Part shown: positions 1 to 64,000 of the stretch, in pieces
Layout of the letters: each line of letters starts with the position of its first letter
Position numbering within the stretch: position 1 is the stretch's first letter
Source of the DNA: Dehalococcoidia bacterium
Lineage (GTDB): Bacteria; Chloroflexota; Dehalococcoidia; GIF9; AB-539-J10
NCBI GenBank assembly: GCA_049671165.1
Contig: JBATUN010000023.1
Coordinates: forward strand, 11,722-75,721
Reading direction: 5' to 3'
DNA length: 64,000 nucleotides
Program-made: the position numbers and the translations under genes
The notes under the pieces: model-generated
Database searches by the model: none
What the model was told of the DNA's origin: nothing
Seen by the model: only the letters and a program-made list of their open reading frames with translations

Positions 1-1131
1 TTCGAGAAGATTGTCAAGTTGGACGATAGAGACAATTATGCCTGGCATAGAAAGGGAATTGAGCTTAACTCTCTGAAGAAATACAAAGAGGCCCTGGATT
101 GTTTTGATAGGGCTATAGTAATCAAACGCAATGACGAATACGGATGGAATCACAGAGGCGTGGCACTGCGGGAGCTCGGAAGATACGATGAGGCTCTCCG
201 TAGCTGTAATAAAGCCATTAGAATCAATAACAAGTACCCTTTTGCCTGGTATACCAAAGGTTCTATCCTCCAACACCTGGGAGACCTTGCGGGAGCCAAA
301 GATTGTTTCCAGAATGCTGTTAGGTTTGCCCCTGATAATGACTCATATAGAAAGCGATTAGCCGGCATCAACGAGATTGCCGGTAGATCAGGAATAGAGA
401 ATGAAACCAGCGCCCAACTGCACCATGATGGGATTGCTCTTAGTAAATTGGGTAAACATGAAGAAGCTCTGGCCCAGTTTAAGAAAGCTATCAAGTTAGA
501 TCCCGAGGATAATGTCGCCTGGCACCGTAAAGGAATAGAACTAAACGCCCTGGGAAAATACAATGAGGCAATAGAGTGTTTTGAAAGGGCTATCAGGATT
601 AATTCCAGAGATAAATTCGCCTGGAACCATCGGGCGCTTTCTCTATGCAGGTTGGGAAATTATGGAGATGCCATAACTTCCTGTAATGAAGCCATCAAGA
701 TAGATGATACCTATCCGTTTGCCTGGTGTAATAGGGCGGTCATATCAGCTCATCTCGAGGACTTCGAGGATTTTCAGAAGTGTTTCCGCAGAGCCCGTCA
801 ACTCGACCCCAAAGGGTTGAATAACCGGTTTCTTGCTGAACACCTGCCAAAGATTGGGTATGAGGATTTGCTCAGCCGGAGTAAGGGCGATGTCAAGCGT
901 TCCAGCTATTACTGTTGCGAGCTCTGCCTGGTGCATCTACAGATAGAAGAAATGCCCCAGGCGTTGAAATATGCGTTGGACTTAGGCAAGTATGCCAACG
1001 AGAAGGTAAAAGCAGTGCTGAAGCCGCTTATCGAAGAACTTGAGTTCCGCATCGACGGGGGCATAGGTGTTACGGAGGACTTGATAGAACGGGCTGATGT
1101 AATACTGCACCAGGTCAAGATGGGATGGTAA
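1..1131 (+). CDS. TPR-repeat protein, 5' partial (reading frame is open to the window edge). Carries a conserved ~75-aa C-terminal domain that is also found at the C-terminus of the TPR-kinase at 13549
   Basis: Repeated 34-aa TPR units (W..KG..L..L.RY.EAL..F..AI.I.P). The C-terminus 'YYCCELCLVHLQ...ALKYALDL...EDLIERADVILHQVKMGW' is nearly identical in pattern to the C-terminus of ORF 13549..15915. Confidence 0.8.
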   Translation, partial: FEKIVKLDDRDNYAWHRKGIELNSLKKYKEALDCFDRAIVIKRNDEYGWNHRGVALRELGRYDEALRSCNKAIRINNKYPFAWYTKGSILQHLGDLAGAKDCFQNAVRFAPDNDSYRKRLAGINEIAGRSGIENETSAQLHHDGIALSKLGKHEEALAQFKKAIKLDPEDNVAWHRKGIELNALGKYNEAIECFERAIRINSRDKFAWNHRALSLCRLGNYGDAITSCNEAIKIDDTYPFAWCNRAVISAHLEDFEDFQKCFRRARQLDPKGLNNRFLAEHLPKIGYEDLLSRSKGDVKRSSYYCCELCLVHLQIEEMPQALKYALDLGKYANEKVKAVLKPLIEELEFRIDGGIGVTEDLIERADVILHQVKMGW

Positions 1132-1215
1132 TATTTCAGGAAACATATTAGAAAAAATCATAACAGGGAGACAGAAGGGGTATCACAATCAATAGGTACC
1201 CACCATTACGTGGAC

Positions 1216-1260
1216 AAACAGGAGATAATAGAAATGATAGATGAGGCGCTAAGGGAATAA
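1216..1260 (+). pseudogene. Decayed remnant of the conserved tail module (KQEIIEMIDEALRE*). It lies in the same frame as, and downstream of, the stop codon of the TPR gene
   Basis: The run aaacaggagataatagaaatgatagatgaggc is identical to the 3' end of genes at 7741-7812 and 10255-10329. No TM helix or start codon precedes it. Confidence 0.45.
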
Positions 1261-1261
1261 A

Positions 1262-1834
1262 ATGAAAAAGCAAGACAAGTGGCTGCTTTGGTTGACCCTA
1301 GTTACGCTCCCCTTTTTATTTAGCGGGGTTATCTTAAGCTTTGTAAACGCAAGCGATCGAATACCCACTGTCATAACTATCACACCTAGCTCATCTAGTG
1401 TCGAGTTCGGCAGCAGTATCACTTTGACTGCCACGCTAAGGAATTCTGAAGGCGATCCCCTGTCTGGGAAAACAATTGTGTGGCTTTTCACCACAACGGA
1501 GTATACCTTTGGCACTAATATCGGAAACCTAGAGCCAAGTCGAGGAGTCACGGACTCTTATGGACAAGCAACCACTACTTATACTCCTGCCATACAAGGT
1601 GAGCCATATGGAGTAACTATCCGAGCTAGCTTTGGTGATTTCATTGATTTTATTGCAATGGGAGATGATTTTCATGAGGGCTCATATGCCGTTTGCCATA
1701 TTAGCGTATCTAGAGCTCCAGGGACCGCTGGTGACATTCAGGATACTACAGGGGCACCATTATGGATTTGGGTAACGCTGACGATATTCCTCGTGGGCAG
1801 TGCTGGCATTGAGCGTCGTTTGGCAAGGAAATAA
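1262..1834 (+). CDS. Membrane-anchored protein with a bacterial Ig-like (Big-like) domain, an N-terminal signal/TM helix and a C-terminal TM helix with a short basic tail (ERRLARK)
   Basis: ATG directly follows the remnant stop codon. N-terminal hydrophobic helix. 'ITITPSSSSVEFGSSITLTATLRNSEGDPLSGKTIVW' resembles a Big-like fold. C-terminal 'LWIWVTLTIFLVGSAGI' is a TM helix. Confidence 0.6.
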   Translation: MKKQDKWLLWLTLVTLPFLFSGVILSFVNASDRIPTVITITPSSSSVEFGSSITLTATLRNSEGDPLSGKTIVWLFTTTEYTFGTNIGNLEPSRGVTDSYGQATTTYTPAIQGEPYGVTIRASFGDFIDFIAMGDDFHEGSYAVCHISVSRAPGTAGDIQDTTGAPLWIWVTLTIFLVGSAGIERRLARK

Positions 1835-1904
1835 ATAGGGCAGTGTAAAATTTGGTGACAATTCTACAATGGATTACTTGTAGCTAACGAATTAGAGGGG
1901 AATT

Positions 1905-2315
1905 ATGCCACTCGGTATTTTTGTTCTTGGGCTTGGATTCTTGATGGGAAGCGGGATATTTGGCGACACGATATCATTGGTCGCATTTATCCTTGGTTTC
2001 CTAGCAGTGTGTCTATTCTCCGCACTCAGACAGAGTCGTAAGTTGTCCCTTTTCTATGGAGTCAATTTCGGCATTGGTATGGTTATCGGCGTATTAGCCT
2101 TTATAGCTGAAGAAGGTTCTGCTGGCTCTGGGCTCGTCTTTGCTTGGATAGCACTGGGCACTATAGGTTCCATTGCTCTGGGAAATGGTGCTGTTTCACT
2201 AGGTTTAAAGAGGAGTTTGAAGAAGCAGCTTGCCAAAGAGCAATTCGAAGCAAAGAAAGCTGAGATAATTGCTATGATAGATGAGGCGTTGGAGGAGGAG
2301 AAGAGGACGCGATAA
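1905..2315 (+). CDS. Small polytopic membrane protein ending in the conserved cytoplasmic tail (KKAEIIAMIDEALEEEKRTR*)
   Basis: Three or four hydrophobic helices followed by a basic stretch and the tail motif. The 3' nucleotide sequence is shared with the other members of the family. Confidence 0.65.
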   Translation: MPLGIFVLGLGFLMGSGIFGDTISLVAFILGFLAVCLFSALRQSRKLSLFYGVNFGIGMVIGVLAFIAEEGSAGSGLVFAWIALGTIGSIALGNGAVSLGLKRSLKKQLAKEQFEAKKAEIIAMIDEALEEEKRTR

Positions 2316-2574
2316 ATAACGCCAAAGATACTTAGAATATGATGACAGATTTGAAGGAGTCATAGACTATGGGAGGATTTTGGATATATACTGCATCCCT
2401 ATAAGGTATCCTGATGCCCTGACCCCTGCTACCATTCCTTATGAGACTTATATCGAAAGGGATGCCTTTGATGCGGTAATTTTGCATGTACAATCGCGGC
2501 AATGGTCAAGGAAGGGCTAGAATAACCAATAAAGGGAAAACGTCTAGCTAGGGTACCATGAGCGAGGAAAGAAC

Positions 2575-2994
2575 ATGCGCAGAATTGGGGTGATATTGGG
2601 GATAGCTGTAGGCTTTGCTATAGGCTATTCAGCTAGCTTCTTGATATTTGCGGGGGGGCCGAAGGCTTGGGGGTTTTGGGGGCTATATCTTCCGATAGTG
2701 ATTGTAGCCACGGTTCTGACGGGCAGAAATACAAGGAGCCGGCTCGCCGTGGTGATCTCCTCGTGTGTCACACTGCTGTGCTTAGTGGTAGCCGGGGTAG
2801 GAGAACACGATTTGGGAACTTACATCTGGATATGCTTTGCAATACCTTTTGCCACGCTTGGAGCAACTAATGGATACTTTATGGGTCAGGCGAGACTCAC
2901 AATAAGGCAGCAGGAAATTAACCGCCTCGAAAAAGAGAAGGCAGAGATAATAGAAATGATAGACGAGGTGTTGGAGGAAGAAAAGAGGCGGTGA
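2575..2994 (+). CDS. Small polytopic membrane protein ending in the conserved cytoplasmic tail (EKEKAEIIEMIDEVLEEEKRR*)
   Basis: Hydrophobic helices followed by 'RLTIRQQEINRLEKEKAEIIEMIDEVLEEEKRR'. Confidence 0.65.
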   Translation: MRRIGVILGIAVGFAIGYSASFLIFAGGPKAWGFWGLYLPIVIVATVLTGRNTRSRLAVVISSCVTLLCLVVAGVGEHDLGTYIWICFAIPFATLGATNGYFMGQARLTIRQQEINRLEKEKAEIIEMIDEVLEEEKRR

Positions 2995-3134
2995 TATTCA
3001 ATGCCCAGTAATATTAAAACCAGATTTGAGCTTGCTAGAAATCGTGAAGATCATTCCATATTAGCTGGAGGGATTCAAGGGTCGAAGTTGTAAGTGTTGA
3101 GGTTGGAGACAGAACATTCGAGGGGGTCTTAAGA

Positions 3135-4862
3135 ATGAAGTGGACAGAAATGGCACTCAGGCTCCTTAGAATAGCACTCATGATTGCCATAATTGGAGTA
3201 GTCCTTTTTTGTGGTGACTATCTCTCCCGTAGCCAGGTCTTGGCAGAATCACCCGCACAGATGGAATGGTCTCAGACATTTGGTGGAGAAGATTCAGAGC
3301 ATGCCGACTCTGTGCAGCAGACCGACGACGGTGGCTATATAGTCGCTGGTACAATCGAATCATATGGCGCCAACCAAGGTGACGCTTGGCTGATAAAGAC
3401 AGATGCGGGCGGGAATGAACAGTGGTCCCGGACATTTGGCGAAAGCTATTATGTCGCAGCCACATTTGTGGAGCAAACCAGCGATGGTGGCTATATTATT
3501 GCCAGTGAGATCGAATCATATGAATCGGGATCATATAGCAGTGACGTCTGGTTGATAAAGACCAATGCGGAAGGAGATGAACAATGGTCCCAGACCATTG
3601 GTGGGACAGACGATGAGGGGGCCCACTCTGTACAGCAAACCAGCGATGGCGGTTATATTATCGCTGGTGACACTTACTCCTATGGTGCCGGCGAGAGTAA
3701 TAATCTCTTGCTGGTAAAGACCGATGCGGGCGGACATGAACAGTGGTCCCGGATCTGGGCTGGAAGCAAATCGGATGTAGCCTGGTGCGTGCAGCAGACC
3801 AGTGACGGCGGTTATATTGTCGCGGGTGAGACGATGTCTTACGGTGTCGGCGATGGTGATTTCTGGCTGATAAAGACGGATGCGGGAGGAAATGAACAGT
3901 GGTCCCGGACATTTGGTGGAAGCGATGATGACGGCGCAAGATCTGTGCAGCAAACCAGTGACGGCGGCTATGTTATCGCTGGTGAAACTTCCTCCTATGG
4001 TGCCGGCGGTGTTGACGCTTGGCTGATAAAGACGGATGCGGGAGGAAATGAACAGTGGTCCCGGACGTTTGGTGTAACAGACAATGAGTGGGCCTACTCT
4101 GTGCAGCAAACCAGCGATGGCGGCTATATTATCGCTGGTCAGACTTACTCATATAGTACGAAGGATACGGATATCTGGTTGATAAAGACCGATGCGGGAG
4201 GAGACGAACAATGGTCCCTGACCTTTGGTGGAGCGGACACTGAGTGTGCCCATTCTGTGCAGCAAACCACTGACGGCGGCTATATTATGGCTGGTAACAC
4301 TGCGTCATATGGTGCTGGCGATGGTGACTTCTGGCTCATAAAGATAGCGATTCCGCCTCCCCCCGACATACCGACCCTCATTTCACCGCCCGACAAGGAC
4401 AGGATAGGACTCATAGGCGGGATTACGCCAACATTTCAGTGGTCTGATGTATCCGACGATAGCGGAGTTCGGTACAACCTGCAGGTAGCGACCCACAAGG
4501 ATGTTACCTCCACCGGAGAATTCGTTGATCCCATGCTTTCGGTTGTGGGTCTGGTCGGAACAAGCTATACCCTGGAAGAGACAGAAGCACTGCCGTATGG
4601 TACCTATTACTGGATTGTACAGGCCGTAGACGAAGCAGAGAATGAAAGTGACTGGACCGCGCCCAGTTCGTTCCAAGTTGGGCTATTGCCCCTATGGGGA
4701 CTCGTTGCCATTATCGTAGTCCTGGCGATGCTGTTGATCCTCTTAACTCGTGCCCTAGTAATGAGAGCGAGATCAAGAGCAACACGACTGATAGAGAGGG
4801 AGAAAAAAGAGATAATAGAAATGATAGATGAGGCGTTGGAGGAAGATAAGAGGTCGCGATGA
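3135..4862 (+). CDS. Type-I-like membrane protein with an N-terminal signal anchor, about eight tandem ~47-aa beta-propeller-like repeats, an FN3-like domain, a TM helix and the conserved tail
   Basis: Repeat unit 'SVQQTSDGGYIIAG.T.SYGAG..DAWLIKTDAGGNEQWSRTFGG'. The 'PPPPDIPTLISP...YYWIVQAVDEAENESDWTAPSSFQV' region resembles FN3. C-terminal TM helix 'LWGLVAIIVVLAMLLILL' followed by 'EREKKEIIEMIDEALEEDKRSR*'. Confidence 0.8.
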   Translation: MKWTEMALRLLRIALMIAIIGVVLFCGDYLSRSQVLAESPAQMEWSQTFGGEDSEHADSVQQTDDGGYIVAGTIESYGANQGDAWLIKTDAGGNEQWSRTFGESYYVAATFVEQTSDGGYIIASEIESYESGSYSSDVWLIKTNAEGDEQWSQTIGGTDDEGAHSVQQTSDGGYIIAGDTYSYGAGESNNLLLVKTDAGGHEQWSRIWAGSKSDVAWCVQQTSDGGYIVAGETMSYGVGDGDFWLIKTDAGGNEQWSRTFGGSDDDGARSVQQTSDGGYVIAGETSSYGAGGVDAWLIKTDAGGNEQWSRTFGVTDNEWAYSVQQTSDGGYIIAGQTYSYSTKDTDIWLIKTDAGGDEQWSLTFGGADTECAHSVQQTTDGGYIMAGNTASYGAGDGDFWLIKIAIPPPPDIPTLISPPDKDRIGLIGGITPTFQWSDVSDDSGVRYNLQVATHKDVTSTGEFVDPMLSVVGLVGTSYTLEETEALPYGTYYWIVQAVDEAENESDWTAPSSFQVGLLPLWGLVAIIVVLAMLLILLTRALVMRARSRATRLIEREKKEIIEMIDEALEEDKRSR

Positions 4863-4938
4863 ACAATGCCGACCTCCCCAACTCCTGAGGATAGTCAACT
4901 AAGATCAGACAACCGCACATGGATAATCGGATCTAGAC

Positions 4939-7812
4939 ATGAAGAATAGACAGGTGCCCTTACTATCTCTGCTCTGTATCACACTCGCGTGCAGGCTGAT
5001 GCTTCCTGCTGTGTTAGCGGGAGCTTCAGCAGTCATGTCTCTGCCGGATGCCCGTATTGGTAGTCATGCAATTGAGGAAGCAGAACACGCCTCCATGATT
5101 GCGGCAGGTAAGCAGCACATTGTAGGACTTAGCGACAAAGGCACGGTCGTCGCCGTGGGATTGAACGCCCAAGGTCAGTGCAACGTGGATGGCTGGACGG
5201 ATATCACTCAGATTGCTGCAGGTGAGAGTCACACGGTGGGGTGTAAGTCTGATGGCACCGCGGTCGCCGTGGGAGGTAACTCGGATGGAGAGTGCAACGT
5301 GGATGGCTGGACGGATATCATTCAGGTCGCTGCGGGGCAGTATTGGCACACAGTCGGGCTTAAATCCGATGGTACCGTGGTTGCCGTGGGATGGAACGAC
5401 CATGGGGAGTGTGATGTTGGCGGCTGGAAGGGCATCACCAGAGTCGCCGCAGGTGCATATCATACGGTGGGGCTCAAGAATGATGGCAGGGTGGTCGCCG
5501 TAGGAGATAACTCATACGGGCGGTGTGATGTTGGCGGCTGGAAGGGCATCACCAGAGTCGCCGCAGGTGCATATCATACGGTGGGGCTCAAGAATGATGG
5601 CAAGGTGGTCGCCGTAGGAGATAACTCATACGGGCAGTGTGATGTTGGCAGCTGGACGAACATGGTTCAGGTCGCCGCAGGCGTCTGTCACACAGTGGGG
5701 CTTAGGGACGATGGCACCGTCGTCGCTGTGGGATGCAATACCCTCGGGCGATGCGATGTCTACGGCTGGACGGACATGATCCATGTCACGGCAGGCACGT
5801 CTACCACAGTAGGACTCCGGGCCAACGGAACTGTGATTGCTGCAGGACAGGTGTACGGTGGACAGTGCGACGTTAACAGCTTGACTGACATGACCCAGAT
5901 CGCTGCAGGTTACTATCATACCGTGGGAATAAAGACTGACGGCACTGTAGTCGCAGCAGGATACAGTGCCATAGGACGGTGCAATGTCGGCGGTTGGACG
6001 AACATCATCCAGATCGCCGCAGGCGATTTTCACACGGTAGGGGCCAAGTCCGACGGCACCGTGGTTGCCGTGGGGTACGGCGCCAGTGGGCGGTGCGATG
6101 TCGGAAACTGGACAGATATCGTGCAAGTCAGTGCGGGTGAGGCTCACACCGTGGGGCTTAGGGCCGATGGCACCGTCCTCGCTGTGGGATACAGTGGTGA
6201 TGGGCGGTGTGATGTGAGCGACTGGGCGGATATCACTCAGGTCGCGGCAGGCTGGTGTCATACAGTGGGCGTTAAATCCAACGGTACTGTGGTAGCTGTG
6301 GGAACAAACAGTCATGGACAGTGCGATGTCACCGGCTGGACCAATATCATGCAGATCGCTGCAGGCGCCTGGCATACAGTAGGGCTGAAAACAGATGGTA
6401 CCCTAGTCGCGGTGGGATGCAACGACCAAGGGCAGTGTGATATTTCCAGTTGGACGGATATCATCCAGATCTCCGCGGGCCGCGATCACACGGTGGGGGT
6501 TGAATTTGACGGTACTGTGGTCGCCGCGGGAGACAACGCCGGCGGGCAATGCAATATCGGCGACTGGACGAATATTGTCCAAGTCGCAGCGGGTCAATTA
6601 CACACGGTTGGGCTTAGGGCCGATGGCACCGTCTTTGCTGCAGGCCCAGAAATTGAGCTAGCCAAATGGGATCTAATAGAGCCTGTTGGGAATGATGATG
6701 TCAATGAAGTGAGCCCTACAACGTCCCTTTACCTGGTTTACCAGGCTGACCTTAGCGGTGTTGAGCCTAGTAACGAAACCGAGCTGATGCTTACGACAAA
6801 AGAAGTGATCGAACGGCGCGTTAATGCCTTCGGGATAACAGATGCAACTATTGCAGTACAGGAACAGCTAGGAGAATGGAGCATTGCTATACAGCTACCG
6901 GGCATTGTTGAGATTGACAGGGTCAAGGAGCTACTGGTGTGTTTCGCCTTGCTTGAGTTCAAGGAGCAAGATGAAGAAGGAAATTGGATTCCTGCCACAG
7001 GTATAGTGAGCGGCAAGCAACTGGTGCTTAGCAGTAGGTATTTTGAGGAAAACACCTCTATTAGTGTGGACCAATATGGGAAACCGCTACTAGTATTTGA
7101 GTGGGATGAGATGGGAGGGGAGCTTTCGAAACAAATAACAACCCGCCTTCTCGGCAAACCATTGGCGATCTTCCTTGGCGATGAGCCGCTCCGTGGTGAA
7201 GATGGCCATGTCATCGCCCCGGTAGTCCAGGCGGTCATAGAAGATGGGGCACAAATTGAAGGATTAAGCCTTGCCGATGCCACTGAATTACGAGACTTGC
7301 TGAATGCCGGGAAGATTCCTGTTCCATTAGGTAGGTGGGTGGAGGAAGGCCAATCCAGGTTGTTTGAGTCTGATGTGCCTCTATATGAAGGGCAGGTGAC
7401 CCCCGCGACTTTAGTAATCAATGTTGCCCCGAGTGATAGTGGCATGGTCACCTTATCACCCTCTCAGCCTGCCGAAGGATATGTCGCCGGGACAGAAGTC
7501 ACACTGACCGCTGTTGCTAGCGAGGGATATAAATTTAGCCACTGGAGTGGCGCCACCTCAGGGTCGCAAAGCCCCACTACAATAACCATAGACTCGGATA
7601 AGGAGGTAAGTGCCAGCTTCATAGTCGAGGGACAAGCTTTTCCTCTGAATGTGATATACATCATAGGGGCAGCCTTTGGTGTAGTGGTGCTCGTTCTGGC
7701 AGTGTCAAAGGTACGGAGAAGGGCGCGTAGTACAAGAGAGCAGCTTGAGAAAGAAAAACAGGAGATAATAGAAATGATAGATGAGGCATTGGAAGAGGAG
7801 AAGAAGCGGTGA
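4939..7812 (+). CDS. Surface protein with a signal peptide, more than 25 RCC1-like repeats, a central domain, an InlB B-repeat (Listeria-Bacteroides repeat), a TM helix and the conserved tail
   Basis: Repeats 'HTVGLKSDGTVVAVG.N..GQCDV.GWTDI.Q.AAG' (RCC1/BLIP-II-like). 'EGYKFSHWSG' is the B-repeat signature. TM helix 'VIYIIGAAFGVVVLVLAV' followed by 'EKEKQEIIEMIDEALEEEKKR*'. Confidence 0.85.
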   Translation: MKNRQVPLLSLLCITLACRLMLPAVLAGASAVMSLPDARIGSHAIEEAEHASMIAAGKQHIVGLSDKGTVVAVGLNAQGQCNVDGWTDITQIAAGESHTVGCKSDGTAVAVGGNSDGECNVDGWTDIIQVAAGQYWHTVGLKSDGTVVAVGWNDHGECDVGGWKGITRVAAGAYHTVGLKNDGRVVAVGDNSYGRCDVGGWKGITRVAAGAYHTVGLKNDGKVVAVGDNSYGQCDVGSWTNMVQVAAGVCHTVGLRDDGTVVAVGCNTLGRCDVYGWTDMIHVTAGTSTTVGLRANGTVIAAGQVYGGQCDVNSLTDMTQIAAGYYHTVGIKTDGTVVAAGYSAIGRCNVGGWTNIIQIAAGDFHTVGAKSDGTVVAVGYGASGRCDVGNWTDIVQVSAGEAHTVGLRADGTVLAVGYSGDGRCDVSDWADITQVAAGWCHTVGVKSNGTVVAVGTNSHGQCDVTGWTNIMQIAAGAWHTVGLKTDGTLVAVGCNDQGQCDISSWTDIIQISAGRDHTVGVEFDGTVVAAGDNAGGQCNIGDWTNIVQVAAGQLHTVGLRADGTVFAAGPEIELAKWDLIEPVGNDDVNEVSPTTSLYLVYQADLSGVEPSNETELMLTTKEVIERRVNAFGITDATIAVQEQLGEWSIAIQLPGIVEIDRVKELLVCFALLEFKEQDEEGNWIPATGIVSGKQLVLSSRYFEENTSISVDQYGKPLLVFEWDEMGGELSKQITTRLLGKPLAIFLGDEPLRGEDGHVIAPVVQAVIEDGAQIEGLSLADATELRDLLNAGKIPVPLGRWVEEGQSRLFESDVPLYEGQVTPATLVINVAPSDSGMVTLSPSQPAEGYVAGTEVTLTAVASEGYKFSHWSGATSGSQSPTTITIDSDKEVSASFIVEGQAFPLNVIYIIGAAFGVVVLVLAVSKVRRRARSTREQLEKEKQEIIEMIDEALEEEKKR

Positions 7813-7818
7813 TATTGA

Positions 7819-8268
7819 ATGGCGAGAAATACTACAAACAGGTCTGAATCGACTGGAAATCCAGGGGCTGATTTTGTGCTAGTTGGAAGGGTTCGACGGT
7901 TGGAAAGGATCGTATCACGCCACCTGAACGAAATACAGGCCGTCCTGGCTCTGATGCTGGTTATTTCAGCGCTCGTTCTTCCTCTACCACAGCCGGCAGT
8001 GGCCCAATCGCTTGATACATCAGCCTCGTGGCCGATGTTCCGCCAGAACTCGCGGCACACCGGCCTGAGCCCTTATGATACGGGTGACAATCCGGGTACC
8101 CAGAAGTGGACCTTCACCACGGGACACTATGTAGATTCTTCTCCGGCGATAGGCAGTGACGGCGCGATACATGTGCGTTCTAGATATGTGTTATCCCTAG
8201 AGTTATCGGCAGCTAACCGAGGCAACATTGGTGAGCGATCAGGGGTACGTTCAGGTGAGCAGAAATAA
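7819..8268 (+). pseudogene. Truncated N-terminal fragment of a PQQ-like beta-propeller repeat protein (signal peptide plus the first blade only)
   Basis: 'ALMLVISALVLPLPQPAVAQS' followed by 'WPMFRQNSRHTGLSPY...GTQKWTFTTGHYVDSSPAIGSDGAIHV' is a typical start of PQQ-repeat proteins. Similarity ends after one blade and the ORF terminates. Confidence 0.35.
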
Positions 8269-8310
8269 GACATCTGCATTCAATCATATTTCCTCCCTGT
8301 CAGAGGTGAG

Positions 8311-10329
8311 GTGGCAATGAAGACTGCTTTCCAATCGTGGAAAGGGATATCTGTTGCGGTCTTAGTTTTGTTTATCCTGCCCCTTGCTTCACTTCTGTTG
8401 TCGATACCTGCCCGTGCTAGTGAAAATGTTTGGCGTGAGCTTGACACTGGAATTGACTTTGAAATCTCACCTGAATCATATGGCCTTCACGACATCTGGG
8501 CCAATTCTGCTTCGGATATTTTCGCTGTCGGTGACAATGGTGTAATCGTGCACTACGATGGTAGTAGCTGGCACAAGATGAACAGCGGAGTCACATCAAG
8601 CCTCTCTTCTGTATGGGGTAGTTCATCGTCCGATGTCTTCGTGACGACCGGCGGCACAATACTGCATTATGATGGCAGTACGTGGAGCGAAATGGCCACT
8701 GGAGGGTATGGCGCCGGAGATGTATGGGGCAGTTCAGCCAGTGACGTCTATGCAGTGGGTGGTAAGCGTATCCTCCACTACGACGGAGGCAGTTGGACAG
8801 AGATAGTTGGCACAGGTTCTTCACACTCCCGGTACGGTGTTTGGGCAAGTTCATCATCGGACGTATTTGTTATAGGTTCGGGAGGTAGAGTCGAACATTA
8901 TGATGGGAGCACATGGACCCTCATGGATAATCTCGATTCTGCTTTTCTTTTGACTATATGGGGAAGTTCATCATCTGATGTCTTTGCAGGTGGTGACAAG
9001 CGAGCAGTCTTTCACTACGACGGTAGCACATGGAGAAGGATGAGCCTTCCCCATAGCACTCACAATGATCAGATCGTGTCTTTTTGGGGAAGCTCTCCTT
9101 CTAATATATTCGCTGTCTCCAACACTAATGCCATATACCGCTACGATGGCAGCGCATGGACCGAAATGAATAGATGGCTTCTTACATGGAATCTTTGGGG
9201 TATAGGGGGTAGTTCCGCCAATGACGTCTATGCAGTGGGTTATCCCTGTCATCCGGAGAGGAGCCCTATTCTACACTACCCCGAGCCAGAGTGGCTCGGC
9301 GACGCAGTGGACAATGTAGCACTTACGTGGAGCACCGGGGGCAGTGCCAAATGGATCGCACAAACGTGCCGCAGTTATTACGACGGTGACGCTGTTCAAA
9401 GTGGTTACATCACCCATAACCAAGCCACCTGGATAAGAACCACGGTCACCGGACCGGGGACTTTGAGCTTCTACTGGATGGTCCGTTCTCAAGATGAGTA
9501 TGACTGCCTAGAGTTCCATATCGATGGACTGGAACAAGTAAGCATCTCGGGTTCTCCTCAGTGGGAGCAAGAAACGCACTCTATCGCCTCAGGCACTCAT
9601 ATTGTGGAATGGAGATATACTAAGGATGGCTCGCAAGACAGTGACATGGACCGCGCCTGGCTTGATAAAGTGGAATTCACGTCAACACCAACCTATGCTC
9701 TTTCGGTGTACGAAAGCCCGAGTGGAAGCGGTACTGTGACCCCCTCTCCCTCCCAACCTTCAGGCGGATATACGGCTGCTACGGAGGTAACACTGACTGC
9801 AGAAGCTAACGAAGGCTATGAGTTTGACCACTGGAGCGGGACCAGCAATAACAACATAAACCCAACGACTGTTACCATGAATTCCGACAAGAGTGTCACG
9901 GCCTACTTTGAAGAGATACCACCAGACCAACATACCCTTAGCGTGAGCGTTAGTGGTCAAGGGACAACCAATCCCAGCGTGGGGAGTCACGGTTATGATG
10001 AAGGGACAGAAGTCACTGTGACTGCCTATTCTGCTTCTGGGTGGGAATTCGACCACTGGAGTGGCGCACTGTCTGGTTCTCAAAACCCCACTACAATGAC
10101 CATGGACTCGGACAAACAGGTAAGTGCCACCTTCATTGCTGAGGGACAAGCTTTCCCACTATATCTTATATATATCATCGGTGCAGCCTTTGGGGTACTG
10201 GTACTCATTCTGGCAATTAGAAAGGTACGGAAAAAGGCGCTTAGTCCAATGGAGCAGCTTGAGAAGGAGAAACAGGAGATAATAGAGATGATAGATGAGG
10301 CGTTGGAGGAGGAGAAGCGGAGGCGATAG
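8311..10329 (+). CDS. Surface protein with a signal peptide, tandem 'YDGSxW...WGSSSSDVF' beta-propeller repeats, a jelly-roll-like middle region, two InlB B-repeats, a TM helix and the conserved tail
   Basis: About ten ~45-aa repeats. 'GYEFDHWSG' and 'GWEFDHWSG' are B-repeat signatures. TM helix 'LYLIYIIGAAFGVLVLILAI' followed by 'EKEKQEIIEMIDEALEEEKRRR*'. Confidence 0.8.
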   Translation: MAMKTAFQSWKGISVAVLVLFILPLASLLLSIPARASENVWRELDTGIDFEISPESYGLHDIWANSASDIFAVGDNGVIVHYDGSSWHKMNSGVTSSLSSVWGSSSSDVFVTTGGTILHYDGSTWSEMATGGYGAGDVWGSSASDVYAVGGKRILHYDGGSWTEIVGTGSSHSRYGVWASSSSDVFVIGSGGRVEHYDGSTWTLMDNLDSAFLLTIWGSSSSDVFAGGDKRAVFHYDGSTWRRMSLPHSTHNDQIVSFWGSSPSNIFAVSNTNAIYRYDGSAWTEMNRWLLTWNLWGIGGSSANDVYAVGYPCHPERSPILHYPEPEWLGDAVDNVALTWSTGGSAKWIAQTCRSYYDGDAVQSGYITHNQATWIRTTVTGPGTLSFYWMVRSQDEYDCLEFHIDGLEQVSISGSPQWEQETHSIASGTHIVEWRYTKDGSQDSDMDRAWLDKVEFTSTPTYALSVYESPSGSGTVTPSPSQPSGGYTAATEVTLTAEANEGYEFDHWSGTSNNNINPTTVTMNSDKSVTAYFEEIPPDQHTLSVSVSGQGTTNPSVGSHGYDEGTEVTVTAYSASGWEFDHWSGALSGSQNPTTMTMDSDKQVSATFIAEGQAFPLYLIYIIGAAFGVLVLILAIRKVRKKALSPMEQLEKEKQEIIEMIDEALEEEKRRR

Positions 10330-10419
10330 ACAATGCCGCAGACATCACTGCTATAATAGTCACAACAGATGAAGCCCTCGTAGAGATCAGACCTTGAACA
10401 AAAGAAGAGGTGATAGACA

Positions 10420-12612
10420 ATGACAGATGATAAGGAAAGTGGCCAGAACCTAAAAAAGGAGGTTGTGGAGGCTGTCTCGCTCTTACGGCAGAAGCATGAT
10501 GGTGCCGACATAAATGAAGCGACAGAGTTCCTCCGCAAGGCAAAAGAGGCTATCGTTAAGAACGACTTCACTCAGGCATTGACCCTAGTCGGGAAGGCAC
10601 AGCTTGCTGCTCGACCGACGACAGAGTATCTTTTGGGCAGGGCCAAGAACCTGGAGGATACCGGAAGTCAGGCATACAAAAAAGGAAACTTCGCAAATGC
10701 CATAGAGTTGTGGCAGAGGTCTCTCAAAGAATATGGTCAAGCACAGAAGCAAGCTAAGAGCAGAGGCGAAAAGGAGATAGTTGAAGCCGTGAAGTCAACC
10801 GTTGACAGCATCAAGGCAGATATAAAGAGTGCTGAGACTGAGAAAGGCAATAGAGACATGCTGGCACTGGTCGAACAGGCAAACAAAGCCGTAGACGAGG
10901 CGAATGACAAGTTTGAAGCCAAGGAATTCGATACTGCCAAGGAAAGCTTTGAATCAGCCCGTGAGTTATATGCTAAAGCTGCTGCCGTCGCCGAGCAACT
11001 TGGCTCGGAAGATAAAGCCAGGTTGAGACAGATAGACGTGGATATGGCCACAAGCGTAGAAGCTTGTTTTCTTGGCAAGGGGGAGGTGCTTATCGAGCAA
11101 GCTTCTAAGGAAAAGGGCGAAAAGAAAGAGGCTGCCTTCTCAGACGTGATAGGGTATCTTGAATCATTCTCCTCTGACAGCCAAAGTTGTGAAGAACTCA
11201 GGGCGAAGGCTTACCAGGGTATGGCGCTGGGAAGAATAGAAGAGGGAATGGCGCTTATGGAGCAGGCTGAAGGATTGCTAGGACAGGGAGAACACTACAA
11301 GGCGAAGGAGGCATATCGCAAAGCCCAGGAGCACCTGGAAAGCCTGCGCGATTTTGCCGTGGAGCATAAGTTGGAAAGGGAAAAGGGGGAGGTTGATAAC
11401 CTGATAGATGATTGCGCAGCGAACGTAAAGGCATGCACCGATTCTATGCTGGGGGGGAGAGAAGGCGTGGCAGAGGGTGCAATCAGGAAAGTGGGAGATT
11501 TGAGGAAAGGCAAGAGGCCGCGCTTGAGACGCGAAGCTTTTAGTGATGAGAGAATGGAGAAGATCAAGACCGAGTATGAGCTTGTCAGATACCTGGGAGG
11601 GGGAGGCTTCGGTGATGTCTATCTGGCGAAGAACAGAGAAGGAGTCACTGTGGCCATAAAAGTTCCTAAAGACCTTGACAAGCACGGTGAGGAGACGTTC
11701 TTTCGTGAACTTGCGATATGGGGAAAACTTAGTCATAGGAATATAGTCAAGTTGTTACGGCCCAGGTTAACGCCCATACCTCTTTTTGAGATGGAGTATA
11801 TTGAAGGTGGAGACCTGGGGAGGTTATTGCGGGACACCAGAGCACTTTCATCCGAGAGGGCCTGTCGGATAGCCTTCGATATCGCCAGAGGGCTTCAATA
11901 TGCCCATGCCTCGCATAATGTCATTCACACTGACCTGAAACCAAGGAATATTCTGCTTACAAGCTTGGAAGAGGCCAAGATAAGCGACTGGGGCCTGGGG
12001 AAAGTCGCCACGAGCTCCAGCAGCGTTAAGGGCTATACCGAGTCCTATGCCGCCCCGGAGCAGATTGCTAGGGGGAAAGCCGAAGAGAAAACAGACACAT
12101 ACCAGCTGGGGGTGTTGTTCTATGAAATGATCGCGGGTCGTAATCCATTCGCTGGTGGTTCGGTGTATGAAGTCCGGGAGAAGGTATTGAACTTCATCCC
12201 CGAGAAACCCAGCACGTGCGCTAAAAACCCTGCAATCGAGCCCCTGGACGATATGGTGACAAGCTGCCTGCAAAAGGACTCTCAAGATAGACCGGCAATC
12301 AAGCAATTCAGGGAGGTGATATACAGATATATGAGGGAGGCCCATGGTGTCTCGCTCCATCTGACTAAGGCAGTCGGTTCTCAGACGAATCTCCTGTGTC
12401 GCATGGCCCTGCTTGAAGCCAAAGAGAGCAACTATGCGGGGCTGCTGCCGTGTCTAGAGCAATTAAAAACATTGGTGCACGATAAGCAAAGAAAGCGAAA
12501 CGTGCAGAACCTGATAGACGTTATGGCCATTCGGAAAAAGCAAGAGATGGAGATTGGGGAGGAAGCCATAGACGAGCTCAATGCTTTGGTGAGGTGGGCA
12601 GAATATGGCTGA
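10420..12612 (+). CDS. Hanks-type Ser/Thr protein kinase with a long N-terminal coiled-coil region and a C-terminal helical domain. The catalytic loop reads HTD rather than HRD, and the magnesium-binding motif is DWG rather than DFG
   Basis: 'LGGGGFGDVY...VAIKV' (Gly-loop and VAIK), 'HTDLKPRNILL', 'ISDWGLGK' and 'APEQ'. Confidence 0.85.
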   Translation: MTDDKESGQNLKKEVVEAVSLLRQKHDGADINEATEFLRKAKEAIVKNDFTQALTLVGKAQLAARPTTEYLLGRAKNLEDTGSQAYKKGNFANAIELWQRSLKEYGQAQKQAKSRGEKEIVEAVKSTVDSIKADIKSAETEKGNRDMLALVEQANKAVDEANDKFEAKEFDTAKESFESARELYAKAAAVAEQLGSEDKARLRQIDVDMATSVEACFLGKGEVLIEQASKEKGEKKEAAFSDVIGYLESFSSDSQSCEELRAKAYQGMALGRIEEGMALMEQAEGLLGQGEHYKAKEAYRKAQEHLESLRDFAVEHKLEREKGEVDNLIDDCAANVKACTDSMLGGREGVAEGAIRKVGDLRKGKRPRLRREAFSDERMEKIKTEYELVRYLGGGGFGDVYLAKNREGVTVAIKVPKDLDKHGEETFFRELAIWGKLSHRNIVKLLRPRLTPIPLFEMEYIEGGDLGRLLRDTRALSSERACRIAFDIARGLQYAHASHNVIHTDLKPRNILLTSLEEAKISDWGLGKVATSSSSVKGYTESYAAPEQIARGKAEEKTDTYQLGVLFYEMIAGRNPFAGGSVYEVREKVLNFIPEKPSTCAKNPAIEPLDDMVTSCLQKDSQDRPAIKQFREVIYRYMREAHGVSLHLTKAVGSQTNLLCRMALLEAKESNYAGLLPCLEQLKTLVHDKQRKRNVQNLIDVMAIRKKQEMEIGEEAIDELNALVRWAEYG

Positions 12613-13336
12613 TCTTGATATAGCCTGCGTTACTGATACTGGGGGCAGGGGTGGAAATGAAGATAGATTGGTGGCCAAAAGCCTCGGGGCAGTACATTTG
12701 CTTGCAGTTGCTGATGGTTTGGGAGGGCATGCGGCCGGTGAAGTTGCCAGTAGTGTAGCTTTGACAGAGCTGGAAGGATATCTCAGGGCAAACGTAGTCG
12801 GGGAAGATATTCTGCACGCGGTGAAAGAAGCCGTGTCAAAAGCAAACAAAGAGATTCACCTACTATCTGAGGAGAACCCTGGCTATGCTGGCATGGGCAC
12901 AACTCTGGTCATGGGGCTGGTTCAGGCGGACAAGGTTCTGGTAGCTAATGTGGGGGACAGCCGACTATATCATATTTCGGAGAATGCGATGAACCAGATA
13001 ACCAGAGATCACTCCGTAGTCCAGGAACTCGTGGAGCAAGGATTGATTACAGCGCAAGACGCCTTATGTCATCCTGAGAAGAGTGTCCTGACAAGGGTGC
13101 TGGGCTTGGAGCCAGAGGTAGAAGCAGATACCTATGATATTGAGTTTTTGCCCGACGATCTTTTGCTTCTCTGTTCCGATGGGTTGACGGACTCCCTAAG
13201 GGATGAAGAGATTCGGGGAATCATCGTCTCTTCAGGTAACCTGGATGAGGCTTGCGCCAGGCTCATAAGCCTGGCCAGAGAAAAAGGTGGCACGGACAAT
13301 ATCAGCGTAGTTCTGGCAAGGAGGAAACGGGAGTAA
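12605..13336 (+). CDS. PP2C-family Ser/Thr protein phosphatase (Stp1-like)
   Basis: 'LLAVADGLGGHAAGEVAS', 'LVANVGDSRLY' and 'GGTDNISVVL'. Its start overlaps the kinase stop by 8 nt, which suggests translational coupling. Confidence 0.9.
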   Translation: MADLDIACVTDTGGRGGNEDRLVAKSLGAVHLLAVADGLGGHAAGEVASSVALTELEGYLRANVVGEDILHAVKEAVSKANKEIHLLSEENPGYAGMGTTLVMGLVQADKVLVANVGDSRLYHISENAMNQITRDHSVVQELVEQGLITAQDALCHPEKSVLTRVLGLEPEVEADTYDIEFLPDDLLLLCSDGLTDSLRDEEIRGIIVSSGNLDEACARLISLAREKGGTDNISVVLARRKRE

Positions 13337-13548
13337 GGTAACACAAGGTAGCTGTACATGGGGCCGCTGATGACGAAAGAATGAATAGTCTCGGTAAAAC
13401 CATCGGTCACTACCTGGAAGAGTTAGAACCTGAGTGACTGGATGAACTCAGAGCGATGAGAATTAAGCCTGCGCGTAGGGAGAAAACCATAACTGACGAA
13501 ATCGAGCATAAGACGCTGTAGGGCAGAGGATCGAAGAGGGAACTCGCT

Positions 13549-15915
13549 ATGGGAAAGAATGATGATCAGAAGGGGCTTTACGAAGAAACCGTGAGCGCCT
13601 GCACCAAGGCGACAAACAGAGACCCAAACGATGCTATCTCCTGGCTACTCAAGGCCTTTGCCCTTTTTGAACTCGCAAGATACGAAGAATCCGTAGATGC
13701 CTGGAATGGAGCGATAGAAATAAACCCAGAAGATGCCAACCTCTGGCATTACAAAGGCCTTGCCCTTTTCAGACTTGAGAGATATGAGGAGGCACTAGAT
13801 GTCTATAATAGAGCGATGGAGATAGACCCAAAAGATGCCGTCCTCTGGCGTAACAAAGGCCTTGCCCTTCTCAGACTTGAGAGATATGAGGAGGCACTAG
13901 ATGTCTATAATAGAGCGATAGAGATAGACCCGAAAAATGCTGATGCTTGGCATAGCAAGGGGCTTGCCCTTTGTAAGCTTGAGAGATATCAAGAGGGTGT
14001 GGCTGCATACGATAAGGGGATAGAGATGAACCCGAAACACGCTGATGCGTGGCACGACAGGGGAATTGGGCTTGGCAGACTTGAAAGATACGAAGAAGCC
14101 CTGGATGCCTTCAACAGAGCGCTAAAGGTGAACCCAGAACATCCTACTGCTTGGTATAACAAGGGCCTTGCCCTTTATAGACTCGATAGATATGAGGAGG
14201 CCCTAGACGCCTACAACCGGATGATAGAGATAGACCCAGAAACTGCTGGTGCCTGGAATGCCAAGGGCCTTGCCTTTGAGAGGCTAAAGAGGTATGAAGA
14301 GGCCCTGGATGCCTACAACAGGGTGATAGAGATAGATCCAGAAGATGCCCTTGCTTGGCATAACAAGGGATTCTCTCTTCGCAAGCTTGAGAGATATGAA
14401 GAGGCGGTAGATGCCTACAGTAGAGCGATAGAGATAGACCCAGGGGATGCCGATACTTGGCATGGTAGGGGACTTGCCCTTGGTCATCTTGAGAGATATG
14501 AAGAGGCTGTGGATGACTACAATACCGCGATAAAGGTAAATCCAAAAGATGTTCTTGCATGGTATCGCAAGGGGTGTGCTCTGGAACATCTGGATAGGTA
14601 TGAGGACGCAATAAGGTGCTATCGAAAGACCATTGAGCTCGACCCGCATAATGAAAATGCGAAGGCGGCTTTGGCGTCACTTGAGCAGGGTCGGCAGAAG
14701 AAGGGGCAGGCGAAGGTCTTCGAAGCCGCTGGGGCCCACGAAGCTGATGAAGAGTCGGAAGGGGCTTTGATCTCCCTGGAACACACTCAACGAGGGAAGG
14801 AGCAGGCTGAGATTGCTCCCCATCGAGTACGTCCAAGTGTTTTCAGTTCTTCCTTTCCGGGAGAGCTGAATCAATATTATTCTGACGTCTCATTCATTGG
14901 CAGCGGTGGTTTCGCCCGTGTATTCCGTGCTAAGAGAAGAACTGATGGCACGGAAGTGGCCGTCAAAATCCCCCTGTTTGGAGATCCCAAAACGGGTAAA
15001 AGTTTCATCAGAGAGATAACTTCCTGGCAGGTTCTGGAGCACAGAAACATTGTCAAGCTCTACGACTTCAATGTCCTGCCTCTTCCGTACCTGGAGATGG
15101 AGCTATGTGATGGCAGCTTAGAAGACCTGCCGAAACCTGTCGGCGTTGAGGAAGCCACTCGCCTCGTATTTGATATCGCCAATGGTCTAAGTCATGCGCA
15201 TGCTAAACACATAATCCACCGGGACCTCAAGCCCGGTAATATTCTGACGCGTACTGGTATTCCCAAGATTTCCGACTGGGGACTAAGCAAGACAATTGCT
15301 ATGGGTAGGAGCTCAGGAACTCCTAGTTTCTCACCGATGTATGCCGCACCTGAACAGTTATCGCCGGATAGATTTGGCAAACCTGACTACAGAACGGACA
15401 TCTACCAACTGGGCGCTATCTTCTACGAGCTTGTTACGGGTGAACTGCCACACAAAGGAGACAGCATCACCGAGATTATGGCGCAGATTCTCATGGGGCA
15501 ACCGGAATTTCCGTCACAGCTGGACTTAGAAAAAAAGGGCATAAAACACATCATCATACGCTGTCTGGAGAAGAAGATGAGTCAGCGCTACCAGAGTGTT
15601 GACCAGCTACAAAGAGAGCTGGCTGAGTATCTCAAAGTAGAGTATGAAGAATCGCTCGGCAGGAGCCACGGAGATATGAGGCGTTCCGGACATTATTGCG
15701 CGGAACTCTGCCTGGTTCACCTTCAGGTCGGTAATACCTCTGAAGCGTTGAAATACGCGCTGGACTTAACCAACTATGCTAGTGGGCAAGCTAAGGTTCT
15801 CTTGACGCCGCTAATTGGAGAACTGGAGTTCCGCCGGAAAGAAGAACAAGCAGTTCCTGAAGACTTGATAGAGCGGGCAGGTGTGGTCTTGCACCAGGTG
15901 AAGATGGGGTGGTAA
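13549..15915 (+). CDS. TPR-repeat (about ten repeats) Ser/Thr protein kinase with a DWG motif. Its C-terminal ~75 aa are homologous to the C-terminus of the TPR protein at 1..1131
   Basis: TPR units in 13600-14640. 'GSGGFARVF...VAVKI', 'HRDLKPGNIL', 'ISDWGLSK' and 'APEQ'. C-terminus 'HYCAELCLVHLQ...ALKYALDL...EDLIERAGVVLHQVKMGW'. Confidence 0.9.
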   Translation: MGKNDDQKGLYEETVSACTKATNRDPNDAISWLLKAFALFELARYEESVDAWNGAIEINPEDANLWHYKGLALFRLERYEEALDVYNRAMEIDPKDAVLWRNKGLALLRLERYEEALDVYNRAIEIDPKNADAWHSKGLALCKLERYQEGVAAYDKGIEMNPKHADAWHDRGIGLGRLERYEEALDAFNRALKVNPEHPTAWYNKGLALYRLDRYEEALDAYNRMIEIDPETAGAWNAKGLAFERLKRYEEALDAYNRVIEIDPEDALAWHNKGFSLRKLERYEEAVDAYSRAIEIDPGDADTWHGRGLALGHLERYEEAVDDYNTAIKVNPKDVLAWYRKGCALEHLDRYEDAIRCYRKTIELDPHNENAKAALASLEQGRQKKGQAKVFEAAGAHEADEESEGALISLEHTQRGKEQAEIAPHRVRPSVFSSSFPGELNQYYSDVSFIGSGGFARVFRAKRRTDGTEVAVKIPLFGDPKTGKSFIREITSWQVLEHRNIVKLYDFNVLPLPYLEMELCDGSLEDLPKPVGVEEATRLVFDIANGLSHAHAKHIIHRDLKPGNILTRTGIPKISDWGLSKTIAMGRSSGTPSFSPMYAAPEQLSPDRFGKPDYRTDIYQLGAIFYELVTGELPHKGDSITEIMAQILMGQPEFPSQLDLEKKGIKHIIIRCLEKKMSQRYQSVDQLQRELAEYLKVEYEESLGRSHGDMRRSGHYCAELCLVHLQVGNTSEALKYALDLTNYASGQAKVLLTPLIGELEFRRKEEQAVPEDLIERAGVVLHQVKMGW

Positions 15916-15988
15916 GGGCCGCACAAAGTAAAGACTGGATCTTGGGGATTTCTTATGGAAGCCCGAACACGGACATCGACCCGTTGTG

Positions 15989-16018
15989 TTGATTGCATAT
16001 TCAGAGGAGCGTTATAGT
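15989..16018 (+). promoter_or_regulatory. Putative sigma-70-like promoter (TTGATT-N18-TATAGT) upstream of the ESCRT-III-like gene
   Basis: Found by eye. It sits in the 139-nt gap before the ATG at 16055, which has an AGGAGG RBS. Confidence 0.25.
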
Positions 16019-16054
16019 GTATAGAACCACAATATAACAAAGGAGGCAAAAGAG

Positions 16055-16654
16055 ATGGCAGGGTTCATTGAAAGAAGGCGTCAGGCGAAGGAAATCGAGC
16101 GCGATGTGAAGTTCAAGCAGGGGCTCTCCCGGGTGCGGAACTATGTTCATAAGTCCAACGATGCACAGAAGAAGTACTGGCAACTGGGCAAACGAGCTCT
16201 GAAACTGGGTGATAGGCAGCAGTTTGAGAACGGGGCCAAAGCTTATCTTCGCACGGCGGAGATGATTAACCGCTGGGAAAGATTCCTGGTAGCCATGGAA
16301 ACAGTCTCGCTACAGCGTGACCAGGTAAGAGTAACTGGCGAGTTCGCCAAGTCTATGGGCGCGTTGAGCAAGTCCATGATGGCCGGGGCTAGTCCTCAGG
16401 ATATTACCAAGATGCAGATGGATCTGGAACGTGCCCTCGCCAAAGCACATACCCTCGACGAGACCCTGGCCGCTGTAATGGACGCTACCAGCGATACCAT
16501 TTTCACGTCGGAAGGGGTCTCCGAAGAGTCGCTGCAACAGGTAGAAGGCGCCATGAAGGGTGAGGCGGTGCACGAAGAGGGAGAGACTCTCGATGATCGG
16601 ATTTCTGCCGGACTGCGCCGTATCGAAGAAGAAATGAGAAAGGAATCAAAATGA
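16055..16654 (+). CDS. Snf7/ESCRT-III family protein (CHMP2/Vps2-like) with a basic N-terminus, an acidic C-terminus and a C-terminal MIM1-like amphipathic helix
   Basis: By-eye alignment with human CHMP2A. 'VSLQRDQVRVTGEFAKSMGALSKSMMAGASPQDITKMQMDLERALAKAHTLDETLAAVMDATSD' corresponds to 'VSLKIQTLKSNNSMAQAMKGVTKAMGTMNRQLKLPQIQKIMMEFERQAEIMDMKEEMMNDAIDDAMGD'. C-terminus 'DDRISAGLRRIEEEMRK' corresponds to the CHMP2A MIM 'DADLEERLKNLRRD'. AGGAGG RBS. Confidence 0.75.
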   Translation: MAGFIERRRQAKEIERDVKFKQGLSRVRNYVHKSNDAQKKYWQLGKRALKLGDRQQFENGAKAYLRTAEMINRWERFLVAMETVSLQRDQVRVTGEFAKSMGALSKSMMAGASPQDITKMQMDLERALAKAHTLDETLAAVMDATSDTIFTSEGVSEESLQQVEGAMKGEAVHEEGETLDDRISAGLRRIEEEMRKESK

Positions 16655-17766
16655 GGTTTGCGCTGGAGAAGAGTGCCGAGCATCTTGAAAAGGGGCTCAG
16701 ATTGGAGCGTGATGGTGACCTGAAGGGAGCCAGATATAGTCTCTTGAAAGCTGCCGAGTTCTTGTATAAAGCCGCACAGGAATCGGAGCCTGCCCTGAAG
16801 GCGAAGCGAATTGAGCGCGCGGATAGCATAGTGCGACGTGCGGAAGCCTTGACTAAGATGCTGGCCGGAAAGAATGCACCAGGGGCAGCGACTCAGGCTG
16901 AAAGCGTTGGCGGAGCATCGCAATGGATGGTATTTGAAAGGCCGAACCTGAGGCTTGACGATGTGGCCGGACTACAGGAGGTTAAGGAACAAATCAGGAT
17001 CCGCATGATATATCCTTTTACGCATCCCGACCTAGCCAGTCGCTTCGGGATAAAGAAAGGAGGAGGCATATTGCTTTACGGCCCACCCGGTACGGGCAAG
17101 ACGATGCTGGCCAGGGCGGTAGCCGGTGAAATTGACGCTGCATTCTTCGCAGTTAAGCCGTCAGAGATAATGAGCAAATGGGTTGGTGAGGCGGAGCAGA
17201 ATGTAGCTCGTCTCTTTTCTGAGGCAAGAAGGCATGAACGCGCTATCATCTTCATCGACGAAGTTGAATCGCTCATACCAAAGCGCAGTGGTAGTTATTC
17301 CACCGTAATGCAACGAGTGGTCCCGCAGATCCTCTCTGAGATGGAGGGTTTTAGCAGCGGCAAAGATAGCGGGAATGCACTGCTTTTCATGGGAGCGACC
17401 AACGAACCCTGGGCGCTTGATGAAGCGGTTCTCCGCCCGGGGCGTTTCGACGAGAAAGTGTATGTTCCTCTTCCCGACTTCGCTGCTCGGCTCGCCATTC
17501 TGAACCATCATCTGAAGGACAAACCTCTCTCTCCTGACGTATGTCTGGATGAGATAGCTAAGATGCTGGAAGGCTACAGCGGGGCAGACATACGCCGTAT
17601 CTGTGAAAAAGCCTGTGACATCCCTTTTGTCGAGTCCGTGAGGACAGGTGAGGAGAGGAACGTGGAGAAACGTGATGTGCTCTGTGCTGTTCATTCAGTG
17701 AAGCCATCGGTGTCGGGCCAGGCCATAGCGAAATTTGAGAAACTCGCCTTCGCCAGCGGAGCGTGA
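16651..17766 (+). CDS. Vps4/CdvC-like AAA+ ATPase with an N-terminal MIT domain (meiotic-clade-like)
   Basis: The N-terminal three-helix pattern 'A.HLEKGLRLERDGDLKGARYSLLKAAEFLYKAAQE...AKRIERADSIVRRAEALTKML' matches the Vps4 MIT pattern. 'LLYGPPGTGKTMLARAVA' (Walker A), 'IIFIDEVESL' (Walker B) and 'GATNEPWALDEAVLRPGRFDEKVYVPLPDFAAR' (SRH). The ATGA overlap with the upstream stop indicates translational coupling. Confidence 0.85.
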   Translation: MRFALEKSAEHLEKGLRLERDGDLKGARYSLLKAAEFLYKAAQESEPALKAKRIERADSIVRRAEALTKMLAGKNAPGAATQAESVGGASQWMVFERPNLRLDDVAGLQEVKEQIRIRMIYPFTHPDLASRFGIKKGGGILLYGPPGTGKTMLARAVAGEIDAAFFAVKPSEIMSKWVGEAEQNVARLFSEARRHERAIIFIDEVESLIPKRSGSYSTVMQRVVPQILSEMEGFSSGKDSGNALLFMGATNEPWALDEAVLRPGRFDEKVYVPLPDFAARLAILNHHLKDKPLSPDVCLDEIAKMLEGYSGADIRRICEKACDIPFVESVRTGEERNVEKRDVLCAVHSVKPSVSGQAIAKFEKLAFASGA

Positions 17767-17795
17767 TAGTGCACTCATGGACCAAGGCTAGAGTG

Positions 17796-18248
17796 ATGAA
17801 GCGGGGAGAGTATCACGAGAAACTGAAGCAGTGGGAAGCAGAAGGCTATGATGTCTCAGAATTCAAGCAGAAGTGGTTTCCCGAAGGAAATGGAAGAGGC
17901 AGAAGCCGCGCCTGGATGCCGAGGGTTGCAGGGATTCTGGACTTGGTTGGCGGCGTAGTCGTTCTGTATGAGTTGACGATACGTTTTGGCGGGATTTGGC
18001 GGACGCCGTTTTTCGGCGTTTTGGTCGGCATTTTGGGGTGGAGCGTGTTCATCATGCTCGGGGCTGTACCGATAGTAGGTGGGATTTTCGCCATTAAGAG
18101 AAGAAACTGGCGTCTTTCTTTGACTGCCGCAATCTGTGTTTTGGCCGCCGGATTCATGAATGTGGACATGCAATATGTATTAATACTTTGGATTTTGGGT
18201 GTCGCGGCAGCAACGGTCACAGTTCGGGGAAGAGACAGGTTCAAGTAG
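17796..18248 (+). CDS. Membrane protein, paralog A. It has a conserved cytoplasmic N-terminus followed by three or four TM helices
   Basis: 'MKRGEYHEKLKQWEAEGYDVSEFKQKWFPEG...RAWMPRVAGILDLVGG' is about 90% identical to the N-terminus of the next gene. The start was moved to the internal ATG that matches the paralog start. Confidence 0.6.
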   Translation: MKRGEYHEKLKQWEAEGYDVSEFKQKWFPEGNGRGRSRAWMPRVAGILDLVGGVVVLYELTIRFGGIWRTPFFGVLVGILGWSVFIMLGAVPIVGGIFAIKRRNWRLSLTAAICVLAAGFMNVDMQYVLILWILGVAAATVTVRGRDRFK

Positions 18249-18260
18249 GCCAGAGGTGAA

Positions 18261-18698
18261 ATGACGAAGCGGGGAGAGTATCACGAGAAGCTAGAGCAGT
18301 GGGAAGCAGAAGGCTATGATGTCTCAGAATTCAAGCAGAAGTGGTTTCCTGAAGGAGAAGGAACAGGCAAAGGCCGCGCCTGGATGCCAAGGGCTGCAGG
18401 GATTCTGGATTTGGTGGGTGGGGTTTACGGCCTGATTTGGTCCATATTGGTGCTTATTGGGAGCGGGATTTTCGTTGGTAGCTGGTATAGAATGACGAGC
18501 GGCCCGGTAATCGTGCTCAGCACAATAGCGATAGCAGGTGGGATTTGCGCTGTGAGGAGCAAAACCTGGCGTCTCTCTCTGACTGGTGCTATCTGTGTGC
18601 TGGCTGGCGGATTGCTCAGTGCCGGGGCTAGCCTAGGTTTGCTTCTGGGTATCCTAGCGGTAACATTCACCATTCTGGGAAAAAGCAGGTTCAAGTAG
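18261..18698 (+). CDS. Membrane protein, paralog B (tandem duplicate of 17796..18248)
   Basis: GAGGTGA RBS. 'MTKRGEYHEKLEQWEAEGYDVSEFKQKWFPEG' followed by hydrophobic helices. Confidence 0.65.
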   Translation: MTKRGEYHEKLEQWEAEGYDVSEFKQKWFPEGEGTGKGRAWMPRAAGILDLVGGVYGLIWSILVLIGSGIFVGSWYRMTSGPVIVLSTIAIAGGICAVRSKTWRLSLTGAICVLAGGLLSAGASLGLLLGILAVTFTILGKSRFK

Positions 18699-19250
18699 GA
18701 GCTTCACAAGTCACATCAGTCGTAGTAATCGGCTCGTTCGTTTTGATCGTAGCACCGATGATGCGAGATTGATTTCAATCCTCCCTGGAGTCGTCAATGC
18801 CGCTGGCTGACAACTCGTCGGATGGTCATGGCTCATGAGCCATGCAGCTGAGGAGTGCTCCTTGAGGATGTTCGGGAAGATTAGTGACGCTCCTTACCAG
18901 TGATACATCTCACCGCTTAGCAGAAGTGTGAACACTTCTGAGTCCACGCAACCGCAGACCGGGGCAGAAGTTTAACCTATGACTGGCAACCGAGTACCTA
19001 TTGACAACAAGATCGCCGAGGAACGAACTAGGGCTCCACTTGTATATGTCATAGAGGCTAAGGGCACACTTGTTACACTAACTGCACAATAGCGTAGAAT
19101 GTTACCTGACTACATAAGCCGTCGATTCGTTGCCCCTGGATTGTTGTGCCCGACACATAGCTATCAGCGTACTTGACTTTTCCAGTCTGTTTCTAGTAGG
19201 ATCTCTACCAGAAAGGAGGCAAGCGGTCCTTGCCTTTTCTACTAGCTACA

Positions 19251-19291
19251 TGGGGTTCAGGTGGTCGGAGGTTCAAATCCTCTCACCCCGA
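19251..19291 (+). other. tRNA-like 3' fragment (T-arm GGAGG-TTCAAAT-CCTCT plus acceptor 3' strand CACCCCG-A). No matching 5' half is present. It may be an att-site or tRNA remnant
   Basis: A canonical GGTTCAAATCC T-loop lies in an 860-nt non-coding region and is followed by a T-run (tattttttgg). No complementary CGGGGTG was found upstream. Confidence 0.3.
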
Positions 19292-19557
19292 CTCTATTTT
19301 TTGGGCATCGCCGGTCTCCTCGGTCCATTCTGTTGACATCGCCTGTCCGTTCGACAAAGTGATAGCTACCATCTGGGATCGCCAGTGGGTCGACCACTAT
19401 TCCCTCGTCATAGGCAAAAGACCCCTCTTTAGGGGTGGTTACTGAACCGCCAGCGGTACCGGAGATGCTGACGTTATAGAAGGAGCAGGCTGAACACAGC
19501 CTATCATCCCTATAATTAAGGCTACAATAACAAAAAAGGTGCTAATTCTTGCCACTT

Positions 19558-20541
19558 TCATAGCTCCCAGCTCAGCAAGGGATGGGTCTGCCCGTCAACG
19601 ATGTTCCAGGTGTAGGCAGTGTTGCGTGTGCCAGGGCCGGCAACTGCGATTATGTCCCAGCCTGCAGCTGAGAAGGTGGCGATGCTCTTCATTTCGATGG
19701 TGGTCTTGACTGTCCCGCCATCTGAAGTAGCTTGTCCGCTGGTTTGAATATCCCAGAAGGAGTTGCTCACAGTGCCCTTGTTGTAACCCACCAGACCGCC
19801 AACCTGCGAGGACCCAGTCACCCTACCAACGGAGTAGGAGTTCGTTACGCTGCCATAATAATTGATTCCCACCAGACCGCCGACACGTGTAGAGCCAGTC
19901 ACGCCGCCGGTGGAATAAGAGTTGCTCACAGTGCCCCTGTAATACCAGTTGTCCCCCGTGAGACCGCCGACACGCGTCGAGCCCGTCACGCTGCAGTTGG
20001 AATAGGAGTTGCTCAGAGTAGCCTGATTCCATCCCACCAGACCGCCGACGCGCGAATCGCCAGTCACGCTGCCGCTGGAATACGAGTTGTTCACAATGCC
20101 TGCATTATGTCCCACGAGAGTACCAACCTCCGCGGAGGCACTCACCTCGGCGTTGACCAACCCGACATTCTCGACGACCCCGACATTGTCGATGTAACGT
20201 ATCCAAGAAATATGAGCAAAAAGCCCCACATAATCTTCGTCAGGGCGGTTCATGAATAAGTCTCTTATCTCATATCCCTGACCGTTGAACCTCCCGGTAA
20301 ACCCGTCATCAGGTGTCCCGATTGGCTCCCAGCCCCTTCCCCCATTGGCTGTCAAGCTCGCCAACTCCGTATAGCCGGCACTAGCAGAATCGAGGTCGTT
20401 CATCAGAATGTAACTGCCACGTAAGTCATTTCTGATGGCATGCAAATCATACCAATCCCGTATTTCAATAGGACCAGGAGCACAGCCTATCATCCCGCCG
20501 ATTAAGGCTACCACAATCAAGAAGACGCCAATTGTTTTCAC
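19558..20541 (-). CDS. Secreted or anchored GLUG-motif repeat protein
   Basis: N-terminal signal or TM helix. At least six repeats of 'NSYS.G.VTG..RVGGLVG.N.G' (GLUG motif). Confidence 0.75.
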   Translation of the reverse strand: MKTIGVFLIVVALIGGMIGCAPGPIEIRDWYDLHAIRNDLRGSYILMNDLDSASAGYTELASLTANGGRGWEPIGTPDDGFTGRFNGQGYEIRDLFMNRPDEDYVGLFAHISWIRYIDNVGVVENVGLVNAEVSASAEVGTLVGHNAGIVNNSYSSGSVTGDSRVGGLVGWNQATLSNSYSNCSVTGSTRVGGLTGDNWYYRGTVSNSYSTGGVTGSTRVGGLVGINYYGSVTNSYSVGRVTGSSQVGGLVGYNKGTVSNSFWDIQTSGQATSDGGTVKTTIEMKSIATFSAAGWDIIAVAGPGTRNTAYTWNIVDGQTHPLLSWEL

Positions 20542-21068
20542 GTATATGCCCTTCGTAGTCTTATTGTATCACTCCCGAACAAAGTCTCAATAGTCCCCTG
20601 TGTGGCTAAGTGACGATCCAAGTTAATGTGCCACAAGATGGGCTTCTGTCAATTACAGACAACATGTACCTACGCAGTGGGATTCAGAACACGCCCGGCA
20701 AACAGAATGGTACCAGTCTCAGTGTCGCGAACCAGGAAAATGAAGGGGTGGTCCACGGGGACTTGCGCTCTACAGTAGTCGCCGTCTCAGCACCTCCTTT
20801 CGCCTGCGCTGCGAACCCCGAACGGCAATACATCGAGGATCACAGTCCGCCCAATCCGCTGCAGTTGCCAACCTGAGTGTAGCCCCGAAACAAAAACGCT
20901 GTCGATTGCCCGCAAACAAATATCCCGGAATCTTGCTATAGACATTCGTAGTGTGGCCACTATACCGTTCTTTCAGAACCCAGCGTCACTAGTGTATCTG
21001 AACTAGCCCAAAATGGTCATTGACACTTCCTTCGGCGCTGCTACAATGACACTTCAAAGGGGATACAC

Positions 21069-23051
21069 GTGAAGAGAATCAGCAGTTTCTTGATTGTGGC
21101 AGCGCTAGTTGCAGGGATGGTAGGCTGTGTTTCCTCTCCTACTCAGTATGACCTCACCATTCTTACTCAGTACAACCTCACCATATCCGGCACCGAAGGT
21201 GGAGAAATAACAAACCTTGGAGAGGGTACTTTTACTTGTGACGAAGGTGAGGTGGTCAGTCTGGTGGCGACCCCAGCTCTTGGCTATCAATTTGTCAACT
21301 GGACTGGCGATGTGAACACCATTGAGAATATCGAGGCTGCCTCGACCACCATCACCATGAACGGAGACTATTCAATCGCTGCCAACTTCGAGGCGATTCT
21401 GGCAGACCAGTACAGTCTGATCGTCTCCAGTACTGCTGGAGGTTCGGTAACCCTACCGGGCGAAGGAACATTCGCCTGCAACACCGGCACGATGGCTAAC
21501 CTCGTTGCGACCCCAGACGCTGGCCACCGGTTTGTCAACTGGACTGGTGACGTGGACACCATTGACAATGTCGAGGCGGCTTCGACCACCATCACGATGA
21601 ACGAAGACCGTTCAATCACTGCCAACTTTGAGCAGATGCCTCCGGGGCAATTCGACCTCACCACCTCCAGCACCACCGGTGGCTTGGTCACACTACCTGG
21701 CGAGGGGACTTTCGCATATGACCCTGGCACTGTGGTTAGCCTGGTGGCCACCCCAGCTACCGGCTACCAATTTGTCAACTGGACTGGCGATGTGGACACA
21801 ATGGACAATGTCGAGGCTGCCTCGCCCACCATCACCATGAGCGGGAACTGCTCCATAACGGCCAATTTCGAGCCGATTGCGATGGTCCGGTACAACCTGA
21901 CTATCACCGTTACGGGCGGAGGGTGGGTAATTAGCCCTGGCAAGGGGACTTTCCCCTACGATGCTGGCACCGTAGTCAGCCTACTGGCGACGCCGGGTAC
22001 CGGCTACGAGTTTGTCGGGTGGACTGGCGATGTGACCACCATTGCCGATGTCAATGCTGCCTCAACCACTATCACCATGAACGGAGACTACTCCATAACG
22101 GCTAACTTCGAGGCGATTCCGGCCGGTCAGTACAGCCTGACCACGTCCAGCACCCCCGGAGGTTCGGTCACTACGCCGGGTGAAGGTACGTTTACGCACG
22201 ACGCTGGCATGGTAGTCAGCCTGGTGGCTACCCCGGCTACTGGCTACGAGTTTGTCAACTGGACTGGGGATGTGGGCACCATTGCAAATACTGATGCTGC
22301 CTCAACCACCATCACCATGGGTGGAGACTACTCCATAGCGGCTAACTTCGAGGCGATTCCGGCCGGTCGATACAGCCTCACCACGTCCAGTACCGCCGGA
22401 GGCTCGGTCACTACGCCGGGTGAAAGTACGTTTACGCACGACGCTGGCACGGTAGTCAGCCTGGTGGCGACCCCGGCTACCGGTTATGAGTTTGTCGGGT
22501 GGACTGGGGATGTGGGCACCATTGCCAATGTGAACGCTGCCTCAACCACCATCACCATGAGCGGCAGCTACTCGATACGTGCTGACTTTTTGGAGGACTC
22601 ACCAAGCCCTCCTGGAATAGACTATACCGAGGCCCAAGCCGAGGGACTCATAATTGTACTGGTTAATGCCGAAAGACAGCAGGTCGGCCTACCTGCTCTT
22701 AGCGAGGACCCTCTTTTGACCAGTCTGGCCAGGGAGCACAGTATCAGCATGGTTGTGAACAACTTCTTCAGCCATGACAGATATCCAGGGGAAAGGCCTT
22801 TCAGCTATGGCCAGCTCCCCGGAACTATACGCGGAGAGAATATAGCCATGATACCTACCAGGCAGTATATTCCGGGTCCCTATCTTTCTCTGCAAGAAGT
22901 ATGTGCGTGGGCAGTCTCGCTCTGGATGGGTAGTTCTGGACACAGAGCAAACATACTAGAATCCCGCTACACCAGGACGGGTGTGGGAGTTGCATTCTCA
23001 GAGGGGGGAGAATACCTGTATATAACCCAGATGTTTGAGGGTTACTACTAG
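21069..23051 (+). CDS. Surface protein with a signal peptide, nine InlB B-repeat (Listeria-Bacteroides repeat) domains and a C-terminal CAP/SCP (PR-1-like) domain
   Basis: Nine ~80-aa units, each with 'GY(Q/E)FV(N/G)WTGDV'. C-terminal 'LVNAERQQVGLPAL...GHRANILESRYTRTGVGVA...YITQMF' resembles CAP. Confidence 0.85.
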   Translation: MKRISSFLIVAALVAGMVGCVSSPTQYDLTILTQYNLTISGTEGGEITNLGEGTFTCDEGEVVSLVATPALGYQFVNWTGDVNTIENIEAASTTITMNGDYSIAANFEAILADQYSLIVSSTAGGSVTLPGEGTFACNTGTMANLVATPDAGHRFVNWTGDVDTIDNVEAASTTITMNEDRSITANFEQMPPGQFDLTTSSTTGGLVTLPGEGTFAYDPGTVVSLVATPATGYQFVNWTGDVDTMDNVEAASPTITMSGNCSITANFEPIAMVRYNLTITVTGGGWVISPGKGTFPYDAGTVVSLLATPGTGYEFVGWTGDVTTIADVNAASTTITMNGDYSITANFEAIPAGQYSLTTSSTPGGSVTTPGEGTFTHDAGMVVSLVATPATGYEFVNWTGDVGTIANTDAASTTITMGGDYSIAANFEAIPAGRYSLTTSSTAGGSVTTPGESTFTHDAGTVVSLVATPATGYEFVGWTGDVGTIANVNAASTTITMSGSYSIRADFLEDSPSPPGIDYTEAQAEGLIIVLVNAERQQVGLPALSEDPLLTSLAREHSISMVVNNFFSHDRYPGERPFSYGQLPGTIRGENIAMIPTRQYIPGPYLSLQEVCAWAVSLWMGSSGHRANILESRYTRTGVGVAFSEGGEYLYITQMFEGYY

Positions 23052-23275
23052 GAAGAGGCAGTAACGGGAAATGAAGGCTTACTTACGGGTCCTTGTAGCA
23101 ACAATGACAATCTGATAACGGTAGTGGCAAAATATCAAATAAGAGTGAGGCTGGATACGAAGCTTACTCGGCGTGGCGGCAATCTTGCGAGTGAACCGTT
23201 TGGTGCAGAGGCCTAATATGGGTGCCAGTTTTTGGAGAGACTATTGCTCCAAACATGACATAGTTTCCTAATGTA

Positions 23276-24166
23276 TTAGCTGGCAAGTCCCGCCGCTTTC
23301 AGGATACTGGGAACCACCTCTTCCCGGCCTATGGCCATGACATGGACTCCGTCGCACATGGATTCCCTCTTTATAGTGGCAATCATCCGACCCGCGATTT
23401 CAATACCTTTATTGATTGCCTCACCTTTGGGGGCGCTGGCTAATTCATCAATCAAATTCTGAGGCACAAAGACGCCCGGGACATTTTCAGTCATGTACTT
23501 CGCCATCTTGGCTGACACAAGCAGAATGATGCCGGCCAGTATCTTGACCGGAAACTGGCGGGCATACTCCATAAACTTGGCAAATTTATCCAGGTCATAG
23601 ATGGCCTGAGTCTGAAAGAATTCGGCACCGGCTTCAATCTTCTTTTCGAACTTGATTAGCTGGGGCTCGAGCGGATTTGCTTCAGGTGTGACGATGGCCC
23701 CGGCACAGAACTCTACAGTCCCATCGAGATCATTTCCTCCCAGGTCTTTGCCCGCTTCCATCTGCCGGATTGTCTTAAGCAACTGTGCTGAGTCCAGGTC
23801 GAAAACACCCTTGGCTGCCTTGTGGTCACCGACTACCACAGCATCTCCAGTTAGACAGAGGACATTTCTTATGCCTCTGGTGTATGCGAAAAGGAGCTCG
23901 GCTTGAAGGGCAAGGCGATTACGGTCGCGGCAGGTCACCTGTAATATAGGCTCGCCGCCTTGCTCCTTGATGGCCAGACAACCACCAATGGAGGGAAATC
24001 GCATTACGGAACTCTGGTGGTCAGTGACATTCAGCGCGTCTACTTTATCTTTGATAAGGTCGATATGGTGCAGCATCTTCTCAATATTTGTCCCCTTTGG
24101 TGGACCGATTTCGCTGGTTATCACAAATTTATCAGATTTAAGAACTTCTCTAAAGCTTGGTGCCAT
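23276..24166 (-). CDS. metF: Methylenetetrahydrofolate reductase (MetF family)
   Basis: 'FVITSEIGPPKG...NVTDHQSS...LTGD' and overall MTHFR TIM-barrel pattern. Confidence 0.8.
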   Translation of the reverse strand: MAPSFREVLKSDKFVITSEIGPPKGTNIEKMLHHIDLIKDKVDALNVTDHQSSVMRFPSIGGCLAIKEQGGEPILQVTCRDRNRLALQAELLFAYTRGIRNVLCLTGDAVVVGDHKAAKGVFDLDSAQLLKTIRQMEAGKDLGGNDLDGTVEFCAGAIVTPEANPLEPQLIKFEKKIEAGAEFFQTQAIYDLDKFAKFMEYARQFPVKILAGIILLVSAKMAKYMTENVPGVFVPQNLIDELASAPKGEAINKGIEIAGRMIATIKRESMCDGVHVMAIGREEVVPSILKAAGLAS

Positions 24167-24176
24167 AGCTCCTCCT

Positions 24177-24821
24177 TCATGTGATCTTAGCCGTTCGCGG
24201 CCTGGGTGCTACGTTGTAATCTCTGGGAGAGTGAAATCTACGCATCAAATCAAGCCGGCCCTGTTGCTCTAGGCGCTGGTATATAAGAGTCCAGGCACAA
24301 TCCTTTTCCTTATCCACCTCGCATTTGCCATTATTGGTGCCGCCACAAGGGCCATTCAACAAACCTTTGTGACAAGCCGTGAGTGGACAGATGCCCGCAG
24401 TCTCTCCCAGGACGCATTGACCACACTGGGCACATACCTCCTGAAAACACCCTGGATTATCCTCGACGCCTATGAAAAGTGTATCCAGAGCTGGTATGGC
24501 TGGCTTGTCAATATAGGTACTCAGCTTATGCACTCCCAAAGCACAGGCCATGACCAGAATGCAGCTGGCATTCTGAATGGGTCCATTATTTTCTTTGATA
24601 GCTACCTCCGTCATCTCATCACAGGCAGTAGGTATAACTATCCAGCCGGTGACTAGCTTGCCCAGTTCCTGTAGACGCTCCTTCATCGCCAGGACCTCGT
24701 CCCTGCCACCGGTTTTAGTCATTGTGGCGCACGTGCCACAACCGGCAATATATACCCGGTCAAATCCATCTAACTGCTGCTCAATTTCCTCAGAAGACTT
24801 CTGTTTAGTAATAGATTTCAT
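24177..24821 (-). CDS. MetV-like Cys-rich protein (methylene-THF reductase C-terminal-domain protein / zinc-finger partner of MetF)
   Basis: Multiple CxxC and CxxxC clusters. Adjacent to metF with a 10-nt gap. Confidence 0.65.
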   Translation of the reverse strand: MKSITKQKSSEEIEQQLDGFDRVYIAGCGTCATMTKTGGRDEVLAMKERLQELGKLVTGWIVIPTACDEMTEVAIKENNGPIQNASCILVMACALGVHKLSTYIDKPAIPALDTLFIGVEDNPGCFQEVCAQCGQCVLGETAGICPLTACHKGLLNGPCGGTNNGKCEVDKEKDCAWTLIYQRLEQQGRLDLMRRFHSPRDYNVAPRPRTAKIT

Positions 24822-24966
24822 GCCTAACCTCCATAAACAAAAAAGTCAAAGGTTAAGAATCAAAATGACAAATCAAAAATAGAACCTCTAAATACCTTTC
24901 TTTGCGTTCTTACTTTTTTATTTACTGTTGCTCTGTCATTTTGCATTTTTATTTTTGCTTCTTACA

Positions 24967-27900
24967 TTACTTTTCCAGGTCGCATCTTAAGCAACGCTTA
25001 GCCTCTTGTCTCGCTTTTTCCTCAGAGAAGCTCAATTCTATCTCTTTAAAGCTACCTTTCCTCTCCTGGAGAGGAAGATGAGGTATTTCTGGTCTGAATT
25101 GTGGTTCCCAGCTTTCCTCTTCCTCTCTGCTTATTTCTTCCTCAATAACGCTGGGCTTAAGGTCGTATATCTCGACCCGTGAGGTGTCGCCCCGGAGATA
25201 CTTGTCTATAGAGATGGCCCCTCTCCGGCCAGCCGCAATAGCCTCTATGACCATGCCTGGCCCGGAGACAAAATCCCCACCGGCAAAGACCCCGGGAACA
25301 TTAGTAGCTAATTTGTTTTCATTCACAGCCAGCCTTTCCCATCGAGTACGCTCAAGAGCACTATCCGGAGGTAAAAACGACAGGTCTGGAGCTTGCCCCA
25401 CAGCGGCAATGACGCTATCTGCTGGAGCAAAAAACTCTGAGCCGGAAACAGGAATTGGGCGACGACGCCCGCTGGAGTCGGGCTCGCCCAGCTTCATTTG
25501 GACGCACTGTAAACCGGTCACTTTCCAGTTGTTGCTTACTATGCGGGTGGGACTGACGAGGAAATTAACCTGGATGCCCTCGGCCACAGCCTCGTCGTAC
25601 TCGACTTCGGTTACTGGCATCTCCTCTCGTGACCGACGGTAAAAGATATTCACCTCATCGGCACCGAGGCGAAGAGCTGTTCGAGAGGAGTCCAAGGCTA
25701 CATTACCACCTCCAATGACAGCCACTCTGCCTCCAATCTTGACAGGCTTGCCAATCTTTGCATCCCTGAGAAATCTCAGACCATAGTAGAAACCTTCGAT
25801 GTCCTCCAATTCTCCGGGTATGCCAATGTTCTGGCTCCTTTGTGCTCCCGCAGCGATGAAGATGGCTTCAAAGCCACTGTTTCTGATATCTTCTATGGTG
25901 AAATTTACGTTGATTGGTGTGTTGTATTTTATTTCCACTCCGCGCTTCGCGATATAATCGATTTCCTTTTCGATAACGTCCCGCGGCAAGCGAAAGTCGG
26001 GTATAGCTACCGAGAGCATGCCGCCGCCTAGTGGGAGGGCTTCAAAGAGGGTGACAGGATAGCCCATTTGAGCCAGGAAGTAGGCGCAGGACAATCCTGT
26101 AGGGCCTGCTCCTACTACTGCTACTTTTTGGCTGTGAGTCTGGGGGAAGGGTTCTGGTGGAGGTAACTCCGCGACGTGGTCAAAATACCAGTCGGCAGCA
26201 AAGCGTTTGAGCGCCCTGATAGCTACAGGGTCGTCGAGTTCCCCGCGGCGACATCTTCCCTCGCAAGGGTGGTGACAGATGCGGCCGCAAATAGCAGGGA
26301 AGGGATTGCGCTCCCTGATGGTGTTGACAGCCTCCAGGTACTCACCATCGGCAATTTGAGCTACATATTTGGGAATATTAATTCCCACCGGGCAGGTATG
26401 CTGACATGGTGATATCATGAGGGCATCGCACACGGCGGCAGCGCATTTCTTTTCCCTTATGTGCGTTTCATATTCATCTCTGAAGTACTCGAGGGTGGTA
26501 AGCACAGGGTTGGGACAAGTCTGTCCCAGACCGCAGAGCGAACATTCCTTGACCGTTTTGGCTATGGTAAGCAGAGTATCCATATCCTGTTCATGCCCTT
26601 TGCCCTGAGTGATTCCGGTCAGTATTTCCAGTAGTTGTTTGGTTCCCAAGCGGCAAGGTACGCATTTCCCGCAGGACTCAGCCTGAGTAAAACTTAAAAA
26701 ATACCTGGCCACATCCACCATACAGGTGGTCTCGTCCAGTACCACCATGCCGCCGGAGCCCATAATTGAGCCTAATTTAGCCAATGTTTCATATTCCACG
26801 GGGGAGTCGAGGAATCGAGCAGGGATGCAGCCACCTGAAGGGCCACCCGTTTGCACCGCTTTAAATTGCTTGCCCCGCGGAATACCACCCCCGATATCAA
26901 AGATGATGGTGGATAAGGGAGTGCCCATAGGCACCTCCACCAATCCACTGTTGGCAATTTTCCCTGTGAGGGCAAAGACAGCCGTTCCTTTGCTCTTCTC
27001 CGTACCTATATTGGCAAACCAATCAGCACCTCGGTCAATGATAATGGGAATGGAAGCCAGACTTTTTACATTGTTAATAGTAGTTGGCATTCCTTCCAGG
27101 CCTGATTGGGCGGGAAATGGGGGGCGGGGACGAGGCATGCCCCGTCGGCTCTCGATGGAAGCCATTAGAGCTGTTTCCTCACCACAGACAAAGGCCCCGG
27201 CGCCCTCTTTGACATGCACCGTAAAACCGAAGCCAGAGCCGAGAATATCTTTGCCCAAAAAACCCCTTGCCTGGGCTTGCTCTAAGGCAGTGTGAACTCG
27301 CTTTACTGCCAACGGATACTCAGCACGGACATAGATATAACCCTCGTTGGCACCGATAGCATATCCGGCAATGGTCAGCCCTTCAATAACAGCGTGGGGA
27401 TCTGCTTCCAGTATGGAGCGGTCCATAAAAGCACCGGGATCGCCTTCATCGGCATTGCAGATTACGTATTTCTTTGCTCCGTGAGCGCTGCGGCAAAATT
27501 CCCACTTGCGACCGGTGGGAAAACCAGCGCCACCCCGCCCTCTAAGCCCAGAGTTCTTGACCTCAGTAATGACTTGCTCTGGTGTCATCTCAAGGAAAGC
27601 CTTTTTCAGCGCCTGGTAACCTCCACGAGCGATATAATGCTCGATTTTTTCCGGGTTGATTTGCCCGCAGTTGCGCAGAATGAGACGCTGCTGTTTTTTG
27701 TAGAAGTTTATTTCTGAATAGTGCGGTATTGCTTTGCCTGTTACCGGGTCGTGGTAGAAAAGGCGTTGCACAGGCTTGCCGTCTCGAAGATGAGAGGTGA
27801 CAATTTCCAGGGCATCCTCGGCCTGGACGTGGGTATAGAGAATACCCTCGGGTTCAATAACTACATTAGGGCCCTGCTCGCAGAATCCGTGACAACCAGT

Positions 27901-28029
27901 GAAATCCACCTCGGCATCGCTTATCCCTTGCTGGCTTATTTCTTCCTTGAGCGCCTCGTAGACAGCATCGGAGCCGCTGGAAAGGCATCCTGTTCCCTGG
28001 CAAACAAAAACAGTATGATGGTTTTGCAT
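24967..28029 (-). CDS. NuoF-like NAD(P)H-binding FMN / Fe-S flavoprotein fused to two 4Fe-4S ferredoxin domains and a GltD-like FAD/NAD(P) oxidoreductase (HylB/SfrB-like electron-input subunit)
   Basis: N-terminal thioredoxin-like 2Fe-2S, 'GRGGAGFPTGRKWEF' (FMN site), 'ESCGKCVPCR' (4Fe-4S), two CxxCxxCxxxCP clusters, 'VAVVGAGPTGLSCAYFL' and a 'VIGGGNVA' Rossmann motif. Confidence 0.9.
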   Translation of the reverse strand: MQNHHTVFVCQGTGCLSSGSDAVYEALKEEISQQGISDAEVDFTGCHGFCEQGPNVVIEPEGILYTHVQAEDALEIVTSHLRDGKPVQRLFYHDPVTGKAIPHYSEINFYKKQQRLILRNCGQINPEKIEHYIARGGYQALKKAFLEMTPEQVITEVKNSGLRGRGGAGFPTGRKWEFCRSAHGAKKYVICNADEGDPGAFMDRSILEADPHAVIEGLTIAGYAIGANEGYIYVRAEYPLAVKRVHTALEQAQARGFLGKDILGSGFGFTVHVKEGAGAFVCGEETALMASIESRRGMPRPRPPFPAQSGLEGMPTTINNVKSLASIPIIIDRGADWFANIGTEKSKGTAVFALTGKIANSGLVEVPMGTPLSTIIFDIGGGIPRGKQFKAVQTGGPSGGCIPARFLDSPVEYETLAKLGSIMGSGGMVVLDETTCMVDVARYFLSFTQAESCGKCVPCRLGTKQLLEILTGITQGKGHEQDMDTLLTIAKTVKECSLCGLGQTCPNPVLTTLEYFRDEYETHIREKKCAAAVCDALMISPCQHTCPVGINIPKYVAQIADGEYLEAVNTIRERNPFPAICGRICHHPCEGRCRRGELDDPVAIRALKRFAADWYFDHVAELPPPEPFPQTHSQKVAVVGAGPTGLSCAYFLAQMGYPVTLFEALPLGGGMLSVAIPDFRLPRDVIEKEIDYIAKRGVEIKYNTPINVNFTIEDIRNSGFEAIFIAAGAQRSQNIGIPGELEDIEGFYYGLRFLRDAKIGKPVKIGGRVAVIGGGNVALDSSRTALRLGADEVNIFYRRSREEMPVTEVEYDEAVAEGIQVNFLVSPTRIVSNNWKVTGLQCVQMKLGEPDSSGRRRPIPVSGSEFFAPADSVIAAVGQAPDLSFLPPDSALERTRWERLAVNENKLATNVPGVFAGGDFVSGPGMVIEAIAAGRRGAISIDKYLRGDTSRVEIYDLKPSVIEEEISREEEESWEPQFRPEIPHLPLQERKGSFKEIELSFSEEKARQEAKRCLRCDLEK

Positions 28030-28030
28030 A

Positions 28031-28519
28031 CTACTCTCTACCCTCCCGATTTCTGAACAGCTGCTCTACTTTCTTCGGGTTCATATGACCATGGACGTGG
28101 TCACCAACGACCATATTAGGGGCCAGGGCACAAACGCCGATGCAAGCTACAGTCTCCAGGGTGTATTCCAAATCGGGGCTGGTTTCTCCCTCTTCTATAT
28201 CCAGCTGCTGTTTAACCAATTTCAGGATCGTCTTCCCTCCCCGCACATGGCAGGCTGTCCCCCGGCAAACCCTAACAACTTTTCTGCCCCGTGGCTGAGT
28301 GTAGAGCTGAGTATAAAAACTTATCACCCCTTGCACCTGACTGGGGAAAAGCCCCAGGCCTCTAGCTATGAGTGGCATAGACTGAGGAGGAATATACCCG
28401 AGCTCACTCTGGATTTTCTGCAGTAGCGGTATTAGTGCCCACCTCTGCTGACTGTATTCGGAAACAATTGAGTTCATCCGTGCCAGGTCAGCCTTCGTGA
28501 TTGTCTTCGCTTTATTCAT
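28031..28519 (-). CDS. NuoE-like thioredoxin-fold [2Fe-2S] ferredoxin subunit
   Basis: 'VCRGTACHVRGG' and 'VACIGVCALAPNMVV'. Confidence 0.85.
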   Translation of the reverse strand: MNKAKTITKADLARMNSIVSEYSQQRWALIPLLQKIQSELGYIPPQSMPLIARGLGLFPSQVQGVISFYTQLYTQPRGRKVVRVCRGTACHVRGGKTILKLVKQQLDIEEGETSPDLEYTLETVACIGVCALAPNMVVGDHVHGHMNPKKVEQLFRNREGRE

Positions 28520-28599
28520 GAAGCTCCACCCTTTCTATTCTCATATTAAGTAGCCTGGGAGCTTGTCCTCCATCCTTTTGCCGACGACAAGCCTTGGTA

Positions 28600-31275
28600 T
28601 TACAACCTCTCTATTTTCACTCTGCATGATTTCAATGAAGGCGCTTTTGTTTCCGGGTCTAAAACAATGTCGAATAGCTCGCTAACCGGAGTCTCCGGGA
28701 ACGAAAATGGCATAAACAGCATCCCCTTACGCAATGTATCCCTAATCTTCACCATTGTAATCACCTCGCCCACAGCTGAGATTACCTTCACATCTTCACC
28801 ATCATTGATGACAAGGTTTCTGGCGTCAGATTCACAAATCTCCACAAAAGACCGGGCGGAAAACCTCCTCAGGCGCCAAGCCCTTGAACTCCTGTTACCA
28901 GTGCCAAAGTGATAAAGGGTAGTCCCGGTGAGCAAGGTAAAGGGATAATCTGGTTTTCTCTTCCCTGCTTGTGGAATATATTCGATGGAGGAAAAACGGG
29001 CGAATCCCTTTAGGAGTTGCCTACCATAGGTGTGTCCTGTTTCCCCGTATGCTAACTCATCCTGTCTTTCGGAATCAGGATAGGCTTCGTATGAAGGAAC
29101 TAATTCCTCAATCTCACTCGTAACATCCTGCAAGGAGGAGAATGGGAATGGATAACCCATCTTATGAGCTAGGCGCATGACTATTTCCCAGTCTGGCAGG
29201 CTTTCACCAATAGGCTCGATGGCTTTGCGTACCCTATTTACCTTGCCCTCAAAATTAGTGAAAGTCCCCTCCTTTTCGGCAAAGCTTGCCGCTGGCAGAA
29301 CTGCATTGGCCAGTTTGGCCGTTTCCGTAAGGAACATATCTTGGACTACCAGGAAATCGAGAGAAGTCACGATCTCTGAAATGAGTCTCGGATTTGGAAA
29401 GCTCAAGACAGGATTTTCTCCTACAATATACATGCCTTTAATTTTCTCTCTTTTTGTCTGTTGCATAATCTCCAGGGCTGTTAATCCAGTCTCGGCCGGC
29501 AGGCTTACTCCCCAACATTTTTCGAACTTCCCCCTGGCCTCAGCATCGGCAACACTCTGATATCCCGGGAGGAATTTGGGCAATGTTCCCATGTCACAGG
29601 CGCCTTGTCCGTTGTTCTCTCTTTGTAGGGCATAGATGCCACCTCCCTTGCGCCCAATGTTTCCCGTCAGTAGTGCCAAATTTGCCAGGGCCCCCACACC
29701 ATTTGTTCCTGTGGTATGCTGTGTAATTCCTGTGCCATAGACAATTGCTGCCCGGCTTGCCCGAGCATAAAGTCGAGCGGCGGCACGAATTTCTTGATCT
29801 GTAACGCCAGTGATCTTCTCAACGTACTCTGGGGTATACTTTTTCAAGCTTTCGTTGAAGGCTTCAAAGTTGTCTGTTCTTCTGGTGACAAACTCCTCGT
29901 CCAGCAAACCTTCATCAATAATCACCTTGGCCAGGCCATTTATGAGAGCCACGTCAGTGCCGACTTCAGGTCGTAACCAAAGTTGGGCAAACAAAGAGAG
30001 CCTTGTCTGCCGAGGGTCTATCAACAATAATTTGACACCGCGCTGTTTAACAGCGCGCTTGATGGCATAACCGACGACAGGGGCTGAGGAATCGGGATCA
30101 GCCCCGATGACCAGTATAAGATCGGTCTGCTCCAAGTCACTAAGATAACTTGTAGTGCCGGAGAAGCCAAGGGAAGATCCCAGGGCGACACGACTGGCAG
30201 AGTTGTACAAGCGACTGCCATTATCAATATTGTTGGTGCCGAGCACGGTCCTGGCGAATCTCTGCAGGACATAGTTATCTTCGTTGGTGCACTTGGATGA
30301 CCCTAGAACGGCTAGGCTGCCGGAACCTCGCTCGTCCTTTACTCGCTTGAGTCCAGTAGCTACTTGCTCCAGGGCTTCTTCCCATGACACCTCCTCAAAA
30401 GCGTTGTCCCTCTTGACCAATGGCTTGGTTAGCCTGTCCGGGCTGTGAACGAAATCACAGCCGTAGCTTCCCCTTACACAAAGCGCGCCGTGATTTACTG
30501 AGTCCTCCTTACCGGGTACGACTCGCACGACTTGATTATCCTTAACTTCCAAGCAGATGCTGCACCCGCAGCCACAAAAAGGACAAGTCGTTTCCGTCGT
30601 AGCCTTAGTCGTGCCGCCATACATCCTATCCTTTTCCATTAATGCGCCTGTAGGGCACAGCGCCACGCAGGTTCCGCAAAAAGTACACTCAGAGTCTTCC
30701 AGGGGCAAATTGTCCAGTGTCGCCGGTATGGTCGTAAATCCCCGTCGAAAGTAGTCGATGGCACCTTCAACGACTAGTTCCTGGCAGGCTCGAATGCATT
30801 TGGCGCACAGTATGCACTTGCTCAAATCCCGTTCAAGGAAGGGATTGACCTCCTCAATGCTGGCTATCTGGGGAATCCGCTGCAACTCCACCAATCCGAT
30901 GCCCAGGCCTGAGGCAATTTGGCGTAGCTGGCAGCGATTGCCTTTATCGCATACCAGGCAGGAATCGGGATGGCTGGTAAGCATCAGCTCAACTACGGTC
31001 TTACGGCGCTCTATTACTCGCGGGGAATGCGTGTTGATCACCATTCCCAATGCTATCGGTGTAACGCAAGACGCGAGCAAGGCTCCGTTTTGTTCGTTCT
31101 CTACCAGACAGACGCGGCAAGCACCGGTCGGAGACAAGTGGTTATCGTGACAGAGTGTAGGAATTTCTACGCCTGATTCTTTCGCCAGTTCCAGGATGGT
31201 CATCCCTGGGTAGCCACTTACCTCACGACCGTCAAGAGTAATGGTTATCGCCTGCAAACCAATGTCCTCCTTCAT
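28600..31275 (-). CDS. Formate dehydrogenase alpha / NuoG-like molybdopterin oxidoreductase with N-terminal 2Fe-2S and 4Fe-4S domains. The start was moved to the internal ATG before 'MKEDIGLQAITITLDGRE'
   Basis: 2Fe-2S ferredoxin-like N-terminus, CxxCxxCxxxCP clusters, 'CPFCGCGCSI' and molybdopterin-binding domains. There is no in-frame TGA, so it is not a selenoprotein. Confidence 0.85.
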   Translation of the reverse strand: MKEDIGLQAITITLDGREVSGYPGMTILELAKESGVEIPTLCHDNHLSPTGACRVCLVENEQNGALLASCVTPIALGMVINTHSPRVIERRKTVVELMLTSHPDSCLVCDKGNRCQLRQIASGLGIGLVELQRIPQIASIEEVNPFLERDLSKCILCAKCIRACQELVVEGAIDYFRRGFTTIPATLDNLPLEDSECTFCGTCVALCPTGALMEKDRMYGGTTKATTETTCPFCGCGCSICLEVKDNQVVRVVPGKEDSVNHGALCVRGSYGCDFVHSPDRLTKPLVKRDNAFEEVSWEEALEQVATGLKRVKDERGSGSLAVLGSSKCTNEDNYVLQRFARTVLGTNNIDNGSRLYNSASRVALGSSLGFSGTTSYLSDLEQTDLILVIGADPDSSAPVVGYAIKRAVKQRGVKLLLIDPRQTRLSLFAQLWLRPEVGTDVALINGLAKVIIDEGLLDEEFVTRRTDNFEAFNESLKKYTPEYVEKITGVTDQEIRAAARLYARASRAAIVYGTGITQHTTGTNGVGALANLALLTGNIGRKGGGIYALQRENNGQGACDMGTLPKFLPGYQSVADAEARGKFEKCWGVSLPAETGLTALEIMQQTKREKIKGMYIVGENPVLSFPNPRLISEIVTSLDFLVVQDMFLTETAKLANAVLPAASFAEKEGTFTNFEGKVNRVRKAIEPIGESLPDWEIVMRLAHKMGYPFPFSSLQDVTSEIEELVPSYEAYPDSERQDELAYGETGHTYGRQLLKGFARFSSIEYIPQAGKRKPDYPFTLLTGTTLYHFGTGNRSSRAWRLRRFSARSFVEICESDARNLVINDGEDVKVISAVGEVITMVKIRDTLRKGMLFMPFSFPETPVSELFDIVLDPETKAPSLKSCRVKIERL

Positions 31276-31309
31276 AACCCCGCAGGTGGGCGTAAGGCAT
31301 CCCGCAGGG

Positions 31310-32140
31310 TTACTTATTCTTCTCTTGGCCCTCTGGCCAGTTGGCAGACACGTAGGCAAAAGACCGAGGGAAATACCTTCCTTCACCTACTGTCCTTATA
31401 CCAGTCAAAAGGTCAGAACTGGCAGCGCTTTTGGCAATGAAGCCGCAAGCTCCTACCTGCTTAGCAACAAACATGTTCTCCTCTTCGTCATATTGGGTTA
31501 GAATCAGAACCTTTGTCTGTGGATATTCCTCAGTTATTCGTTTCGTTGCTTCAAGTCCGCTCATCACCGGCATAACTATATCCATCACCGCTACATCCGG
31601 TGTGAGACGCTGCACTTTGTCAATGGCATCTTGCCCGTCAACGGCTTCACCTATTACTTCCATGTCTTTTTGGAGACTCAACAGGGCACAAATTCCTTCC
31701 CTGACTACAGAATGGTCATCTACCACCAGCACCTTGATTCTTCTCAGCGTCTTATCCAGGAATTTCTCAGCCCAGGCCACCAGTGAAGCTGACTCGACTG
31801 GCTTGATCAAATATTGTTCGGCTTCAAGCTTCAGGCCTTCATCCATACGCCACCCCTTAATCAGACGCTTCTCTGATGAGGCATCAACCACAATGAGGGG
31901 CACTTCTCTGAAATTGGGGCTCTGTTTCAACCACTGATGCAGCAAGAAGGCATCTCCACGTGGCATTATTGTGCCCAATATGATCAGGTCGGGTTTTTCG
32001 TGAATCGCTACCTTCTCTGCCTCTGATCTGTTGCCGGCAGTGAGCACCTGCCAACCTTTTGCCAGTAATTTGGTTTGCGTGTCCGCAATGAATTCCGACT
32101 CGTCATCCACCAGCAGAATTTTAGCCTTCGTTTCCATCAT
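31310..32140 (-). CDS. Response regulator with two tandem receiver domains and no output domain
   Basis: 'ILLVDDE...D(L)IILG' and 'VLVVDDHSVVREG...DVAVMDIVMP'. Confidence 0.8.
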   Translation of the reverse strand: MMETKAKILLVDDESEFIADTQTKLLAKGWQVLTAGNRSEAEKVAIHEKPDLIILGTIMPRGDAFLLHQWLKQSPNFREVPLIVVDASSEKRLIKGWRMDEGLKLEAEQYLIKPVESASLVAWAEKFLDKTLRRIKVLVVDDHSVVREGICALLSLQKDMEVIGEAVDGQDAIDKVQRLTPDVAVMDIVMPVMSGLEATKRITEEYPQTKVLILTQYDEEENMFVAKQVGACGFIAKSAASSDLLTGIRTVGEGRYFPRSFAYVSANWPEGQEKNK

Positions 32141-32358
32141 TCACCCCCTTAACAAATACACATTCTTTAGAGTTATTTCAGTCTCCTCCTATAAAGTGTA
32201 ATGAGTGGCGTGCCGAAGGAATAGAGGTGTTCACCCCAGAAGATAAGGAAATACCACCGCAATTTTCTACGTTTGATCGCTCATTTATATGGACAATGCT
32301 CCCCATTAGTGGGGTATAGGAAACAAGGGGGTGTCGTGAAGACTTCAGGGCAATAATC

Positions 32359-33012
32359 TCAGACGGTGATAATGCCCTTGCGCAGGGCATATTTGAACAG
32401 GTCAAGGCGGTTGTGAATATCCAACTTTGCCATCAGGTTGGTCTTGTGTCTTTCTACAGTTTTGGGACTAAGGACCAGCATTCGGGCTATCTCAAGAGTA
32501 GAGTGCCCTTCTACTAGCAGTTTTAGTATTTCTCTCTCTCGGGCGGTCAGATGTTCGAAGGTATCCCTGTTCTTTCCTACTCTGGCTAGCTGTCGATAGT
32601 CATCGACTAAGAGTCTGGCTATGGATGGAGATAGGAAAGAATCCCCGCGGTACACAGACCGAATAGCTGAGGTGAGCTCTGAGGATGCGGATGCTTTACT
32701 GATGAAACCATTGGCCCCAGCTTCAATAACGGGTAATACATATTCCCTATCTTCGTACTGGGTCAATACTATCACTTTTGTCCCCGGGAACTTCTTACGT
32801 ATTCGGCGAGTCGCTTCCAGTCCATCCATAAGAGGCATGATTATGTCCATAAGCACTATGTCAGGCGAGAGCTTGGTAACCATTTCCAGCGCTTCTCTGC
32901 CATTGGTGGCCACGCCTATTGCTTCTATGTCCCCGGTAAGAGCAAGTAAAGCACAGATACCATCACGCACGATGGCATGGTCGTCAGTTACCAGTACTCT
33001 TATCTTCGCCAT
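32359..33012 (-). CDS. NarL/FixJ-family response regulator (REC plus LuxR-type HTH)
   Basis: 'IRVLVTDDHAIVRDG', 'DIVLMDIIMP' and C-terminal 'LTAREREILKLLVEGHSTLEIARML'. Confidence 0.9.
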   Translation of the reverse strand: MAKIRVLVTDDHAIVRDGICALLALTGDIEAIGVATNGREALEMVTKLSPDIVLMDIIMPLMDGLEATRRIRKKFPGTKVIVLTQYEDREYVLPVIEAGANGFISKASASSELTSAIRSVYRGDSFLSPSIARLLVDDYRQLARVGKNRDTFEHLTAREREILKLLVEGHSTLEIARMLVLSPKTVERHKTNLMAKLDIHNRLDLFKYALRKGIITV

Positions 33013-34288
33013 ATCTAATGTCTTGACTCATTGGAATCTTGGCCCAAACTGTAGTTCCTGCTGCAATCCTGGACTCGACGCCGCTGGTCCCGCCGAGGAA
33101 GCCAATCCTTTCTCTCATACTGAATAATCCACGGCCTCGCCCACTCTCCTCTACATCGGTGAGTTTGGAGACATCAAATCCCTGCCCGTCATCTCTAACA
33201 ATTAGTGAAAACTCATGTGGTTGATACCCCAGCACTATGGAAGCATTCTTTGCTTTGGAATGCTTGACAATATTGCCGATGGCTCCCTGAATAACGCGAA
33301 AAAGAGCAGCCTCTACGTCCGGAGGAAATCGCATCTCAGTCCCATTGACCTCCACTGTTACGTTAATATTTAAGGGCTGAAGGCTATTCTTGACATGCTG
33401 GCGAACAGCAGCGACTAACCCCAGCGTATCCAATACGGTAGGGTGGAGATTGGAAATCACCCTGCTTACCTCCTTATGTACATGCACCGTCAGAGATTGA
33501 ACTTTCTTCAGACCAGCAATGAATTGAGGATCTTGGTTACCGGATTGCGCGGATATTTCGATCAGCGCTTCTAGTTGAAGTGCTATCCCAGAGAGCGATT
33601 GACTAGTCTCATCGTGTAGTTCACGGGCAATCCTCCTTCGTTCTTCTTCCTCTGCGACAAGATTCTGTCGTGCAAGTTTGCGTAATCTTTCCCGTGCTTT
33701 TCTCAGCCGCTCGTTCAGTATTGCCTGCTCGATGGCTGTGCCAAGTTGGTCCCCAATCGAGTGCAAAAGATGCACGTCTTCTTTGGTGAAGCGATGTGGC
33801 ACATAGCTAGCAACATTCATTACTCCCAGAACATTATCTTTGGCTCGGAGGGGGACGCTGATGAATGCTCTCAAACCCTCTGAACTTATCAGGTCAACGC
33901 GAGCGGCATCTGGTTCTGAGGAAATGTCCTCCAGCAGCACTGCCCTGCCGCTTTGAGCTACCTTTCCTGCGATTCCTTCACCAAGTTTAAGACGCATCTC
34001 TTCAGTATACTTATCAGACAGACCGTGATAAACACGGTAGGACAGCGTCTGATTTGTTTCATCCAGGAGCATTATTCCTCCCACGGTTCCGTTCATGATG
34101 CTAAGCACATTATCGAGGCCAATCCCGAGAATAGCATCCAACTCATGCAGCCCGCTTATTGCCGCAGAGACTCGACTCAAAGCCACAAGGTCATGATAAT
34201 GTTTCTCAGCCGTGCCGCCCTGATCAGATAGAATCAAATCAGCACTAGCTGGACCGGCAGCTTTCTCAACTCCATCACCGTTGTTCAT
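32984..34288 (-). CDS. Cytoplasmic sensor histidine kinase (GAF + HisKA_3 + HATPase_c)
   Basis: GAF-like N-terminus, H-box 'RELHDETSQSLSGI' and ATPase 'DDGQGFD...GRGLFSMRERIGFLGG'. Overlaps the regulator gene by 29 nt. Confidence 0.9.
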   Translation of the reverse strand: MNNGDGVEKAAGPASADLILSDQGGTAEKHYHDLVALSRVSAAISGLHELDAILGIGLDNVLSIMNGTVGGIMLLDETNQTLSYRVYHGLSDKYTEEMRLKLGEGIAGKVAQSGRAVLLEDISSEPDAARVDLISSEGLRAFISVPLRAKDNVLGVMNVASYVPHRFTKEDVHLLHSIGDQLGTAIEQAILNERLRKARERLRKLARQNLVAEEEERRRIARELHDETSQSLSGIALQLEALIEISAQSGNQDPQFIAGLKKVQSLTVHVHKEVSRVISNLHPTVLDTLGLVAAVRQHVKNSLQPLNINVTVEVNGTEMRFPPDVEAALFRVIQGAIGNIVKHSKAKNASIVLGYQPHEFSLIVRDDGQGFDVSKLTDVEESGRGRGLFSMRERIGFLGGTSGVESRIAAGTTVWAKIPMSQDIRYGEDKSTGN

Positions 34289-34559
34289 TGTCCTTACTTC
34301 GCCAAAGCAGCGTTACATTTAAGCCTATACAAAATCGTGACCTTTTGCAACCTCTTGTGTTTGCTGCAATGCCACTGGTGGCAGAGTGATTCATTAATGA
34401 CATACAGGGTGGCGAGCCACAATAGGAAATGGGCTATTACTTGATGAAAGTGAAGATTTGGTTGCGAACTTGTCCTCGGCAAAACCAGCGGACTTTATGG
34501 AGGTAAATGAGTGGGGTAGGGTATCGTTTTGTCCTTTTGGAGTGTTGCCTATTGCTTAT

Positions 34560-34650
<91 letters not shown>

Positions 34651-34651
34651 G

Positions 34652-34739
34652 CGGAGAGGGTGGGATTCGAACCCACGCTCCGATATAATCGGAGACCGCT
34701 TTTCGAGAGCGGCACCATAAACCACTCGGTCACCTCTCC
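34652..34739 (-). tRNA. tRNA-Ser (anticodon CGA), type II, directly abutting the previous tRNA
   Basis: Acceptor GGAGAGG/CCTCTCC, anticodon stem CCGCT/AGCGG with loop CTCGAAA, long variable arm and T-arm GTGGG-TTCGAAT-CCCAC. Confidence 0.85.
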
Positions 34740-34804
34740 TGAAGCTAATTATGAGGGTCGTAACTTTACATAAACCAATTTTGCCAATAATGCTTTTCAA
34801 CAGC

Positions 34805-35946
34805 CTATTTTTCGCAAACGCCATTATACTTTGGCGACACGAGATTATCAAAGCTTTCCGCGGCAGCCTCTTGGAGACCGGGGGCTACGTGAGAATATGT
34901 ATCAAGAAGTATCTGCATTGAAGCATGACCTAGCCGCTCCTGGACTATTTTGGGGTGTACTCCTTGCTTGAGCATTAAGCTAGTGTGGGTATGCCTTGCA
35001 TCGTGAAGCCTGATAACGTTTAGACCAGCACGGGCAGCTAGCATAGTCCACGCTCTGGTAACCGTATTAGGACGTAATGGCTTGCCGTCTGGTGCGCTGA
35101 ATACTAAGTCTTCCTCCTTTAGCGTTATTCTCAACATAGCTCGTATTCGCTTCTGCTTTTCCTTATGTTCTGCCAGAGTAAGAATGAATGAAGGTGACAG
35201 GGCTATCGTACGTCTGCTCTGAGCTGACTTCGGTTGTGTGAAAAACGTAGCTACCATCCTTCAATTGATGAAGTGAGCGGTTAACGTAAATCTGGTGGAG
35301 GTCCATGTCTCGCCATTGCAGGGCCAATAGTTCAGAGCGACACATCCCGGTAAATAGTGCCGTGCGGAACAGAGCATAATAATAACTATCCTTCGCGGCA
35401 TCCAGGAAATGGCGAACCTCAAGGTCGTCCCAAGTCTGCATCAATTACGGCGAGTACGGGGCACATCTACACCGTCAGCCGCATTACGGTTTAACAATCC
35501 CCACTTAATAGCAGTCTGTAATGCCTTGTGAATCAGGGTTGGTGATATCTTATAGTGAGGGCACTTAGTCCCTTACTCTGCATAGCGCTGTAATGCCTCT
35601 GAATATGCTCACGCTTAACCTGAGTTAGCGGGATTTTGCCAAGACTGGGTATAAGATGTACCCGGACTATGCTTTCATACCGTTCAAAGCCTCTCGGTGA
35701 TAGGTTAGGCCTAGCATAGTCTTTTAACCACCTTTCAAGGTGTTCCCCCAGTGTCGTTTTATTGGGCTTCACAAAAGTACCTGTATCAAGCTGGTGTAGC
35801 AGTTCTGAAAGGCGTTTTTCGGCATCCTTTTTGGTTCCCTTGACGCTTACCCACTGGTATCTATATTTGCCGGTAGTAGGGTCCTTCCCCAAGCTGGTGG
35901 CGATAGAATAGCTGTTTCTACTCCTTCTGGTTATATATTCTCTCAT
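34805..35946 (-). pseudogene. Phage-type tyrosine integrase broken into three reading-frame pieces: N-terminal arm/SAM-like (35533..35946), middle (35163..35444) and catalytic C-terminus (34805..35257)
   Basis: The C-terminal piece carries 'RLHDARHTHTSLML...LGHASMQILLDTYSHV' (the R-H-R-Y catalytic residues). The pieces are in different frames and separated by a degraded gap. Adjacent to the tRNA-Ser genes. Confidence 0.7.
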
Positions 35947-36013
35947 TTTATGCCTCCTTCAGTGGTTAAGATTTGTCAATACGCTAGGGATCATCACGTG
36001 ATGGAGCTGCATT

Positions 36014-36220
36014 ATGAAAGAGGAGAATCTAATAATGACGGTTAAGGAAGCCGCGGCTGTCTTTAATAGCAGTAGGGGCCTGGCTTATCAGGCTGCTCGA
36101 GACGGCAGCATCCCCACGATTCGGATCGGTAGACGTCTGTTTGTCCCCCGCAGGGCTCTCGAGAAGCTCCTCGAAGCACCGATTTCCTCCGATATCAGAG
36201 AACCGGGTAAGCAGTCATAA
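36014..36220 (+). CDS. Excisionase-family HTH DNA-binding protein
   Basis: 'MTVKEAAAVFNSSRGLAYQAARDGSIPTIRIGRRLFVPRRALEKLL' is a typical Xis/MerR-like HTH. Confidence 0.55.
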   Translation: MKEENLIMTVKEAAAVFNSSRGLAYQAARDGSIPTIRIGRRLFVPRRALEKLLEAPISSDIREPGKQS

Positions 36221-36257
36221 CGCGAGCACTTCCAGAGTGACGCGGAGAAATCGAGGC

Positions 36258-36938
36258 ATGGTGAAAGCCTACCTGGAACTGGATGACATGGTTGTGATGG
36301 AGAGAGTTGCTACAAACCTCCGGGATCGCCTGTTAATCAGGATGCTATCACGTCTTGGCTGCCGCATATCGGAGGTTCTTGGTCTCACTTTACAGGATGT
36401 TGACTTCACCCGTGGTACAGTAACAATTAAACATCTCAAAGCCCGCCCAAAGCTGTCCTGCACCGTGTGCGGACAGAAGCTGGGCATAACCCGTACATTC
36501 TGTCCAAACTGTGGCAGCAGGACCGACAAGGTTCAAGTTGAGCAGCAAGAACGTCGAAGGCAGAGGGTACTTCCCGTTGACAACGATACCTTGAAGCTGC
36601 TCAACGAGTATGTGCAACACCGTAGCCCGGTGATTAGGAATGGGAGGGAGCTGATTTCTGGCATAAATCGTCACAGGGCCTGGCAGATCGTGACCCAATG
36701 CCCTGAAAGAGCTGGCTTGCCAAAATTGAACAATCCTGAAACCGGTAGAGTCCATAACGTCAGTCCTCATCGGCTGCGGCATGCCTTTGCCGTGCACGCC
36801 ATCAAATTGGATGATTCTGGTGATGGACCAAGATTGCTCCATGAGCACCTGGGCCACCAGAGCTTCAACGCCACCGCGAAGTATCGAAAGGTGGCCGGGG
36901 AAGAACATCGGGAGTGGTATCAGAAGCTCTGGGAATGA
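36258..36938 (+). CDS. Small tyrosine recombinase (catalytic domain only) with an inserted CxxC...CxxC zinc ribbon
   Basis: 'RISEVLGL', 'HRLRHAFAVH', 'LGHQSFNATAKY' and the insert 'CTVCGQKLGITRTFCPNCG'. The start was chosen at the ATG after the excisionase. Confidence 0.65.
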   Translation: MVKAYLELDDMVVMERVATNLRDRLLIRMLSRLGCRISEVLGLTLQDVDFTRGTVTIKHLKARPKLSCTVCGQKLGITRTFCPNCGSRTDKVQVEQQERRRQRVLPVDNDTLKLLNEYVQHRSPVIRNGRELISGINRHRAWQIVTQCPERAGLPKLNNPETGRVHNVSPHRLRHAFAVHAIKLDDSGDGPRLLHEHLGHQSFNATAKYRKVAGEEHREWYQKLWE

Positions 36939-37001
36939 GGAAATACATGAGCGACACGTCCACATGGAATCGCTTTGTCGAAAGGAAAGGAGCCTTAAGC
37001 A

Positions 37002-37208
37002 ATGGAGAAGTACATAATCCCCAGAAACAAACGGCGGCACCTGGTGGTGTCAGACGCCGTCCACCAGGCGGTAAGCATGTATGCCAGCCAGCGGCAACTT
37101 TCTCTCGTCGAGGCTACATATCGGCTCCTGAAGCTGGGGTTAATCCAGGGGTATGATTTACGGGTCCCGGACGATGAAGTGGACAGGTACGAGATCAAGA
37201 AACCATGA
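37002..37208 (+). CDS. Small ribbon-helix-helix-like protein (possible antitoxin or regulator)
   Basis: An N-terminal basic beta-strand 'KRRHLVVSDAVHQAV' followed by two helices. 68 aa. Confidence 0.35.
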   Translation: MEKYIIPRNKRRHLVVSDAVHQAVSMYASQRQLSLVEATYRLLKLGLIQGYDLRVPDDEVDRYEIKKP

Positions 37209-37485
37209 CAGAACAGTTGAAGGCGATAATCAAGCAGGCGTAATACCTCAGGTTTCGATTGTAATATAAGTTCGGATACTGACCAGGCTGCAAGAGGCCG
37301 CAAAGTAGTATCTTGTAGCCTAGAGAGAGATTCTACTTGTTTTAGAGACCCACTCAGAGCAACTACCGACGGGCAGTGCCAGTTTCTATCGGGGGCATTA
37401 AGATAGACTTTCCTGAAAGCTTTGTAGAGGAGAGAAATAGGCGTTATAATGAAGCAAATCTTGCTACCTCGCGGGGATATGAGTT

Positions 37486-38157
37486 ATGGCTGTTCAGTTG
37501 GAATTCTTGAAGAGTATTGTATACTTTTCCGATCTTGGCATAGCTGAGCTTGAGTCAATCAGAAAGCTCGTCTTCGAGAAAACTGCTGACAGAGCGGAAA
37601 TGGTCTTGCTGGAGGGCGAATCGCCTGATAATCTGTATTTTGTCGCTTCAGGGGCGGTAAAAGCGTTCAAGACCTCGGCCGGAGGAAAGGAGCAGATCTT
37701 GAGCATTGTGCGCCCTGGGGAGTCCTTCAATGATGTCCCTATCTTTGATGGCGGTCCAAATCCCGCCAGCGCTCGGGCTATGGGGCCTGTTCTTCTTTAC
37801 GGGATAAAGAAGAATGACGTGCAAGCTGTCCTCCAGGACCATCCACAGGTGGCATTGAACGTTATTAAGGTACTGGCAAGGCGAGTGCGTCACCTCGTAT
37901 CGCTGGTTGAGGATCTGTCTTTCAAGCATGTCATCAGCAGAGTAGCCAAGATACTCTTTGAGCACATCGGAGGTGAAATAGGTAGTGGGCCGCGGCTTAC
38001 ACAGCAAGAAATGGCAGCTATGGCAGGTACTGCTCGGGAGGTAGTGGGTAGGTCGCTAAAGACATTAGAAGAGGAAGGGGCCATCAAGTTGGATCGGCAT
38101 CGCATAATAATTACGGATAAAAAAGCTCTCCAGAAGGTAATGGAGGTGCCTTCTTGA
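37486..38157 (+). CDS. Crp/Fnr-family transcriptional regulator (cNMP-binding domain plus HTH)
   Basis: 'GESPDNLYFVASGAVKAF' (cNMP-binding) and C-terminal 'MAGTAREVVGRSLKTLEEEGAI' (HTH). Confidence 0.9.
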   Translation: MAVQLEFLKSIVYFSDLGIAELESIRKLVFEKTADRAEMVLLEGESPDNLYFVASGAVKAFKTSAGGKEQILSIVRPGESFNDVPIFDGGPNPASARAMGPVLLYGIKKNDVQAVLQDHPQVALNVIKVLARRVRHLVSLVEDLSFKHVISRVAKILFEHIGGEIGSGPRLTQQEMAAMAGTAREVVGRSLKTLEEEGAIKLDRHRIIITDKKALQKVMEVPS

Positions 38158-38221
38158 GACAAAGGTCACAGACAGATGGCAAGCTTTGATTTTAAAATAA
38201 CTAAAATGGAGACTGGAAGCC

Positions 38222-38428
38222 GTGGCTGAAATGCCTGTTATAGACCCCCAAAAGTGTGATGGCTGTGGGTTATGTGTTGGCGTGTGCCACTTCAATGCTC
38301 TGGCGATAGTTAACAATATTATTACCATTATTGAAACAGTGGAGTGCGACTGGTGCACAGACTGCGAAGCCGTTTGTCTCACTGGGGCCATAAGTTGCCC
38401 CTTTGAGATAATTGTCCAAGAGCGCTAG
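38222..38428 (+). CDS. 2x[4Fe-4S] ferredoxin
   Basis: 'CDGCGLCVGVC' and 'CDWCTDCEAVC'. Confidence 0.75.
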   Translation: MAEMPVIDPQKCDGCGLCVGVCHFNALAIVNNIITIIETVECDWCTDCEAVCLTGAISCPFEIIVQER

Positions 38429-38619
38429 AGACCAACTAACACCTTCTGTACAATATTTTCACCCGCTTTCCCGGTTAATCTTCTAGTATCCCGTGTTTAC
38501 TTGTCCCGTCGTCATGTCTGTATGAGACAAAAGTCGCATACAGGAATTGCCTCCCTACCTATAATGATTTTGCATGAAAGACGCATCTGTCCGAACGAAA
38601 AGTGTAAAGGAGGCTGAAG

Positions 38620-40038
38620 ATGATAACGGTTTTAGAAAACGTTAAAGATAGAAAACGAGTCTCTTCCGAGGATGAGGAATTGCATTTGACTGGCGAGGAA
38701 AATGACCAGGGAGAGGAATTCTCTGAGCTTGAGATTACTCCTCAAAAGCGGGATCTCGAACTTGGTGAGGACCTGTTGAATTTATATTTGGATGAGGTGG
38801 GGCAAACTCCCCTTCTCAATGCCGAGGAGGAAAGAGTGCTGGGCAGCCAGATAGAGGAAGGGAAGCATCTTTCCCGGCTTGAGCAAGACTGGCTCGCCGG
38901 ACATGACGGTCAGCCATCGGCAATCGACCTATTGTTGGTATTGGTGGAGCGCTTCAGCCGGGCGCGTTTGCTCTTTGAAACCCTTTATCAGTATCTGGAA
39001 CTTCCTTCTCATGGGAGTATAGCAGAGAAAGTATCACACCCAGATCTACGTCGCGCAATTGACGGCAATATCGATCAGCATCTGTCCAGTGCTATAGCAG
39101 AAATTACCGGGGCAAGCCAAACCAAAATCGAGAAAACTGTGATTGAATTATCGCTGGACAGCCGGCTAATACCTTGGCATATCATGGAAGATGCAGGCCG
39201 GAGAAGTTCCTTGGCCGAATTTGGGAAGGTGCTGCATTCGCCGGAATTCCAGGACAAACTAAAAGCGCATCGCTCAGAAACTGTCAAGCACTTTGAGCAA
39301 ATAAGAGAAAGGGCACGACGGGCAACCAACTACATGATTCAAGCCAATTTGCGCCTGGTGATAAGCGTGGCCAAGGGACGTATTGGTTGGGGCGTGCCTC
39401 TATCTGATCTCATTCAGGAAGGTAGTATCGGGTTAATGCAAGCGGTGCGGAAATTCGACCATCGCAGAGGCTACAAGTTCAGTACATACGCTATTCCCTG
39501 GATCTGGCAGGCAATAAACAGGGCAGTTGATGACCAGTCACGCATTGTACGCCTACCGGGACATGTGGTTGAGGAGCTGACCAGGCTGTCACGGGTAAGA
39601 AGGAACTTAGCTCAGAAGCTTGGCCGCCAGCCGATTGAGAAGGAGTTAGCTTCTGAGACGGGACTGCCGTTCAAAAAGATAGAATCGCTGCTTAAGCTGA
39701 GTTCTGGTGTGCCTATTTCTTTTGAGACACCTGTAGGAGAAGAGGGAGGCCAACTCGGTGATTTAATCGCAGATCAGACGATTATGCAGCCTGAGGAGCA
39801 GTCTACTGCAAGTCTGCTCAGGGAAGAGTTGGCCAAAACATTGGAGTCGCTGACACCACGAGAACGACGCATAATCGAATTGAGGTTTGGGCTGGGCAAT
39901 GAGTACAGTCGGACCCTAGCAGAGGTTGGCATAGAGTTAGGTCTCAGCAAGGAGCGAATACGGCAGATTGAAAAAGAAGCACTCGCTAAGCTGCGCCATC
40001 CGAGTCGCAGTCGCGAGTTGATAGGATATCTCGGATGA
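38620..40038 (+). CDS. rpoD: RNA polymerase sigma-70 factor (RpoD-like) with an acidic N-terminal extension
   Basis: Region 1.2 'LNLYLDEVGQTPLL', region 2 'IQEGSIGLMQAVRKFDHRRGYKFSTYAIPWIWQAI' and region 4 'LTPRERRIIELRFGL...TLAEVG..LGLSKERIRQIE'. Confidence 0.9.
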   Translation: MITVLENVKDRKRVSSEDEELHLTGEENDQGEEFSELEITPQKRDLELGEDLLNLYLDEVGQTPLLNAEEERVLGSQIEEGKHLSRLEQDWLAGHDGQPSAIDLLLVLVERFSRARLLFETLYQYLELPSHGSIAEKVSHPDLRRAIDGNIDQHLSSAIAEITGASQTKIEKTVIELSLDSRLIPWHIMEDAGRRSSLAEFGKVLHSPEFQDKLKAHRSETVKHFEQIRERARRATNYMIQANLRLVISVAKGRIGWGVPLSDLIQEGSIGLMQAVRKFDHRRGYKFSTYAIPWIWQAINRAVDDQSRIVRLPGHVVEELTRLSRVRRNLAQKLGRQPIEKELASETGLPFKKIESLLKLSSGVPISFETPVGEEGGQLGDLIADQTIMQPEEQSTASLLREELAKTLESLTPRERRIIELRFGLGNEYSRTLAEVGIELGLSKERIRQIEKEALAKLRHPSRSRELIGYLG

Positions 40039-40735
40039 TGAGTTTTCAGGCTGTTTAATTTTGATTTTTCGTTCAAATTTCGGCATTTTACATGCTGCCT
40101 CCTTTTGGCGGGAAACAAATCCCCGCCCTACGAAGCCTGATTTATGCAGTCACTTTTTGTCAGGTCATCAGGAAACCATGGCACAGAAATTTGATCAGTT
40201 ATTGGACGCCGGTCGGCATGCTGAAATTTGAGAAGCTGCTGTTAGCAAATTCTAGACCGCTTGAATAACATAAAGTGCCTTCGCCGTGAAAATGAAACTC
40301 AGCTCAATGATTTGATGAAAACCAGAGAGAATCTAACAGATTTCGCCAATACCAAAGTCAAGTTGGGTGATTTGTATGATCGAGTGTTAGAGAATCTTCA
40401 ATGCGCCACACCGGAAACAAAGGCACTAGCCCTGGATACTCTGGACATGAATGTTTATGCCAGAGGCACTGACGGTGTAGAGATTCAGGGTGTCATTCCG
40501 CTGGAATTAGCTTCACTCACCACTGCACAGACATCGGCATCACTGTTCCGTTGTAGATATAGCTATATTAAGGGCAAAGGCTATGCTTTGTCAAGGGCAT
40601 AGCCATGACTTTAGGCGGGTACATTGACCTGAATCGAACTCTCCGTGAAGTATGGTTGACTTTTTTGTAACATTTCAGGCTGGTGTGCAATCTCACCATC
40701 AGGCACTCTGTAGCCTTAGCCCAACTGCCTGAGTT

Positions 40736-42337
40736 CTAATAGTCAACAATCACTCCCCTCGCCTCAAGTTGTGGTATGTATATGCTGATGGAATCAGAGC
40801 TCAGCGGATTCTCCCGGAGGTAAACTTCATCCCCTTCTGAAAGCCCTTCATTATCCACCAGAGGTGAGATATCGCTTATCTGGTTATGGCCGAGGTGGAG
40901 GTCTTTTAAGTTGGTGAGGTTGGCCAGAGGCAAGATATCGCTTACCTGGTTAGACGCAAGCCAGAGGTCTGTTAGGTTAGTGAGGTGGGCCAGGGGCGAG
41001 ATATCACTCACCGAGTTACTGTACAGCATGAGCCGTCCGAGGCTGGTGAGGTTGGCCAGAGGCGAGATATCACTTATCTGGTTAGAGCCGAGGTGGAGGT
41101 CTGTCAGGTTGGTTAGGTTGGCCAGAGCGGAGATATCGGTTATCTGATTTTCCCAGAGGATTAGGTCTGTCAGGTTGGTTAGGTTGGCCAGAGGCGAGAT
41201 ATCGGTTATCTGGTTATCATAGAGGGAGAGGTCTGTCAGGTTGGTTAGGTTGGCCAGGGGCGAGACATTCTTTATCTGGTTAGACCCGAGGTAGACCTCT
41301 GTCAGGTCCGTGAGGTTGGCCAGAGTGGAGATATCGCTTATCGGGGTAGACGCAAGGTCGAGGAGTGTCAGGTTGGTTAGGTTGGCCAGGGGCGAGACAT
41401 TCTTTATCTGGTTAGAGCCGAGGTAGACCTCTGTCAGGTCTGTGAGCTTGGCCAGAGTGGAGATATCGCTTATCTGGTTAGACGCAAGTTGGAGGAGTGT
41501 CAGGTTGGTGAGGTTGGCCAGAGGCGAGACATCGCTTATCTGATTACCGTAGAGGTGGAGGAGTGTCAGGTTGGTGAGGGTAGCCAGGGGCGAGATATCG
41601 CTTATCTCGTTATAGTCAAGCCAGAGGTCTGTTAGGTTAGTGAGGTCGGCCAGGGGCGAGATGTTGCTTGTCTGGTTGTCCCGAAGGTCGAGCCACGTCA
41701 GGCCGGTGAGGCCCGCCAGAGCCGACACATCGCCTATCTGGTTACTCTCAAGGTCGAGTGAGGTCAGGCTGGTGAGGTCAGCCAGGGGCAAGATATCGCT
41801 TATCTGGTTAGAGTTCAGGCCGAGATATGTCAGGTTGGTGAGGCTGGCCAAAGGGGAGATATCGCTTATCTGGTTAGAGCCGAGGTAGAGGTCTGTCAGG
41901 TTGGTTAGGGTAGCCAGGGACGAGATATCGCTTATCTCGTTATCATAGAGGTAGAGGTCTGTCAGGTTGGTTAGGTTGGCCAAGGGCAAGACGTCGCTTA
42001 TTTGGTTCGCCGTGAGCCACAGGGTACTAAGATTGGTGAGGCTGGCCAGAGGCGAGGCATCGCTTATTTGGTTACCATTGAGATTGAGGTTCGCCAGGTT
42101 GGTGCAGTGATCGAGCCCGGTGACATCGGTGATATTCCTACCAGAAGCGCCAAGAGAGCTTAGTCCCTCCAGGTCCTCAGAATAGATGGGCCCCTCCGGT
42201 TTGCCGATGGCTTCTCTTACTGCTGTCTCAATGTTAGAATCGGCGAAGGTAATTATGTGCGGACGCAGCGCCACCACGAGTACGATGGCGACTGCAATGC
42301 ATGCTACAGCGATTCCTATCAGCTTGTTCCTGCTCAT
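40736..42337 (-). CDS. Leucine-rich-repeat (internalin-like) protein with an N-terminal signal anchor and about twenty 22-aa LRRs
   Basis: 'LTNLT.L.L..NQISDISPLA' repeated with a 66-nt period. N-terminal hydrophobic helix. Confidence 0.9.
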   Translation of the reverse strand: MSRNKLIGIAVACIAVAIVLVVALRPHIITFADSNIETAVREAIGKPEGPIYSEDLEGLSSLGASGRNITDVTGLDHCTNLANLNLNGNQISDASPLASLTNLSTLWLTANQISDVLPLANLTNLTDLYLYDNEISDISSLATLTNLTDLYLGSNQISDISPLASLTNLTYLGLNSNQISDILPLADLTSLTSLDLESNQIGDVSALAGLTGLTWLDLRDNQTSNISPLADLTNLTDLWLDYNEISDISPLATLTNLTLLHLYGNQISDVSPLANLTNLTLLQLASNQISDISTLAKLTDLTEVYLGSNQIKNVSPLANLTNLTLLDLASTPISDISTLANLTDLTEVYLGSNQIKNVSPLANLTNLTDLSLYDNQITDISPLANLTNLTDLILWENQITDISALANLTNLTDLHLGSNQISDISPLANLTSLGRLMLYSNSVSDISPLAHLTNLTDLWLASNQVSDILPLANLTNLKDLHLGHNQISDISPLVDNEGLSEGDEVYLRENPLSSDSISIYIPQLEARGVIVDY

Positions 42338-42808
42338 CCTATCCTCCTTTTGTAGACATGTGTGATATTCATACCATAAAGCATGCGACCAGAAGTGTCA
42401 ATAGGTTGTTCATTTGCTCGCAGAACAATCTGAGGGGCACGACGACCAGAATAACATGAGCAACGTAACACCTATACCTTCTAGCTTGAGGTTGTCCGCA
42501 GGTGTTGCGTAGAGACGTGAGTTAACGTTATTTTGTTGCGCCAAGGGGAACAAAACACCATTTTTTCCTGATGAGTTAACGGAACACTGCTTTGCTACCT
42601 CCAGGCGGATACCGGGATGTTTGCATTTTCTATTAGGCGAACATGACCACGGCACGAACATGGGGATGTCTAACTCTGAACTTTCAGTCATACCACAGGA
42701 AAAGAGACATTGTATACTGTGACCGGAAATTTTTCTTCCGGCGTAACTGTTTTTTATGTTAATATATTGATTGTAATCTAAATGCACCATTTGTAGAAAG
42801 GTCCTAAT

Positions 42809-44257
42809 GTGGCTATTCACTATTTAAAGCTGAGCCCTAAACGCCCACAATGGCTTGGAGGCGGTCAGTGGATTTTGTCAGACTTGACTGATGTAAATGT
42901 TATTTTTGGAAGGAACAGTTCTGGAAAAAGCCTTTTGCTTAGGGCTCTGTTTGATGAATTGAAAGGACAATCTCAGTATGTGTCTCCTGAGCGTGCTGGT
43001 GAGGTCAGCTACCAGCAAGCGATTGTAGAGGAAGAACTCCAAGAAGAAAGACGTGGCAGTCAACGGAAAGGAAAGAATCAAGCTGCGCGCTTTCGCCAAG
43101 AAAGTGTTTCCCGGCTAGGCTCATTAGAGATGAGAATCGGTGAATTAGCAGGAAAAGGGAGACCAGTACCTACAATGTTGCTCAAAATCGAGAGAGACCT
43201 TGCGGCTCTATTGCCTGACTTTAAGTTCTCAATAATTAATGAACCACCTCTCTTTAAACTTGAAAGGTATGACTACGAAAAGGACCAAATGACTTCTGTA
43301 AACCCTCAGCAGTTAAGCAGTGGTGAAACTGAGATGCTTACACTGGCTCTTGACTTGCTGACAATATGCAGTCTATGGGAACTTGAGGAAAGGCCTAAAC
43401 GAGTTCTTCTGATCGACGAACCCGATCCTCACTTACATCCGGACCTTCAGCTATCGTTGGCGGAGTTTCTTGTTCGACTTGGGCGTGAGTACAATACCCA
43501 AATCTTTGTTGCAACTCATAGCACTACACTCCTAGCAAGCTTGGGACAACAACGAGGGAGCGAAGTTGGAGTTATATATCTCAATAATGCACAGAACCAA
43601 CAAGAATTGATTAAATTCAACGAATATTACCAAAAGCTTAGTGTGTGTTTAGGTGGACATGCTTTAATGGGTCCCCTATTTAATGCGCCACTCCTTCTTG
43701 TTGAAGGAGACGATGATTATCAGATTTGGAGTCACCTACCACGTAATCCTAATTATGGACGTTCCTTGGCAGTAATTCCTTGCGGAGGTGAGAAGATAAT
43801 GCAGTACCAATCGACTCTCGAAGCTTTGTTTGGGAGTCTCCGAGGAACAAAAAGCGGTCCTCTTGGGTATGCACTCGTTGATGGGGACAAATCAGTACCG
43901 GGTAATGTCAGCCAGGAGCACATCAAGTTTTTGAAGCTTAAATGTCATGAAGCAGAAAACTTGTATCTGACCGATCAGGTGCTCAATAAACTGGGCTATA
44001 CTTGGCGGGAAGCCAGCAAGCAGATCATTGGAAAGGCAAATGAATATGGCGGCAAGGCCGAAGCATTAAATCAGTGTGAAAACTGGGACCGAAAAAAGGA
44101 AGATGTGAAAAACGTCATTATGCCTATTGCTCAAATTTTAGATCAGAAAGGCTTGCCGTGGACCATGCGCTTAGGGAAGTTACTTGGTGAGCGTAAGCCT
44201 AAAGCTCAATTGGCGGAATTTCTTGGCGAGGACGTTATCGAAGCGATTTGGGGATAG
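42809..44257 (+). CDS. OLD-family-like / PARIS-like ABC-type ATPase fused to a TOPRIM-like domain (candidate anti-phage nuclease)
   Basis: Walker A 'GRNSSGKS', Walker B / D-loop 'VLLIDEPDPHLHP' and C-terminal 'LLLVEGDDD' plus 'ALVDGDKS' (TOPRIM-like E and DxD). AT-rich gene. Confidence 0.7.
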   Translation: MAIHYLKLSPKRPQWLGGGQWILSDLTDVNVIFGRNSSGKSLLLRALFDELKGQSQYVSPERAGEVSYQQAIVEEELQEERRGSQRKGKNQAARFRQESVSRLGSLEMRIGELAGKGRPVPTMLLKIERDLAALLPDFKFSIINEPPLFKLERYDYEKDQMTSVNPQQLSSGETEMLTLALDLLTICSLWELEERPKRVLLIDEPDPHLHPDLQLSLAEFLVRLGREYNTQIFVATHSTTLLASLGQQRGSEVGVIYLNNAQNQQELIKFNEYYQKLSVCLGGHALMGPLFNAPLLLVEGDDDYQIWSHLPRNPNYGRSLAVIPCGGEKIMQYQSTLEALFGSLRGTKSGPLGYALVDGDKSVPGNVSQEHIKFLKLKCHEAENLYLTDQVLNKLGYTWREASKQIIGKANEYGGKAEALNQCENWDRKKEDVKNVIMPIAQILDQKGLPWTMRLGKLLGERKPKAQLAEFLGEDVIEAIWG

Positions 44258-44435
44258 ACTTCATCTTAAGATAATCTGTCGATGTTCCCTAACTGCTGTT
44301 CCTAAAAAGGGAGTAATAGTCTGCCCTTTCACGGTTATGAGGTTAATTAAGATTTATTACCAGTGCAGGAACATAGGGATGTTTGCCATTCCATGCGTAC
44401 GCTACCGCAGTGTCTTCATATGTGTTGTTTGAAAA

Positions 44436-45113
44436 TCAAGCGGGGAATCTGGCGATGAAGTCTCGTATTCCTTGCAGTGTTAATTCAACTTGGTCTTCAG
44501 TGTATTCAGTATATTTACCATGAGCTGCCTTGTTACGAAGGTCAAGCCAAGCAGTAATATTCTTCTGGTCTAGACGATTGTACACGTTGGAATTGGCGAG
44601 GTCTGCATTCATCGCATCTGCTTTTTTGAGACGGTCCTTTGTTTTGATATTGATTGAGTTTTTCAGGCAAAGTTTCCTGAGATGTTCTTCTAAAACACCG
44701 CCGATAATAACAGCAGCGGGGTCTTTATAGCCTTCTTTCAATAGATACTGCCCCATGTCAAGAAAATCGCTGAAGAGTTCGGCGTGTATCAGTTCCTCAA
44801 CTTCATATAGGTATCCAGATTCATATGCAGTTTTTAAGGCTTGGACGATACCGACCAAAACTGGAATGATAGCACGGTTAAGATGACCATAGTGATCTAG
44901 GGCGAGCTCCAAGCTTGTATAGTAGTATGTTCCGGTGGGTGCGAGACGTTGTATAGCTGCGACCAAAGATGTACGCACCTGGACTTGTATAGCTTTCGTG
45001 CCATCACCCAAATCGTCACCATAGTTTTTCCTAAGGTTTGCGTAACTACCCAATATTTGTTGAAGTTGGTCGCTAGGTGATGGTTTTGCAGTCATGTTAA
45101 GTGATTCTGCCAA
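44436..45113 (-). CDS. Hypothetical protein with a C-terminal HEPN-like Rx4H motif (DUF4145/Swt1-like)
   Basis: 'WLDLRNKAAHGKY' near the C-terminus of a predicted all-helical protein. Convergent with the ATPase gene. Confidence 0.45.
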   Translation of the reverse strand: MAESLNMTAKPSPSDQLQQILGSYANLRKNYGDDLGDGTKAIQVQVRTSLVAAIQRLAPTGTYYYTSLELALDHYGHLNRAIIPVLVGIVQALKTAYESGYLYEVEELIHAELFSDFLDMGQYLLKEGYKDPAAVIIGGVLEEHLRKLCLKNSINIKTKDRLKKADAMNADLANSNVYNRLDQKNITAWLDLRNKAAHGKYTEYTEDQVELTLQGIRDFIARFPA

Positions 45114-45578
45114 CGTTGGGCTTTTCAGGTGAGGAACTTCACATAATTAATTATAACATAACTTGAGAACAATAGATTGCGATAGATGGTAGAATGGCTC
45201 GACGTATGGAGAAAAACGGCGATTCAAGAGAAGCTGTAAAAGGTGTCAAGGATGTAGCGAATAATACATCATGGTTTGGAGAGACTGCTCACTACTGGGC
45301 AGAAGCATCGTTGCCTTTGGCTTATGCACTGGCGTGTGTTGAAGTTGTTTCTAGAAGCTCGGAGAAGGCTCGCATACTCTACAATAGGCTTATTGAAGCA
45401 TGGAGTGACATGGGGATGTCGACATGCACTTAAATGTGAGAGGGTTATTCTCTCATCTGCAATATATGTCACAGGATGAGTTAATGTAGAATTAGACAAG
45501 CAGAAGTCACGCCGTAGCTAGGTCCAGAATCTATTTCTTAAAGAAGCCTCATACGCCTTGAGAAGGGATATAGCATTA

Positions 45579-46373
45579 TCACCCACCACCTTGCCCCGGT
45601 CTTCGCATAGTTATTGTATCTGGCTTCCCTCCTATTTTCGCACGTTCAGCTTGCTTATAGGCATCTGGTTCTGTATGTTTGGTCATTACCCGGCGGTGAT
45701 ATGACCTAGAGAGGTAGAGAGCTAGTAACGGAGCGTGTCCGAATACCCTATCTTTGGCAGCAAGCACGGTGCAGGGCGCCCTACTGTTCTTAAGGAATAA
45801 CGAATCATGCCCTACGCAGAGGCACACCATAATATTGAGCTCTGTGTTGTAGCTGTTAAGGATTGCTGCCTGAGCTATGGGATGGCACATCGGCTCAAAC
45901 GTTCCAGGACTAATCTTTTCCCACTCCTCAAAGCCCAATTCCTCTTTGGGCACGGAGCCACATTTGCAGCAAACCGAGACAACTTCAAATCCTCTGTTCT
46001 CCAAGATAGGTACAAGTAGACTGACCTCATACTGAACACCTACACAATAAGCAACCCCCAGCCTCTTATAACGCATCCTTTCGGCAAACTCCATGATCTC
46101 CTCGACTCTGCTCTTTGAAGGTGAAATAACTTCGGGAGCATGGGGAAGCTTGATATAGCAAGATGCCTCTTGCTTAGAGGCGTTGTAGGCAAGCATGAGA
46201 TTTTCAGGGTCAATGCATTTCTGGGTGGCTTTCTTTATAACCTCTGTCCTTATCTTAGACGGACAGTTGTCTGGTCCCTTGTCCCATTCCGCAGTACTGC
46301 ATGCACGCCGTGCACATTTGGCACAATTCACCAATAGCTCTGCTCTTTGCTCTGTTTGTCTAGTCATAATCAC
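45579..46373 (-). CDS. Cys-rich putative metal-binding protein of unknown function
   Basis: 264-aa ORF with a CxxCxxxxC N-terminus and several CC/CxC clusters. No family recognised with confidence. Confidence 0.5.
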   Translation of the reverse strand: MIMTRQTEQRAELLVNCAKCARRACSTAEWDKGPDNCPSKIRTEVIKKATQKCIDPENLMLAYNASKQEASCYIKLPHAPEVISPSKSRVEEIMEFAERMRYKRLGVAYCVGVQYEVSLLVPILENRGFEVVSVCCKCGSVPKEELGFEEWEKISPGTFEPMCHPIAQAAILNSYNTELNIMVCLCVGHDSLFLKNSRAPCTVLAAKDRVFGHAPLLALYLSRSYHRRVMTKHTEPDAYKQAERAKIGGKPDTITMRRPGQGGG

Positions 46374-47001
46374 ACTCCCATTTTTCTATTCGAATTCAAA
46401 TCTTCTCCAATTCACTGCAATTCAATGAGTCCGAAAGACATCCGCACGGCTAAAAATCTGTGTCCGTATGCGAACTCGCTGCTTACACCCGCAATGTTCC
46501 CCATAATAACACTATTGGTATCGTGAGTAAAAAGGATAATCAATTCCTTAGAAAGGCAAATCTCTTGCCTAATGCCGCTACTTTTGCTAGCAGCTATACT
46601 AATCCTACTGTAACCTAGGTGACGATAAAGGACACACCATTGAACAAAACCGAGGATTGTTCAACTGGATGCTGTTCCTGAGTGGCAACCGGAGCCCTTA
46701 TTGCTTGTCGCTCGTCTCTTAGTCCTCTGGTAATGCTAACTGTGAACACTGAAGCTGGATACCAGCTTACTCAGCTTCTCGAACCATGCATTGGAACACG
46801 GAACTGGAGGTGCAAAGTCACAGATTACAGCTTGTGAGCTACGAGTTTTAAGTTCCAGGTTCCAAGTCTCAAGTGTAAGTCACAAGCTACAACCTGACTG
46901 ACTACTAGGTCACAAAACAATGTTTTGCTTAGATAAGCTGTTGACTAGTCATTATCTTGATGTTATTCTCACAAACAAATCTTAAGCGCAAGGAGGTTCA
47001 A

Positions 47002-47139
47002 ATGCAGGCATATTGCATGAAATGCAGAAGAAAGGTTGAGATCAAGAATCCAAAGGCTATCAGAATGAAGAACAAACGTCCTGCGACTCAAGGTGTGTGC
47101 CCGAGGTGCGGGACTAAGGTATTTCGCATAGGACAGTAG
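47002..47139 (+). CDS. Small zinc-ribbon protein (CxxC...CxxC)
   Basis: AGGAGG RBS 7 nt upstream. 'YCMKCRRKVE...GVCPRCGTKVFRI'. Confidence 0.55.
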   Translation: MQAYCMKCRRKVEIKNPKAIRMKNKRPATQGVCPRCGTKVFRIGQ

Positions 47140-47415
47140 CGCTGGCAATCTTGGAATAACGGCCTTACCCAGTAGCCCTCATCCTATTAGTAACAAAACT
47201 GGCTGCCAGTCGGCTAAACGTTTTGGCTGATTGTTACCCCTGATCCTGTCCTCTGAATCACTTGGTGTTGGACGAGATGGATACATACAAACGGCGATTG
47301 ATCAGGCTTTTTTGTATTGGCTTCTCCTAGTGTTGATCCTACTATTTCAGCCAAATGGTCTTTCATATAATTTGACAAGCCTTGGTACAATTTAATGTCA
47401 CCGTAAGAGGATAAT

Positions 47416-49392
47416 ATGCTGACTGTCACCGGCGTCTCCAAGTCATACAACGACCATGAGCTCTTCAGCGGGATTAGCTTCACCGTTGGCATGAGCGATC
47501 GCATTGCGGTCATCGGGCGGAATGGCACGGGGAAGACCACCCTTTTCGAAATCATAACCGGCAACATCATCCCAGATTCCGGAAGCGTGTCTGTGCGACG
47601 TGACACTGCTATCGGTTATCTTCGTCAGGATGTCCAACCATCATCGGAGCGTAGTCTGCTGGAATACGTGTCCGGTTCGTCCGATCTGGTCAGGGACCTT
47701 GCGCATAAGATCGCGCTGGTGCAAGAAGACCTGGCAGAGGAACAGGACGAAGAAACCGTGAATGGCCTGTTGAGAAAGCTGGGCGAGCTGCAGTCACTCT
47801 ATGAGGCGAAGGGTGGCTATAGCTCCGAACACGAGGCGAAGATCATCCTCGCTGGAATGGGTTTTGCCCGGTCAGATTTCGAGCATCCGCTATCTGAATT
47901 CAGCGGCGGCTGGCGGACGCGTATTGAACTGGCCAGGCTCCTTTTCCTTAATCCCGATATCTTGCTGCTGGACGAACCTACAAACTATCTCGATCTGGAG
48001 ACGCAGCGCTGGTTTGAGACCTACCTGAAGCGCTATCGCGGTGCTGTTCTGGTGACGTCACATGACCGAGCCTTTCTCAACAATGTTGTGAGCAAGATCA
48101 TAGCTATTGAGGATGAGGGCGTTATCTTCCACCATGGAGATTATGATAGCTACGTTCGCGCCCGCGAGAGGGATATCGAGAGTCGCAAGGCAGCTGCCCG
48201 GCGACAGGAGGTAGAAATCAGACGGCAAATGCGTTTCATTGAGCGCTTCCGGGCCAAGAATACCAAGGCTTCTCAGGTGCAGAGCCGCATCAAGCAACTG
48301 GGCAAGATTGAGCGGATTACAGTTCCTCGGGTAATGAAGAGAATACACTTCAATTTCAGAGAGCCTCCGCGGAGCGGTCGTGTCGTAATCGAACTCAAGC
48401 ACCTTGCGAAGTCTTACGGCCAGCATGTCGTATACCAGGATCTTAACATGGTGCTGGAGCGGGGAGATCGGGCCGCCATAGTAGGTGTGAATGGGGCCGG
48501 GAAGACAACCCTTCTGCGCATACTAGCGGGTGTTTTGCCCTTTGAAAGAGGGCAGCGCGTACTCGGGCACAATGTAACTACGGCATACTTCGCCCAGTAC
48601 TATATAGAATCTCTCAACCCCTACAACAGCATCATTGAGGAGTTGCGGAGCGTAGCACCGGAAGAGCCGGAACAGCGGTTGCGCGGTCTGGCCGGGGCAT
48701 TCCTCTTCAGTGGTGACGATGTAACGAAGAGGATATCGGTGCTCTCGGGTGGGGAAAAGACGCGCATTGCTATTGCCAGGATGCTCGTAAGGCCGGCCAA
48801 TCTCCTTCTTATGGATGAACCAACCAATCACCTGGACATTGCGTCCCGCGAGATTTTGACCGATGCCCTGGATTCTTACAAAGGGACCTTATGTTTTATC
48901 ACTCATGACCGTACTCTTATCCGGGAGATCGCCAACAAAATAATTCAGGTGCGGGATGGCCAAGTAACGGTTTTCCCAGGTAGTTACGATGATTATCTAT
49001 GGCGGAACAGATCACCGGGCGGTCAAGCGGAGACTATGGAAACACAGCCCCGTATAGGGCAGTTACGTCAGCCACCAACGACCGTGAGGAAGCGCCAACG
49101 CAAGGCACTCGAGGGCCGACTGCGGAACGAGTACTACCGGGCCATATCGCCGGTAAGGGAACGCATCACAGAAATAGAGCAGGAGATGGCAGGGAACACG
49201 GGGCGAATTGAAGAGATCGAAGCTATAATGGCTGACCCCTCCCATTACAAGGATTCCCGTAACGTAGTTGCTGTGAATCGTGAATATATGACGTTAAGAG
49301 AAAAGGTGGCGAGGTTGACGGCCGAATGGGAGGGCCTGATGGGCGAGGCTGAGCGGATAGGCCTGGACTACCGCAGGAGACGAGAAGAATGA
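47416..49392 (+). CDS. ABC-F family ATPase (two ABC domains, no TM domain) with a C-terminal coiled coil
   Basis: Two Walker A motifs ('GRNGTGKTT' and 'GVNGAGKTT'), two signature motifs ('FSGGWRTRIELA' and 'LSGGEKTRIAIA') and a linker between the domains. Confidence 0.9.
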   Translation: MLTVTGVSKSYNDHELFSGISFTVGMSDRIAVIGRNGTGKTTLFEIITGNIIPDSGSVSVRRDTAIGYLRQDVQPSSERSLLEYVSGSSDLVRDLAHKIALVQEDLAEEQDEETVNGLLRKLGELQSLYEAKGGYSSEHEAKIILAGMGFARSDFEHPLSEFSGGWRTRIELARLLFLNPDILLLDEPTNYLDLETQRWFETYLKRYRGAVLVTSHDRAFLNNVVSKIIAIEDEGVIFHHGDYDSYVRARERDIESRKAAARRQEVEIRRQMRFIERFRAKNTKASQVQSRIKQLGKIERITVPRVMKRIHFNFREPPRSGRVVIELKHLAKSYGQHVVYQDLNMVLERGDRAAIVGVNGAGKTTLLRILAGVLPFERGQRVLGHNVTTAYFAQYYIESLNPYNSIIEELRSVAPEEPEQRLRGLAGAFLFSGDDVTKRISVLSGGEKTRIAIARMLVRPANLLLMDEPTNHLDIASREILTDALDSYKGTLCFITHDRTLIREIANKIIQVRDGQVTVFPGSYDDYLWRNRSPGGQAETMETQPRIGQLRQPPTTVRKRQRKALEGRLRNEYYRAISPVRERITEIEQEMAGNTGRIEEIEAIMADPSHYKDSRNVVAVNREYMTLREKVARLTAEWEGLMGEAERIGLDYRRRREE

Positions 49393-49677
49393 AGGGCCTG
49401 GCGAAGTGTTTGGCTACGGTAGGCCTCAATACTTCCCTGAGTGTCACTCCTAGAGCCATAGACGGACGGTGATGCAACAACCTGACGAAAAGTGGCCCAA
49501 CAATTCTGGCATTTGTGCAATGGTTCGCGGTGTCTAGAAACCTTCGCATATAGGTTTCCACTAGGTACAGCTTGCGCGAGATTCAACCTACAGGTTTGAC
49601 TATGGTTGCTTCTTGCATAATGTGGGATAATAACCTCAACACCTCTTTGCTCGTCTAGTCGATTAAGGAAGGAGCAG

Positions 49678-50598
49678 ATGAGTAAGTTAACCTGCCAAAT
49701 TCCTATGAAACCGATTACGCCTATTGTAATTGGCGTCATGCTTATGTTAAGCATTCTTGTGTCAAGCATTTGTGCCACCCCAAAAGGGCAAGGTTTTGCC
49801 ATTTACTTGACCAGAGAAGATATTCCTCCCGAGAAGATGGAGATGCTCAGCCACGTCGACATCGCCGACCAACCTATCGTATCAATTCAAGATATCATCA
49901 CCTATAATGCCCGAACTCACGAGATAAAACTTACTGACGAAGCCTTTGAACGTATCGCTAGTCTGGAAGTGCCCGTCAGGGGAAAGGCACTTCTGGTTTG
50001 TGTTGACGGGACACCCATTTATTGGGGCGCTTTCTGGACACCGATTTCTTCTATTTCATTTGATGGGGTTATCATCTGGAAGCCACTGGGCTCCCAGAAA
50101 CCAAAAGTAATAACAATCGGGCTTGGTTACCCTACCTCATCTTCTTTTGAAGGTGAAGATCCCAGGAATAATCCAGCAGTATTGCATTCGCTTGAACAGG
50201 CTGGCAAGCTAATCAACAAGCCATCAATTACATCTATAGAAAAGCTACCCAGCGCATTCAAAGGATATGAGCTGTACTCATGGGAAGAAGAAGGCCAATG
50301 GCACTTCACTTTGATTACAGGTACCAATCGTATTAAGACGATAGAAGAAATAACTTCTAAAGAGGATTTTCTCTCTGAAACCGGGTGGGTGAAAATCCGA
50401 GTGGTGGGTGCAGATGCGATTAAAGATGTTCTCAGCCGCTTGCCTGAGGGTGAATCAGTCTTCTGGTGTGATGAGTTGCATATAGGGCAATCAACAGAGA
50501 CGGACTTACAGTTACCACCTGAGGAGATTGCAGATGCAATCCAGGAATATGCTAAGCAGTGCGGTTTGGATTTTGTAGTTGCAGTACATAGCTATTGA
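49678..50598 (+). CDS. Hypothetical secreted or membrane-anchored protein
   Basis: AAGGAAGGAG RBS, N-terminal hydrophobic helix and a 306-aa ORF. Confidence 0.55.
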   Translation: MSKLTCQIPMKPITPIVIGVMLMLSILVSSICATPKGQGFAIYLTREDIPPEKMEMLSHVDIADQPIVSIQDIITYNARTHEIKLTDEAFERIASLEVPVRGKALLVCVDGTPIYWGAFWTPISSISFDGVIIWKPLGSQKPKVITIGLGYPTSSSFEGEDPRNNPAVLHSLEQAGKLINKPSITSIEKLPSAFKGYELYSWEEEGQWHFTLITGTNRIKTIEEITSKEDFLSETGWVKIRVVGADAIKDVLSRLPEGESVFWCDELHIGQSTETDLQLPPEEIADAIQEYAKQCGLDFVVAVHSY

Positions 50599-51169
50599 AA
50601 ATAAAGGTCACGAAAAAGTGCATTGTTGAGTAGCCACTGAGCAAATTAGCTAAGGCCATCACACATTTGTGCTCGCTCATCCAGACAACGTACCTTGTGC
50701 TCTCCGATTCCAGCCAGGTCAATACCGACACTTTTGATCATTGTATCTTCTCCTTTTCCAAATATTCGGGCTCCGCAGTAACGAGCCGGTCCCCTTTCCC
50801 ATGCTTGTAACATAATACGGAGCTATCTACTAGCGACACTCCAATTTCCTAAAGCGGGTCTCGTTATAAGGACCGGCAGGCAATCTAAACGACGGGGCAG
50901 CTTTCGGCTCCCCAGCGAATTGTGCACCTCACCGGAACCCGTTAGTCTAAATATTAACCCCCCTCTGGACTGAAAAGCATCTGCTAGCTTCGGAAGTAAT
51001 ATACAAGCGTAATGTGACCGTCCCAGATTTTGTTCTCTTACTTCCTGTAAATTCATTTGCTATGCTAATACCGAGGCAGTACAATTTACCCCAAGAAGGT
51101 CTGTACAAAAACGTGAAAAGCCGTGCATAAGCAGGGACAAGAATGCCAACCGGAGGATTAGGGCAAAAG

Positions 51170-51958
51170 ATGAAAACTATTGTCATTACTGGGAGCACCA
51201 GTGGGATAGGATTCGGACTTGCCGATGTGTTCCTCTCACATGGTTGTGCTATTACCATTAGTGGACGTTCTCAGACAAATTTAGACAAAGCTTATCAGAT
51301 ATTGACTGGCAAATACGACCGGAACGGGATTCTGGCGTACATGTGTGACGTAAGCCATTATGATCAAGTCGAAGGCTTGTGGAGTGCGGCAAGAGCGAGG
51401 TTCGGCCGCGTCGACATATGGATAAACAATGCCGGCGCGGGCCATCCTGAAACTCTGATTTGGGACTATTCTCACGAGACGATTGATAGGGTTATTGCGG
51501 CGAACGTTACCGGCGCTATGTACGGCTTGACGGTGGCTTCAAAGGGAATGATGCAACAAGGATTCGGCAGCATCTACAACATGGAGGGATTAGGCAGTAG
51601 CGGCCCTGTGATTAGGGGACTGGCATTATACTCCGCCACGAAATCAGCACTAGCACACCTTACAACAGCTGCTGCGAAAGAAGTTCAGGGCACACCAATA
51701 ATGATTGGCGGCCTTCGACCAGGCATGGTTACCACGAAATTGATAACGGAGCAGTATGAGGGTCACCCGGAAGAATGGAAACGCGCGGAACGGATTTTCA
51801 ACATTTTGTCTGACCGAGTCGAAACCGTTACCCCGTGGTTGGTAAACAAGATCCTCTCCAATAAGAAGAACGGTGTGAGGATTGAGTGGCTTACAAAATC
51901 GAAGATATTTATGCGTTTCCTAACTTCGCCATTCCACAAGCGTAGTATCTTTGATTAA
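51170..51958 (+). CDS. Short-chain dehydrogenase/reductase (SDR) family oxidoreductase
   Basis: 'ITGSTSGIGFGLA', 'NNAG' and 'YSATKSA'. Confidence 0.85.
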   Translation: MKTIVITGSTSGIGFGLADVFLSHGCAITISGRSQTNLDKAYQILTGKYDRNGILAYMCDVSHYDQVEGLWSAARARFGRVDIWINNAGAGHPETLIWDYSHETIDRVIAANVTGAMYGLTVASKGMMQQGFGSIYNMEGLGSSGPVIRGLALYSATKSALAHLTTAAAKEVQGTPIMIGGLRPGMVTTKLITEQYEGHPEEWKRAERIFNILSDRVETVTPWLVNKILSNKKNGVRIEWLTKSKIFMRFLTSPFHKRSIFD

Positions 51959-52164
51959 AGGCCTTACGAGTCTGCACTTTAGTCCAGATTGTTTGATGTC
52001 CCGAGTACTGGGCCGGTTTTCAGAGGTAGGCTAGAGCAAAGATATGCACCTCATGCCCTTCCTTAGTAGGTTCCCGTTCCATCATCTGGATGACGGTAAC
52101 AATACTATTTGTGGCGGGAAGGAATGTGTCGGTGGAAAAGCCGATTTTCGTGAAGACTCCACGT

Positions 52165-52638
52165 CTAATGTCCGCAGAATCTTATTTGAGGTTCTTTATA
52201 TAATTGCACACTATTGTCACGAATCTTTTCTATCTTGATAGTTCGAAGTTCTGGGTCATTCCCAGCAATTAATGACATCTGCTGCGCCAAAGTTGGCCGA
52301 ATGTTTTCTCTTTTTATAATTCGGTACCAGTCTTTGTAGCAGTAGATTCCCTGGAAGATAACGGCGGAGAGGAAGCCGTAAGAGACCTCCGGTGCCAAGA
52401 TGTAAAAGCCTCTTACCACGAATACTCCGCCAATAACTAGGGCAAGAAACCAGTGGTGCAAGTGGAGCTGATAGTTCCGCCAGGGGATGATTATTGACCT
52501 GACAATTCCTTCTTTACCGTCTGTCCGGCCGCTGAGGTACTTGGTGATGACGAAAGCGATAATCCAGCTCTTGTAGCAGAGTAGACCAAGGAAGAGAAAG
52601 CCGACAATCAGGCTGATGAGGAATATCTTTTTCCTCAT
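52165..52638 (-). CDS. Hypothetical small membrane protein
   Basis: Three or four hydrophobic helices. No family recognised. Confidence 0.45.
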   Translation of the reverse strand: MRKKIFLISLIVGFLFLGLLCYKSWIIAFVITKYLSGRTDGKEGIVRSIIIPWRNYQLHLHHWFLALVIGGVFVVRGFYILAPEVSYGFLSAVIFQGIYCYKDWYRIIKRENIRPTLAQQMSLIAGNDPELRTIKIEKIRDNSVQLYKEPQIRFCGH

Positions 52639-52859
52639 TTCATCTATTATATGATAATCCTAAATAGCCCAAAAGTCCATTTGCTATTACTAATCCTTCG
52701 CTGGCTTGGTTGGCGGGACCTCAAGCTTGGCCTTAGGCTATTCTTTGTAAAGGACTGAACAATCGCCTGAAGTGTTACTTAATTACACAAAAAGCCATTT
52801 TGTGCCTTCAAGATTTACTTCATAGTTCCGCCTTTTCCCTGCATTATTGATATTTATTC

Positions 52860-53290
52860 GTATTTTTCAAGGAACGTCCCTGGGACGTTTCGAGTTGTTC
52901 CGGGGTTGTTTCAGGGTTAATTTCAGGGTTGGTTCAGCCCTGTTCAGCTACAATTTTCGACCTAGTTCCAACCTTGTTTCAACTTATTTCAGCCTAGTTT
53001 CACTTTGCGTTTCGGTTTCCGATTTGTTGCCGCTTGTTTCCACTTTTGTCCGTTTCAATCTCCACTTTGTTCCCCACACGGTGGACTAGACGAGCTGGTT
53101 CTGGATTGGCTTCGCGCTAGTCCTATGGTTCCAGTTCCAGGTTGGAACTGCTAACTTCAGAGTTGTAGCTTCGTTGTAGCTTCTAACTTGCAGTTGGAAC
53201 TTGGAAGTTGGAATTCGTAGCTCATAAGTCGTAACCTGTAACTTCACACTTCCAGTTCTATATTCCAATACATGGTTCCAGAACAATCCG
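52860..53290. repeat. Non-coding low-complexity region of degenerate short-period repeats (GTTTCA/GTTCC/GTTGGAACT/GTAGCTTC units)
   Basis: Visible as strings such as 'gttgtttcagggttaatttcagggttggttcag...gtttcaacttatttcagcctagtttcac...' and 'gttggaactgctaacttcagagttgtagcttcgttgtagcttctaacttgcagttggaacttggaagttggaa'. Confidence 0.5.
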
Positions 53291-53352
53291 ATGGATTGTT
53301 GGATAATTTCCTGAGTTAAAGTGACCCTCCAAAAAGATTGCTATTTCTTAAG

Positions 53353-53619
53353 TTATCGTGGGTAGTCAGTCAATACTAGCGGTTCTTGATCACTTGCTAC
53401 GACAGTGTCCTCTACTCTCACACCCCACGGATCGGTATAAAGACCGCAGTTACCTACGGCGGTAACCACTCTAGCCTCAAGCGGAGGTGGTTCGTTTTCC
53501 TCATGGAAAAAGGCATAGCCCGGTGGCAGAGGCGATTCTTCGAACTCAATGCCGACGCCATGAATCGGCGGCCCAAAGATATGCTCACCATGCTTCGCAT
53601 CCTTTAATATGTCATGCAA
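53353..53619 (-). pseudogene. C-terminal fragment of an M24-family Xaa-Pro aminopeptidase (gene remnant)
   Basis: 'HGVGIEFEESP' and 'GLYTDPWGVRVEDTVV' are conserved C-terminal M24 motifs. Only 88 aa are present and the N-terminal two-thirds is missing. Confidence 0.5.
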
Positions 53620-53758
53620 GGTCTGTTCCGGATCGTCCTACTGTTCTTCTATTCTAGAGCCAGACAATTCCCATGGCCAATCGAAGTGAGGAAGAGTCTA
53701 TGACGCAAGCCCGGGTTGAATTGTACCTTCCATCTTAATAAAAGATATTCCTCTGGCA

Positions 53759-54787
53759 CTAAGCTGGCTTACTAAGAAAGTACAGGGTTGTCATAGCCGC
53801 GAAGTATAAGAGCGCTAGAGCCACCGTATCTACACCAACCCAGATGCGCAGCCAGAATCGAGGCCGGAAAACGATACCGATAATCACAATGCTACTCATC
53901 AGTACCGCAAAAAGAGCCGTTATGACATGGTATACCTCCGCTCCCTGCAGAATTGGCCCGGCAGCATAGAAAAGGTCACTTATAAAGATAACAACACCCA
54001 TATTGAACAAGTTACTTCCCACCATATTACCAACAGCCATTTCCAAGGCACCCAATCGTGCTGCAGAAATTGAGACCACAATTTCGGGTGCGGATGTACA
54101 GATGGCAAGAAACAAGGTACCCACAAAGCTGGCGCTGAGACCGGTGACTTGAGAAATCTGGTCGCCAACAGGTGCCAGCCATATTCCGGCTCCAGCAGTT
54201 GCTATTGCTGCCACAACAAATAAGGTGACCGCCCTTTTCAGAGACATGTGATGATCGTTGGCAGGGACTATCTCGTTTCCCTGAGCGTCTGCACTTTTAG
54301 CCGACTGGAAGCGAAATATCATGTATTGTGCAAGAAGGTACAGGAGGAATAGTATTAGAGAAAGGATCCCAATCCGACCGAAAATGGTCAATGTTAGCAG
54401 ATTCTGAGCCAGATAAAGGAATGTGGCTGCTGCCGCTATTAGAAAGAGACTCAACGCTGCGCCCAAGGTAATGCCTGTGCTCATATAATGCAACGCTGGG
54501 CCGCTCCTGTGGACCAAATCGATAATGGCAATAATCACCAGGTTTATCAAGTTGGAGCCAAAGAGGTCTCCGATCGTTAAGTCGGGCTCACCTACCAAGG
54601 TCACCGAACTGATGCCGGTAGCTAGTTCCGGGAGAGATGTTATAGTGGCGAGAAGAACTACACCAATCCAAACGCGCCCCAGACCTGTCTTCTCTGCAAT
54701 CAAATCACCATATTTGGCAAGTTTAGTTCCAGCTAAGACAATAATTGCAAGGCAGACAGCGAATTGTATCCAAACCATGCCGTACAC
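53759..54787 (-). CDS. Na+/Ca2+ exchanger (CaCA) family antiporter
   Basis: Two alpha-repeat motifs, 'GSNLINLVIIAIIDL' and 'GNMVGSNLFNMGVVIFISD'. About ten TM helices. Confidence 0.85.
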   Translation of the reverse strand: MYGMVWIQFAVCLAIIVLAGTKLAKYGDLIAEKTGLGRVWIGVVLLATITSLPELATGISSVTLVGEPDLTIGDLFGSNLINLVIIAIIDLVHRSGPALHYMSTGITLGAALSLFLIAAAATFLYLAQNLLTLTIFGRIGILSLILFLLYLLAQYMIFRFQSAKSADAQGNEIVPANDHHMSLKRAVTLFVVAAIATAGAGIWLAPVGDQISQVTGLSASFVGTLFLAICTSAPEIVVSISAARLGALEMAVGNMVGSNLFNMGVVIFISDLFYAAGPILQGAEVYHVITALFAVLMSSIVIIGIVFRPRFWLRIWVGVDTVALALLYFAAMTTLYFLSKPA

Positions 54788-55595
54788 TACCTAAATTATT
54801 CTTTTAGATACTAACACGCTACTAAGCTGTCGCGCAAAACCTAGTAGTTTTCCGACTGTATCCTTTCGCTCCGGGGGGTAAGACCCCAGTCTGGGGTCCA
54901 AACAGCTGTATTTCATAAGCTTAGAACCAGTTCAAAGTCTTTATTTCTGCCTACCGTATAATACCGCCCACCGTAGTAACTTTTTCGAGTAATCGTGACA
55001 CCGCGAGAGCTTTCTTGTGGACCTCAAGTCACCGTTTACTAGAAATTTCGGCTCTTAGTCTTATCCTGACATGGTTTTACCTTTTAACTTCGGTTTGTAC
55101 TTGCCAAAGCTATAGAGTTTCAGAAAGAGGGCTTTATGGATTTCTTCAAGGGCAAATATCTCTCCGGCAGCCAGTAAGACGTATATTAGAGGACTGAGGA
55201 ACTGCTGCAGGGAAACCATAATCGGAGGGTTTTTCTTCTTGCCGATAAGCTCGCTCTCACCATTCTGGACCGGGGAATTCTGGAATTATTCATATAAGTA
55301 ACTCTAACCTAATTATTATTCGGATTCAGTTTTTCAATCCAGAATTACTAGATGTCAAAGATAAATCCTTACGAGCTGACAAATGCCGTCCTAAAGGAGA
55401 GCCGTTCGTTTTTTTATTTCATTCCCCAGCCCCCGCTACACATTACGTCAGATTGTTAGGTGTGAATGTGCCCTTTCTAAGCCCAGGCTAATGAGTCTCG
55501 CTGAAACGAGACATCGGGCTCAAGCGGGATCGCTTTAGTCTGCTCTTCTCTTTCTTCGAGGTACTTGTGACTCAGTGCTAGGCACTCTGGCAACT

Positions 55596-55934
55596 TCAGT
55601 GCCCGGCGGGAAGCCACCCTTCTTTGCTCAGGATTTGTGCCGTCATCATGGTGCTGGGCACGTCACCCCGTGAGACGGTTATGGGGACTCTTTCACCAAC
55701 TGCGCTGCGAACCTTAGCTATTCCTTCGTGTGAGAAACCGGGGCAGAGGCTTATCGACTGTATCCCTTCCTTTTCAACCAAGTCTTTGCACACCTGAGCA
55801 GCCCGGTCGAAGTTGAATAACGGAATGACCACCATGGTGTATTCAAATTGGTCACCCTTGACGGAGGCTCGGTGCTTCACAGGGTCAGCATTCGGTGCCA
55901 TGATGACATTCGCTGCCTTAAACATCGTGCCCAC
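55596..55934 (-). CDS. Hypothetical protein
   Basis: Strong AGGAGGTG RBS upstream of the ATG. 112 aa. Confidence 0.5.
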   Translation of the reverse strand: MGTMFKAANVIMAPNADPVKHRASVKGDQFEYTMVVIPLFNFDRAAQVCKDLVEKEGIQSISLCPGFSHEGIAKVRSAVGERVPITVSRGDVPSTMMTAQILSKEGWLPAGH

Positions 55935-56439
55935 CTCCTTTCGAAGGATGATTATACGCTTGATGCTTCAGTTGTCAATATCGGCTCTTCCCCTTAGTGT
56001 GATTCCGGGTCAATTGCACAAAAGCCACAAATGTGCAACAGCGATTCGGTGCATCACACAACACGATGAATTGTGCATTAGTGGCGGATAATTTAGAATA
56101 CTAAGAAACTGATAGTCCTGGAGGCAATGAAAAACGTCAAATATTGGGTATACCATCCTTGAATCGTGGCCTATGCTGAAGGAAGACCTGATCAGCTTCT
56201 TAAGCGATACCGATGCATGGGTAATCAGTGAACTGAGGAAAGCATATGAGGTTAAGGATTGGGGACGAATTAGTAACGTAATTGATGTGATGGATTCACT
56301 GCACAATCTGTCACACTCAGACTAACCAAACTGAGCAAAAGAGGATGATTGTGTTGAGCCTTCTCCGAACAACAAACATCTTGGCTTTTTGTTATTTCAC
56401 AATAAGGTGTCTTGTTGAGGATCATTTGTTAAAGGTAGG

Positions 56440-57048
56440 TCAAAGATTCACATCTAGATCATCCAGGATACTCTCCCAGACTTCAACAGCTTCTAACATA
56501 GTCTTGTGGAGGTCGCTGATCTTATTGCCATCTCTATCCAGGATATCACCAGTAATTATGACTGTAGCTGTACCTGATCCCGTTACTAGTGGAACACCCT
56601 GAGGATCAAACGTCAGGCTCATAAGGGCGCCTTTTTCTGGTTTTGTGGTCATTCGCATGACAGTAGTAATGTTATCGACTCTAGGTGCCCTACCAGAATG
56701 CCCTGGCTTCTTAGGATCGTACCCATGCCTGTCATTATTGGATAGGTCTTTCATGATTCTTAGTGCCAGTGAGTTCTTGAAGGCATCATCCACTTTAGCC
56801 GTAGCTTTGCCATTCTGAATAGCCCACTTTTTGAGCAAGTCTCTTAGATTTGCTATGTTGTAGATTAATATGTAAATAGTATTAGCTAGCTCTGCATCGC
56901 TGCGTCCACCCCTCCAGTCTTGGTAGAAACACACACGCTTACCATCAGAAGTCACGGTAGGCTTACATCTACTGATGTCAGTCTCCTCAGTTTCCTTGAT
57001 TGCTCTATACAGACGCTGAACCCTAGAAATCAAATCATCGTCTATCAT
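56440..57048 (-). CDS. Hypothetical protein
   Basis: 202-aa ORF with no recognised family. Confidence 0.45.
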   Translation of the reverse strand: MIDDDLISRVQRLYRAIKETEETDISRCKPTVTSDGKRVCFYQDWRGGRSDAELANTIYILIYNIANLRDLLKKWAIQNGKATAKVDDAFKNSLALRIMKDLSNNDRHGYDPKKPGHSGRAPRVDNITTVMRMTTKPEKGALMSLTFDPQGVPLVTGSGTATVIITGDILDRDGNKISDLHKTMLEAVEVWESILDDLDVNL

Positions 57049-57149
57049 GACTTGGACCCGCTCTTCATACCATCACTGTGAATCCTTGTCTCTGCTATCG
57101 ATTATAGCAGATACCCCGCTCAACAATATGACGAATTAGTATATGGAAT

Positions 57150-58560
57150 AACTAAGGGAGACAGCTTCGGCTACAATGGAGTGAATGGTGTGGCTTAGCA
57201 CCAAATCTAAAGTAGGAGGAGCTATCTCACATGAAGAATACTGCAGCCAGGAAACGAAAGCAAGTGCCGGAGGGGTACTTGGTCATAGGAGTCGATCCAC
57301 ATAAGAAGAGGCATGCCGCGGTCGCTATCACTCAAGATTTCACCACCCAGGCCAAATTCAAGGTCGACAACACCAGGGAAGGATTGGAGACGATGTTGGA
57401 TCGAGCCAGAGCAGAGATGGTGAAATCCTGTTGCCGGGGTGTCATATTCGCCATAGAGACAGGGGGGCACTACTGGCGAAATATAGCTTACTACCTTGAT
57501 GAGAGAGGTATTCCCTTCCGTTTCATTAACCAGTATACCTTGAAGCGGAGGCGTGAGGGCAAAGATCTCAATCGCAGGAAGAATGACTATCGAGACAGTG
57601 AAGTAGCAGCGCAACTCCTGTGTACCGGGGAGTTTGTTGAGAGTGTCATACCGCAAGGTGTTTATGCAGAGCTTCGGAGCTCACACAATGCCTATGCACG
57701 ACTGGTCAAGGAAAGGACCAGGATAACCAACCTGGTAAAAGGGCTGCTGGATGCGCTTTTCCCAGAGTTCACCCATGTCTTCAAAGACCCCGGTGGGTTG
57801 ACGGCGCTGAGCGTACTTTCCACATGTCTCATCCCCGGAGTAATAGCGGGGATGACAGAGGATGAATTCGTAGCCACCATCGAGGCTCGCCACAAAGGGC
57901 GACGCCTGATGCGGAAGAAACTGAGGGCACTACACTACTCGGCGAGCCCATCAATCGGGATTCATGCCGGCGCCCGCTCGGTGTCTTCTGAAATCGCGTT
58001 CCTGGTCGATAAACTTGAGTTGATCAGACAGCAGATTCGCATCATGGAGGGGATACTGGTAAAGCTGGTAGATGAAACAGAAGAAGGGAAATACCTCCTC
58101 TCGATAAGGGGACTCCACTACATTGCTGTGGCCGGGTTACTGGCCGAACTCGGCTGCTTCAAGTTATACCGGAGCGCCAAGCAGATGATAAAGATGGCAG
58201 GTAGTAATCCCACTGAATCGGAATCAGCTGGCAAGAAGAGATCAAAAACACCAATGAGTAAGCAAGGACGTCCATTATTGAGGCACTGCGCCTGGACGGC
58301 GGTCATCCCCATGCTGCGATTCAATGCTGATTTTCGTGCCTGGGCCAGGCAAAGGCGAGAACGACCCACCCATGCCAACCCTCTCAATGGAAGAGAGATT
58401 GTGGGGGCAGCACTTAACAGGCTGCTGCGTTTGGCCTTTGCCCTGGTTAAAAATCAGACCTATTACCAGGATACAAGACCGGCTCTGATACCGGTTGCAG
58501 TCTAGATATTGGAGGTATTTTCATTACATCAGGTGGGCAGGGAGACGCCGCTTAGCGTTT
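57150..58560 (+). mobile_element. IS110-family insertion sequence. The limits are approximate because this family lacks clear terminal inverted repeats
   Basis: A single transposase ORF. Boundaries are inferred from the flanking non-coding sequence. Confidence 0.45.
57231..58505 (+). CDS. IS110-family transposase
   Basis: N-terminal DEDD domain 'VIGVDPHKKRHAAVAI' and C-terminal IS116/IS110/IS902 domain. Confidence 0.9.
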   Translation: MKNTAARKRKQVPEGYLVIGVDPHKKRHAAVAITQDFTTQAKFKVDNTREGLETMLDRARAEMVKSCCRGVIFAIETGGHYWRNIAYYLDERGIPFRFINQYTLKRRREGKDLNRRKNDYRDSEVAAQLLCTGEFVESVIPQGVYAELRSSHNAYARLVKERTRITNLVKGLLDALFPEFTHVFKDPGGLTALSVLSTCLIPGVIAGMTEDEFVATIEARHKGRRLMRKKLRALHYSASPSIGIHAGARSVSSEIAFLVDKLELIRQQIRIMEGILVKLVDETEEGKYLLSIRGLHYIAVAGLLAELGCFKLYRSAKQMIKMAGSNPTESESAGKKRSKTPMSKQGRPLLRHCAWTAVIPMLRFNADFRAWARQRRERPTHANPLNGREIVGAALNRLLRLAFALVKNQTYYQDTRPALIPVAV

Positions 58561-59011
58561 TGGGAGCTCATTTGAGCCAACCCGTGTACACAACATGGTG
58601 CCCCTGCCTTCCTGGCCAAACCCGTATGAGGTATGATGGGACTCTGTCAAGCGGATGAACCCGTATCTAACCGCTAAGTTGGGAGCCAGGAAAAGAGAGG
58701 CTGGGGTCTGCCCACCGGTGTGAGGATAAAACACAATGAGATTTGGCTGGAGCTATTGACCTTAGGGAATATAGTATGTTGTTACCTAACTACACAAGCC
58801 ATCGGATTGTTCATTTCGCCGTCCATAGCATCTGAGTCAGACGTAGACCTGGAATAGCACCACGGCGGGATTTAGCAACCCTAATAAGCGACCTGGCAAT
58901 ATTAGCTGTTTGCCCTTCGGCGTATTCTGAGCCAGATTACCAAAGGCGGAACTGAATTTTTCACTTGGCGCTTGAGGCAGAGTTGAAGCACAAATACAGC
59001 CACGGCGGGAC

Positions 59012-59039
59012 TTGACAATCTTAATAATCGGTGTATGAT
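59012..59039 (+). promoter_or_regulatory. Putative sigma-70 promoter (TTGACA-N16-TATGAT) upstream of the zinc-ribbon / RRM genes
   Basis: Near-consensus hexamers. It sits inside the second copy of a ~31-bp imperfect direct repeat (58849-58879 and 59000-59030). Confidence 0.3.
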
Positions 59040-59154
59040 GTACTTAATAGTGTAAGTTTAGGTTATTACAAGCTTCTTAGGATTCTGCCAGACTCATATC
59101 AAGTATTGGATGACCCAAACCCCAGCTAAAAATTTTGAGAAAGGAGATCATCCA

Positions 59155-59460
59155 ATGAGTTTTCAAGAGAAAACGCTCCAGTGTGCCGATTGTGGGGCTG
59201 ACTTCAGCTTCACCGCTGAGGAACAAGAATTCTTTCAATCCAAGGGCTATACTAATGAGCCCAAGCGCTGTCCGTCATGCCGACAGGCAAGGAAGACGGA
59301 ACGGAATGGCAGTCGTGGTAACAGCTACGGACTCCCACGGCAAATGTTCCCTGCCGTATGCGCCGAGTGCGGCAAAGACACCGAAGTGCCTTTTGAGCCT
59401 ACCAACGGCAGGCCGGTCTATTGTAGCGATTGCTACAAAAAAGTCAGACTGAGTAGATAA
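59155..59460 (+). CDS. Zinc-ribbon protein (CxxC-x17-CxxC ... CxxC ... CxxC)
   Basis: AAGGAG RBS. 'CADCGADFSF...CPSCRQ' and 'CAECG...CSDCYKK'. Confidence 0.7.
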   Translation: MSFQEKTLQCADCGADFSFTAEEQEFFQSKGYTNEPKRCPSCRQARKTERNGSRGNSYGLPRQMFPAVCAECGKDTEVPFEPTNGRPVYCSDCYKKVRLSR

Positions 59461-59472
59461 TACCGATTTGAC

Positions 59473-59518
59473 CATAAACATACACGGGCCGGGGATACCC
59501 GGCCCGTGTATGTTTATG
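59473..59518 (+). terminator. Long perfect hairpin (about 20-bp stem) between the zinc-ribbon gene and the RRM gene. It may act as a terminator or a 5'-UTR regulatory structure
   Basis: CATAAACATACACGGGCCGG-GGATAC-CCGGCCCGTGTATGTTTATG. There is no clear T-run after it. Confidence 0.4.
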
Positions 59519-59600
59519 GGTGGAATTCCGCGCGAGGCAAAGTCCCACCGCCATTTGCCGGCCAAGGATTACGAAATTAAGCAAAAGGAGGAGCATTGGC

Positions 59601-59918
59601 ATGAAGATTTACGTCGGTAACTTGCCTTATGAGATGACTGAACAAGAGTTACGTCAGGAATTTGAGACTTTTGGAGAAGTGAAGTCTGTAAACATCCTAA
59701 CAGATAGGTACAGCGGACGGTCCAAGGGATTCGCGTTTGTGGAAATGGGAGTAGTGTCTCAAGGCCAAGCTGCAATTACTGGCCTCAACGGAAAAACGCT
59801 GAAGGATCAGAGGCTTAACGTTAGTGCGGCTCGCCCACCTTCTGAGAGCCGAGGGAGTGGGTCTTACGGCAGCAGGAGAGGCGGCTGGTCTGGCAGGGGA
59901 AGACAGAGGAAGTATTAA
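59601..59918 (+). CDS. RRM-type RNA-binding protein with a Gly/Arg-rich tail
   Basis: RNP-2 'KIYVGNL', RNP-1 'KGFAFVEM' and a 'RGSGSYGSRRGGWSGRGRQRKY' tail. AGGAGG RBS. Confidence 0.9.
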   Translation: MKIYVGNLPYEMTEQELRQEFETFGEVKSVNILTDRYSGRSKGFAFVEMGVVSQGQAAITGLNGKTLKDQRLNVSAARPPSESRGSGSYGSRRGGWSGRGRQRKY

Positions 59919-60256
59919 ACTCCTTCTCGTTCATTTCTGCCTGAGACAAACAGCATATATTTATTACTCCTGAGGCTGTTGTTTGGGGGCTGGTGCCTCT
60001 AATTGATATGGTGTCCGTGGAATTGCGGGTTGAATCTATCCGTTGGCGCTTAAAGACAGCTGGAAAACTTCACAATCCGTCACAAAGTGCAATCCACTAG
60101 AGCCTGACATCTCTACCGGAGGATCATAGACTTCGCCATGGCCGAATTCCAGGATGTGAGGATAGAACCTTCTGGAAGGGGCGTTCAGGTGCAAACAGAT
60201 ACCGAATACCGAAGGCGTAAGTGAAGCCAAAAAAGGGATCGTTGAAGGGGGTACAG

Positions 60257-61090
60257 ATGTCTACAGCAAAGGTTGGCGATATCAACATCTATTATGAGAT
60301 TCATGGTAAAGGAGAACCATTGGTTCTGATTTACGGCTATGGCGGTCACTCAAAGCTGTGGTTCCGGCAGATTCCAATTCTTTCAAAGAAGTACCGGATT
60401 ATTGCCTTTGATAACAGGGGGGTGGGGCGGAGTGATAAGCCAGATATGCCTTATACTATGGCGATGATGGCGGGAGATGTCGCAGGATTGCTTGATATCA
60501 TAGGTGTCGATGCTGCCCACATCTGCGGGATTTCCATGGGTGGAATGATTGCGCAGCATTTTGCCCTTGATTACCCACAAAGAGTGATCAGTCTCATACT
60601 GGGCTGTACTTACTGCGGTGGAGCTCAAAGTATCCAGCCCGAACCTGAATCATTGGCAGCTCTCTTTGACTTCGGGCGCTTGGGCAAGATGACCCCTGAA
60701 GAAGCTGTAAGGCAGGCAATGCCCTTCTGTTTCAGCCAGGAGTTCATCAGCAAGAATCCCGACATTATTGACAAAAGAGTAGCTAAACAGCTTGAGTATC
60801 CGACGCCGGCTCATGGATTCACGAGGCAAGCAGAGGCTATCATGGGGCACGACACATATGAGCTGTTGCCGAATATAAGATTGCCTACTCTCGTGATTGC
60901 TGGAGACAATGACAGACTGATTCCCGTAGAGAACTCACGAATACTAGCCTCTAGGATACCAGAGGCGGAACTCGCAATAATCGCGGGTGTGGGACATGAG
61001 TTTTTCATAGAAGATGCAGAGAAGGTAAATAAGCTAGGTCTTGATTTCTTGAGACGGCACAAGAAAGGCCTGAAGCCAGAATCTACTTGA
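60257..61090 (+). CDS. Alpha/beta-fold hydrolase
   Basis: 'GISMGGMIAQ' nucleophile elbow and 'LVLIYGYGG' oxyanion region. Confidence 0.85.
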   Translation: MSTAKVGDINIYYEIHGKGEPLVLIYGYGGHSKLWFRQIPILSKKYRIIAFDNRGVGRSDKPDMPYTMAMMAGDVAGLLDIIGVDAAHICGISMGGMIAQHFALDYPQRVISLILGCTYCGGAQSIQPEPESLAALFDFGRLGKMTPEEAVRQAMPFCFSQEFISKNPDIIDKRVAKQLEYPTPAHGFTRQAEAIMGHDTYELLPNIRLPTLVIAGDNDRLIPVENSRILASRIPEAELAIIAGVGHEFFIEDAEKVNKLGLDFLRRHKKGLKPEST

Positions 61091-61681
61091 ATATCGGCTT
61101 TGCCCGCCTTAAGGAGAGAGAGGTTTACCCCTTCGCTGCAGAGTACATTTAGGTATAAGGGGCTATTGAAGATGTGGCCTGCGGCCCTGTGAAAGGTCTA
61201 TGTCGAAGCGTTGCAGTCTCGTGATCTCAACTGCACGATAAGCCACATTGTGCAGTAAGCGTCAACAGCCAGTGTCGCGCCAAATTGTTTCAGTCTTCCA
61301 GTGTCACAAACCGGTTGGCCAAGTCTTTGGCCGTCGGCAAGGCTCTCACATTTATGGCAAATGAAATAAGAATAGTAATGGAATTATACATTTTAAGGAT
61401 AAGATTGAATTTCTTAGAAAAAGCAAAGGAGTTAATATGCCCGACTGTAGTAATTTCTCTGCATTAAAACATTGTGCAGGTTATTGTCTGGGTGACGTAA
61501 TGGATGAATCAGGTGATTTATTCGGGAAGAAACCTCAAACTTGTGAACCTGTGAGATATCTACTTGCAGAAATGCCTGAAGAGTCAAGACAATGTAAATA
61601 TTTACACCCATAAACATACTTTTGATTTCTATTAATGCTCTACTCAGCGCTGTGACTATAACCAAGCACTCTCGGAGGCTG

Positions 61682-62566
61682 TCATGTTTTCAGTCGCGTA
61701 ACGCTCCGATCTGATCTTAGGTTGATAATAAACATTGCTGCCAGTATGCACGCTGCACCACCGAGAGTTCGCGGTGTCAGCCGGTTTCCGCCAATGACGA
61801 CAGCGAATAATCCGGCAAAGACCGGCTCCATTGTCATTACCACCGCTGCACGCGTTGCTGATACAAGTGATTGAGCCCACGTCTGTACAAAAAAAGCCAC
61901 AGCGGTTGCTAGTACCCCTGTAATCCCTACAACTCCCCACACTCCAGGATCGGGCGGCACGGCAATTCCTCCAGGTGTAGCAGCTATGAGCGATATTACG
62001 GCGACAGCCCCAATTTGGAGCAGGGAGAAGGCGTACGGCTGATATTGTGATGACCATTCACCTAAACCAACTATATGAATGGCGAAGAATATGGCGCATC
62101 CTAGTGTGAGCAACTCACCGATTCCAACTGACCAACCGTTGAGACTGAGTAATGCCAAGCCCACAGTAGCCAGTGCTACTACCATCCAGGTATTACGATT
62201 GGTTTTACGGCGAAGTAATATCCATGACATAACTGGGGTAAGAACGACAAACATGCCGGTAATAAACCCCGAACTAGCTGCGGATGTATAGCGCAAGCCG
62301 TATGTCTGAGCAATATAACCCAGGCCAAGTATTGTGCCTAGTCCAACGCCGCGCAGTAGTTCGAGACGCGTCACGTTACGCAGACAGGTCGGACGCAAGG
62401 CAATCATCACAACACTGGCCACTACAAAGCGCCACGCTAGAAAGTCCATGACTGGCATGCGTGCTACGGCATCTTGTACAACAAGAAAAGTATAGCCCCA
62501 GACTGCCGTTACCCCAACAAGGGCAACCGAGGCAATCATTGGTGATGATTTCCAATTCGCTGACAT
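61682..62566 (-). CDS. EamA/DMT-family transporter
   Basis: Ten TM helices and duplicated EamA domains. Confidence 0.85.
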   Translation of the reverse strand: MSANWKSSPMIASVALVGVTAVWGYTFLVVQDAVARMPVMDFLAWRFVVASVVMIALRPTCLRNVTRLELLRGVGLGTILGLGYIAQTYGLRYTSAASSGFITGMFVVLTPVMSWILLRRKTNRNTWMVVALATVGLALLSLNGWSVGIGELLTLGCAIFFAIHIVGLGEWSSQYQPYAFSLLQIGAVAVISLIAATPGGIAVPPDPGVWGVVGITGVLATAVAFFVQTWAQSLVSATRAAVVMTMEPVFAGLFAVVIGGNRLTPRTLGGAACILAAMFIINLRSDRSVTRLKT

Positions 62567-62800
62567 ATTCCTCTCTGTATTATGTGTGATGCCAAGCCAT
62601 CAGTCTACCATAGGTATTATGTATGAGTTAGGTGAGGGATTGGCCTATGTCAGAGCCGGGGACCACTAAAGAAAACTTGCGCCGCAGCCATTTTGTTAAA
62701 TAGTCTGTAGTCGGTATAATCGACCAAATAACGATATTTCGGAAGCACTACGCCAGTTGGTGCCACTCTACTCTAGGCTGATGAAAAGAGAAACTTCCGT

Positions 62801-63193
62801 CTAGATTCCTCCAAATCTGATAAGCATACTGTCTTTAAACCGAACCTTAGGGAATTCTTTGAGACCTTCAAAGATCTCTTGGAGATGAGTGATTTTGTAT
62901 CTCTTCCTTATCTCAGCATATCGCTGTCGGTCTTCATTCGAGACGCCATTTTTTGGAGTATAGTTTATTGGCCCTAGCCATGTCGACTCTGTGACATAAG
63001 GCGACACGACGTGAACTACCTTTGAGGGATCACAATCAAGAAATGGTTCTATTGAAACACTCGTCTTGAGGTCATTTGGAAATCTGGTTTTCGTTTCGCT
63101 AAGGTCATCCCAAGTAAAAACAGCGGCAGCCCAGAGCATTTTTTCTGTCTTATCACCGATTCCTGGTATGAAACTGAAAGAGCTTCGGATCAC
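62801..63193 (-). CDS. Hypothetical protein with a helix-hairpin-helix-like 'FIPGIGDKT' motif
   Basis: 130-aa ORF. 'FIPGIGDKTEKMLW' resembles an HhH motif. Confidence 0.4.
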   Translation of the reverse strand: MIRSSFSFIPGIGDKTEKMLWAAAVFTWDDLSETKTRFPNDLKTSVSIEPFLDCDPSKVVHVVSPYVTESTWLGPINYTPKNGVSNEDRQRYAEIRKRYKITHLQEIFEGLKEFPKVRFKDSMLIRFGGI

Positions 63194-63689
63194 GACTATC
63201 GCTTGAATTTACCAAGCGAGAATCACTTAACTCACCACGTGGCGCATTATGACGTCTAAAACTACAAGGTATCAATAGTAATCCTCTGCTAGGATTAGAT
63301 GGCAGAATCTCTCAGATTTAACCTTAGATCAGACTATGATTCGGCCAGATTTCGAATTCGAGTTCAACTCCGCCCAGTCTACCCAGAGGTTAGTTGAACA
63401 ATCCATCGGATTGTTCAATGGCCAGGTCGGAGGCAACGGGTTTTCTCTGCAACTGATGTTATCTGTTTACAGGCAATTGACAGTGTTTTCAATTTGGGTC
63501 TACACTGCAGTTAGCAATCAAAGTGGATTGGTTGAACTGTGATCGTCGATGAATTGCAGTTCGGGGGCCCGAAGTATAGGCAAAAGGAGGTATTAAGACG
63601 GCGGCTAGCGTGGAGATGATATTAGATGATCGTATTGCGACGTGGTGGATTGAAAATCCAGCGTAGTAAGAGCGTCGGAGGTGAATGAG

Positions 63690-64000
63690 GTGAACAAGAA
63701 ATTGACAGCCGTATTAGTTGTGGTGTTGCTGCTGCCACTGATAGCCTGTATTCAACCGGCAGCGGCCGAGGTGCTCAAATCAGATAAGGAGCGGATAGCT
63801 TCACCAGATGTCAATCCGAGTGAGCAAGCATTACTGGTTGAAGGAAACAGTGCCTTCGCCTTCGCGCTTTATCAGGCGCTCAGAGCGCAAGAAGGTAATC
63901 TCTTCTACTCTCCTCACAGCATCTCGGTAGCCCTAGCCATGACTTATGCCGGAGCCCGCAGCGAGACCGCAGAGCAGATGGCCGCTACCCTTCAATTCCT
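63690..64000 (+). CDS. Serpin (serine protease inhibitor), 3' partial. It has an N-terminal signal peptide or lipobox-like region
   Basis: GGAGGTGA RBS followed by a GTG start. 'EQALLVEGNSAFAFALYQAL...NLFYSPHSISVALAMTYAGARSETAEQMAATL' is a typical serpin N-terminus. Runs off the window edge. Confidence 0.6.
   Translation, partial: MNKKLTAVLVVVLLLPLIACIQPAAAEVLKSDKERIASPDVNPSEQALLVEGNSAFAFALYQALRAQEGNLFYSPHSISVALAMTYAGARSETAEQMAATLQF

Follow-up and report, generated by a model that had tools for sequence, protein, structure and literature searches.

Five genes in a row on the minus strand of the window (the whole 64,000-nucleotide stretch of Dehalococcoidia DNA analysed here) place an alpha subunit resembling formate dehydrogenase (FDH) beside MetV and MetF of a methylene-tetrahydrofolate (methylene-THF) reductase (MTHFR). 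The locus raises the question of whether formate oxidation feeds the methyl branch here, as the first-pass annotation proposed, or whether the alpha subunit serves the reductase in another way. All five open reading frames were recovered at 23276–31275, as that annotation had placed them, and are tightly packed, with intergenic gaps of 80, 1, 145 and 10 nt from alpha to MetF. A three-gene two-component system, recognized by Pfam matches, lies upstream.

28600–31275, minus strand: FDH-like alpha, 891 aa (PF13510, PF10588, Fer4, PF04879, PF00384, PF01568)
28031–28519, minus strand: NuoE/HydC/BfuC-like [2Fe-2S] subunit, 162 aa (PF01257, 160 bits)
24967–28029, minus strand: NuoF–GltD fusion, 1020 aa (PF01257 (partial), PF01512, PF10589, PF14691, PF07992)
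24177–24821, minus strand: MetV, 214 aa, iron–sulfur/zinc subunit of MetFV-type methylene-THF reductase (PF12225, 122 bits)
23276–24166, minus strand: MetF, 296 aa, catalytic flavoprotein subunit of methylene-THF reductase (PF02219, 142 bits, full length)
31310–34288, minus strand: upstream two-component system, made up of the next three genes
32984–34288, minus strand: GAF histidine kinase
32359–33012, minus strand: LuxR-type response regulator
31310–32140, minus strand: double-receiver response regulator, its end lying 34 nt ahead of the alpha start codon

In a survey of 80 loci from related genomes, the trio precedes alpha in most of those from Dehalococcoidia and in the Actinomycetota locus L020, and its pieces occur in rearranged order in the Clostridia locus L027. 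The scanned open reading frames of the window contain no Hdr, MvhD, further Wood–Ljungdahl or Mo-cofactor genes, in keeping with the absence of HdrABC–MvhD reported initially.

The NuoE subunit scores 155 bits against NF005722 (cutoff 141) and carries the [2Fe-2S] ligands Cys85/90/126/130. The protein encoded next to it consists of two halves.

26425–28029, minus strand: HydB/BfuB-like half of the fusion (residues 1–535)
24967–26424, minus strand: GltD/NfnA-like half of the fusion (residues 536–1020)

The HydB/BfuB-like half contains an N-terminal [2Fe-2S] site (Cys10/15/46/50), the FMN/NADH site (GRGGAGFPTG at residue 164) and a [4Fe-4S] site (Cys453/456/459/499), and keeps the Bfu-type site formed by His523/Cys436/Cys529/Cys534 with Thr474. 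Its residues 7–538 match the bifurcating NiFe-HydB 7t2r_B at 790 bits, and the other top PDB matches are HydB, StnB and NfnB. In the GltD half, the Fer4_20 region has eight cysteines (542, 546, 581, 585, 589, 593, 1013 and 1016), and the half also carries GAGPTG at 640 for FAD as well as GGGNVA at 773 and YRRS at 797, which are motifs of the NADPH type; the top PDB matches are 9bov_A (417 bits), NfnA 9n5u_A (406) and StnC 8oh5_C (347), with the NfnSL-type 4ylf_B and 5jca_L ranking below them. This module stands where BfuB has its B3/B4 ferredoxin-binding C-terminal domain, and a motif scan found no CxxCxxCxxxC motif in it. The FMN and GltD-like parts first described for the fusion therefore stand, whereas the separate ferredoxin domain described with them is part of the GltD-type Fer4_20. 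The NAD(P)H linkage suggested at the same time is supported by the presence in one unit of an NADH site with FMN and an NADPH site with FAD. MetV contains an NGPCGG motif at residue 156 and 14 cysteines, and has no solved structure among the PDB chains; the MTHFR matches of MetF in the PDB are distant.

The order alpha–NuoE–NuoF(–GltD)–MetV–MetF is found again in about 26 loci of at least five phyla, among Dehalococcoidia, Bacillota, Actinomycetota, Nitrospirota and Deltaproteobacteria, with alpha identities of 38–85%, so that the compact five-gene unit noticed at the outset is kept across phyla. NuoF and MetV are adjacent in all complete loci, and the genes 3′ of MetF are unrelated from locus to locus, which indicates that the conserved unit ends at MetF. 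We infer from synteny only that the five proteins form one complex; the operon probably encodes one soluble five-subunit methylene-THF reductase of the 'X type', composed of NuoEFG homologues and MetFV.

The name comes from Yi et al. 2021 (PMC8515935), in which genes for NuoEFG homologues upstream of metFV in Dethiosulfatarculus sandiegensis represent an unstudied 'X type' MTHFR, found 'widely in Desulfobacterales and Chloroflexi'. The likeness to D. sandiegensis rests on the gene arrangement described there, which is that of the window (NuoG-like, NuoE and NuoF homologues directly 5′ of metV–metF), and the stated range fits the Dehalococcoidia and deltaproteobacterial loci found here. The section on it offers the gene arrangement and a speculation about bifurcation only; the lost FDH residues, the GltD fusion and the missing B3/B4 domain found in this work go unmentioned in it for the 'X type'. 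Frank et al. 2016 reported the same five-gene composition for unFirm_1, as 'formate dehydrogenase'–nuoE–nuoF–metVF, and detected every one of its products in the metaproteome (PMC5080403). That cluster probably corresponds to the Bacillota variants L019, L023 and L027. Its 'second formate dehydrogenase' was taken there for a true FDH that connects CO2 reduction with MTHFR (PMC5080403); the Bacillota relatives found here, unlike the window, lack GltD, and they also lack the FDH catalytic residues.

An unlikely alternative is that the operon encodes two enzymes, a Stn/NfnABC-like transhydrogenase (alpha, NuoE and NuoF–GltD) acting on NADH/NADPH and possibly ferredoxin, and an ordinary ferredoxin-dependent MetFV reductase of two subunits, co-expressed because both serve the methyl branch. 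StnABC of Sporomusa ovata (8oh5) and NfnABC (C. saccharolyticus 9bov; archaeal 9n5u) are the nearest structural relatives of both fusion halves. Like the window operon, they combine a NuoE-like subunit and a HydB-like FMN subunit that bears a His/Cys (Zn or 'B2') site with a GltD-like module for FAD and NADPH and an FDH-like domain that lacks a functional pterin site, as seen in NfnA (PMC11829005, PMC7483475). In S. ovata, stnABC lies directly 3′ of metVF and Stn purifies as a separate transhydrogenase (PMC7483475), so gene adjacency is no proof of a complex. However, GltD is inserted in the NuoG-like subunit of Stn/Nfn, whereas in the window it sits on the BfuB C-terminus and replaces the B3/B4 domain, which is retained in Stn/Nfn BfuB and is needed for Nfn/Stn-type bifurcation; MetFV, moreover, belongs to the conserved unit in the window system, with NuoF next to MetV throughout. 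In L019, L025, L027 and L035, NuoF has neither GltD nor a ferredoxin-type C-terminal domain (in the last three it ends 6–14 aa past the His/Cys motif). These GltD-less NuoEFG modules have a single nucleotide site and MetFV as their only catalytic partner, and with one such site the NuoEFG-like genes there cannot be transhydrogenases.

The alpha subunit of the proposed five-subunit reductase is of the FdsA type. It scores 706 bits against TIGR01591 (cutoff 666), and its top PDB matches, over residues 9–887, are the FdsA chains 9wxb_B (596 bits) and 6tg9_A (592 bits), to which it is far closer than to NfnA (295 bits). Its iron–sulfur ligands are all kept, the N-terminal ones being nearly all invariant in an alignment of relatives of 44–86% identity: [2Fe-2S] ligands Cys42/53/56/70, [4Fe-4S] ligands His102/Cys106/109/115, and two ferredoxin-type [4Fe-4S] sites, Cys154/157/160/164 and Cys197/200/203/207. 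A further [4Fe-4S] site, Cys231/234/238/266, adjoins the former active site and is invariant in the same alignment.

30601–31275, minus strand: N-terminal NuoG/HoxU-like iron–sulfur region of alpha (residues 1–225)
30202–30207, minus strand: codons TAC AAC, Tyr357–Asn358 (Tyr357 at 30205–30207), where real FDHs have the Mo-ligand Cys/Sec and adjacent His
29617–29625, minus strand: codons of Gln551–Arg552–Glu553, replacing Arg-Gly-Gln of the FDH motif LRGQNNVQG

A phmmer alignment free of gaps pairs Cys386, His387 and Arg587 of R. capsulatus FdsA (6tg9_A), whose roles have been described (PMC7171172), with Tyr357, Asn358 and Gln551, and the same three substitutions appear when MAFFT is used to align alpha with 150 cluster representatives or with the 80 loci. 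The first-pass annotation had quoted the local sequence NGSRLYNSASRVALG correctly and suspected that the Cys ligand was missing; the alignment with FdsA puts Tyr357, and no Cys, at this position. It was also right that alpha has no in-frame TGA, because the reading frame is uninterrupted. Changes affect 19 of 94 FDH-conserved columns, every one within the Mo domain, and all 16 such columns in the iron–sulfur region (residues 1–225) are kept. Other FDH-invariant Mo-domain residues that differ are Lys268Arg, His398Ala, Arg677Gly, Arg785Thr, His858Ser and Asn865Ser. Because its sequence has neither the Cys/Sec ligand of Mo nor the His beside it nor the catalytic Arg, alpha is best read as a NuoG/BfuA-like pseudo-FDH and iron–sulfur scaffold.

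Loss of the catalytic set goes together with linkage to MetFV. Among loci with at least 6 kb of downstream sequence, which are not phylogenetically independent, MetV and MetF follow alpha in 20 of the 21 without the set and in none of the 27 with intact Sec/Cys FDHs (Fisher p = 1e-12), the single exception being a stretch of N where scaffolds are joined; one split of a neighbour-joining tree parts the alphas without the set from the intact FDHs. The set is incomplete in all of the approximately 26 MetFV-linked relatives, in which the ligand position is occupied by Tyr, Ser, Asp, Asn or Pro, and once by Cys without His and Arg (L020). In L034, MetV directly follows an intact-looking FDH, and the contig stops before MetF would appear. 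Conservation among the MetFV-linked alphas is 62% in the iron–sulfur region versus 48% and 40% in the Mo domains, a pattern that is reversed in true FDHs (49% versus 57% and 52%). Judged by these values, constraint on alpha has shifted from the Mo domains toward the iron–sulfur region.

It is very unlikely, by our assessment, that alpha binds a pterin without a Cys ligand, in the manner of arsenite oxidase, which has no protein ligand, or that its remodelled pocket serves a different substrate or regulatory ligand. The Mo-domain Pfam scores are mildly lower (244 and 73 bits versus 264–278 and 97–110 in true FDHs) and alpha shows no large deletion when set against FdsA, so that it could still bind a pterin; the invariant cluster beside the former active site points the same way. 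Within the Dehalococcoidia/Bacillota clade, Tyr357 and Gln551–Arg552–Glu/Asp553 are kept, so the pocket could have taken on a new role instead of standing idle. In those members of the synteny group that come from Deltaproteobacteria and Nitrospirota, however, these residues are not kept; conservation within alpha is lowest in the Mo domains, and the scanned open reading frames of the window include no Mo-cofactor genes.

A working NAD(P)H-linked FDH physically coupled to the MTHFR, with formate oxidation feeding methylene-THF reduction, is scarcely credible: alpha exceeds the Fdh-alpha cutoff and aligns end to end with FdsA, this interpretation was given for unFirm_1 (PMC5080403), and the same NuoF–GltD fusion also adjoins real, intact Sec-FDHs (L048, L050, L052 and L083), but Cys/Sec, His and Arg are all substituted along with six more FDH-invariant residues, close homologues (>81% identity) mostly have Tyr at the ligand position (Cys in 9 of 120), and the variability of this position among MetFV-linked relatives is incompatible with a conserved metal ligand. 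The 'formate to methyl-branch electron module' first proposed fails on these losses, and on the intact FDHs of the same scan, L034 apart, having no MetV–MetF after them.

Among characterised systems, the NAD+-dependent formate dehydrogenase FdsABG(D) (R. capsulatus 6tg9) and type 1 Fdh-Bfu have the same alpha domain order, full-length similarity and NuoE- and NuoF-like partners; the window differs in its lost Cys/Sec–His–Arg active site, the absence of FdsD, the attached MetFV and the gene order alpha–NuoE–NuoF, true FDH loci in the scan being mostly NuoE–NuoF–alpha. MetFV types II (C. ljungdahlii), III (A. woodii RnfC2–MetVF) and IV (M. thermoacetica HdrABC–MvhD–MetFV) share with it the MetV–MetF core, with metV 5′ of metF. 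Their partners are none, RnfC2 and HdrABC–MvhD, respectively, whereas that in the window is NuoE, the HydB-like NuoF–GltD and the pseudo-FDH, and there is a further nucleotide site, for NADPH. MetFV on its own has no NADH site; here, as in type III, that site would come from an FMN protein of the NuoF/RnfC fold (PMC8760232). Comparison with HylABC–FdhF2 (the Gottschalkia acidurici bifurcating FDH), which had been raised earlier as a possible equivalent, and with SfrAB-type NADPH-dependent FDH-like enzymes, in which GltD-like and FDH-like subunits form a pair, gave no gene-for-gene match: in the window a single polypeptide, devoid of the catalytic residues, combines the NuoG-like and FDH-like parts, NuoF carries the GltD fusion, and MetFV is next.

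In the proposed five-subunit reductase, MetF would reduce methylene-THF or, in the reverse direction, oxidise methyl-THF (the direction of operation in vivo is one that we infer), and MetV would hand electrons to or from MetF. The HydB/BfuB-derived NuoF–NuoE core, with its NADH/FMN site, would form the pyridine-nucleotide end, with the NfnA/StnC-like GltD module (FAD and NADPH site) in place of the core's usual ferredoxin-binding C-terminal domain, and the dead FDH-like alpha would act as iron–sulfur wire and scaffold, giving a putative route NAD(P)H → FMN/FAD → Fe–S chain → MetV → MetF. A cofactor-less FDH-like domain has only an Fe–S carrier role in NuoG/Nqo3 of complex I. In Csac NfnA, too, such a domain is a pure Fe–S carrier (PMC11829005).

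Whether the exergonic step from NADH to methylene-THF is energetically coupled to NADP+ reduction is a more tentative matter, and coupling is possible but doubtful. The module had been annotated as possibly bifurcating and NAD(P)H-coupled; both nucleotide sites are present, and the bifurcation is the same speculation as that of Yi et al. (PMC8515935). The B3/B4 domain is reported to be essential for bifurcation in HydABC (PMC11829005), and its absence from the fusion argues against classical ferredoxin-dependent Bfu bifurcation. The fusion also adjoins intact Sec-FDHs, and may simply be a dual NADH/NADPH diaphorase without energy coupling.

The window operon is a further example of an arrangement noted in the literature but never studied. 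If the unit is coupled, its mode would be Bfu-like bifurcation or confurcation, and in the oxidative Wood–Ljungdahl direction NADPH oxidation would help to drive methyl-THF oxidation to NADH.

The operon consists of five unbroken ORFs in a row on the minus strand at 23276–31275, as the first-pass annotation had read it; they are listed here from alpha, the FdsA-type subunit, to MetF.

28600–31275, minus strand: alpha, 891 aa, FdsA-type, with a NuoG-like Fe-S N-terminus and Molybdop_Fe4S4, Molybdopterin and Molydop_binding domains
28031–28519, minus strand: NuoE (PF01257)
24967–28029, minus strand: NuoF-GltD fusion, 1020 aa, with a thioredoxin-like [2Fe-2S] region, Nuo51 FMN domain, NuoF [4Fe-4S], Fer4_20 and a pyridine-nucleotide-disulphide oxidoreductase domain
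24177–24821, minus strand: MetV (PF12225 and an NGPCGG motif)
23276–24166, minus strand: MetF (PF02219)

The intergenic gaps measure 80, 1, 145 and 10 nt, and alpha begins at an ATG at 31275 that matches the start of its 891-aa homologues. Its ORF contains no in-frame stop and alpha is therefore not a selenoprotein, in agreement with the earlier reading. The MetFV core is present, with metV located 5′ of metF; a comparison of MetV with PDB sequences returned no match. Pfam scans of about 36 ORFs, covering most of the 64-kb window, detected no fdhD, Mo-cofactor, Hdr/MvhD or further Wood–Ljungdahl genes, so that the absence of HdrABC-MvhD stated previously holds both for the operon and for the scanned ORFs. 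Rfam searches at gathering thresholds found no RNA elements in the 145-nt NuoF–MetV gap or upstream, the only hits being two tRNA-Ser genes elsewhere, and promoter and terminator counts across 22900–34600 equalled the shuffle expectation.

Directly upstream of the operon lies a set of regulatory genes.

31310–34288, minus strand: double-receiver response regulator, GAF histidine kinase and LuxR-type response regulator

The end of the double-receiver response regulator is separated from the alpha start codon by 34 nt. This trio is retained upstream of alpha in most of the related Dehalococcoidia loci and in one from Actinomycetota (L020; L numbers denote related genome loci), and its genes are present in rearranged order in a Clostridia locus (L027). 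That the two-component system belongs to the conserved locus is an addition of this analysis. In one related locus (L001), the stretch from the response regulator to alpha is instead occupied by three small ORFs and an integrase that is intact. In the window itself, the tRNA-Ser pair (anticodons GGA and CGA, 34560–34739) adjoins broken phage-integrase ORFs at 34805–35257, 35533–35946 and 36141–36938, and the region 34560–36938 is probably the remnant of a tRNA-integrated element.

Several other features were observed in the window.

4939–10329 and 19558–23051: large secreted repeat proteins with InlB B-repeat, RCC1, GLUG and CAP domains
10420–15915, plus strand: PP2C phosphatase between two Ser/Thr protein kinases, one with a large TPR region
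16055–17766, plus strand: Snf7/ESCRT-III-like protein (PF03357, 29 bits) followed by an AAA ATPase, resembling an ESCRT-III/Vps4-type pair; the two small ORFs that follow have no Pfam match
42809–44257, plus strand: AAA_21/AbiEii-like ATPase, adjoining the next feature
44436–45113, minus strand: RiboL-PSP-type HEPN protein
57231–58505: IS110-family transposase

The ATPase/HEPN pair at 42809–45113 is possibly a toxin–antitoxin or defence pair.

Alpha passes the Fdh-alpha model TIGR01591 (706 bits against a cutoff of 666), and its best matches among solved FDHs, FdsA 9wxb_B (596 bits) and the Rhodobacter capsulatus enzyme 6tg9 (592 bits), align over residues 9–887 and are gap-free around both active-site motifs. 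The first motif, CARVCHSPT in FdsA, corresponds to GSRLYNSAS in alpha, which places Tyr357 (codon TAC, 30205–30207) at the position of the Mo ligand Cys386 of R. capsulatus FdsA and Asn358 at that of His387. The second, PLRGQNNVQG, corresponds to ALQRENNGQG, with Gln551 in place of Arg587; the roles of these three FdsA residues have been described (PMC7171172). The suspected lack of a Cys ligand is therefore confirmed by a proper alignment to solved enzymes, and the proposal of a formate dehydrogenase linked to MTHFR is not borne out.

Alpha was compared with the 150 nearest 50%-identity cluster representatives (P0121–P0270), 43 of which retain the Cys-His-Arg set, all with the usual surrounding motifs that alpha lacks. 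The predicted proteins of the remaining 107 FdsA-like representatives lack an intact set, and some of these may be selenocysteine enzymes cut at the UGA codon. In the 43 intact representatives, 94 columns reach a conservation of 90% or more, and alpha shares 75 of these. The N-terminal Fe-S region keeps all of its 16; in the Mo domains 59 of 78 are kept and 19 changed, the changes including Lys268Arg, Cys353Gly, His398Ala, Gly552Arg, Gln553Glu, Val556Gly, Arg677Gly, Arg785Thr, His858Ser and Asn865Ser. The Fe-S ligands are complete, including those of the [4Fe-4S] cluster beside the former active site, and are invariant in an alignment spanning 44–86% identity. At residue 164 (approximately 30784–30786), the fourth ligand of a ferredoxin-type [4Fe-4S] cluster, alpha has Cys and the consensus of the alpha-family alignment has Asp (CIRAD), suggesting that some relatives may carry an Asp-ligated cluster. 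Among 120 close homologues (>81% identity, from Chloroflexi/Dehalococcoidia MAGs) the Mo-ligand position is mostly Tyr, with Cys in 9, a variability that an essential metal ligand would not show. The pterin-domain scores lie just moderately below those of true FDHs (PF00384, 244 versus 264–278 bits; PF01568, 73 versus 97–110 bits), so that loss of the pterin itself from alpha is likely rather than certain.

The alpha-family alignment was used to scan one genome per GTDB species, yielding 80 loci with 10-kb flanks, onto which the window proteins were mapped by tblastn before active-site columns were read; taxon labels are those of the MAG records. The order alpha–NuoE–NuoF(-GltD)–MetV–MetF recurs in approximately 26 loci, with alpha identities as low as 38%. 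It occurs in many Dehalococcoidia, Bacillota/Clostridia (L019, L027), Actinomycetota (L020), UBA9088 (L025), Nitrospirota (L035, L036), Deltaproteobacteria/Syntrophales (L037, L067, L071, L072) and one MAG labelled Pseudomonadota (L078). In six distant loci, the genes that come after MetF show no relation from one locus to another.

The catalytic set is incomplete in all of these approximately 26 loci. The ligand position of MetFV-linked alphas is occupied by Tyr, Ser, Asp, Asn or Pro, or, in L020, by Cys without the His or Arg. The intact FDHs of the scan, mostly selenocysteine enzymes with the motifs CARL-U-H and PLRGQNNVQG, are found in NuoE–NuoF–alpha or similar arrangements, and MetFV does not come after them. 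Among loci with at least 6 kb of downstream sequence, alphas lacking the catalytic set were followed by MetV and MetF in 20 cases and not in 1, and intact alphas in 0 cases and not in 27 (Fisher P = 1e-12, with loci treated as independent though related). At the one exception, L030, two scaffolds are joined by a run of N. A neighbour-joining tree, calculated without bootstrap, contains one split that sets all intact FDHs on one side. Conservation in MetFV-linked alphas is 62% for the Fe-S region, 48% for Mo domains I–III and 40% for the cap domain, and the corresponding values for true FDHs are 49%, 57% and 52%. Against the general pattern, three loci are possibly genuine FDH–MetFV neighbourhoods: L034 (7557–10900), in which MetV comes directly after an alpha with intact Cys-His and Arg at a contig end, and L044 and L053, in which MetV/MetF lie a few kilobases from a selenocysteine FDH or on the opposite strand.

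The core of the fusion derives from bifurcating enzymes. Its residues 7–538 match the bifurcating NiFe-HydB of Acetomicrobium mobile with 790 bits, followed by HydB, StnB and NfnB subunits of other members of the bifurcating Bfu family (BfuABC), whereas the non-bifurcating FdsB/Nqo1 reach just ~360–410 bits. The Bfu domain set comprises BfuB, with FMN-binding Nuo51, NuoF [4Fe-4S] and N-terminal [2Fe-2S]; BfuC, a NuoE-type [2Fe-2S] protein; and BfuA, for which a [2Fe-2S] and a 4Fe-4S ferredoxin domain are the minimum (Schut et al. 2022, PMC9304861). The fusion and NuoE contain PF01512, PF10589 and PF01257, and alpha contains PF13510 and Fer4, with ligand Cys residues present; the fusion carries the N-terminal [2Fe-2S] Cys, the FMN motif and the NuoF [4Fe-4S], and its SLBB domain scores 20.8 bits, under the Pfam cutoff of 27. 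A conserved His525 with Cys438/531/536 (A. mobile HydB numbering) is found in nearly all BfuB and is absent from non-bifurcating homologues (Schut et al., PMC9304861); later structures assign a Zn ion to this site (PMC11829005). It is kept in the fusion as His523, Cys436, Cys529 and Cys534, and the position of Cys476 holds a Thr (Thr474), as it does in most BfuB sequences.

The ferredoxin-binding C-terminal domain of BfuB is gone. This domain (B3/B4; IPR017896, ferredoxin-type 2×[4Fe-4S]) is the ferredoxin site, and its deletion in Thermoanaerobacter kivui HydABC ended bifurcation (PMC11829005). No CxxCxxCxxxC motif occurs past Cys534 of the fusion, where the GltD module (Fer4_20) starts directly. 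The GltD half has an FAD motif GxGxxG, an NADPH-type GxGxxA with YRRS, and eight Cys, which by their number would suffice for two [4Fe-4S] clusters; its best relatives are NfnA (9bov_A, 417 bits; 9n5u_A, 406) and StnC (8oh5_C, 347). Of the NuoF genes adjoining MetFV, 21 loci have the GltD fusion and 4 have neither GltD nor a ferredoxin-type C-terminal domain, three of the latter proteins ending 6–14 aa past the His/Cys motif. A NuoF with a canonical C-terminus occurs in a MetFV-linked cluster only as an extra paralogue, in a Nitrospiraceae MAG (L036, 6431–11519) with tandem NuoF genes, one with B3/B4 and the other GltD-fused; L035 has a GltD-like gene of its own, located 5′ of alpha. B3/B4 is present in 26 NuoF genes adjoining intact FDHs of the scan. 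A NuoF-GltD fusion of the window design, together with NuoE, also adjoins four intact selenocysteine FDH alphas (L048, L050, L052 and L083, from Anaerolineae and deltaproteobacterial MAGs), and is therefore a reusable NADH/NADPH module. These four may be NADH/NADPH-linked FDHs lacking a ferredoxin-binding domain, and a complex of this kind may be ancestral to the MetFV-linked system.

The operon is real and well conserved, and its gene arrangement is already in print but was never characterized. Frank et al. 2016 described 'formate dehydrogenase'-nuoE-nuoF-metVF in an uncultured Firmicute, with every product in the metaproteome, and took the cluster to link CO2 reduction to MTHFR (PMC5080403), the same reading as that of the first-pass annotation. 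The paper of Yi et al. 2021 (PMC8515935) reports NuoEFG-homologue genes upstream of metFV in Dethiosulfatarculus sandiegensis, describes the arrangement as widespread in Desulfobacterales and Chloroflexi, and names it an unstudied 'X type' for which bifurcation was guessed. As defined there, the X type has NuoE, NuoF and NuoG homologues directly 5′ of metV–metF and no Hdr, MvhD or RnfC2, as in the window. The literature searched, with subscription journals mostly outside it, yielded no characterization or biochemistry of the X type; the standard MTHFR classification holds types I–IV only (PMC8760232), and the Bfu survey does not list an MTHFR function (PMC9304861). Type IV MTHFR differs in having hdrA, hdrB, hdrC and mvhD next to metVF. 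The many Dehalococcoidia loci, all from MAGs in current databases, contradict the statement of Sewell et al. Two further elements are new here: by its residues, the 'FDH' is predicted to be catalytically dead in all MetFV-linked relatives examined, and the NuoF is Bfu-derived with its ferredoxin domain swapped or lost.

The operon probably encodes a soluble complex of MetF, MetV, NuoF-GltD, NuoE and the pseudo-FDH. NADH (at FMN) and/or NADPH (at FAD) would trade electrons with methylene-/methyl-THF, by way of the NuoF/NuoE clusters, then the five-cluster wire of the dead FDH, then MetV. That the NuoEFG-like module works with MetFV is indicated by the GltD-less variants, because in these a single nucleotide site is present and there is no catalytic partner besides MetFV. 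Two separate enzymes, a Stn-like transhydrogenase and MetFV, would be an alternative with precedent: in Sporomusa ovata stnABC lies just downstream of metVF, yet Stn purifies alone (PMC7483475). The window's GltD module is of the NfnA/StnC FAD/NADPH type, but in Stn/NfnABC GltD is inserted in the NuoG-like subunit and BfuB has B3/B4, whereas here the NuoF-like subunit carries GltD at its C-terminus and lacks B3/B4; a canonical Stn/NfnABC was considered and kept just as this rival, with changed topology. HylABC-FdhF2 or a canonical Fdh-Bfu was also rejected, as gene content and order differ and B3/B4 is missing. Remodelling of the alpha pocket for a new function is a less probable alternative. 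A working FDH coupled to MTHFR was rejected, as the active-site alignment and the variable ligand position among relatives contradict it.

Coupling of NADH, NADPH and the folate couple would, by standard potentials, be reasonable thermodynamically. It is conceivable, though on balance doubtful, that the proposed complex represents a new energy-coupled MTHFR class whose FMN/[4Fe-4S]/[2Fe-2S] core is of the Bfu type. In the reductive direction, NADH electrons would be split between methylene-THF, the high-potential branch, to which the Fe-S wire of the dead FDH and MetV would lead, and NADP+, reached through the GltD module in place of the ferredoxin-binding domain. In the oxidative Wood–Ljungdahl direction, NADPH oxidation would pull the unfavourable oxidation of methyl-THF to NADH. 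The presence of the fusion in real FDH complexes fits a plain dual-specificity diaphorase as well.

The electron donor of MTHFR and its energy coupling are a long-standing gap in Wood–Ljungdahl bioenergetics: in vitro, reduced ferredoxin is 'wasted' by type II MetFV, and type IV has a second acceptor that is still to be identified (PMC8760232). The operon represents a fifth, widespread and uncharacterized MTHFR type, carried by Dehalococcoidia, Desulfobacterota-like lineages, Nitrospirota, Actinomycetota and Bacillota, groups that include many sediment and subsurface organisms in which pathway direction and energetics are debated. Public sources label alpha 'formate dehydrogenase alpha subunit'; as it lacks the catalytic residues, reconstructions that count alpha as an FDH and deduce formate use or CO2 reduction from it are probably wrong. 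If the energy-coupled reading is true, no bifurcating enzyme before this complex would have had a folate and two pyridine nucleotides as its three substrates, and the passage of Dehalococcoidia, Desulfobacterales and syntrophic acetate oxidizers through the methyl-THF step would be explained.

Follow-up and report, generated by a model that had tools for sequence, protein, structure and literature searches.

An ABC ATPase–TOPRIM gene and a HEPN gene as probable independent modules at the decayed end of a Dehalococcoidia integrative element

Two convergent genes lie side by side in an AT-rich island of the 64-kb stretch of Dehalococcoidia DNA analysed here (the window). The first, ORF A, is on the forward strand at positions 42809–44257; it starts with GTG and encodes 482 amino acids, predicted to form an ABC ATPase–TOPRIM protein. 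The second, ORF B, on the reverse strand at 44436–45113, starts with TTG and encodes a predicted HEPN-type protein of 225 amino acids. The gap between them is 178 nt and, as the two genes are convergent, they do not form an operon. ORF A is preceded by a non-coding stretch of 471 nt (42338–42808), given as about 470 nt in the initial annotation, in which no credible gene is found. The right-hand part of this stretch (42620–42808; 190 nt) is part of the ATPase cassette described below. Beyond ORF B, a 79-aa ORF on the forward strand (45194–45433) is the truncated remnant of a gene of about 310 codons. The AT-richness of the island is genuine and moderate. From 42338 to 45433, the GC content is 43.6%, against a window mean of 49.4%, with a standard deviation of 2.45% across 3.1-kb windows of the 64-kb stretch. 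These are the lowest 3.1 kb of the window: equally low values occur in 0.6% of the 3.1-kb windows, every one of which overlaps 42338–45433. Scans for promoters (including in 42338–42808) and terminators gave results at or below chance level, and an Rfam search of 42300–45700 returned no credible family. Generic repeat finding did not reveal the boundaries of the island, which are visible only by comparison with related loci.

The N-terminal part of ORF A (about residues 1–280) matches the Pfam models AAA_21 and AAA_15 with 69.3 and 54.2 bits, respectively (Pfam cut-offs of 27 and 32.1), and contains the Walker A, signature motif, Walker B and H-loop that characterise an ABC-type ATPase. Walker A (GRNSSGKS, residues 34–41) is encoded at 42908–42931 and the Walker B pair D203-E204, in the string LLIDEPDPHLHP (residues 200–211), at 43415–43420. 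Residues G34, G39-K40-S41, S170-x-G172-E173, D203-E204 and H237 are invariant in an alignment of relatives at 45–92% identity. The predicted structure (pLDDT 86.5) shows a short ATPase insert, made of helices 95–115 and 123–134, and Walker B comes about 77 residues sooner than in the OLD protein of Thermus scotoductus (TsOLD), where residues 270–313 align to residues 193–236 of ORF A. Foldseek matches this model to PtuA, Eco8 OLD, TsOLD and GajA, including the PtuA/OLD/GajA heads. A search of BFVD returned giant-virus proteins labelled "ATP-dependent endonuclease" together with SMC/Rad50 heads, which added little.

A linker (residues 283–291) leads to the TOPRIM region (residues 292–395; 43682–43993), followed by a C-terminal helical domain (residues 399–482). 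The TOPRIM region contains the strings LLLVEGDDD (residues 295–303) and ALVDGDKS (residues 355–362), and its acidic residues E299 (43703–43705), D358xD360 (43880–43888) and E381xE383 (43949–43957) are all invariant in the same alignment. Thus, the four motifs of ORF A listed in the initial annotation are all present and, since their key residues do not vary among relatives, they are not chance matches. In the structure model, residues 295–387 adopt a beta-alpha-beta topology in which strands 295–299, 321–325, 353–357 and 372–376 alternate with helices. The glutamate after strand 1, the DxD after strand 3 and the further acidic residues that characterise a TOPRIM domain are therefore all found.

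Judged from its sequence, this TOPRIM domain appears divergent. DUF4435 (PF14491) matches residues 291–395 with 15.4–17.6 bits, below the 27-bit threshold that defines AriB (PMC9122126); it reaches 18–21 bits in distant relatives, and its best E-value among close relatives is 9e-6. OLD-like_TOPRIM (PF20469) gives 12.9–14.7 bits against a cut-off of 23.2 (best E-value 0.0016). Among 21 members of the family, the TOPRIM region was matched by DUF4435 in 11, by OLD-like_TOPRIM in 16 and by DUF3226 in 6. A profile of the C-terminal domain searched against PDB sequences found no solved TOPRIM nuclease, only chance matches to CCDC22 and CheW (E > 0.1), and in hhalign this domain by itself showed no significant similarity to P2 Old (probability 1.5%). 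A significant, collinear hhalign match to P2 Old was obtained only with the full-length profile (95.5%, E = 1.5e-8). It places residues 100–327 of ORF A on residues 189–430 of Old, aligns the LLVEG of the TOPRIM domain, and runs from the ATPase C-lobe into TOPRIM strands 1 and 2. The Pfam ATPase matches, the PADLOC matches given below, the invariant acidic residues and the P2 Old alignment all agree with the proposal of the initial annotation that ORF A is an ATPase–TOPRIM protein of the OLD/PARIS kind. From the sequence and the structure model, we regard it as a compact, single-polypeptide protein of that kind.

Among the defence models, the sequence matches suggest that ORF A is closest to merged PARIS (AriAB; class 4 OLD family). 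Both are stand-alone accessory genes for a single polypeptide in which an AAA_15/AAA_21 ABC ATPase precedes a TOPRIM domain. PARIS itself is activated by an anti-restriction protein of the phage and cleaves tRNA. The PADLOC models for AriA and AriAB both match ORF A. The AriAB model PDLC02981 gives 65.8 bits (E = 7.8e-19), covering only positions 273–522 of its 694, and 45–76 bits across divergent relatives, the match spanning the ATPase into the TOPRIM domain; the DefenseFinder profiles have cut-offs of their own, at 20 and 80 bits. For the C-terminal domain alone, PARIS models are the only PADLOC models found at any frequency (AriB in 12 and AriAB in 10 of 21 family members). Moreover, the spacing of the acidic residues of ORF A (E299, +59, +82–84) fits the active-site segments of AriB, at residues 19–43, 80–87 and 109–115 (PMC12409363). 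There are also differences from PARIS. The AriAB model has 694 positions, against 482 residues in ORF A. In addition, residues 113–237 of ORF A align to residues 316–428 of AriA, and therefore about 200 residues of insertions are absent; these, with a coiled coil that ORF A also lacks, serve hexamer assembly and trigger sensing in AriA. Finally, ORF A remains below the 27-bit threshold for DUF4435, and the C-terminal profile does not find AriB in the PDB.

Class 1 OLD proteins (P2 Old, TsOLD, Vibrio cholerae class 1 OLD) are also similar. They share the ATPase-then-TOPRIM order and are encoded by single genes without a conserved partner such as the GajB helicase, a retron reverse transcriptase or a separate AriB. 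TsOLD (6p74) aligns to ORF A over 459 columns in Foldseek and, like ORF A, class 1 proteins have no helical insert inside the TOPRIM domain (PMC10568477). However, ORF A is 40–100 residues shorter, in line with its initial description as short for an OLD protein, and the dimerisation insert in its ATPase is much smaller. The OLD-like_TOPRIM model remains sub-threshold, the PADLOC models for Old and GajA match only the ATPase part, and in ORF A both the helical domain at the C-terminus and the linker motif (CLGGHALMGPLF) are conserved and distinct. As ORF A lacks most of the helical insertion used for assembly in AriA, TsOLD and GajA, its oligomeric state and sensing may differ from theirs.

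ORF B consists of an N-terminal four-helix domain (residues 13–99) and a C-terminal domain (about residues 101–225) which, from its sequence and predicted structure, we take to be a HEPN domain with an Rx4H motif. The motif, R193-N-K-A-A-H198, is encoded at 44520–44537 and fits the definition Rx4-6H (PMC3710099); R193, N194 and H198 are invariant in 25 sequences of the family, with relatives at 49–78% identity. The initial annotation had recognised the signature LRNKAAHGKY and placed it at the very end of the protein; it is indeed present (residues 192–201), 24 residues before the C-terminus. The best Pfam match is HEPN_RiboL-PSP (PF18735) over residues 151–223, with 26.7 bits (1.7 below the cut-off of 28.4; E = 6e-6). 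A protein 100% identical to ORF B (P0121) is labelled as a hypothetical protein of a Dehalococcoidia MAG, and several relatives, including this one, carry PF18735 in their precomputed annotation. Structure prediction, which had been suggested as a check for both proteins, supports the assignment as it does the TOPRIM topology of ORF A: the model of ORF B (pLDDT 90.5) has an all-alpha HEPN fold. Its top PDB match in Foldseek is the HEPN protein 2hsb (probability 1.00; TM-score 0.74, normalised by target; r.m.s.d. 3.1 Å over 116 columns), and HEPN proteins make up 20 of the 50 top matches, with weak E-values (best 0.06). A match of the N-terminal helices to annexin, obtained with the family profile against PDB sequences (E = 4e-4; two weak stretches), was set aside as compositional because the fold search gives no support for it. 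ORF B shares its C-terminal HEPN domain with RNxxxH motif with the RiboL-PSP-HEPN family (PF18735; Anantharaman et al. 2013), which is related to the AbiD/AbiF HEPN proteins. It differs from that family by its own N-terminal four-helix domain and by having neither the L-PSP fusion nor the ParB neighbour (PMC3710099).

We then compared the region with related loci. A 25-nt att-like repeat, a pseudo-copy of the last 7–8 codons of dnaN (…IPMFVQW, then stop), occurs on either side of ORF A. Searching the window with its pattern, AACATCCCNATGTTYGTNCANTGGT, gave 2 matches against 0 expected, and nine copies of the repeat could be aligned. The left copy (42646–42670, reverse strand) is degenerate, translates as DIPMFVPW without a stop and forms the left boundary of the ATPase cassette. 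The right copy (44359–44383, reverse strand) matches the pattern exactly, translates as NIPMFLHW followed by two stops, and forms a boundary common to the ATPase cassette and the HEPN module. Over positions 42620–44382, the window shares 91% identity with the contig that carries the closest relative of the ATPase gene (L083), and this homology ends at 44382; homology to a second relative, L085, spans 44359 to 45407. The nucleotide homology to the closest relatives thus breaks between ORF A and ORF B, at the repeat itself. Alternative identities for the repeat (integron attC, dif-like site or tmRNA end) were rejected, as it translates as the C-terminus of DnaN.

In the related loci, the dnaN-end repeat bounds an element with a serine recombinase that ends in the HEPN gene. 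The slot between the HEPN gene and the repeat holds a TIR protein of CAP12/Pycsar type (L087), HNH and AbiGi genes (L093), or nothing. McMurdie and colleagues reportedly described in 2011 a comparable arrangement in Dehalococcoides, where islands insert at the 3' end of ssrA by means of a serine recombinase and leave tandem direct repeats. The element of the relatives shares with those islands a large serine recombinase adjoining the target gene, as well as a direct repeat of the 3' end of that gene at the far boundary, with tandem copies and cargo between them. The islands differ in their target (ssrA, here dnaN) and cargo (reductive dehalogenases, here defence-type genes), and the window retains only a relic, with neither recombinase nor dnaN. 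The absence of both genes from the 64-kb window counts against the involvement of a dnaN-targeting element. Nevertheless, we consider that the region is probably the decayed right-hand end of a Dehalococcoidia integrative element targeting the 3' end of dnaN, with two independent defence-type modules of one gene each as its cargo. The GC content, the homology breaks, the dnaN-end repeats and the recombinase element of the relatives also bear out the horizontal acquisition suggested initially. Tentatively, the dnaN-end pseudo-copies might be recombination sites between which single defence genes move as cassettes. This idea rests on the position of ORF A between two direct copies both here and in the 91%-identical copy of L083, in a different genomic context, and on the variable content of the slot bounded by such copies in relatives.

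For ORF B, we also considered the toxin of a toxin–antitoxin pair whose partner (the 310-aa neighbour or a small ORF) was lost or escaped recognition, in which case it would be a remnant in decay and not an active defence gene. Indeed, a divergent gene of about 310 codons, 5' of the HEPN gene, is common to the ten closest HEPN loci, and only the 79-aa ORF is left of it in the window: by tblastn, residues 1–73 of the L085 protein match 45206–45424 with 59% identity. Moreover, many HEPN proteins are toxins of this type, e.g. HEPN-MNT (PMC7641770), and homologues of ORF B on Acinetobacter plasmids adjoin small unknown ORFs. However, none of the other 81 loci of the family contains the 310-aa gene, no MNT nucleotidyltransferase ORF adjoins ORF B, and no recurrent partner was found in the 91 HEPN-family loci. 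Furthermore, ORF B is full length with all its invariant residues intact beside a truncated neighbour, which argues that it tolerates the loss of this neighbour. We therefore judge the toxin explanation unlikely and favour a single-gene module.

A role of ORF A in housekeeping or DNA metabolism, on the model of the nickase Cran1, which acts in cell-cycle progression, or of a repair nuclease, is also unlikely. Some OLD-family proteins, Cran1 among them, are not defence proteins, and at least 11 clades are uncharacterised (PMC12796447); in addition, 6 of the 80 ORF A-family loci include UvrA among the neighbours. Against such a role, the family is distributed patchily across phyla and domains (Patescibacteria, Planctomycetota, Pseudomonadota, Chloroflexota, Nitrosopumilales), and its E. 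coli homologue (WP_085458947.1, 28% identical to ORF A) is a solitary accessory gene found in 28 of 5426 genomes (0.5%). No recurrent neighbour, and hence no conserved operon partner, was identified in 80 species genomes, the commonest neighbours being integrases and recombinases (7 and 6 loci of 80, respectively). Moreover, ORF A is flanked by att-like repeats and occupies a slot where TIR and AbiGi genes are found elsewhere. A tblastn search of phage genomes with ORF A gave no match, and the relatives of the ATPase in IMG/VR are all distant, with identities of 29% or less, while those of the HEPN protein number four; neither gene is therefore typically phage-borne.

The initial annotation had also proposed that the two genes form a system, an OLD-like nuclease paired with a HEPN protein, and named the lack of co-occurrence elsewhere as one finding that would refute it. 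The HEPN family is found in none of the 80 ATPase-family loci (±8 kb) and the ATPase family in none of the 91 HEPN-family loci, 48 of the latter extending for 2 kb or more on one side or both. Each gene occurs without the other in all the related genomes that we examined: the gene following the ATPase gene most similar to ORF A (P0001, 92% identity) encodes a cupin, and no ATPase gene lies near the HEPN genes P0122, P0127 and P0128 (78, 71 and 72% identical to ORF B, respectively). A two-component system, in which the ATPase–TOPRIM protein would detect infection and either cooperate with the HEPN RNase or regulate it, is thus very improbable: although the genes are adjacent in one AT-rich island, both protein kinds are common in defence systems and HEPN–ABC ATPase fusions such as PrrC/RloC exist (PMC3710099), the genes are convergent, never co-occur elsewhere and have between them an att-like repeat where homology to relatives breaks, and the same slot is filled by unrelated cargo in relatives. 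An unnamed OLD–HEPN system is not supported; what is seen is the adjacency of two cargo modules, which probably came to stand side by side only as cargo of a mobile element, at its decayed end.

Each of the two proteins fits a known kind, and from this analogy we infer a role in defence. The ABC ATPase head of ORF A would dimerise, bind ATP and serve as a sensor or switch. Upon a phage-derived cue, it would allow nucleic acid to be cut by the two-metal TOPRIM nuclease at the C-terminus, with its acidic residues E299, D358xD360 and E381xE383. The substrate may be tRNA, which AriB and P2 Old cleave, or DNA, which is cut by TsOLD and GajA; infection would be arrested as a result, with no need for a partner gene. 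In a dimer of ORF B, two RNxxxH motifs would together make up a metal-independent RNase site, and its N-terminal four-helix domain might act as a regulator or sensor.

These results have several consequences. They do not reveal a new OLD–HEPN system, and counting the adjacency of ORF A and ORF B as such a system would be mistaken. ORF B is a member of a large family of solitary HEPN proteins (more than 3700 clusters at 90% identity) without a recurrent partner. ORF A is a member of a widespread clade of compact ATPase–TOPRIM proteins, below the Pfam cut-offs for DUF4435 and OLD-like_TOPRIM, with at least 422 matches among species-representative genomes of bacteria and archaea. Without the large insert that serves assembly in AriA and OLD, this clade could show what a minimal sensor–nuclease unit needs. 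Finally, the dnaN-end repeats point to a Dehalococcoidia integrative element whose distal slot collects defence genes, and this slot may be useful for finding more cargo. If single genes do move between the repeats, defence cassettes would accumulate and be exchanged much as in integrons, with the large serine recombinase of a dnaN-targeting Dehalococcoidia element acting in trans.

ORF A, which encodes an ATPase of 482 aa (42809..44257, + strand, GTG start), and ORF B, which encodes a HEPN protein of 225 aa (44436..45113, - strand), are convergent and separated by 178 nt. The region containing them (42338-45433) has a GC content of 43.6%, against a window mean of 49.4% (sd 2.45% for windows of this size), and no other segment of equal length in the window has a GC content as low. 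The 471 nt that precede ORF A contain no credible gene. The AT-rich region and upstream non-coding stretch described in the initial annotation are thus confirmed, and all the peptide strings it cited were found in the window. The gene at 40736-42337 (-) encodes a 533-aa protein with an N-terminal hydrophobic segment, nearly all of which consists of leucine-rich repeats of 22 residues; it shows a 66-nt period at the DNA level (17 copies), a GC of 53% and a sharp rise in GC skew across the gene. Two abutting tRNA-Ser genes (34560-34739, -; anticodons GGA and CGA, zero spacer) lie some 8 kb away from the island; no link between the two was made.

The 250 N-terminal residues of ORF A match the Pfam models AAA_21 (69.3 bits, cut-off 27) and AAA_15 (54.2 bits, cut-off 32.1). 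In an alignment extending down to 45% identity, the ATPase motifs (G34, G39-K40-S41, S170-x-G172-E173, D203-E204, H237) and a C-terminal acidic set (E299 in LLVEGDD, D358-x-D360, E381-x-E383-N-L) are invariant. The AlphaFold model (pLDDT 86.5) presents a flexible linker (residues 283-291), followed by four strands (295-299, 321-325, 353-357, 372-376) with helices between them and by a helical domain at the C-terminal end (399-481). E299 follows the first strand and the DxD the third, which is the TOPRIM arrangement. ORF A is below threshold for both TOPRIM-type Pfam models. When the C-terminal domain was searched alone in 21 family members, Pfam hits were all under the cut-off (OLD-like_TOPRIM in 16 members, DUF4435 in 11, DUF3226 in 6), while PADLOC retrieved AriB in 12 members and AriAB in 10, any other model in 3 at most, and no match to the Old or GajA models. 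For the whole protein, the top PADLOC models are AriA (E 3e-21) and the merged AriAB PDLC02981 (E 7.8e-19; residues 131-387 on model positions 273-522 of 694). The full-length profile is collinear with P2 Old (hhalign 95.5%, E 1.5e-8), residues 100-327 being aligned with P2 Old 189-430 and LLVEG falling on LLVEG, and Foldseek matches comprise retron PtuA, Eco8 OLD, TsOLD and GajA. The OLD-type ATPase and TOPRIM domains recognized from sequence alone are therefore upheld and, given this domain, residue, model and profile evidence, ORF A is an OLD-family member in the broad sense, nearest to merged PARIS. Merged AriAB genes have been described (PMC9122126; PMC11464382), as have at least 11 uncharacterised OLD clades (PMC12796447). 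Compared with AriA, ORF A is missing about 200 residues of insertions and, compared with TsOLD, about 77 residues.

The ORF A clade is compact and divergent. Its family has many members of much the same length (470-500 aa), with 578 clusters (90% identity) at E <= 1e-5 among the candidates scored and at least 422 confirmed matches in species-representative genomes. Among the matches listed, hosts belong to Patescibacteria, Planctomycetota, Pseudomonadota, Chloroflexota, Bacteroidota and two archaeal lineages.

ORF B belongs to a family of more than 3700 clusters, with proteins of about 220 aa, one of these being an identical protein from a Dehalococcoidia MAG, which gives the lineage of the source. 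Its residues 151-223 match HEPN_RiboL-PSP below threshold (26.7 bits, Pfam cut-off 28.4). The model (pLDDT 90.5) contains helices only, arranged in two domains: an N-terminal one of four helices and a C-terminal one. Its best PDB match is the HEPN protein 2hsb (probability 1.00, target TM 0.74), ahead of HEPN toxins of MNT-HEPN pairs and a Csm6. R193, N194 and H198 (RNKAAH) are invariant among the aligned relatives, together with a helix carrying E142-x-H144-L-R146. The HEPN assignment, first proposed from the Rx4H signature, is supported by these invariant residues and by the 2hsb match. At a distant HEPN-family locus (L090 5352-6663, L091 59-1086), the HEPN gene follows TumE-like and HVO_A0114-family genes on the same strand, with 15-nt spacing. 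This arrangement, observed at none of the other loci, may be a lineage-specific operon.

The initial annotation had also proposed that the two genes form an unnamed OLD-HEPN defence system. A HEPN profile search found no HEPN-family match in 80 ATPase-family loci from species-representative genomes (+-8 kb flanks). Reciprocally, an ATPase profile search found no ATPase-family match in 91 HEPN-family loci, 48 of which had flanks of at least 2 kb on one side or on both. A cupin gene comes after the closest relative of ORF A (P0001, 92%), and no ORF A-type ATPase occurs near the closest HEPN relatives P0122, P0127 and P0128 (71-78%). ORF A and ORF B are independent, and the proposed system is not real. 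The ATPase family has no recurrent neighbour in the 80 loci, the commonest being tyrosine integrases (7 loci), large serine recombinases (6) and UvrA (6).

Nucleotide comparison separates the island into two homology blocks: 42620-44382 is 91% identical to the contig of P0001 (L083), and 44359-45407 is 81% identical to that of P0122 (L085). They are joined at a short stretch of conserved sequence also present in the related loci. This 25-nt repeat (consensus AACATCCCnATGTTyGTnCAnTGGT(AA)) corresponds to the last 7-8 codons of dnaN (IPMFVQW-stop). By pattern search, copies were found in the window at 42646-42670 and 44359-44383, both on the - strand, i.e. as direct repeats flanking ORF A (0 expected by chance). 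The copy at 42646-42670 translates as DIPMFVPW, and that at 44359-44383 as NIPMFLHW followed by two stops. The genuine dnaN end reads DNYVHV(V/I)MPMFVQW-stop in four related loci, and the extra copies IPMFVQW-stop. Further copies were located in L083 (3803-3827), L085 (6760-6784), L087 (2827-2851, 9095-9119), L093 (2621-2645, 5366-5390, 6089-6113), L094 (2878-2902, 6640-6664, 7626-7650) and L096 (1913-1937, 3134-3158).

In related Dehalococcoidia, tandem direct pseudo-copies of this kind delimit a serine-recombinase element together with the cargo that it carries. The order is dnaN, the end of which forms copy 1, then a large serine recombinase convergent with dnaN and sharing 26 nt with its end, several unknown ORFs, 385-aa and 310-aa genes, the HEPN gene, a variable slot and copy 2. 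Nothing occupies the slot in L085, L089 and L094. In L087 (6803-8671 region) it contains a CAP12/Pycsar-type TIR protein, an unknown 276-aa partner of it and a 95-aa ORF, in L093 (3730-5114) an HNH endonuclease and an AbiGi-family protein, and in the window the ATPase cassette followed by an additional degenerate copy. This suggests site-specific integration at the dnaN 3' end, with cassettes accreting. Since the copies flank the ATPase cassette in two different genomic contexts, they could also serve as cassette-exchange sites, which we regard as rather doubtful. In the ten closest HEPN relatives, the gene of about 310 aa (no Pfam match) lies upstream of the HEPN gene and is divergent from it; in the window, a 79-aa ORF (45194-45433, +) corresponds to its N-terminal part, truncated, with 59% identity across 73 aa. 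Neither dnaN nor the serine recombinase was found in the window. With these genes missing and the 310-aa gene cut to 79 aa, the island is thus what is left of the cargo end of an integrative element that targets dnaN, and this accounts for its low GC and for the adjacency of ORF A and ORF B. Directly past the 79-aa remnant, a DUF1847 protein (45579-46373, -; 264 aa, 185.7 bits) marks the end of the mobile-element homology and the resumption of what seems to be core genome.

A defence role is predicted, given the patchy occurrence, the accessory status, the mobile neighbours and the other genes of the slot. By analogy with characterised relatives, ORF A would be an ATP-gated two-metal TOPRIM nuclease released on infection. 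Its substrate might be tRNA, the target of AriB (PMC11464382, PMC12409363) and P2 Old (PMC12445682), or DNA, that of TsOLD and GajA (PMC10568477). ORF B would be a dimeric, metal-independent HEPN RNase (PMC3710099).

An E. coli homologue of ORF A (WP_085458947.1, annotated 'AAA family ATPase'; 489 aa, 28% identity, same architecture; L209 7057-8526, i.e. NZ_CP062824.1 4404241-4405710) stands alone as an accessory gene, located between yfgI and guaA in 28 of 5426 complete genomes; it lies next to a transposase fragment within a small accessory islet. It would offer a convenient experimental way into the ORF A clade. ORF A and ORF B are each uncharacterised, new to an already known kind of protein, and in relatives other defence-type genes occupy the slot that separates the HEPN gene from the dnaN-end repeat.
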